Source: an uncultured virus (IMG/VR IMGVR_UViG_3300049491_001058) (taxonomy: Duplodnaviria; Heunggongvirae; Uroviricota; Caudoviricetes). From it: a stretch of 20,000 nt of DNA. A program made the translations under genes and the position numbers. The DNA lies in the IMG/VR virus record IMGVR_UViG_3300049491_001058, one strand, 5' to 3'. Under the pieces are notes generated by a model. That model worked only from the letters and a program-made list of their open reading frames with translations, had not been told where the DNA came from and did not search any database. Position 1 is the stretch's first letter; each line of letters begins with the position of its first letter. Positions 1-20,000 of this stretch are shown in pieces.

Positions 1-659
1 GATCGGCAAAATTCTTCATCGCTGGACAAGAAGGCGACGTAGATTTGTTCTGGTCAAAAGCCAGAAGCTTTGGATTGAGCAATGGACTGCCTATTGGAAA
101 CGCTATCTATAAATACCTCGGCGTCGTAGATGAGAACGGAGACGCGGATTTCACCAAAACAGTCATCCTGAATCCTTTGCAGTTTATTGCGGAGAATGTG
201 TTCAACTCTGGAGCCATAATTGTTAAAGTTCAGTCGTCGACAGCTCTATCCCTTGAAAACTTCTTCCGTGGAGTAGGAATACTGGAGAAGATCATTCCGG
301 CCTATCTAGGTTTGATTGTGATCATAGATGTCTCAGTCAACGATGAGGTCTTTTTCCAAAGAGCGGACGGGCAAGGGGCGGAGCCGCTAGAGATGGATCT
401 TGCTTCCACCAGAGATGTTTTCAGAGGCAGCACTGAGTCGTTTCCATCGGATGTTTCTGGCTTATGGACAGAGACGAGTGATGATGGTGAGCCGCTGACA
501 AAGTGCCCAGAGGCGATTTCGATGGACTGGTCACCGGATGCAGGAAAAGAAACCATTTCCTTTGGAAGTAGTTCGGAAAATGCGCTAGCCTATGGGGCAT
601 CAACTAAAGTGTGTGTCGAGTTTATAGAATCAGCCAACATCATAACATGCAAGCAATAG
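1..659 (+). CDS. 5'-truncated structural protein, possibly the C-terminus of a baseplate wedge-type protein
   Basis: Frame is open from base 3 (SAKFFIAGQEGDVDLFWSK...), so TTG at 45 is not the real start. ILEKIIPAY resembles the ...l..kPAH motif that ends phage baseplate wedge proteins. Stop TAG at 657-659. Confidence 0.6.
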   Translation, partial: SAKFFIAGQEGDVDLFWSKARSFGLSNGLPIGNAIYKYLGVVDENGDADFTKTVILNPLQFIAENVFNSGAIIVKVQSSTALSLENFFRGVGILEKIIPAYLGLIVIIDVSVNDEVFFQRADGQGAEPLEMDLASTRDVFRGSTESFPSDVSGLWTETSDDGEPLTKCPEAISMDWSPDAGKETISFGSSSENALAYGASTKVCVEFIESANIITCKQ

Positions 660-1225
660 GAGAAGTCGTTGGTTGCTATACCAATATAAAGACAGGCAAG
701 GAGATTCAGTTCTTCAGGCAGAAGAACCTCATTATGTATGAGGCCGCCGATATCATGGCTGGCCTGCTTTCGGGAGATAGCCGATTCTTCCCCTCCCACA
801 TGTATTTCGTTTACGAGAATACGGATGGGGGAATTACCTCTCCACCAGCCATCACAAGAGCTGACGGCAAGAGTTATTTCTCCTCCATCTCCGGATCAGA
901 CCCCGCTCAAGATTGGCTTCGGGTACCTATCACTACTCGCCCAAGAGTTTCTGTGATCGGAGAGGATTACTCAGGTAACGCGGTGACCTTCGCCGCATCT
1001 AGCGCTTCAAGCGATTCGCTGGCAGGAGAGTCTCCAGAAAAAAACTACTTTTCAGCAAGTGGCGACAACGGCCCTTCGAAAGTTTTTTCTCTTGCCCTCG
1101 TGGCGGCTACGAATCCCAACACAAAAGCGGAAGACAAAATCTTTAGCCGACTCAGCTTGTCGACTCCAATGACAATCCTTGCAGGACATCACCTAACCTT
1201 TTACTGGATAATCAAATTTAACTAA
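647..1225 (+). CDS. Putative baseplate / tail-fibre attachment protein (192 aa)
   Basis: ATG at 647 (MQAIGEV...) overlaps the upstream gene end and is preferred over GTG at 611. KNLIMYEAADIMAGLLSG...SHMYF and the terminal IFSRL...LTFYWIIKF follow the pattern of phage tail-collar/baseplate proteins. TAATG-coupled to the next gene. Confidence 0.6.
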   Translation: MQAIGEVVGCYTNIKTGKEIQFFRQKNLIMYEAADIMAGLLSGDSRFFPSHMYFVYENTDGGITSPPAITRADGKSYFSSISGSDPAQDWLRVPITTRPRVSVIGEDYSGNAVTFAASSASSDSLAGESPEKNYFSASGDNGPSKVFSLALVAATNPNTKAEDKIFSRLSLSTPMTILAGHHLTFYWIIKFN

Positions 1226-3477
1226 TGAGCAACCCATGGAATAGCACAGTCACCCCTGTCGCCGATGGGGAGCTTGTAAATGCCGAAGTTTCTGGACGCC
1301 CGATTTATCAGTTGGCTCGGCAAGCCAGAAACCTGAAGGATCGTGTCGAAGAGTTGTCAACGGGCTCCGGACGGCTTGTTTATGAGAACGCCCCCCTAGG
1401 CGAGGGAGTTATCGTCCTGGATGTGGTCTATTTTGACACCAGCGAAGGGAAATTTCTTCCAGCGCTCGCTGAAGTGGTTTTGGATGCAAACGGCAAAACG
1501 GTTTGCGGTCCAAGATCGCTCGCTGTTGGGGTCGTGATTTCGAAAGAGTCGGCCGTGGTTGGCTCAATACTCCAGCTTGGCAGACTTGATTTTGCTGACG
1601 AGGGGTTTGATCCGGCCGATATGATTGCTGACCCAATCACAGAAGGCTTTACGCCGGGTAAGTTTTACCTTTCACAGAAGGTTCCTGGTAAGATAACTGC
1701 AGCACCAGTTATGCCAGCTATTCAGGTTGGGTTCTTCACGGACACAGAATGCAGTGTCTCTGTTGTCCATAAGGACATCTTCGAGTCTCATCACCACTAT
1801 CGCTACTCGCTCGACGCAAAGCCTTCTGCTAGTCAGAACTATGCCGGCACCGGGTGGACCACTTTCGGCCTCTCTTCCGAAGGAGACATAAAGGCTGTGG
1901 ATTATTATAGCGAAGGGGCGGAGGTGACTCCTCCTCAAATCATTATGTGTATCCGTCACCCTGGCGGGAACCAAATTTTCGAAGACGAGCCTGCGAGATT
2001 TGAAATCTACAACGATGACCTCGGAAATTTGGCTATCGACAGAGTGAGTGGCGGGATTGACATCACTGATCCGGAAAGCGCCGGGACCGAAACCTTGACC
2101 GGCTCCATTGTTTGGCCGGAATATGGTGAGTGGGTGAGCGCGGGCTTCGATTCAGGACTCGAGATCGCCTTTATCAGAGCTGATGCTGATTACACAAACT
2201 CTCTTGCGGATGATGCCGCAACGCTCTTGGACAGCGAGGATAAAAAGTTTCGAGTTTTCCTGCCAAACGATCTGACTGGGTGGACAAACGCAAATACCTT
2301 TGATCTCACTTATTCAAGTGGTGCCATCTACAAGTATCTGATGGCAGAAAACCTGGAACTGTTTTCGGTCTTTCCTCCCTTACCTCTGTCATCAGCAATT
2401 ATCGAGCTCAATGGATCATCCATGGTTCCTGGTATTGATTTTGACGTAACTCTTTCTGGAGTTTTTTGGAGACTCGGGACATTCACTCCTGTCGATTACG
2501 CGCCATGGCCGTCTGACTATAGCGTCGTCTCTCCTTCAGAAATGACGCCGGAAAACGCCAAAAATCTCACGCTCTATTTTATCAAGAGTGGAATGGAAGC
2601 GCTGAACTCTGTGGTCTTTAGTCTGACAGGGATTAGCCCGATCAAAATTACTCGATGCCCATCCGGAGAAGATGCGTCCACTGGTCACCTGCAGATCTCA
2701 ATTGACTTGGGTCTGCTCATGTCGACCGCTACTCCACTGAACTCAGAGACTGCGATCTCGTCTGTCTCTGGGGTAAGTTTCATAAAAAGCCTTTCCGTTT
2801 CAGAGCTTGTGGAGGGCGCTGGCATAAAGATCGACAACATCACTGATGGGGCAACCATTCCTGGCAAAAAGGTTGGCAAGGTTAGAATCTCTTCGAGACC
2901 GTCAAGGTTCGAGGGAGAGGTTTACTCAATTGCATTGAGAAATGCAAAAGAGATGATCTCTTCGTTTGCCACCTATATCGACTTCATCCCGACGGCGGAA
3001 GGTTCATCAGGGATAACGGCTCAGTTTAAGCTTCCAAACCTAGACATCAGTTTAGCTCAAATTAAACTGCGAGTATTGTCAAGAATGAGGGGGAGCGTCG
3101 CTGTAGCTGAAGCTTCGGCTGTCCAGACAGGTATCTTCAAGGTTACTTACCACGCGATGAGGCCATCCTTCAGGATGTCTGAAATGAACGAAGGTAACGC
3201 TATTGCTGTTCAGTATTGGACAGCAAGCTTCCCGGCTGGGTATTTGCCGTCAACAATCTTGTCGGGAGAGATCCCTATCGACTCGAACGACGACACTGCT
3301 TTCGAGATAAACTCGACAACAATAAACACAGACTCCTTGGTCTTTCTGAGCGGCGGCTTTGTTCCTGGTGACCAGATCGTTATGGTCATTGATCGAGTAA
3401 ATGAAGACGGAGACGGCAATATCGCTAGCTATCCAGGCAGAATTGGAATGACAGGACTGAGATGGGAGCTTCGCTAA
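1225..3477 (+). CDS. Large virion structural protein, tail-fibre/baseplate adaptor-like (750 aa)
   Basis: N-terminus DGELVNAEVSGRPIYQLARQARNLKDRVE matches the common fibre-attachment motif. It is followed by DVVY...PALA...AVGVV...FTPGKFYLS..PGKIT, a beta-domain of DUF2190/cement-like pattern. It has a late LVEGAGIKI motif shared with 6842..7540. Confidence 0.65.
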   Translation: MSNPWNSTVTPVADGELVNAEVSGRPIYQLARQARNLKDRVEELSTGSGRLVYENAPLGEGVIVLDVVYFDTSEGKFLPALAEVVLDANGKTVCGPRSLAVGVVISKESAVVGSILQLGRLDFADEGFDPADMIADPITEGFTPGKFYLSQKVPGKITAAPVMPAIQVGFFTDTECSVSVVHKDIFESHHHYRYSLDAKPSASQNYAGTGWTTFGLSSEGDIKAVDYYSEGAEVTPPQIIMCIRHPGGNQIFEDEPARFEIYNDDLGNLAIDRVSGGIDITDPESAGTETLTGSIVWPEYGEWVSAGFDSGLEIAFIRADADYTNSLADDAATLLDSEDKKFRVFLPNDLTGWTNANTFDLTYSSGAIYKYLMAENLELFSVFPPLPLSSAIIELNGSSMVPGIDFDVTLSGVFWRLGTFTPVDYAPWPSDYSVVSPSEMTPENAKNLTLYFIKSGMEALNSVVFSLTGISPIKITRCPSGEDASTGHLQISIDLGLLMSTATPLNSETAISSVSGVSFIKSLSVSELVEGAGIKIDNITDGATIPGKKVGKVRISSRPSRFEGEVYSIALRNAKEMISSFATYIDFIPTAEGSSGITAQFKLPNLDISLAQIKLRVLSRMRGSVAVAEASAVQTGIFKVTYHAMRPSFRMSEMNEGNAIAVQYWTASFPAGYLPSTILSGEIPIDSNDDTAFEINSTTINTDSLVFLSGGFVPGDQIVMVIDRVNEDGDGNIASYPGRIGMTGLRWELR

Positions 3478-3480
3478 AAA

Positions 3481-4389
3481 ATGAATTCTGTTTTCCCTGA
3501 TTGGCTAAATGCGAATTCCGGCAGAGCTTATCCTCTGTCGGAAAGCGGATCTTTGACGGACACGACGGGCGGAATAAAGATCCCCAACTCGCTGATTGTT
3601 GCTGCACAGATAAACATGCTGCCTTCTTATGCTGAGGGAACCTTCTTTATTCGGTCGATCGAGGCTTCCTTAACTCTTGTAGGTATTACGGTTGGATACG
3701 TCACTGGAGCTACCGAAAGAAACGTTGCGACAGTTTCTGTGCCCGTCAGCACTCATTCCGAAAACACAACCTATCCGTTTGTGGGAGCAGGAGACGACTC
3801 GACAGTTCTTGGCTCTATCACAATCGGAAGGCTTGAGGACACAATCGCCTCTGTTCCGGGTGCGATCTTTTTTTCTCCGTTGGCTACAAGTTTTGAAGTA
3901 AGTGCTCTGTTTGTTTCGTCTCCAGCACTTGAGGCGGTGGAGATATATAATGGCAGCTCCTTATTCAAGCGGTTCGAGTCAATCCTAAAGCTCAGGGCTG
4001 GAGAAAATCTTCGAATCAGCTACGTGGATGGAGACGTGAACACCATCAGGATTGATGCGATCTCTGGGGAGAATTTAGTAAAGCCGTCTGATTGTGAAAA
4101 TGCGACACCCTTGCCGGAATGTATTCGGACAATCAATGGCCAGTCGGCTGACGAAGATGGGAACTTTGAGATAGACGGAGGCAAATGTATTGAACTTAAA
4201 ACAGAGCCGGGACTGATTACGCTAAAGGATATGTGTTCGCAGTCGTGCTGCGGATGCACAGAGCTTGAGGCACTTCTGTCTAGCCTTAGTCAAGTTGAGT
4301 CACAGATCCTCCAGCTTAGATCGCAAATAAGCACAACCGTCACTCAGCAAAACCTGATGATCACGAACTTGGTTTCTAACCTTCAGTGA
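3481..4389 (+). CDS. Structural protein, paralogue 1 of 5 (302 aa), with CCGC motif and C-terminal coiled coil
   Basis: WLNANSGRAYPL...IPNSLIV; CIRTINGQSADEDGNFEI; CSQSCCGC followed by a heptad-like LEALLSSLSQVESQILQL. Confidence 0.7.
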   Translation: MNSVFPDWLNANSGRAYPLSESGSLTDTTGGIKIPNSLIVAAQINMLPSYAEGTFFIRSIEASLTLVGITVGYVTGATERNVATVSVPVSTHSENTTYPFVGAGDDSTVLGSITIGRLEDTIASVPGAIFFSPLATSFEVSALFVSSPALEAVEIYNGSSLFKRFESILKLRAGENLRISYVDGDVNTIRIDAISGENLVKPSDCENATPLPECIRTINGQSADEDGNFEIDGGKCIELKTEPGLITLKDMCSQSCCGCTELEALLSSLSQVESQILQLRSQISTTVTQQNLMITNLVSNLQ

Positions 4390-5939
4390 ACACTTTTCAA
4401 CAAGAATGGCAAACAGGAAACTCGACCACCGGTTTTCCCTTTTTGGATAGATCCGCGGAGTCTTCGTTACCAAAAGACTTCATCGTTGATCTGCGTCTAT
4501 TTCTGACCGGCACTCAGGTTGTTCAAGCTTACTTGTCGGGACTCTCCTATGATGACTCTCTCGACAACTATGTATTGCAGTTCTCGGAGCTTGTAGGGCA
4601 TAGTGTTGTTTTATCTGGAACAGTATCCAGACTTAGCGGGTCAGACACAAGAGTTGGATCAAAATCGAGCATATCGAGCGGTCCGAAGGTTTGCCTTTTT
4701 ACCCCAGGGGCCTCGTGGGATAACCCCACATGGGGTGGGGTGGGGTCGTGGTCTCTGAGTTTTCTCCCAACAGAAACAGAGCTGTCATCGGAGGTTGTTA
4801 ATCCTGGACCTTCGACCTTTCGTCGAATATTTATTGATGGTCAGGTCCCCAGCGAAGAGGAGTGGCCAAGAGGTGGCACTCAAAAGATCGTCGCAGGGTA
4901 CAACATCAATTTCGGAAACAGCAAAGGTCGAACAGTTAACTCCGCTTCTGGAGTGGTTGATATAGAAGCCTTCGGCGGTGCCGGAGAAGGGTATCCACCA
5001 GAAGTTAAGGTGGAGGTCAATTATTTAACCTCTATTGGTGGGGTCAAGCCAAGTAAAAACGGCAACGTCACAATTGACGGCTTTGACTGTTTAAGAGTTT
5101 CACAGCCAAAGTCTGATATCGGGCCGATTCCGCACACGCTTCAAATCGTCAGCGACTGCCTGCCTTGTTGCGGGTGCTCTGATTATTTAAACACATCCAG
5201 GGCTATCGGGCGTAGATCAGCAAAACTCAAAGATCTTTGTGATACGCTTCAGGCAATCCTGAGTAGCTCTGCGCTGGCCTACAATATTGGGGTGGAAGAG
5301 ATCAACAAAAGAAGGAAGCCTCTTGTTATTGTAAGAAACGTCAGGGCTCTAGGATCAAGCATCGCCTTTTCTGTGCAAAACATGACCGATATCCCGGTTT
5401 TTGCGTACGTAGCTTTTAGGGTGAGTCGCACTGAATACGCTCTTGGTCCGGCAGAGTCAGACATGTCAAATATCGTAGCCATCGGGTCGAGCCCTTTTGT
5501 CGGAACTCTTTCTGATGCTATTATAGCTCACAAAGAAACATTGATGGATCTTCCTTTTGATATCTCGGAGAGACCGCTTGCCGGGATTCCATCAACCAAT
5601 TTCGAAGATGAGGATGCCTACTTTCTGTTCTGTGTCGGGGAGAAAAAGAACTCTGTTGAGTTTTATCCAATATCCCCAGGAACCCTCGTAGAGTGTCGGA
5701 TTGTTTTCCCAGAGAGGGCTGCGGCAATGGCTCTTGCTACAGGAACAAGCGGATCTGTTGCGGCGGCCCTTCCAGAGGTGTCGTTTTCGTCCATAGCTGT
5801 GTATGGGGCATCAAAGTCGTTTCCGTGTTCAGCAGACAAGCATGAGGTGAAGGTTGTTGAAAACGACGACACCCCAGACGAGTTTGAGGACTGTGACCGT
5901 CCATTTGCGAATGACTTCAAAACGGTTCTTGTTGTATGA
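4386..5939 (+). CDS. Structural protein, paralogue 2 of 5 (517 aa), with CCGC motif, helix and extra C-terminal domain
   Basis: GTGA start/stop overlap. WQTGNSTTGFPF...LPKDFIVD; LTSIGGVKPSKNGNVTI; DCLPCCGC. Confidence 0.7.
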   Translation: MNTFQQEWQTGNSTTGFPFLDRSAESSLPKDFIVDLRLFLTGTQVVQAYLSGLSYDDSLDNYVLQFSELVGHSVVLSGTVSRLSGSDTRVGSKSSISSGPKVCLFTPGASWDNPTWGGVGSWSLSFLPTETELSSEVVNPGPSTFRRIFIDGQVPSEEEWPRGGTQKIVAGYNINFGNSKGRTVNSASGVVDIEAFGGAGEGYPPEVKVEVNYLTSIGGVKPSKNGNVTIDGFDCLRVSQPKSDIGPIPHTLQIVSDCLPCCGCSDYLNTSRAIGRRSAKLKDLCDTLQAILSSSALAYNIGVEEINKRRKPLVIVRNVRALGSSIAFSVQNMTDIPVFAYVAFRVSRTEYALGPAESDMSNIVAIGSSPFVGTLSDAIIAHKETLMDLPFDISERPLAGIPSTNFEDEDAYFLFCVGEKKNSVEFYPISPGTLVECRIVFPERAAAMALATGTSGSVAAALPEVSFSSIAVYGASKSFPCSADKHEVKVVENDDTPDEFEDCDRPFANDFKTVLVV

Positions 5940-6841
5940 GCACCACAAACCATGGATGGCTAACCAGAAATTCTTTGAGAAGCTTCCCGGTCAGAGAGGG
6001 GGCTCAGGTGATTGCGTCAAACTCTGGATGGAAGCTTGATCCATCTTTGATTGTTGATGTCAGTATTTTTTCGGACCTTCCTGGGGACCCTCTTTTCTGT
6101 ATTCAGTCTGTTACAGTAACGAGGGCTATTTGCTCTGTTGTGATAGGCAACGCTGTTGATGGAAGAAGCTTGGGCTTTACTTCATTTACATTGGGCTCGT
6201 CTCTTTTGTCTGCCAAGATTACTCCGTTCGTTGATGGAGTTTCTGGGTTTGTTTGCTGTGGACCGGCAATGTTGGCCGAGAACTACAAGATGATACCAAC
6301 AGGGATACATGATTTTGGGAGTGCCGCGATCTTGGAGTCTCGGTGCGGAATCTCGATCGGAAACTTTCCCATAAAATCAATCAGATCAGCTGGGGGAGCT
6401 CCTCTTTACAGAGATGTGACAATTGAGACCGGATCCTCCTTGTTGATTGATGAGTCCGCAGAAGAGGGGGACGACGGTCTTGTAACCCGACTAACCCTTT
6501 CACTTGAGAAACCGGCCAGCTTTTTGTCCCCGTGCGAAGAGCCTCTATCTATTTGTGATTGCCCATCAGTCCCTATTCAGACGATCAACGGGATCTCCGG
6601 AAACGAAGACGGGATAATTTTTATCGAGATTCAGGATGAAAATGGAAGCATTTACTTGTTGGATCAAAACACCTTGTCTTTTTTGATTACTGGATCAGGA
6701 ATTCAGTTGTGCTCAAGAACTCCAGTGCCTGACGAATACGGAAGACTTCCGGACGCTTCCGGGCTCTATGATAAAGATCTTCCTCCGTCCAGTGACTACC
6801 AAAATCCTCAAGATCTAAACTTTCCCCTCCCTGTGATTTAA
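5936..6841 (+). CDS. Structural protein, paralogue 3 of 5 (301 aa)
   Basis: ATGA overlap. WLTRNSLRSFPV...LDPSLIVD; PCEEPLSICDC...IQTINGISGNEDGIIFI. Confidence 0.7.
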   Translation: MSTTNHGWLTRNSLRSFPVREGAQVIASNSGWKLDPSLIVDVSIFSDLPGDPLFCIQSVTVTRAICSVVIGNAVDGRSLGFTSFTLGSSLLSAKITPFVDGVSGFVCCGPAMLAENYKMIPTGIHDFGSAAILESRCGISIGNFPIKSIRSAGGAPLYRDVTIETGSSLLIDESAEEGDDGLVTRLTLSLEKPASFLSPCEEPLSICDCPSVPIQTINGISGNEDGIIFIEIQDENGSIYLLDQNTLSFLITGSGIQLCSRTPVPDEYGRLPDASGLYDKDLPPSSDYQNPQDLNFPLPVI

Positions 6842-7540
6842 ATGTCGAACATCCTTCAGTGGAGAAGTATCTCTGAGCAATCTTCATTTCCATTTTGGGA
6901 AGGATCCTCTGTGGACCTTAATCGAGCAATCATAGATGCTCGAATAAACCTTCCTCACCAAAGCGGCGGAGCTTATTTGAAATCAGTTTCTCGGGTCGGT
7001 GACTCCGTAAAGATTGAGGTGTATTCAATAGAAGAGGTCAAAATAGGAACCCTGAATATTGACCAAAGCGCCGAGAGCGCGGTCGAACTAGTTAACGATA
7101 CAGGGATCCACACAGGCCTGATTGTATTTAACAAAGAGGAAGCGATGGGCCTCAAGCCAAAGACCTACAGTAAAGAGCAGACAGCGTTTGAAAAGACATG
7201 CTGTGTCTCCTCTCCATTCAGAAGGGTCTCCTCCTTGTTGGCCGGAAAGACAAAAGCTGTGGGTCACGTAGCTCTCGTTGAAGGGGCCGGGATCAGGATC
7301 ATAAAAGTGAATGAAAACTTGATCAGACTGGATGCGATTGGCGTTCCGGCCGTAAAGGCAGCTTGCTGCGCAGAGGTCGGCGACCCAGTTCTTGGAATAA
7401 ATGATGCGATCCCCGATCGCTATGGAGCTATTCGTTTTGGGCTTCAACCATTTACAGAGCCGGACACGTCGTCGGACTTAATCCAACTTCTCCGAATCTC
7501 CACAAAAACGAATGGTCTTAACTTTTATCTATCAAAATGA
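6842..7540 (+). CDS. Structural protein, paralogue 4 of 5 (232 aa)
   Basis: ATG abuts the upstream TAA. WRSISEQSSFPF...AIIDARI; LVEGAGIRI...IRLDA; ACC...VLGINDAIPDRYG. Confidence 0.68.
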   Translation: MSNILQWRSISEQSSFPFWEGSSVDLNRAIIDARINLPHQSGGAYLKSVSRVGDSVKIEVYSIEEVKIGTLNIDQSAESAVELVNDTGIHTGLIVFNKEEAMGLKPKTYSKEQTAFEKTCCVSSPFRRVSSLLAGKTKAVGHVALVEGAGIRIIKVNENLIRLDAIGVPAVKAACCAEVGDPVLGINDAIPDRYGAIRFGLQPFTEPDTSSDLIQLLRISTKTNGLNFYLSK

Positions 7541-8346
7541 CAGACGCTTTTGTAGAATTTTTAACCGAGAACTCCCAGAGGTCTTATCCTTTTGAGGAGA
7601 ACTCTGTGTTGAAGGCGGACGACGACAGCGTTTTGCAGGATGACATTTTACTGGACTTCATCCTTATTCATCGGCTCAAGCATCTAACTGCAAAACTTGT
7701 TGCGATTGTTGGGCCGGAATCCAGTGGGGCGGAGATTTTTCCTCCAGGAGAAACAGGACCGGTGTTCTATTTTCAACTAGGGTCCGGCAGCGACATTGTC
7801 GCAGTTGAATGCTCATCACAAGAGTTCCCGTTCGATGGGTGGGGAAGCATTAGTGACTCCAGATACGAAGACGTCTTTGTTGCAAAAGCCAGGGTGACTT
7901 TTGGTGCCGGTGTGTCCTCGATCCCTTCGGACGTTTTTTGGCAATTTAGTAATTCGGTTATCGAGCCAGGACTGCTGGTGTCGTTATTCAGGAACCAAGT
8001 AGATTCATTAACTATTATCCATGATGAAGGAGATAATGATATTGTCGGCGGAGACGTCTCTTTGATGGGTGGTTACAATTTTGGAGTAACGCAGTCAGGC
8101 CAGACAGTTCGCCTATCTCCCGCTTTGGGAAGCGGTTCGCTAGGGCGCTTTACTGAATCCCTATCAGACGCGGTGAGTTCAAAATGCAATGGATCCCTTC
8201 TTTCTATTAACGGAATTCAGCCAAACGAAAAAGGGGCTTTTGAGATCTCTGGTAGTGGAGGGATAGAGATATTAAACTTCCCAGAGCAACACAAGGTACG
8301 AATAGTAATAAGTCCGGAAACGCTGGGGAGGACAATTTGTGTCTAA
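7537..8346 (+). CDS. Structural protein, paralogue 5 of 5 (269 aa)
   Basis: ATGA overlap. [12 protein letters not shown]...[37 protein letters not shown]. Confidence 0.7.
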
Positions 8347-8731
8347 GTCTTCATGTGGATTCTACTCCCCAATTATCTCGGCCTGTAGTCCATCAAGCGC
8401 AGAGATTACATCGTTCTGTAGAATACCAAGAAGAGGTCTTCCGGCTATTGTCCCTGGTATTCCTGGAAGGCCGGGGTGCGAGGGCGCTCCAGGCTTAGCT
8501 GGCATAGGCCCGACAGGGCCAATGGGACCCTCAGGGCCGATCGGGCCAACTGGTCCAATAGGACCTACTGGACCTACTGGACCTACTGGACCCACTGGGC
8601 CACAAGGATCAGAGGGTCCAGCGGGACCAACAGGACCCAAGGGAGCGACAGGGCCAAGAGGTGATGCTGGATCAGACAGTTCTGGCACAGAGTGCGAAAC
8701 CTCCTGCGCGAAGTGTTTTTATCTTCAATAG
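8339..8731 (+). CDS. Short collagen-like protein A (130 aa) with Cys-rich caps
   Basis: 5+19 Gly-X-Y triplets separated by a GI imperfection. N-cap CGFYSPII..C...C; C-cap [11 protein letters not shown] start overlaps the upstream gene by 8 nt. Confidence 0.85.
8561..8596 (+). repeat. 9-bp tandem repeat (GGACCTACT x3 + GGACCCACT) encoding GPT x4
   Basis: Directly visible; a recent expansion of collagen triplets. Confidence 0.9.
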
Positions 8732-8740
8732 TTCTCAATA

Positions 8741-9118
8741 ATGAACTGCAGCTTTTTTACTCCAATTATTTTAAATGGCGCAGTAGATCCACCGTCACTG
8801 AGTTCTATATGTCTGACCCAACGAAGATTTTTGATTGGGTTTTTAGGAACACCTGGGACACCTGGATGTATAGGGCCTACTGGCCCAGATAATGTGGGGG
8901 TGGTTGGACCAACAGGGCCATCAGGGCCGATTGGCCCAACAGGGCCTACGGGTCCGATTGGTCCTGTTGGTTCGGCTGGATCGGCTGGTGGCGCAGGCCC
9001 TGGAGGCTCTGGAGGAGCGCCGGGATCATCTGGTCCAACAGGGGCTTCCGGCGGACCAGGAGGTGACGGACGACCAAAAGGGTGCGATAATTGCGTTACT
9101 TGTGAATACGCAACATGA
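8741..9118 (+). CDS. Short collagen-like protein B (125 aa) with Cys-rich caps
   Basis: 6+20 Gly-X-Y triplets with an NV interruption. N-cap CSFFTPII...C; C-cap CDNCVTC. Confidence 0.85.
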
Positions 9119-9495
9119 TCTGTGATTTTTTTACCCCAATTATTCAGTCGCCATGTCTTGCGATCGCACCAGACATTCTGTCATTATGTAAATCTCCAAA
9201 GACAAACTTTGCTTGGATTTTTGCACCGAAAGGAAAAAGCGGAGCGCCAGGATGCATAGGAACATCTGGAGAGGTCGGTTTCGCCGGAGAGACGGGTCCT
9301 GTCGGACCATCAGGCCCAGGAGGTGCTGCTGGCGGCGGCGGAAGCGGAGGTTCGACGGGGTCGCCAGGGGCGGCTGGTCCAGCTGGACCCGTAGGGCCAA
9401 CAGGTCCGACAGGACCAGCTGGGTCTGCAGGGCCAAAAGGAAAAGATGGTTGCGCTTCTGAAATCGGTGTATGTAATCAAGCAATCTTTCGCTAA
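9115..9495 (+). CDS. Short collagen-like protein C (126 aa) with Cys-rich caps
   Basis: 25 uninterrupted Gly-X-Y triplets. N-cap CDFFTPII...C...C; C-cap [13 protein letters not shown] overlap with B. Confidence 0.85.
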
Positions 9496-9497
9496 TT

Positions 9498-10856
9498 ATG
9501 GGCTCAGATATTTGTACAAGCATGGCAGGCAGACCAATCTCGGGAATTTCTATCACCCAGGATGATACTTGCGTTAGCTGGACGCACTTGGTTGGACTGC
9601 GTCTTCAGTACAATAGAATCTGGGATAAGCTAAATGACTGCGGAGTCAGTATCGTCAATGGGAAATACGGAGAGGGGTCTCACAGAGAGGAGATCAATCC
9701 ATTACCAACCATTGAGGGGTTTTTTCGTTTAACAGTAAATGCGACAGGAAACGTTAATGATGGCTATGTCTGCAGCGTAGCTTCCGACTCTGATGTTCAT
9801 TTTATTCTCACAGGAGGAACACTGTTAACGGAAAACAGAATTAATACGCCATCCTTGTGGAGCTACTTGGATAGCCAAGGGGCCAGAAAGCCCTTCGCTG
9901 CACAGCTTAAGGATGGTTGTAAAAACTGCTCTAAGTTTCATCCGACAACGCAATCTCCGGCTGATGAATCCATTTCATGTCTCGGAGACGAAACGACTCC
10001 TTATGCCGGGTTCATAAAAATGAACTTTGAGCAAGCCCTTACTGGGTGCGGAGATATTTGGGACTGGGGAGAAAATATAGAAGAACTCAAGGACCACGTA
10101 AATAACTTCGACTGCTACAAGACACTTGCTCCAGAAGATACAGACAAATGTACGGACACTGTCGTATCGTGCTGTGAGGATGTTTATGATATAGGCAGGT
10201 ATGAGACCGTTGGAACAAACTCCCTTGGATTCGAGGTTGTTGCGTTAAAATATGTAGACATCTACGTCTCGGACATTGGAGACCCAAAGCTCGAGGGGTA
10301 TTTAGCTCCATTAATTTATAGCAGCGAGCCAACCCAGATCAGGGATCGTGTAGAAGCGGTCATAAATAATTTTTCTCTTCTCGGCGACTATCTATGTGAT
10401 TCGTGTGGGCCAGTTCTTGATATAGAGGGCTGCGGCCCCGGAAAAGGATTTAAATGCGAGGTGCCATTTACTTTTTCAGGTATTCAGGAGTCTACTGTAG
10501 TAGCTGGAGTATCGTGCTCACAATGCGATGAGGCATTTTCTGGACATATATGTGCTTGTCCGTGGGTTGAGCTCGCAGCGGTAATGGATTTTATTCTAAA
10601 TTACGGGTGCGTGATTGGATGCAGTCTTGAAGATTGCACCTGCCCGACAACAGTCATTGTTGGGTGTATGAATGTGGAGGCCTGCAACTATGACCCATCA
10701 GCTACAGAAAACGACGAAGAGTTGTGCCAATTCTGCTTAGAAGAGGAGTGTATAGACGGAGAGTGTATAGACGCTCCAATCTACGGGTGTATGGATCCCG
10801 GCGCGATCAATTTTAATCCATCAGCAACAATAGATGATGGATCATGCATTTATTGA
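9498..10856 (+). CDS. Acidic cysteine-rich protein (452 aa, 32 Cys) ending in two GC-x-[DN]-x2-A-x-N-[YF]-x-PSAT-x-[DN]-D repeats; candidate fibre tip/adhesin
   Basis: Repeats GCMNVEACNYDPSATENDEELC and GCMDPGAINFNPSATIDDGSC; several CxxC/CxC pairs; lies directly after the collagen trio. Confidence 0.7.
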   Translation: MGSDICTSMAGRPISGISITQDDTCVSWTHLVGLRLQYNRIWDKLNDCGVSIVNGKYGEGSHREEINPLPTIEGFFRLTVNATGNVNDGYVCSVASDSDVHFILTGGTLLTENRINTPSLWSYLDSQGARKPFAAQLKDGCKNCSKFHPTTQSPADESISCLGDETTPYAGFIKMNFEQALTGCGDIWDWGENIEELKDHVNNFDCYKTLAPEDTDKCTDTVVSCCEDVYDIGRYETVGTNSLGFEVVALKYVDIYVSDIGDPKLEGYLAPLIYSSEPTQIRDRVEAVINNFSLLGDYLCDSCGPVLDIEGCGPGKGFKCEVPFTFSGIQESTVVAGVSCSQCDEAFSGHICACPWVELAAVMDFILNYGCVIGCSLEDCTCPTTVIVGCMNVEACNYDPSATENDEELCQFCLEEECIDGECIDAPIYGCMDPGAINFNPSATIDDGSCIY

Positions 10857-10859
10857 TTT

Positions 10860-11435
10860 ATGTATCTCGCACACAATCAGCTAAAGGTAATAGGGTTTGC
10901 TGTTTTGTTGGCAATGGCTAACAAGAAAGAGGCTCGGGCTATACTTGTGGAAAAGTTTCCAGAGCTGGACTGGCTCAATGACGAAGCTCAGCTAAACGCA
11001 TCAAATCGGAAGATCAGAATCTTGTCGGCATTTCGCTCAAAAGGTGACGAAATCGCTGAGTTTTTGCACGAAAACAACAGGACCAGTCCTGTGGTCAGTA
11101 AAATAATAACAGCTTACTGGGAAGAAGTTACAAAGCAAAAGGTCATAGACCTACCCAAAAGAGAGGATGATCCAAAAATAGAAGCTTCAGTGGCGGAGAT
11201 GGGAGCTTCTCTGGTTGGAGCGATGCTTGGTGTGGCAAAAGACATGGTTCAAGGAAGGCCGGTAACAGTGGAGCCGGAGGAACTGGATAGGCGGATGGCT
11301 ATTTGCGCAGGCACAGACATCGAGCCTAAGTGTGAGTTTTTTGCTAGGGAGTCTGGACGGTGCTCAAAGTGTGGATGTTTTGCGAAATTCAAAAACCGCC
11401 TGAATACATCATCTTGCCCTATTGGTCGTTGGTGA
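10860..11435 (+). CDS. Protein with a C-terminal DUF6171-like Cys-rich domain (191 aa)
   Basis: RRMAIC-x8-CEFF...RCSKCGCFAKFK...SSCPIGRW matches the R..IC..C...C..CGC...K......CP..KW pattern I recall for DUF6171; needs HMM confirmation. Confidence 0.7.
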   Translation: MYLAHNQLKVIGFAVLLAMANKKEARAILVEKFPELDWLNDEAQLNASNRKIRILSAFRSKGDEIAEFLHENNRTSPVVSKIITAYWEEVTKQKVIDLPKREDDPKIEASVAEMGASLVGAMLGVAKDMVQGRPVTVEPEELDRRMAICAGTDIEPKCEFFARESGRCSKCGCFAKFKNRLNTSSCPIGRW

Positions 11436-11449
11436 TACCTTTTTGCGAT

Positions 11450-13357
11450 ATGAAGCATTTTGTCCTATTTATCCTTCTTTTTGCAGCAACAAAGACTTGG
11501 TCTCAAAGCCCGAACGCCCAAAGCTCATCGGCGAAACTTGTTGCCTCGGATTTACAAGCTAGAGCAGAGAAAGGGATAGCAAACGGATACGCCCCACTAG
11601 GGGACGGCGCTATTGTCCCCCCAGCAAACCTGCTTCCTGGATTTTCTGGAGCAAGCGACAACACAATTTGGGTAAAGTCAGGGGCGGCCCTCGCTCCACT
11701 GGGAGGGATTACGGCTTCTAGTGGAAATATCACAGCCAACAGTGTGTTCATTGGGCTTTTGGCCTCAGGAATCCCTGGAATTAAAGTAGACTCCGACTCA
11801 TATCCACTGTTTTTGCGTGGAGGTAGCGGCAATAAAGTGATGGTTGATTATGGACAGTCGATTGGCGGAGCAAATTCCCTGAGAAGCGAGTATCTGTGGA
11901 GCATTTCGAACGCGGGAGCTTTTGTTTTTGCCGGAGGGAGCTTTACTGGGGACATTGACTTCAATTCATCTGCGATATCAGAGGTTGGGACCATTGCCGG
12001 AACCGCCTTATCTATCAATATGGCGACCCCAACGATCACTTCATCGTCTGGAAATATAACAATGGCAGTGCCATCGCTCGCTGGCGTTATTGTCCCCTCG
12101 ACAGCGTCGGCCGTGAATGCCACTTTTGCCCTTAACCCTACATCGGCGAATGCTCTTTATGGAAGAAAGGCCTCAACTAACACCTGGGACTCAGTCCAAA
12201 CGTTCTCTGTCGCGCCTGTTGTCCCCGACAGTTCTTTTACTGTAGCAAAAACAACGTCTCTCCAGACCTATTTAGATGGTGCTCTAAAAAAGGATGGGTC
12301 GAACGCCATGTCGGCCAATCTAAATATGACAACCTCTGGCACAAAATACAGGGTTGTCGGAATGGCTGATCCATCAAGCTCTGCAGACGCTGTCACAAAA
12401 GGATACCTTGAGGCTCATTATGTTATGAATCCTGTATCTCAGGTCACGGCAACGACTCCTGTTGTGACTAGCGCTTCGACTGGATCAATAGTTTTGTCTA
12501 TGCCGGCGGCTACTGGATCTGTCGCCGGGTATCTTTCGGCAGCGGACTGGACAACCTTTAATGGCAAACAGGCGGCCCTCACCGCAACCGCACCGCTTTT
12601 AATCTCTGGGTCAGTCATTTCAATGCCAGTGGCTGGGGCTGCACAAAACGGGTACCTGTCCGCTGCCGACTACAACCGATTCGTATGGGCTTCTCCGCCG
12701 AACAGTTCGCCGTGGCTTGATAATGAAATAATGGTCGGTGATACTGCCGAAGGCACAGCTATTAAAAAGATACTGGTTGCTGGGAGCAACGTGGCACTGG
12801 CCAATACTTCGCCATCGGTAACTCTATCTGTCGCCCCAAAACAAAGCCTACTTGTTTCTGTTGCCCCAAAGTCTTCCTTCCTTTTGAATTCGATCATAGC
12901 GCAAGGCCTTGAAACTAATGCCCAAAGCGGGGCTCCTGGATCTATTTATAGTTACGCTATCCCGGCAGACACATTAGCTGTTGGAGATACCGTCACAGTA
13001 AGAGTGACTGGATCTTTCGTCACGACAAGCACGGGGACAATGACGATGTCGGCCACAATAGCTTCAACAGTTATTCCATCAGCAACAGTCACGGCTCTAG
13101 CTGGATCAGCAGAGACTCCCTATATTTTCGAGCTATTTTTTACCGTGAGGAGCTCGACCTCCGTTTCGTGCGTGACGAGACTTACTTCCTGCGGTACCAC
13201 TGTTGTTTCTGCCTCGGTAGACGTGACAGCTCCAACCCTAATTTCATCAGGCCTTGATTTTACTGGAACAACAACCGTGAATATCAAGGCTTACCATGGG
13301 GCCTCGAACGCCTCGAACCATGTGTATGCCGAAACAGGAACAACCAGATTGAACTGA
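11450..13357 (+). CDS. Tail-fibre-like protein (635 aa) with an apparent Sec signal peptide
   Basis: ATG at 11450 follows the upstream stop, whereas the ORF-track start at 11360 overlaps it by 76 nt. N-terminus MKHFVLFILLFAATKTWSQ. Fibre motifs KGIANGYAPL...VPPANL, MADPSSSADAVTKGYL and two GYLSAAD[WY]..F repeats; Ser/Thr/Ala/Gly-rich. Confidence 0.75.
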   Translation: MKHFVLFILLFAATKTWSQSPNAQSSSAKLVASDLQARAEKGIANGYAPLGDGAIVPPANLLPGFSGASDNTIWVKSGAALAPLGGITASSGNITANSVFIGLLASGIPGIKVDSDSYPLFLRGGSGNKVMVDYGQSIGGANSLRSEYLWSISNAGAFVFAGGSFTGDIDFNSSAISEVGTIAGTALSINMATPTITSSSGNITMAVPSLAGVIVPSTASAVNATFALNPTSANALYGRKASTNTWDSVQTFSVAPVVPDSSFTVAKTTSLQTYLDGALKKDGSNAMSANLNMTTSGTKYRVVGMADPSSSADAVTKGYLEAHYVMNPVSQVTATTPVVTSASTGSIVLSMPAATGSVAGYLSAADWTTFNGKQAALTATAPLLISGSVISMPVAGAAQNGYLSAADYNRFVWASPPNSSPWLDNEIMVGDTAEGTAIKKILVAGSNVALANTSPSVTLSVAPKQSLLVSVAPKSSFLLNSIIAQGLETNAQSGAPGSIYSYAIPADTLAVGDTVTVRVTGSFVTTSTGTMTMSATIASTVIPSATVTALAGSAETPYIFELFFTVRSSTSVSCVTRLTSCGTTVVSASVDVTAPTLISSGLDFTGTTTVNIKAYHGASNASNHVYAETGTTRLN

Positions 13358-13358
13358 C

Positions 13359-14081
13359 ATGAGCCAAACCATCATCACCGTTTCGAAAAACGAGAGCGCC
13401 TCCTTGCAAAGTAATGGTGGTGGTAAGTCTGGCTACCGGGTCGATCTTGCTGTTGTTGACGCAATAGGTATCACCCCGAAGATATTTGTGATGCAGCGGG
13501 AAGTTGTGTCGTCCGGAGATAGTGGTGATTACGAGGATCAATTTTATTCAGTGTCTTCTGTTTCACAGCTTGAATCAATCGGTGAGACCCCGTCACTGGA
13601 AACGCCATTCTACCGAACCGATTCAATAAGTTTGATGTTTCAATCAGTAGAGGATGAAAAACTTTACACTGACCAGATCCTTTTATTTATCAACAAGCTT
13701 CGCCTAGCAAACGACTTGGCTAACACAATGACCGGGGAGCAAATAGTAGGTTTCCCTCCGGAAGCGTTGCCTCGTTTTTGGGGATTCTCTCTTGAGACAA
13801 CAATAACAGATGAGATCCTTTTGGCTGGAGCCTCAGATCTTGTCTATTCAAAAGCTCTGACCAAAACGCTGTCGATCACTGGTGCTGCAAAATACGGATA
13901 CCTTGCAATTCGAGAATCATTGGGAGAGATCGACTCCTTAACCATTGGTTCTGTTGAAAAAACAACTCAGGTGACAACTAGAGATGTCGAAGTTTTGGAT
14001 GGACTATCTGTTTCGTATCGAATATACAGGACAGATAACACAACTGCGGCAGCAACATCTATCCTCTTTGAAGCAGAATGA
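13359..14081 (+). CDS. Hypothetical virion-associated protein (240 aa, probably two domains)
   Basis: Starts 1 nt after the upstream stop. The C-terminal YGYLAI..SLG...YRIYRT.N pattern is common in phage structural beta-sandwich domains. Confidence 0.6.
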   Translation: MSQTIITVSKNESASLQSNGGGKSGYRVDLAVVDAIGITPKIFVMQREVVSSGDSGDYEDQFYSVSSVSQLESIGETPSLETPFYRTDSISLMFQSVEDEKLYTDQILLFINKLRLANDLANTMTGEQIVGFPPEALPRFWGFSLETTITDEILLAGASDLVYSKALTKTLSITGAAKYGYLAIRESLGEIDSLTIGSVEKTTQVTTRDVEVLDGLSVSYRIYRTDNTTAAATSILFEAE

Positions 14082-14383
14082 TCATTACGGCTCAAAAAGC
14101 TCTAAACATAGTGAGCAACCACGCTGTGGTGAAAAAGGTCCCCGAGCTGTTGTCGGCAGTGGAGCTGTTTGCTGAGGCCGATCGCGCCTATCGCCCCAAG
14201 AAGGGGTGCGGTGACTGTAAAAAAGCTGACTTCTTCTCTCCTGTCGAAAACAAGGCACTGGAGGCTATTGCAAACCTTTCTCCGGATGCTATTTTAAGAT
14301 TGAAGGCTTTTCTTGGAGTTAAAGATCTATACTTAAATCCAATAGTCCCAGGCAAACAAGCAACCCTCAGAGAGCTCAAATAA
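14078..14383 (+). CDS. Small basic hypothetical protein with CxxC (101 aa)
   Basis: ATGA overlap; KKGCGDCKK motif. Confidence 0.65.
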   Translation: MIITAQKALNIVSNHAVVKKVPELLSAVELFAEADRAYRPKKGCGDCKKADFFSPVENKALEAIANLSPDAILRLKAFLGVKDLYLNPIVPGKQATLRELK

Positions 14384-14384
14384 A

Positions 14385-14783
14385 ATGGCAACATCTTCCC
14401 GACCAATAGGCCTTCGCTCAACACCAGAGCTAGCCATCCCTCAATACGCAAACTGGACGACAGAGCTTCGAACGGTTTCAGCAAATGATGCCTCTCCTGC
14501 CGATGTTAATGATGATGAATGCATTGCCTTGGACAAAGTTGGAGTCCGTGACGGATCCAGGTTTTCAAACAACACGATCGCTCTTTTGGTTAAAGTCATA
14601 ACTGGACCCGCGACTATCTCTCTTTATGCAAGGGAAGGTGTTGATCACTTTCTGGTAGCAGACCCAATTACCTTGACGACCAGCCAGATGGTTGTGTTTG
14701 GAAACCTGCCTCCTTTGATTTATGTTCCCGTTGTCACATCCTTGACGGGAAGTGTAATTATCTCTGGAGGTGGAACCCTGTAG
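14385..14783 (+). CDS. Hypothetical protein (132 aa), beta-rich
   Basis: Tiles the operon with a 1-nt gap; no recognisable family. Confidence 0.6.
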   Translation: MATSSRPIGLRSTPELAIPQYANWTTELRTVSANDASPADVNDDECIALDKVGVRDGSRFSNNTIALLVKVITGPATISLYAREGVDHFLVADPITLTTSQMVVFGNLPPLIYVPVVTSLTGSVIISGGGTL

Positions 14784-14786
14784 TTC

Positions 14787-15002
14787 ATGATTCTGCCTCT
14801 CCTCTTCTCGACAGCTTTTGGATGCACACTCAATAACAGACTGAGTGATGCGTTTGAAAGTCCGTTTGCGGAAGGTGGCGGCGGCGAACCCTCTCCGGTT
14901 GGCGGACCATTCAATCCGGGAACAAACCTATCTTCCGGCGAATCTAGCGGAGTGCTGGATTACTCAAAAACAGTTGATTACTCAACATACGTGGTTTTTT
15001 AA
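14787..15002 (+). CDS. Small hypothetical protein (71 aa)
   Basis: Fills the gap with 3-nt spacers on both sides; Gly/Pro linker; ends LDYSKTVDYSTYVVF. Confidence 0.55.
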   Translation: MILPLLFSTAFGCTLNNRLSDAFESPFAEGGGGEPSPVGGPFNPGTNLSSGESSGVLDYSKTVDYSTYVVF

Positions 15003-15005
15003 TTT

Positions 15006-16703
15006 ATGGCTCTTACTCAAATAAGTGACGGAATGTCGGTCGAGGCGATGGCGAACGCAATCAATGCAGGCCTTTCCGGGATTGACTCAAACACAGCAAG
15101 TCTCGCGACCAAAGCTCCGCTAGAAAGCCCCACGTTTACTGGAACTGTCGCAGGTATAACCAAGGCGATGGTCGGATTAGGCGACGCGGATAACACGGCA
15201 GACATGGACAAGCCGTTAAGCGATCCTCAAGCGGTGGCGATCGGCGCAGCATTAGCTGCCAGGGAGCCCCTGCAAGTCAGTGTCACTCAGCCTGAAGCAG
15301 AAGCTGGGACAGAAACAAACATACGCAGATGGAGCCCCTTGCGCGTGTGGCAAGCCATCTCGGCTAAAATTGCAGCTATGTTCTGCTCACAAGCTGAGGC
15401 TGAGGAAGGCACTAACACGAGTAAACTGCTGAACCCTTACCGAGCAGCTCAAGCAATCACAGCTAAAATCAGCTCTCTACTCGCTAGTGAGCTGGAAGCG
15501 CAGACAGGCGTTGACACGGGAAAATTAATGACACCTTACCGCACAGCCCAAGCCATAGCTGTGTTGGGCGGTAGCGGCGGTGGCGGAGGCTCAACCCTGG
15601 TCCGAGGAATAGGCACCCTACAAGGATTCACGTATGGCGAGACCCCTGGAGTTGTTGAGATCGTAGAGGTTACTATTGTGGACGACGTGGGAGCCAGTTC
15701 TCATGGCAAAGACTTCCGTTTGAGGACCACCGGAAATGAGGAAGTGGCGGTAGTAATGAACTGCGGAGCTGCCATTGAGGTGATGGAGGTATCCTTCTCT
15801 GGCATGACGGGAGCTAACTTCATAACCAACGGGGAGGGGGTCTATATACGTCACTCTTGGCTAGGGCTAGACAATATACGTGTCGTGTGGTTTAACACAG
15901 GCACCGAGTCTGCGCCCACGGGCGTATCAGCGACAGCTGGCTTCTTCGTGGAGGTGGTTATCGACCCGTCTGCCTCAGCGGAGGACATCACCGCTGCTTT
16001 CGCCGCTACTGGCTCGGGCTCCATCACATCCTCGGGGGTTATAGCGACGGCTAACGACGGCCAATCAGGGGTAAGGTCTGAAGCTCCTAGCAGCACGCAC
16101 GAGCTGATAGTTATTACCAGGACCACAGTGGGACGCGCTGAAGCTGGCGCTGTGCCCGGTATCACTAGTATCATTGTGCCAGTTACGCCTGCCGACTCTG
16201 CGGCTATTATCGCATCCACCATTGCCAGCGCTTGTAACGGACATGGGTGGAGCACTAATTATGGATCATCATCTGTTACCTTTACGTCTGATTCCGTTGG
16301 CGCTAGGTCCGCACCAAGCTCAGGCACCTCCGGTTACTCGGTAACAGTTTTCCAGTATGGTGTAGACTTTACGCCCGCAGGCGGTGATGTTTCGGAGGTG
16401 ACTCTGATACCGACGCAGGCAGGTAAACGTATCAAATGTATCCGAGCATGGTCAATAGGTGGAGACTCGGGCTTTTCTATGAGCTACGAGCTAGCGCTAA
16501 AAGCTGGGGACGCTTACTATACGCTGGGAACGTTTAACTCTAGCGCCAGCTATGCTGTGGTGGAGTTTCAACCTGCATCCACCGATTCGCTAGCACTATG
16601 GTTCGCCGGTAACGCTATAAACGATTCGCTGGTGGCACGGATCACCGGTTCGACGCCAAGCGGAGGTGCCGTGACGATAGGCGCGATTACTGAGCAGCTT
16701 TAG
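15006..16703 (+). CDS. Tail fibre protein (565 aa)
   Basis: KAPLESPTFTGTVAGITKAMVGLGDADNTADMDKPLS is a common fibre motif. Three ~33-aa EA..G.....[ST]P.R..QAI repeats, a GGSGGGGGS linker, then a C-terminal beta-rich region. Confidence 0.85.
   Translation: MALTQISDGMSVEAMANAINAGLSGIDSNTASLATKAPLESPTFTGTVAGITKAMVGLGDADNTADMDKPLSDPQAVAIGAALAAREPLQVSVTQPEAEAGTETNIRRWSPLRVWQAISAKIAAMFCSQAEAEEGTNTSKLLNPYRAAQAITAKISSLLASELEAQTGVDTGKLMTPYRTAQAIAVLGGSGGGGGSTLVRGIGTLQGFTYGETPGVVEIVEVTIVDDVGASSHGKDFRLRTTGNEEVAVVMNCGAAIEVMEVSFSGMTGANFITNGEGVYIRHSWLGLDNIRVVWFNTGTESAPTGVSATAGFFVEVVIDPSASAEDITAAFAATGSGSITSSGVIATANDGQSGVRSEAPSSTHELIVITRTTVGRAEAGAVPGITSIIVPVTPADSAAIIASTIASACNGHGWSTNYGSSSVTFTSDSVGARSAPSSGTSGYSVTVFQYGVDFTPAGGDVSEVTLIPTQAGKRIKCIRAWSIGGDSGFSMSYELALKAGDAYYTLGTFNSSASYAVVEFQPASTDSLALWFAGNAINDSLVARITGSTPSGGAVTIGAITEQL
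15282..15560 (+). repeat. Three ~33-34-aa tail-fibre repeats
   Basis: TQPEAEAGTETNIRRWSPLRVWQAISAKI / SQAEAEEGTNTSKLLNPYRAAQAITAKI / SELEAQTGVDTGKLMTPYRTAQAIA. Confidence 0.85.
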
Positions 16704-16744
16704 TTGCGACATCAATATTTGTTTAACTTCTCCAGGATATTATC

Positions 16745-17146
16745 ATGATATTCATTGGTCCATACGAAAACCCTGCAGTTCTTGCTGTTCCTGGAAATAT
16801 CGCCCCAGAAACTCCGATAGTTAACAGACTATCCTGGGGAGAAAAAATTGTATTTCAAATTCCTGACCCAGAGTCCGATTGCTTAATTAAGCTTTTGATT
16901 AAGGCTGATATCGCCCTGGCGGAAGCACTCATAGAGGTTGAGTTTGAAAGGATTGAAGATGGAGACGTTGAGCTTTCCGTTTCATCAACAGAGTCCATTA
17001 AATACCTCTATCCCGGAATCTTCTTTTTTCAGGTCGTTTATGTTACCGCTGGCGAGAATGAAGAGCTCTCTTACGCAATGGGGAACCAAGGCGTTTTTGA
17101 ATTGATCGAGACAGCTGGAAGTAGTGTAATACCTAGGCCAGATTAG
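16745..17146 (+). CDS. Acidic hypothetical protein (133 aa), possibly a BppU-N-like Ig-type adaptor
   Basis: GDVELSVSSTES..LYPGIFFFQV......QGVFEL resembles the strand pattern of phage adaptor domains; last gene of the structural run. Confidence 0.5.
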   Translation: MIFIGPYENPAVLAVPGNIAPETPIVNRLSWGEKIVFQIPDPESDCLIKLLIKADIALAEALIEVEFERIEDGDVELSVSSTESIKYLYPGIFFFQVVYVTAGENEELSYAMGNQGVFELIETAGSSVIPRPD

Positions 17147-17147
17147 C

Positions 17148-17183
17148 TTGCCTCTTTTGATAGTTCTTAGGCCATAATACTAT
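17148..17183 (+). promoter_or_regulatory. Possible promoter for the right-hand transcription unit
   Basis: -10-like CATAAT (17173-17178) and TACTAT (17178-17183), with TTGCCT (17148) or TTGATA (17157) upstream. Spacings are 19 and 15 nt, both non-canonical. The structured region begins immediately downstream. Confidence 0.3.
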
Positions 17184-17185
17184 GT

Positions 17186-17316
17186 AGAGGACTCTTATCC
17201 TCTCAAAGATCTCCCCAGCAATGGGGTCGCCGAAAGGCATTGGAGACATTGGCATTTATGTCAGTGGGGCCGGTCAGTGTGTTCGAACATGCTGATCGGC
17301 CTTCTCATTTTGAGAG
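17186..17316 (+). ncRNA. Candidate structured RNA / 5' leader (multi-branch), family not recognised
   Basis: Closing stem CTCTCAAAG(17200-08)/TTTTGAGAG(17308-16) encloses CCCCA-GCAA-TGGGG, GCC-GAAA-GGC, CATTGGCA-TTTA-TGTCAGTG and a 15-bp stem at 17268-17301. Confidence 0.55.
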
Positions 17317-17401
17317 ACCATGCTCAAGGACTTGATGCGGTTCTATCCGTCGCATCCCGTATTACGTCAGTTTAGAAGCTGGCAAAGGGGTAGCCAATAA
17401 A

Positions 17402-18112
17402 ATGAAATCCATTATTATTGCAATCGTCGCAGCGGTATCTTTCACCTATGGTTACGCCAAAGGTGAGACGGTCACCCAGAAAGCTATCGCAGGAGCTGAA
17501 ACCCTGGCCGCGAAAGCGATCACGGACGGCAACCTTACGGCAGCCAAGGGGTGGAGTGAAGTGGCAACCAACCTTCGCTTGGGGATGTATATCGCCCCAT
17601 TCGGAGATTTGGCCAGCCAGTTCAGCGGTCAGGTCAAAAACCTACCTGCCTTCATCAAAGCCTCAACAGAGGTCGAGGCGGCCAAGCCGATTACTGAATG
17701 GTATCAAAACCCGTTCAGCTCGGTGGCCGTCAGTGAGGTTCTCGCGAACAATCCGGAAGGGTTTAAGCGGGGTCTTGTTCAATCGGCTATTTGGAGCGCA
17801 GTCAGTTTCCCAGGAACCTGGGACGTGCGTGAAGAAGGGCAGAAAAAGCTCATGGATGCCATGAGCAAGGGTACGACCAAGGAGGAAGCAAAGGCAATCG
17901 AAGATGCCAATAAAAAGGCTGAAGAGATTGCCGAAAAGTTGGCTAAGCCAACACCAGTGCAATTCGAGGCGCTGAAGAGCTGGATCATCGCAGGATGTCC
18001 AACAACCAAGGATGAGTTCATCGTCCAGATAAGCACCCAAACCAAGGCGGCCATTAAGTTGGCCCCTTTGATCCCCCTTCTAAACGAAGGCGGAAAAGTT
18101 GCTGCCAAGTAA
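17402..18112 (+). CDS. Secreted or membrane-anchored hypothetical protein (236 aa), Ala/Lys-rich and helical
   Basis: Signal-peptide-like MKSIIIAIVAAVSFTYGYAKG; purine-rich AAAGGGG upstream; long clean ORF. Confidence 0.8.
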   Translation: MKSIIIAIVAAVSFTYGYAKGETVTQKAIAGAETLAAKAITDGNLTAAKGWSEVATNLRLGMYIAPFGDLASQFSGQVKNLPAFIKASTEVEAAKPITEWYQNPFSSVAVSEVLANNPEGFKRGLVQSAIWSAVSFPGTWDVREEGQKKLMDAMSKGTTKEEAKAIEDANKKAEEIAEKLAKPTPVQFEALKSWIIAGCPTTKDEFIVQISTQTKAAIKLAPLIPLLNEGGKVAAK

Positions 18113-18414
18113 TGAACTGCGGAACTACCCGCAATAACAAAGCGATCCCGGTGAGAAGCCGGGTAGAATTTCCACTGAAGCAGTGGTTGAGGACGAAGCC
18201 TTGTAAAAAATACGTAAACTACCAAATGTGCCTCCATCTGGCTGATGAAGGAGTTTGGAAGAGTCAAGCGCTTCGGCCGTTTGACGAAGGACACTTAAGC
18301 CCATTCCTTGGCAAGACCTTGGAAGCAATCAACATCGTGGTATTCGATGCTCTGTGCCAATTCCCCTTGTCGCTAGTTCATTTTTACGGCGATAAATGGA
18401 ACGATAAGCCATGA
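18112..18414 (+). CDS. Possible hypothetical protein (100 aa), or non-coding structured RNA
   Basis: TAATG coupling to the upstream gene supports it, but the composition is unremarkable and the interval is densely base-paired. Confidence 0.4.
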   Translation: MNCGTTRNNKAIPVRSRVEFPLKQWLRTKPCKKYVNYQMCLHLADEGVWKSQALRPFDEGHLSPFLGKTLEAINIVVFDALCQFPLSLVHFYGDKWNDKP

Positions 18415-18659
18415 GAGTCAGGCATTGACGGGTCCCATAACCCTGAATTCCAGGATCGCCGTGCGACGGTCTGCCATCCGTGGCTCGCACATTAATTTCA
18501 ACCCGCAGTTCGCCTTCTTGGCTGCGGGGCTTAGATAGAAAGAAGAGACCGAACGATCTAATGATCTATTACGTTACCAAGGATGGCCTCGTGATCTCTC
18601 CTCAGGAGTTCAGGGCAGGCGCTCGATAAGGGCTCCATCCGCTATGAGTAAGACTCGGG

Positions 18660-18695
18660 GTCTCAGCGACCTGTCAACAGAACGCTGAGATTTTT
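18660..18695 (+). terminator. Possible intrinsic terminator
   Basis: TCTCAGCG-AC-CTG-TCAA-CAG-AA-CGCTGAGA hairpin followed by TTTTT. Confidence 0.45.
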
Positions 18696-18877
18696 AGCCG
18701 ACAGCACTCCCTCTGCTTGGGAGAAATTTTCAGGCAGTCATGCCTCTCCCCAAAATGGCTACCCGACTCCTAGGGTAATTCTTCGTGTGTTAAATCACGT
18801 CCAGCCTTCCACCTTGAAAATGGAAGTTCAATACTTGGATTGAAGGAATTGGTTGAAAGACCGAGGAGTGCAATGAT

Positions 18878-19030
18878 ATGAGCTATGAGCCAGCAATGGA
18901 TCACGAAATGCGAGAAGAGATGCTCGCTAATGGAGACTCATGGGAAGAAGCCATAAGGCTCTTCCCGTTATCAGTAAGAGAGCTCCTTCTCTTAGAGCTC
19001 TCCAACAAAGCTATGGAGGTACCTCAATAG
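18878..19030 (+). CDS. Small acidic protein (50 aa), not in the ORF track: MSYEPAMDHEMREEMLANGDSWEEAIRLFPLSVRELLLLELSNKAMEVPQ
   Basis: SD GAGGAG at 18863-18868, 9 nt before the ATG; stop TAG lies 1 nt before the next ATG. Confidence 0.6.
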   Translation: MSYEPAMDHEMREEMLANGDSWEEAIRLFPLSVRELLLLELSNKAMEVPQ

Positions 19031-19031
19031 T

Positions 19032-19223
19032 ATGAAGGATATTATTCTCCATCTCCTGGGTGGAAGGCTCAAGGCTGCCATCCAGGAAAGGTCCAAACTT
19101 CCAAAAGGACACACCAATAACCTGCCAATGCAGATTATTGATAACTGGATTGGAGCTGGTCGAGGAAATTCGGAGGATCGAAAGTTCCTCCGACTTTACC
19201 TCGACCAAAACTTCCCTCGGTAA
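19032..19223 (+). CDS. Small hypothetical protein (63 aa)
   Basis: SD GGAGGT at 19015-19020; follows the 50-aa ORF by 1 nt. Confidence 0.55.
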   Translation: MKDIILHLLGGRLKAAIQERSKLPKGHTNNLPMQIIDNWIGAGRGNSEDRKFLRLYLDQNFPR

Positions 19224-19234
19224 AACGAGGGACA

Positions 19235-19319
19235 ACGGGCTCGCTTCGGCGTGTTGCGTTTTTATGTGCTTCCTGTAAAACGGAGGTATATGAAAATGCA
19301 ACACGTCGGAGCGGGCCGT
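19235..19319 (+). ncRNA. Long intergenic RNA hairpin (38 bp, one bulge, 8 G-U pairs)
   Basis: Arms 19235-19273 and 19282-19319 pair fully when G-U is allowed; loop TGTAAAAC. Confidence 0.75.
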
Positions 19320-19358
19320 GTTATTTGCATAGGCGTGCATTTTTCTTAGCTACTGAAA

Positions 19359-19607
19359 ATGAATCATTTTACTTTGGGAGGATGGGTTAGCCTCTCTATC
19401 TCTCTAGGGGCAAGAAAACTCTCAATGGAGCACCATGTGCTTTTTCGAGCTGTATTTTTTGACCTAGAGAAAGACAGAGACGCTTTTCTAGAATTAAGCG
19501 GAGAAGAGTTTCCGGACGAGTTTTTCGTCCCCGAGACGCTTGGTGGCGTCCCGATAATACAAAACAAGTTTTCGCCAATTTTGGCGAAGCAACAAAATGC
19601 ACCATGA
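19359..19607 (+). CDS. Small hypothetical protein (82 aa; the start may be the later MEHH)
   Basis: ATGA overlap with the next gene; acidic/aromatic C-terminal half looks protein-like. Confidence 0.55.
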   Translation: MNHFTLGGWVSLSISLGARKLSMEHHVLFRAVFFDLEKDRDAFLELSGEEFPDEFFVPETLGGVPIIQNKFSPILAKQQNAP

Positions 19608-19882
19608 ACCAGAAAACGTTAATTGGAAAAGTAACTGCTACAGCCAACTCAATCGCTGCAGCAGTTGAAAAAGCACTGGGCTTGTCCATCCAAGGACAGG
19701 CCCTTGTTGTGGCTGGCTTCATTGCTGGCTACTTCGGGCTCCAGGCGGTATTCACTTACCTGATCTGGGGGTTTGTCATCCTGACGGTTTTCCGGTTCGG
19801 CCGGGAGATCGCCAAGAAGGACGATGACGGCTCTCCTGGGGCCGAAATGACAGGGGTCGAAGTGCCCCCTCACCAGGAATAA
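19604..19882 (+). CDS. Small membrane protein (92 aa)
   Basis: Hydrophobic ALVVAGFIAGYFGLQAVFTYLIWGFVILTVF (1-2 TM segments) and an acidic C-tail. Confidence 0.7.
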   Translation: MNQKTLIGKVTATANSIAAAVEKALGLSIQGQALVVAGFIAGYFGLQAVFTYLIWGFVILTVFRFGREIAKKDDDGSPGAEMTGVEVPPHQE

Positions 19883-19886
19883 CAAA

Positions 19887-19920
19887 GCCCAGGTCAAGGA
19901 GTTCGCTTCTTGGCCTGGGT
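19887..19920 (+). other. 15-bp stem with UUCG tetraloop after the stop codon (3' stabiliser, processing site or atypical terminator)
   Basis: GCCCAGGTCAAGGAG-TTCG-CTTCTTGGCCTGGGT, 3 G-U pairs; no immediate U-tract. Confidence 0.7.
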
Positions 19921-20000
19921 AATCATTTTGATAACGACAAGCTGTGTCATGTTCAGTAGCTCAATAGAGAGCAGGTTCTTAAAGTGCCATAGGTTAAGGG

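What the first reader, a model, noticed from the sequence alone, without database searches (positions are those of the whole stretch)
8339..9495. Three tandem Cys-capped mini-collagens: a candidate heterotrimeric viral collagen
Seen: three adjacent 125-130-aa paralogues share C-x-F-[FY]-[ST]-PII, a further Cys about 21 residues later, an invariant PGC-x-G near the start of the Gly-X-Y tract, near-equal helix lengths (24, 26 and 25 triplets) and Cys-containing C-caps, yet they diverge elsewhere. None has a large trimerisation or receptor domain. Established: characterised bacterial and phage collagen-like proteins are generally homotrimers with globular trimerisation domains, whereas short collagens flanked by Cys-rich caps recall cnidarian minicollagens and cystine-knot chain registration in animal collagens (analogy only). 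Inference: the three chains form an A:B:C heterotrimer, or end-to-end polymers, locked by disulfides or metal, making a thin fibre segment between the five-paralogue module and the Cys-rich tip protein.
Basis: partly seen in the sequence, partly recalled or inferred. Interest (0 to 1): 0.75.

Follow-up and report, generated by a model that had tools for sequence, protein, structure and literature searches.

The report
Three-chain Cys-capped phage mini-collagen fibre
Three neighbouring tiny collagen genes of an uncultured large tailed phage most likely supply the three different strands of one mixed collagen fibre, a design so far described only in animals, but this has not been shown physically.

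Summary
Three adjacent + strand genes (130, 125 and 126 aa) each encode a 3-4-Cys N-cap, 24-26 Gly-X-Y triplets and a 12-17-residue Cys C-cap. The only Pfam match is Collagen.

The same eight-gene block (five paralogues, then three capped collagens) occurs in two other phage lineages from IMG/VR. Copy number is three in all 3 lineages and gene order is the same.

- **C-caps:** they group by chain type across lineages (p about 2e-4).
- **N-caps:** they group by genome (p about 1e-3).
- **Helix length:** the distance between the Cys knots is 72/72/73, 87/80/82 and 652/643/645 residues. It changes about nine-fold between lineages but stays matched within each genome, although the paralogues are only about 64-78% identical in DNA.
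- **Helix breaks:** they line up between chains.
- **C-cap Cys totals:** 8, 8 and 10, even in every trio.

Best reading (about 0.6): an A:B:C heterotrimeric collagen fibre in the tail/baseplate-fibre gene region of a contractile-tailed phage, with the asymmetric C-terminal Cys knot setting its register. Three separate homotrimers remain possible (about 0.25).

The Cys-rich "tip" protein downstream is absent from the two relatives, so it is not a conserved partner. The complex prediction gave no verdict.

The parts
8339..8731 (+). Chain A mini-collagen (130 aa). N-cap is residues 1-39 (Cys 6, 16, 27). The Gly-X-Y tract is residues 40-113: 5 triplets including G-C47-E, a 'GI' break, then 19 triplets. 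The C-cap carries Cys 119, 123 and 126 and ends FYLQ.
   Evidence: A GGAGG lies 7 nt before the GTG start, and the gene overlaps the upstream ORF by 8 nt. A-type C-caps occur in L003 and L006.
8741..9118 (+). Chain B mini-collagen (125 aa). N-cap has Cys 3 and 24; the middle Cys of the other chains is Gly here. The helix has G-C43-I, an 'NV' break at the same place as the break in A, and 26 triplets in all. The C-cap is C115-x2-C118-V-x-C121-E-Y-A-T.
   Evidence: The B-type C-cap C-x2-C-V-x-C-x-[YW] is conserved in L003 and L006.
9115..9495 (+). Chain C mini-collagen (126 aa). N-cap has Cys 3, 14 and 25. There are 25 uninterrupted triplets from residue 40, including G-C47-I and a final G-C113-A. 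The C-cap is ...V-C120-N-Q-A-I-F-R. The start overlaps the stop of B (ATGA).
   Evidence: The C-type end (G-C-A ... C-x-Q-A-x-F-x) is conserved in L003 and in L082 (the continuation of L006).
3481..8346 (+). Five tandem paralogues (302, 517, 301, 232 and 269 aa) directly upstream. They are conserved one-to-one and in order with the collagen trio in the two related lineages, and are the likely docking or baseplate-periphery module.
   Evidence: (1227 library proteins at E<=1e-3). The AF2 model of paralogue 1 has pLDDT 86.9 and no clear match among solved structures.
9498..10856 (+). It is listed to mark that it is NOT a conserved partner of the trio.
   Evidence: No family match. No relative in viral contigs or in records G001-G003. 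No blastp match in L003, L083, L006 or L082.

Best explanation
The three genes encode the three different strands (A, B, C) of one heterotrimeric collagen-like fibre of a large uncultured tailed phage. Its relative in the same clade has a tail-sheath gene, so the tail is probably contractile.

Proposed mechanism (inferred):
- The genes are made in near-equal amounts from tightly packed, partly overlapping reading frames.
- The short C-caps differ by chain type: A is C-x2/3-C-x2-C-[FL][YF][LM][QR], B is C-x2-C-V-x-C-x-[YW], and C is G-C-A...C-x-Q-A-x-F. They come together in one asymmetric Cys knot of 8 Cys, held by disulfides or by Cys-bound metal. This knot selects one chain of each kind and sets the register.
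- The proline-poor, almost uncharged helix of about 72 residues (about 21 nm) zips up from the knot.
- The three similar N-caps, plus the Cys in the third triplet, form a pseudo-threefold plug. The plug anchors the fibre to the virion, probably on the five-paralogue module encoded just upstream.

The fibre is a length-tunable whisker, about 21 nm here and about 185 nm in one relative, for contact with or spacing from the host surface.

Shown: gene anatomy, conservation, length lock-step, cap pattern and aligned breaks. Inferred: co-assembly, knot chemistry, attachment site and function.
For: 1. Copy number and order. Exactly three capped collagen genes lie in the same slot after the five paralogues in 3 of 3 lineages with this cap: the window; L002=L003=L004 at 143/137/143 aa; and L005=L006 at 719/700/703 aa.

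2. Chain identity. C-caps are more alike between the same chain type in different lineages (mean score 2.71, n=9) than between chains of one genome (1.03, n=9; one-sided MWU p=2e-4). N-caps show the reverse pattern (1.13 against 1.87, p=1.3e-3).

3. Length lock-step. The distance from the GC-triplet Cys to the first C-cap Cys is 72/72/66 residues in the window; chain C gives 73 to its Cys120, the Cys that aligns with the others. It is 87/80/82 in L003 and 652/643/645 in L006.

4. No recent homogenisation. DNA identity between paralogues is low. The window gives one 83-nt HSP at 70%. L003 gives HSPs of at most 63 nt at 73-80%. L006 gives about 64% over 0.9-1.4 kb, and its best short HSPs are 76-77%. 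Recent gene conversion therefore does not explain the equal lengths.

5. Breaks in register. The window's A and B break at the same place. All three L003 chains break 8-11 residues and again 64-70 residues after the GC Cys. In L006, 4 of 9 B-chain breaks coincide within 5 residues with breaks in both A and C, against 0.47 expected. P=0.0008 by random placement and 0.0037 by circular shift.

6. C-cap Cys totals per trio are 8, 8 and 10, all even. A B-only trimer would have 9 in every lineage.

7. No chain has any Pfam domain other than Collagen.

8. Pro makes up 15-22% of the helix and there are 4-7 charged residues per helix. By established knowledge of bacterial collagens, such a 25-triplet helix should need covalent or metal end-locks.

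9. Genome context. In relative G002 the block lies in the structural region that also holds a weak major-head match and a tail-sheath match (phrog_279, 1.4e-12); the large terminase lies elsewhere in the record.
Against: - No physical or structural evidence exists. The one complex prediction gave no verdict (see Tried and rejected).
- The sample is only three lineages. Two IMG/VR lineages are represented by 5 contigs that are identical within each lineage over these genes.
- Equal lengths and aligned breaks could also be kept by selection on three separate homotrimers that span the same distance. They could also partly be inherited from an old conversion of the helix region.
- At tolerance 3 the L006 break coincidence is not significant (1 of 9, P=0.19).
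- Only 4-5 of 9-16 breaks per chain coincide.
- The L003 knot-to-knot distances differ by up to 7 residues.
- The window's N-cap Cys total is odd (11).
- In 43 of 80 related viral loci, by my crude pattern, the same slot holds a single large capped protein. A one-gene, presumably homotrimeric, form is therefore the commoner state of the wider family.
- The p-values come from non-independent pairs.
Confidence: 0.6

Rival explanations
1. Three separate homotrimeric fibres (AAA, BBB, CCC). Each docks by its N-cap on a different site of the five-paralogue module and carries a different short C-terminal tip. Equal length is selected because the three fibres act side by side.
For: [quoted passage not shown]
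- The commoner state of the wider family is one capped fibre gene per slot: 43 of 80 loci by my pattern.
- Earlier notes of this scan on other phages (e1-5860141, e1-5380535) judged length-matched collagen trios to be separate fibres.
- Only some L006 breaks coincide.
Against: - There is no trimerisation or chaperone domain on any chain.
- A B-only trimer would carry 9 C-cap Cys in all three lineages.
- Breaks do line up here, unlike in the earlier cases.
- N-caps are homogenised within each genome while C-caps stay chain-specific. That pattern fits one shared plug and one asymmetric knot better than three independent fibres.
Confidence: 0.25
2. Mixed or higher-order assemblies. Examples are trimers of variable composition (A2B and the like), C1q-like bundles of several trimers tied through the N-cap Cys, or head-to-tail Cys-linked polymers as in cnidarian minicollagens.
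For: - Cys are present at both ends of every chain.
- The window's N-cap Cys total is odd (11), which leaves one Cys free for a link outside the trimer.
- N-caps are similar enough to be interchangeable.
Against: - Strictly conserved chain-specific C-caps and 1:1:1 gene content argue for a fixed composition.
- The L006 lineage reaches about 650-residue helices within single chains, not by polymerising short units.
- No polyproline stretches or six-Cys minicollagen-type domains are visible in the sequences.
Confidence: 0.1
3. The ORFs are not real genes, or are pieces of one broken fibre gene.
For: Chains A and B lie in the same reading frame only 9 nt apart.
Against: - Each ORF has its own start and a complete N-cap, helix and C-cap.
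- The same three-gene structure recurs in two other lineages with intact frames.
- Pfam Collagen scores above its cut-off in all three.
Confidence: 0.02

Closest known systems
Complement C1q collagen stalk (A, B and C chains; animals)
   Same: Both have three paralogous chains from three neighbouring genes, a short collagen helix of matched length, a break in the Gly-X-Y tract at a shared position, and Cys near one end of the helix. The C1q details are recalled, not checked here.
   Different: There is no gC1q globular head; Pfam finds only Collagen. Chain-specific elements are 12-17-residue Cys caps, and the context is a phage virion gene block. No sequence relationship was found.
Cnidarian minicollagens (PMC2289959; only the search listing and start of the abstract were seen)
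   Same: Both are very small proteins with a short central Gly-X-Y tract (14-16 triplets there, 24-26 here) flanked by Cys-containing ends.
   Different: The minicollagen polyproline stretches and the regular six-Cys domains (recalled) are not present. Here the caps have 3-4 Cys at the N end and 2-3 at the C end with different spacing. The relatives' helices reach about 650 residues. This is analogy only.
Phage collagen-like tail fibre proteins (PHROG 5073, 819, 6320, 366, 8745 and others)
   Same: The Gly-X-Y tracts match these tail-fibre families at E values of 5e-15 to 1e-7, and the genes lie in a tail/baseplate-fibre gene region.
   Different: The matches cover only the collagen repeat. 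Those families are 250-1800-aa profiles with other domains. These proteins are 125-130 aa, come as a conserved trio, and have no globular domain.
Cystine knots at the ends of animal collagen helices (collagen III C-terminus, FACIT junctions) and synthetic Cys-knot heterotrimers (recalled)
   Same: Cys sit directly at the end of the triple helix and are positioned to tie three chains and fix their register.
   Different: Here each chain has its own Cys pattern (3+3+2), conserved across lineages. Disulfide against metal chemistry is untested, and assembly would start in a bacterial cytoplasm.
Bacterial collagen-like proteins Scl1/Scl2 and BclA (review PMC8968730, passages read)
   Same: Both are non-hydroxylated prokaryote-type Gly-X-Y helices, and GPT-rich triplets occur here too.
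   Different: Those are homotrimers with a globular trimerisation domain. Here there is no such domain and there are three distinct chains.

Membership tests
Collagen triple-helix repeat (Pfam PF01391) | Gly-X-Y repeats scoring above the Pfam gathering threshold | tested here: met
   scores of 41.4, 30.2 and 33.8 bits against a cut-off of 27.2; 24, 26 and 25 triplets.
Bacterial/phage homotrimeric collagen-like proteins (Scl, BclA type) | A globular non-collagenous trimerisation domain on the same chain | tested here: not met
   no Pfam family other than Collagen. The flanks are only 32-39 aa (N) and 12-17 aa (C).
Bacterial/phage homotrimeric collagen-like proteins (Scl, BclA type) | Assembly from three identical chains | not testable with these tools
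   The comparative evidence favours three different chains. The complex prediction gave no verdict.
Phage fibres with a C-terminal Peptidase_S74 intramolecular chaperone | An S74 chaperone domain at the C-terminus | tested here: not met
   no such Pfam hit. The chains end 12-17 residues after the helix.
C1q family | A C-terminal gC1q (PF00386) head | tested here: not met
   no hit.
C1q family | Three paralogous chains from adjacent genes with matched collagen length | tested here: met
Cnidarian minicollagens | N- and C-terminal six-Cys domains and polyproline stretches flanking the helix (pattern recalled from memory) | tested here: not met
   the N flank has 2-3 Cys and the C flank 2-3 Cys with other spacings. 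No polyproline run is present.
Capped fibre genes of the wider phage family (long N-cap, single large protein) | Homology of the short N-cap with the long 3-4-Cys N-cap found at the same gene slot | tested here: inconclusive
   hhalign probability 2.2%, E=0.021. Only the shared slot and a C-x-[FI]-x-P...P-x-[IVL]-x-x-C resemblance seen by eye support it.

The most novel reading that the evidence does not exclude
This is a natural ABC heterotrimeric collagen outside animals. Chain selection and register are set not by a globular domain but by a roughly 12-residue, chain-specific Cys knot (disulfide or metal). Evolution has tuned its length from about 21 nm to about 185 nm while keeping the three strands matched.
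Probability: 0.5. Interest if true: 0.85.

Novelty: new variant of a known kind. Interest (0 to 1): 0.72.

Why it matters
[quoted passage not shown] It also says that making heterotrimeric collagens with a controlled register is a practical difficulty, solved so far by borrowing animal domains of 35 or more residues.

If this trio is an A:B:C helix registered by three 12-17-residue caps, two things follow. It would be the smallest natural heterotrimerisation and registration device for collagen, and it should be directly usable for recombinant heterotrimers in bacteria. It would also show that mixed-chain collagen arose independently in phages.

My literature searches listed no paper that describes a phage heterotrimeric collagen. 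They cover only the held open-access library.

Tried and rejected
- **Complex prediction of A+B+C:** score 0.30 against a mark of 0.32. No verdict, so it counts neither for nor against.
- **Searches for more relatives of the caps:**
  - N-cap of B and N-cap of C: none found.
  - Whole chain C: 7 hits among 576 candidates, all generic collagen-like proteins without the caps.
- **Searches with neighbouring genes:**
  - The 452-aa and 750-aa proteins in viral contigs: none.
  - P0005, an orthologue of paralogue 5 from a closer unseen relative, in viral contigs: none.
  - The single metagenome scan: one contig (L001) that ends inside paralogue 5 and is therefore uninformative. The closer relative implied by P0002, P0003, P0005 and P0016 could not be reached.
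- **GenBank phage searches:** the blastn of window 8000-11000 found only collagen-repeat matches in 5 records, and the tblastn of the 750-aa protein found no match.
- **Genome contigs:** 6 MAG contigs with five different taxon labels and no trio. No host could be inferred.
- **No genome is held for the window.**
- **Fold of paralogue 1:** good model, but no convincing match in the PDB (best E 0.055), BFVD (best E 0.004, weak tail proteins) or VIA-wide (best Z 4.9).
- **Pfam sheath and terminase models on relatives:** no hit. PHROGs did find a sheath and a terminase in G002.
- **Homology of short and long N-caps:** not supported.
- **Charge complementarity between chains:** too few charges to discriminate. 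Only a shared charged patch is visible near the C-end in the window and at offsets of about 40-145 in L006.
- **ESM Atlas look-up for the 452-aa protein:** no usable hit.
- **Promoter/terminator scan:** promoter-like sites are at or below the shuffle mean. Terminator-like sites (19) exceed the shuffle mean (11.5, sd 3.2), but those inside the trio are minimal 5-pair stems (8692-8709, 8950-8964).

Full report
**1. Observation**

The window carries a one-strand block of tightly packed genes. At 8339-8731, 8741-9118 and 9115-9495 lie three ORFs of 130, 125 and 126 aa. Chain A overlaps the upstream ORF by 8 nt. B starts 9 nt after the stop of A. C overlaps B in ATGA. The next gene starts 2 nt after the stop of C.

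- C-x-F-[FY]-[ST]-P-I-I near the N-terminus.
- A further Cys 21-22 residues later.
- P-G-C-x-G in the third triplet.
- 24, 26 and 25 triplets.
- C-caps with 3, 3 and 2 Cys.

Pfam finds Collagen above its cut-off in each chain and nothing else. PHROG matches are confined to the repeat region of tail-fibre families.

One detail is new. After five triplets, A and B have a two-residue element ('GI' and 'NV') where C has a full triplet. Two chains therefore share a break at one position.

**2. Relatives**

The caps have no detectable relatives in the large protein collections at the sensitivity available.

The five upstream paralogues belong to a large family: 1227 proteins at E<=1e-3 among 1.84 billion representatives. 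Using that family as a handle, 80 IMG/VR loci were fetched and scanned for Gly-X-Y ORFs and cap-like N-termini.
- Five loci, from two lineages, carry three tandem capped collagen genes at the same slot. L002, L003 and L004 are identical over these genes, as are L005 and L006.
- 43 of 80 loci carry one large (222-1665 aa as held) protein with a longer 3-4-Cys N-cap, often with collagen tracts.
- 32 of 80 loci gave no match to my crude patterns.
- The 6 MAG contigs from genome contigs gave none.

blastp shows one-to-one synteny between the window, L003 and L006: a 204-aa-like gene, a 750-aa-like gene, the five paralogues in order, then the collagen trio (ORF maps).

Downstream the order differs. 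L003 and L006/L082 continue with homologues of the window's 240-aa, 101-aa and 665-aa proteins. The window's 452-aa Cys-rich and 191-aa proteins have no counterpart there.

**3. The trios compared**

Chain lengths are 130/125/126 aa (window), 143/137/143 aa (L003) and 719/700/703 aa (L006 plus L082).

| Lineage | GC-triplet Cys to first C-cap Cys, residues (A/B/C) |
|---|---|
| Window | 72/72/66 (chain C gives 73 to its Cys120, the Cys aligned with the others) |
| L003 | 87/80/82 |
| L006 | 652/643/645 |

The paralogues are not recent copies. blastn between them finds one 83-nt HSP at 70% in the window and HSPs of at most 63 nt at 73-80% in L003. In L006 it finds about 64% over 0.9-1.4 kb, with short stretches up to 77%. 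The equal lengths have therefore been kept through long divergence of a repeat that should gain and lose triplets easily.

Breaks also line up.
- In L003, all three chains break 8-11 and 64-70 residues after the GC Cys, and two of them break at 43-45.
- In L006, 4 of 9 B-chain breaks have a break within 5 residues in both A and C. The random expectation is 0.47, with P=0.0008, or 0.0037 by circular shift. At tolerance 7 the count is 5 of 9. At tolerance 3 it is 1 of 9, which is not significant.

Part of this could be inherited from a shared origin of the helix segments, so I count it as supporting evidence, not decisive evidence.

**4. Caps**

C-caps fall into three types that follow gene order in all three lineages:
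- A: ...C-x2/3-C-x2-C-[FL][YF][LM][QR]
- B: C-x2-C-V-x-C-x-[YW]...
- C: G-C-A...C-x-Q-A-x-F-x

Scored with BLOSUM62, the same chain type across lineages averages 2.71 per residue. Different chains of one genome average 1.03 (p=2e-4). For N-caps the pattern is reversed, 1.13 against 1.87 (p=1.3e-3) (the pairs are not independent).

The triplication therefore predates the split of the three lineages, and the C-caps have been kept distinct. The N-caps have stayed alike within each genome.

This mosaic fits two roles. The three N-caps would form one shared, pseudo-symmetric plug. The three C-caps would form one asymmetric knot that tells the chains apart.

C-cap Cys counts per trio are 3+3+2, 3+3+2 and 4+3+3, all even. 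A B-only trimer would have 9 in every lineage.

The helices have 15-22% Pro in the window and 4-7 charged residues each. From general knowledge of non-hydroxylated collagens, so short a helix should be weak without end-locks.

**5. Context**

The relative G002 (L006; 131 kb; CheckV estimate 73% complete) encodes the following:
- a weak major-head match;
- a tail sheath (phrog_279, 1.4e-12);
- a large terminase (phrog_675, 5.5e-43);
- a DNA polymerase, helicases, a primase, ribonucleotide reductase and thymidylate synthase.

The paralogue-collagen block lies downstream of the sheath gene in the same structural region. More distant relatives are complete at about 205 kb. The window therefore most likely comes from a large contractile-tailed phage, and the block sits in its tail/baseplate-fibre gene region.

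Paralogue 1 folds confidently (pLDDT 86.9) into beta-sandwich domains plus a C-terminal long helix. It has no convincing structural relative.

Whether the short N-cap is homologous to the long N-cap of the single-gene relatives is unresolved.

**6. Explanation and rivals**

| Reading | Confidence |
|---|---|
| A:B:C heterotrimeric fibre | about 0.6 |
| Three separate homotrimers kept at equal length | about 0.25 |
| Other stoichiometries or bundles | about 0.1 |

The homotrimer rival is favoured by precedent and by the single-gene state of most of the wider family. It does not explain several points:
- the lack of any trimerisation domain;
- the odd Cys count of B-only trimers;
- the contrast between N-caps and C-caps;
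- the aligned breaks.

Earlier notes of this scan on other genomes reached both outcomes for other collagen trios. They used break alignment and per-chain chaperone domains as criteria. By those criteria this case falls on the heterotrimer side. Those notes are unchecked leads and I do not count them as evidence.

The complex prediction gave no verdict.

**7. Comparison with known systems**

The trio works most like the C1q stalk: three adjacent paralogous chains, matched helices and a shared break. Its use of Cys at the helix ends resembles the cystine-knotted ends of animal collagens. It is a member of neither family, because it has no gC1q head and no sequence relationship to them.

It resembles cnidarian minicollagens only in size and in having Cys at both ends.

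It belongs to the broad class of phage collagen-like fibres, but it differs in being a conserved three-gene set of minimal chains. [quoted passage not shown] Five literature searches listed no paper describing a phage heterotrimeric collagen within the held library.

**8. Verdict**

The 'tip protein' and polymer parts of the reading are not supported.

I rate the finding a new variant of a known kind, with interest 0.72.

Noticed in passing
window 3481-8346: The five tandem paralogues share an N-terminal W-x3-N-S-x-R-x-[FY]-P motif and an I-N-G-x6-G motif. Paralogues 1 and 2 add a C-S-x-S-C-C-G-C motif followed by a long helix. The family is large (1227 library proteins at E<=1e-3) and has no PHROG or Pfam name. 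The confident AF2 model has no clear structural relative.
   Followed up: partly
window 9498-10856: The 452-aa Cys-rich protein has two C-terminal copies of a small G-C-M-[ND]-x2-A-x-N-[YF]-[DN]-P-S-A-T motif. It has no family match and no relatives in viral contigs or in the two related phage records. It seems to be an insertion specific to this lineage, together with the 191-aa protein after it.
   Followed up: partly
window 10860-11435: The 191-aa protein has a Cys-rich C-terminus that matches phrog_13558 (3.7e-14) and, weakly, DUF6171. Its end overlaps the long ORF 11360-13357, whose likely true start is the Met at about 11450, before a signal-peptide-like stretch.
   Followed up: no
window 11360-14383 compared with L083 and L082: Gene order is rearranged. 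In the window the 665-aa fibre-like protein (signal-peptide-like N-terminus, repeated G-Y-L-S-A-A-D motifs) precedes the 240-aa and 101-aa genes. In both relatives it follows them.
   Followed up: partly
L037, L042, L057, L064 (about 16000-20880) and G004-G007: In more distant phages of about 205 kb, the slot holds one 1446-1526-aa capped fibre protein with 101-119 collagen triplets. A separate collagen ORF of about 260-330 aa follows it directly and starts with a G-G-C-G-[VI]-C-P or C-T-S-C-P motif. This is a different two-gene collagen arrangement.
   Followed up: partly
L086 12873-17111 (MAG contig labelled Phycisphaerales): An ORF of at least 1412 aa, cut by the contig end, holds a run of 373 uninterrupted Gly-X-Y triplets next to a paralogue-1 relative.
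   Followed up: no
L082 5549-6700 and L092 2476-3444 (G002): Glycosyltransferase-like genes lie in the relative's genome, one of them a few kb downstream of its collagen trio. GPT-rich helices might be glycosylated as in BclA. This is speculation.
   Followed up: no
window 8362-8688 (-) and 9140-9556 (-): Long antisense ORFs lie inside the collagen genes. They are expected by-products of the periodic GGN-CCN coding sequence and are not genes.
   Followed up: no

Follow-up and report, generated by a model that had tools for sequence, protein, structure and literature searches.

The last 2.8 kb of the analysed window, a 20,000-nt stretch of DNA from an uncultured virus, is far richer in hairpins than the remainder of the window or other phage DNA. 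Based on local-fold energy over the whole segment relative to dinucleotide shuffles, 17186-20000 reached z -16.0 on the + strand, with 31% extra folding energy (MFED), and z -10.6 on the - strand (23%), whilst seven upstream controls of 700 nt spanned only z +0.66 to -2.32 on the + strand (MFED -3 to 10%), in accordance with an earlier note on this DNA that had seen no comparable density in the upstream structural operon. The excess over 1-17 kb described there was likewise borne out by a sliding-window scan (120-nt windows, step 60, 25 dinucleotide shuffles each), with mean z of -2.47 (+) and -1.86 (-) across the region (n = 45) and -0.36 (+) and -0.30 (-) across 1-17100 (n = 285; Mann-Whitney p = 3e-10 for + and 3e-9 for -). 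Uninterrupted stems of at least nine positions numbered 11 in the region compared to 3.08 +/- 1.65 in 200 shuffles (maximum 9), and 25 upstream compared to 19.3 +/- 4.7. A baseline was drawn from 240 kb of unrelated phage DNA (13 loci, both strands), scanned in 2062 sliding windows of 2.8 kb. Summed over local structures, |z| reached 87.4 in the region (baseline maximum 71.1), and seven structures fell at z <= -5 (baseline maximum 5).

The signal is biased to the + strand, which fits the expectation for RNA rather than DNA palindromes. Over the whole region, E(+) minus E(-) was -88.7 kcal/mol compared to -20.2 +/- 15.0 in shuffles (z -4.6, 0/30 as low), confirming the asymmetry that the earlier note had proposed. 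Mismatches in all stems comprised 22 G-T and 10 A-C; this overall G-T excess stems from the intergenic hairpins (16:0), whereas stems within ORFs showed the reverse (6:10), so that the preference for G-T over A-C holds overall and between genes only. Together, the strand bias and the 16:0 intergenic ratio support selection on + strand RNA over DNA palindromes.

Other parts of the earlier description were overstated. Folding "almost end-to-end" goes too far, as 18113-18650 (~0.5 kb) is barely structured on the + strand (z only -2.0 by local-fold energy), with 120-nt windows starting at 18121-18601 giving z+ between +1.1 and -1.2. Where "more than 40 stems" had been counted, the local structures that attain z <= -3 without overlapping number only 16, and many of the short stems are at chance level. 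The UUCG, GCAA and GAAA loops are of the GNRA/UNCG kind, which makes up 4/15 tetraloops in the region and 3/22 upstream, too few to call enrichment. Long-range RNA architecture was absent from the centroid structure, in which local hairpins alone survive.

Paralogous terminator-like hairpins and the genes between them

Two + strand hairpins, T1 (17267-17316) and T2 (19887-19934), are paralogues with compensatory changes. T1 has a 16-bp stem with four G-U pairs and no A-C mismatch, and T2 a 15-bp stem with three G-U pairs and a UUCG loop; both are followed, 2 nt past the stem, by the 9-mer TCATTTTGA, whose sole exact + strand copies in the 20-kb window lie at 17305 and 19923. Their alignment keeps 15/15 pairs (30/30 cells paired), with 6/15 changed on both sides, and this pairing was matched by only 6/500 shuffles. 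A covariance model built from the two (R1) scored T1 at 68.3 bits and T2 at 64.6 bits, and detected no further copy in the window (next match 11.3 bits) or in 523 kb of other phage DNA.

T1 and T2 rank first and second among + strand terminator-like sites in the window. T1 lies 120 nt beyond the last structural-operon gene (stop at 17146) and T2 only 5 nt past the stop of a 92-aa gene. With them, four + strand hairpins carry U-rich tails (17267-17302, 18661-18690, 19234-19322 with 19326-19339, and 19887-19920). The 18661-18695 element, an 11-bp hairpin that contains a 2x2 internal loop and has five U after it, is located 247 nt past the stop of a 100-aa ORF, and the small 5-bp hairpin at 19326-19347 (stem 19326-19339) precedes a U-rich run, UUUUUCUU, where the transcription unit with the hairpin array described below may end. 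The anatomy of an intrinsic terminator, a G+C-rich stem-loop with a U-rich tract, is seen in T1, T2, 18661-18690 and 19326-19339, and its placement, downstream of a stop at a unit end, in T2, T1 and the 18661 hairpin. In both T1 and T2 the U-tract is interrupted (UCAUUUUGA) and able to fold into a mini-hairpin of its own, an uncommon feature among intrinsic terminators. A scan for sigma-70-type promoters remained at chance level (19 sites, 18.0 expected), and no sigma-70-like site adjoins T1, T2 or the other hairpins.

Two of the + strand ORFs between T1 and T2 are real genes. The first (17402-18112) encodes a 236-aa protein with a hydrophobic N-terminus, has a coding score of 0.042 bits/nt and one full-length homologue (48% identity by BLASTP, 55% by alignment), and matches no Pfam or PHROG family. 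The second (19604-19882; 0.029 bits/nt), with three homologues (47, 38 and 42% identity), encodes a small membrane protein of 92 aa whose core is hydrophobic and whose C-terminus is charged. Of doubtful coding status is the 100-aa ORF at 18112-18414, whose start overlaps the stop of the 236-aa gene; it scored -0.021 bits/nt, whilst 0/95 equally long true-gene segments fell at or below -0.011. The 82-aa ORF at 19359-19607, whose stop overlaps the start of the 92-aa gene, is probably a gene, on the weak evidence of a score of 0.015 bits/nt.

Tentatively, and at a little under even confidence, we read the region as a moron- or PeSL-like accessory cassette carrying terminator and processing hairpins, plus a hairpin array that would be a non-coding RNA or a long UTR. 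The cassette would comprise + strand accessory genes of an orphan freshwater tailed phage, directly downstream of its tail-fibre genes and flanked by the terminator-type hairpins T1 and T2, with T2 as its end. The U-rich-tailed hairpins at 18661-18695 and 19234-19347 would divide it into roughly three short units of transcription: the conserved 236-aa gene with the doubtful 100-aa ORF; the ~0.7-kb array of long independent hairpins, probably non-coding and closed by a G-U-rich hairpin of 40 bp; and the conserved 92-aa membrane-protein gene preceded by the 82-aa ORF. Forming in + strand RNA, the U-rich-tailed hairpins would terminate or attenuate transcription, which would insulate the cassette from the presumably late structural operon; they may also block 3' exonucleases. 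Transcription, termination, processing and any biological role of the cassette are what we infer from these features.

A hairpin array with poor coding signal

The core of the region, 18651-19358 on the + strand, is an array of about 19 local hairpins, of which 18940-18968, 19054-19087, 19115-19140, 19158-19206, 19213-19232 and 19234-19322 are strong. Its local-fold energy gives z -16.3 (MFED 56%) on the + strand and z -11.3 on the - strand, with a strand asymmetry of z -4.7 (0/60 shuffles as low). The near-perfect 20-bp hairpin at 19158-19206, with a GAAA loop, folds equally on either strand (E+ -30.8 and E- -29.7 kcal/mol; z about -6.6 and -6.7). The giant hairpin at 19234-19322 has 40 bp, nine of them G-U, with a single bulged base and no A-C mismatch (8 G-T and 0 A-C among the 36 positions of its core), and favours the + strand (E+ -64.1 vs E- -31.0 kcal/mol; z -11.6 vs -4.9).

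This ~0.7 kb is probably non-coding. The two ORFs in the array, of 50 and 63 aa, scored -0.028 and -0.051 bits/nt under a coding model derived from this phage, whilst none of ~100 true-gene segments scored <= -0.023; as the training set consisted of structural genes, small genes gained by horizontal transfer could be real despite a low score. In a word-indexed search of 5.8 billion proteins each of the two matched only itself. They are preceded by the Shine-Dalgarno-like motifs GAGGAG and GGAGG, which carry no weight because 0/19 genes upstream of the region have a Shine-Dalgarno sequence. Recoding TAG or TGA opened no long + strand ORF in the array. Overall, ~0.94 kb lacks a convincing gene, whereas upstream genes overlap or lie no more than ~40 nt apart.

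RNase III processing sites are double-stranded stems of about two helical turns or more in intercistronic RNA, a length reached by both the 20-bp and the 40-bp hairpin. As these long duplexes are the type of substrate cut by a double-strand-specific RNase of the RNase III type, the cassette reading would make the array either a long UTR or a non-coding RNA that is processed or has a stabilising effect.

A doubtful, if credible, alternative is that a stand-alone structured non-coding RNA gene of 0.3-0.65 kb, spanning 18697-19347 or only the densely paired 3' part (19054-19347), has its own role in phage-host conflict and that the surrounding terminators are simply its frame. Candidate functions are a double-stranded-RNA decoy or sponge for host defence proteins that bind or cut RNA, a small-RNA precursor, or a regulator of neighbouring genes. 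The gene-poor stretch amid tightly packed upstream genes, the extreme fold excess with its + strand bias and the ORFs without homologues are consistent with such a gene, as is a layout that starts right after a terminator-like hairpin and closes with a hairpin and U-run. The earlier suggestion of a large non-coding RNA with embedded small ORFs comes close to our own reading of 18651-19358. Large ornate RNAs typically contain multi-stem junctions, whereas the array is predicted to be a string of simple, nearly perfect hairpins without them. Moreover, no promoter was found, the - strand folds well too, and none of 4227 Rfam 15 models matched in the window at gathering score; at E <= 5, 16700-20000 yielded only four chance-level matches (eukaryotic microRNA and lncRNA models; ylbH).

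Structure in coding sequence and on the opposite strand

Terminators and processing sites do not explain the structure within conserved coding sequences, nor do they account for elements whose - strand fold is as good as, or better than, that on the + strand (19158-19206, 19115-19140, the 82-aa ORF). Codon-preserving shuffles had been named in the earlier note as a refutation test, and with 50 synonymous-codon shuffles per ORF the excess survives in both genes with homologues, 17402-18112 (z -5.6 on +, -3.2 on -) and 19604-19882 (z -3.3 on +, -2.7 on -), with 0/50 shuffles as low as the + strand fold in each. The mRNA or DNA of the 236-aa gene therefore carries structure beyond codon requirement. 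The 82-aa ORF gave z -3.9 (+) and -5.7 (-), and the ORFs at 18878-19030 and 19032-19223 z+ of -3.1 and -6.0; nine upstream control ORFs ranged from +0.23 to -2.27. The claim of structure inside ORFs is thus upheld for real genes, but the ORFs with the strongest hairpins are probably not genes. At 27-30%, MFED in the coding parts of the region is about tenfold the median of 0.032 given, for the same window size, in a survey of 4969 natural phage genomes (PMC11409064).

This excess would be expected if selection packed transcripts, coding sequence included, into stems that leave few single-stranded sites, as an "armoured" mRNA protected against host endoribonucleases, RNase toxins or RNA-guided nucleases, or with a lengthened life. 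The 236-aa gene also folds better on the + than on the - strand (asymmetry z -2.2). We consider such armouring very unlikely, as the coding part formed by the 82-aa and 92-aa ORFs shows no strand bias (z -0.4), stems inside ORFs contain more A-C than G-T mismatches, and nothing within the window points to an RNA-targeting host defence. The most structured segments of the 236-aa gene (17821-17982, residues 140-194) fall in a poorly conserved part with indels, and structure may sit where the protein tolerates it. The single continuous armoured polycistronic RNA envisaged earlier, which might resist RNases or RNA-targeting CRISPR, live long or be packaged into virions, is further contradicted by the four U-rich-tailed hairpins, which would divide it into about three units, and by the 0.5 kb with barely any + strand structure.

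The - strand signal, far beyond chance across the whole region, and the several stems that are strand-symmetric or better on that strand could instead reflect a DNA-level element, in which inverted repeats extrude into cruciforms or fold into hairpins while replication or packaging intermediates are single-stranded. Such repeats might mark an origin of replication, sites of single-strand initiation or of packaging, or points of recombination and exchange resembling integron attC sites or PeSLs. A break in the source run's assembly graph coincides with the left edge of the cassette (17164-17187) and could mean alternative neighbours in the population. This explanation is highly improbable: Watson-Crick stems fold on both strands whatever their cause, so a - strand signal is expected under RNA selection too, and the strongest hairpins depart widely from perfect DNA palindromes. 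RNA on the + strand is also favoured by + and - fold energies of -30.6/-19.7 (T1), -69/-35.9 and -26.8/-18.5 (T2) kcal/mol. The nine G-T positions of the 40-bp hairpin accompany a halving of its energy on the - strand. Iterons, direct-repeat families and an AT-rich tract are absent, the window has no replication gene and no integrase family among its 27 ORFs, and attC-type boxes are lacking when the sequence is read against the consensus.

Relation to known systems

The cassette reading finds its closest counterparts in phage accessory regions. Promoter-early stem-loop (PeSL) cassettes occupy hyperplastic regions of T4-type phages, and they share with the present region small, mostly orphan genes away from the conserved structural block and intergenic stem-loops with G-T pairs and a terminator or attenuator role, this role being putative here (Arbiol et al. 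2010, PMC2839356; Comeau et al. 2014, PMC4122927). Further likenesses to those accounts are a composite motif repeated at gene ends, here the T1/T2 hairpin with its shared 9-mer, and the proposed insulation of accessory genes from the structural (presumably late) operon, with module swapping. The differences are that this phage is unrelated to the T4-type, that T4-type genomes are described with ~50 motif copies compared to at least two here, both in the orphan-gene region of the 20 kb covered, on a contig with a further 58 kb, and that the strong sigma-70-like early promoter joined to the stem-loop there is absent at the hairpins here. PeSLs as described are also short and intergenic, and leave the 0.7-kb array, the 40-bp hairpin and the structure in coding sequence unexplained.

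The region also resembles lambdoid morons, small accessory genes in units closed by intrinsic terminators, in its small accessory genes downstream of tail-fibre genes and in units closed on the coding strand by a G+C-rich hairpin with a U-rich tail. Four terminator-like hairpins in 2.7 kb, with stems of 15-40 bp, are however longer and denser than usual, the T1 and T2 U-tracts are interrupted, and promoters were not found. Phage T7 carries RNase III processing hairpins between its genes, lambda has such hairpins too, and RNase III cleavage leaves protective 3' hairpins. The 20- and 40-bp hairpins fit the size and position of those intercistronic duplexes of ~20 bp or more in polycistronic phage RNA, with cleavage here putative; the stems are nearly perfect, whereas in T7 sites internal loops direct single cuts.

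GOLLD and ROOL are large phage-associated non-coding RNAs, with many GOLLD examples from freshwater. The array is similar in comprising several hundred nt of structured, ORF-poor phage sequence of freshwater origin, but its hairpins are simple and strung one after another, unlike an ornate multi-junction fold, and no tRNA is adjacent; GOLLD, ROOL, HEARO, OLE and other Rfam 15 families were rejected on zero covariance-model matches at gathering score. RNA viruses and ssRNA phages have genome-scale ordered RNA structure, and a fold-energy excess running through coding sequence (MFED 27-30%, and 31% over the 2.8 kb) is common to them and to this region, which is however a limited module of a dsDNA phage rather than a whole RNA genome, with a partly strand-symmetric signal.

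Mobile and repetitive elements were also considered. REP/BIME and MITE-like interspersed palindromic repeats were rejected, with no hairpin repeat family besides T1/T2. In integron attC sites the conserved outer boxes end in AAC and begin with GTT, and an integron integrase lies nearby; here AAC/GTT occurs only at the base of the 40-bp hairpin, the remainder of the consensus is absent, and attC was rejected. A diversity-generating retroelement or retron was rejected as well, given no reverse transcriptase family in the window, no Rfam retron family and no direct repeat shared by the tail-fibre genes and the region.

A bolder reading, which we hold to be quite unlikely, is that a dsDNA phage here encodes a dedicated, terminator-framed RNA of ~0.3-0.7 kb (18697-19347) made almost entirely of long near-perfect hairpins, representing a new class of counter-measure or regulator. 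If so, the 40-bp duplex would be kept as G-U pairs so that the DNA avoids a perfect palindrome, and the dsRNA-rich transcript would act as a decoy or sponge for host defence proteins, or as a small-RNA precursor cut by a double-strand-specific RNase. The neighbouring genes would then have been recoded to high mRNA structure for the same reason.

Folding of 17186-20000 compared with upstream and other phage DNA

The final 2.8 kb of the window fold far more stably than the rest. A sliding scan (120-nt windows, 25 dinucleotide shuffles each) gave mean z-scores, in which negative values mark greater stability than the shuffles, of -2.47 on the + strand and -1.86 on the - strand for 17186-20000 (n = 45 windows), compared with -0.36 and -0.30 upstream (n = 285; p ~1e-9 to 1e-10). 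The upstream values agree with the median folding-energy excess of 0.032 reported for 4969 phage genomes at the same window size (PMC11409064). Folded as a whole segment, the region reached a z of -16.0 with 31% excess energy on the + strand and -10.6 with 23% on the - strand, while seven 700-nt controls ranged from +0.66 to -2.32. Non-overlapping RNALfold structures at z <= -3 numbered 16 in these 2.8 kb versus 39 in the remaining 17.2 kb, and seven of the 16 reached z <= -5. For an outside comparison, 2062 sliding 2.8-kb windows were taken from both strands of 13 phage loci (240 kb) with no relation to this one. Summed |z| was 87.4 for the region versus a maximum of 71.1 elsewhere, and structures at z <= -5 numbered seven versus at most five, whereas the plain count of 16 at z <= -3 was matched in other loci (maximum 18). 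It is therefore the strength of its hairpins, and not their number alone, that places the region at the extreme of phage DNA.

The contrast with upstream sequence claimed in the earlier note thus holds in the sliding windows, the whole-segment z, the RNALfold counts and the outside windows, and the stems it listed are present in the sequence. Its tally of more than 40 consecutive stems includes short ones at chance level, and the description of folding almost end to end was overstated, since 18113-18650 has a + strand z of only -2.0.

The only other low-z part of the window lies at 8-10 kb (mean z ~-1.1, local structures to -74 kcal/mol), where the GGN-CCN codon repeats of collagen-type genes are self-complementary and so account for the low values. 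Separately, in five unrelated IMG/VR loci retrieved by a tail-fibre match (L004, L007, L015, L021 and L025), the strand of the matched gene carried about twice the density of stable structures (4.1-4.8 versus 2.2-2.6 per kb at z <= -3), either through a genuine effect of strand or because the z-score model is biased by composition.

Hairpins and genes of the proposed cassette

Two terminator-like hairpins bracket the proposed accessory cassette. T1 (17267-17302; 16 bp, 4 G-U), 120 nt past the last structural gene, and T2 (19887-19920; 15 bp, 3 G-U, UUCG loop) are each followed by the 9-mer TCATTTTGA, of which exactly two + strand copies occur in the 20 kb, each 2 nt past one of these stems. 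Judged by their alignment, T1 and T2 are paralogues: all 15 common pairs are kept, of which seven are identical, six differ in both bases and two in one base, and both hairpins have a basal G-U pair and, at matching places in the stem, GGTCA. Column shuffles did as well in 6 of 500 cases, and slid registers paired only 32-53%. The 9-mer is also able to fold into a mini-hairpin of its own, and the outer pair of that hairpin differs between the two copies in a compensatory way (C-G in T1, A-U in T2). A covariance model built from both hairpins, R1, scored 68.3 bits for T1 and 64.6 bits for T2 in the window, with the next match at 11.3 bits, and found no element of this type in other phage loci totalling 523 kb. 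This is the only covariation at hand and, because it comes from two sequences, it lends modest support to a selected hairpin.

Between T1 and T2 lie a 236-aa gene (17402-18112), a 100-aa ORF (18112-18414), a ~0.7-kb array of hairpins (18651-19358), an 82-aa ORF (19359-19607) and a 92-aa gene (19604-19882). The array includes, at 18661-18690, an 11-bp hairpin with five U directly behind it, after which the chain extends to 19232 through hairpins of 11 bp (18940-18968), 14 bp with 3 G-U (19054-19087), 10 bp (19115-19140), 20 bp with a GAAA loop (19158-19206) and 7 bp (19213-19232). Its last hairpin, of 40 bp with 9 G-U (19234-19322), is followed by a 5-bp hairpin and a U-rich run to 19347, and in the final 290 nt (19054-19347) some 230 nt fall within six hairpins. 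Within the 40-bp hairpin, the 3' arm has a GGAGG and then in-frame ATGs at 19291 and 19297, which open a frame of 17-19 codons (19291-19349) whose end lies in the U-run; the context TGAAAATG is common to the ATG at 19297 and the start of the 82-aa ORF at 19359. This frame might represent a sequestered mini-ORF, or it might arise purely by chance. Two hairpins of the array, at 19112-19143 and 19213-19232, have U-rich tracts behind them on the - strand and not on the +, so that a short antisense transcript could end at these positions.

Two of the ORFs have homologues. The 236-aa protein has one, of 255 aa, at 48% identity by BLASTP and 55% by alignment with both ends conserved, and the 92-aa protein has three with a common hydrophobic core. 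A three-periodic Markov coding model trained on 16 upstream genes scored these ORFs at 0.042 and 0.029 bits/nt and the 82-aa ORF at 0.015, compared with -0.021 for the 100-aa, -0.034 for the 49-aa, -0.028 for the 50-aa and -0.051 for the 63-aa ORF, with the caveat that acquired small genes may differ from structural genes in codon use. Scores of -0.023 or lower occurred in none of ~100 leave-one-out segments of true genes. A word-indexed search of 5.8 billion proteins returned only self-matches for the 50-aa and 63-aa ORFs. The GAGGAG and GGAGG motifs preceding these two ORFs carry no weight because upstream genes show no such sites, and within the array the number of Shine-Dalgarno-like motifs is too low to indicate enrichment. 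Reading TAG as Q or TGA as W opened no long + strand ORF. On these results 18415-19358 probably does not code for protein, and the same may hold for 18113-18414. Pfam, PHROGs and a protein atlas yielded nothing usable on what the 236-aa and 92-aa proteins do; that the latter has a hydrophobic core and a charged tail gives no more than an impression of a holin-like role.

The structural block and searches for relatives

Our analysis covers 20 of the contig's 78 kb, which likely come from a freshwater-sediment metagenome, according to the run index. Positions 1-17146 hold densely packed + strand genes, the majority without a Pfam or PHROGs family. A tail-fibre N-terminal motif (15006-16703), together with three tail-fibre-like proteins that carry collagen repeats (8339-9495), identifies this stretch as a tailed phage's structural block; the collagen-repeat genes are consecutive and small (130, 125 and 126 aa, Gly-X-Y). 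A 665-aa ORF (11360-13357, GTG start) overlaps the preceding gene (10860-11435) by 76 nt, so that a later start is probably the true one. Each of the three stop codons is used, giving no sign of stop-codon recoding. Shine-Dalgarno sites are absent from all 19 genes with starts in 1-17146; A/T-rich sequence precedes the starts, and stops often overlap the next start. These 19 starts suggest a host not reliant on Shine-Dalgarno sites, possibly a Bacteroidota-like one.

On the searches made, the phage appears to be an orphan without cultured or catalogued relatives. Against 50,697 phage records, blastn found no related DNA and tblastn with three window proteins found no match, while an exact 48-nt pattern and a degenerate T1/T2 pattern retrieved no relative from IMG/VR viral contigs. 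Neither pattern searches with the 236-aa protein in IMG/VR, JGI metagenomes and GTDB genomes nor searches with its alignment gave a related locus, and the same was true of queries with the 750-aa and 665-aa proteins and with the alignment of the 92-aa protein. The 565-aa tail-fibre protein matched 35 loci, which were rejected as relatives since only its N-terminal motif was in common; in any single locus, at most two of 27 window proteins matched. A second freshwater sample, from another study, contained 11 low-depth pieces of 16700-20000 with no differing letters, placing the same phage genotype in at least two samples and leaving no variants on which covariation can be tested. The run index listed no RNA run with this DNA. 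In the likely source run, Logan contigs break at 17164-17187, exactly the left edge of the cassette (depth 11.3 for the piece ending at 17187, 9.26 for the next, from 17164). This could be a branch in the assembly graph, with part of the population having a different sequence after the structural block, or the break could equally be technical.

Readings of the cassette

A moron-type cassette fits three features: the four U-tailed + strand hairpins placed where genes end, the small size and orphan status of the genes, and the location just behind the tail-fibre genes. We tentatively favour this reading, in which the four hairpins would divide the accessory cassette into roughly three transcription units and the whole would be insulated from the structural, presumably late, operon. 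In size the two long duplexes, of 20 and 40 bp, match substrates of double-strand-specific RNases and, cut or intact, they would shield upstream RNA from 3' exonucleases, a role that duplex hairpins play in phages T7 and lambda. Their G-U pairs may allow long RNA stems to form without a perfect, unstable DNA palindrome. Such functional statements rest on inference from the anatomy of the cassette. A sigma-70 promoter scan of the window stayed at chance level, and a Bacteroidota-type -7 box had no + strand copy in the region.

The 0.7-kb core could be a long structured UTR of such a cassette or a separate non-coding RNA. A stand-alone functional RNA is a less probable reading. The probably non-coding state of 18415-19358 speaks for it, whereas an Rfam scan of the window returned no family, GOLLD-type RNAs included. 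A tRNA scan returned nothing.

The armoured mRNA proposed in the earlier note, packed with structure across its coding sequence, is improbable. Excess structure does persist inside true coding sequence: when synonymous codons were permuted within each ORF (50 permutations), none was as stable as the native sequence in the 236-aa (z+ -5.6) or 92-aa (z+ -3.3) gene, and z+ was -3.9 for the 82-aa ORF and +0.23 to -2.27 for nine upstream ORFs. Folding-energy excess in the two conserved genes is about ten times the median reported for phage genomes (PMC11409064), which is unusual for protein genes of a dsDNA phage. The most structured part of the 236-aa gene (17821-17982, residues 140-194) encodes a poorly conserved, indel-bearing protein segment. 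The strongest hairpins (19157-19207 and neighbours), once placed wholly inside a coding sequence, would not be in a gene if 18415-19358 is non-coding.

An element acting at the DNA level is the least probable of the four readings, with strand-symmetric stems on its side and the following strand preferences against it. The - strand signal by itself says little because Watson-Crick stems fold on both strands. With a stem finder that accepted G-T and A-C mismatches alike, the ratio was 22 to 10 in the region, 26 to 21 upstream and about equal in shuffles; the predominance of G-T noted earlier is thus found overall and in the four intergenic hairpins (16:0), and not inside ORFs (6:10). On the - strand, T1, T2 and the 40-bp hairpin retain only half to two thirds of their folding energy, and E(+) minus E(-) for the region was -88.7 kcal/mol versus -20.2 +/- 15 in shuffles (z -4.6, 0/30). 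The asymmetry z was -4.7 for the array (0/60 shuffles), -2.2 for the 236-aa gene and -0.4 for the 82-/92-aa part; the 19115-19140 hairpin and the 82-aa ORF fold better on the - strand. Selection on + strand RNA, which had been proposed for the whole region, therefore has good support in the intergenic hairpins and in the array and weak support in the 236-aa gene, and is not shown for the remaining stems. GNRA and UNCG loops, also cited in its favour, made up 4 of 15 tetraloops versus 3 of 22 upstream, which is not significant. None of the four readings explains all features, the strand-symmetric stems and the structure of the 82-aa ORF being left over.

Among described systems, the accessory cassette comes closest to the PeSL cassettes in the hyperplastic regions of T4-type phages, which are repeated terminator/promoter motifs with G-T stem-loops between orphan genes (PMC2839356, PMC4122927). 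The likeness is one of layout: the defining promoter feature of PeSL is missing here, two motif copies were seen in 20 kb, and the phage is unrelated to the T4 type. REP/MITE-type repeats were ruled out, as the hairpins include no repeat family beyond T1/T2, and so were retron, DGR and integron (attC) systems, for which Pfam/PHROGs and repeat searches were negative.

If the hairpins work as proposed, this accessory cassette would carry unusually dense RNA-level punctuation, comprising termination, processing and stabilization, in a lineage without cultured or catalogued relatives and with a host that probably does not use Shine-Dalgarno sites. Composite terminator cassettes, known in T4-type phages, would thereby extend to an unrelated phage, and T1 and T2 would offer two natural, putative long hairpin terminators with built-in compensatory changes. 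Should the core instead be a functional RNA, it would represent a new phage non-coding RNA made of double-stranded segments, with a bearing on how phages handle RNA-directed host defences.
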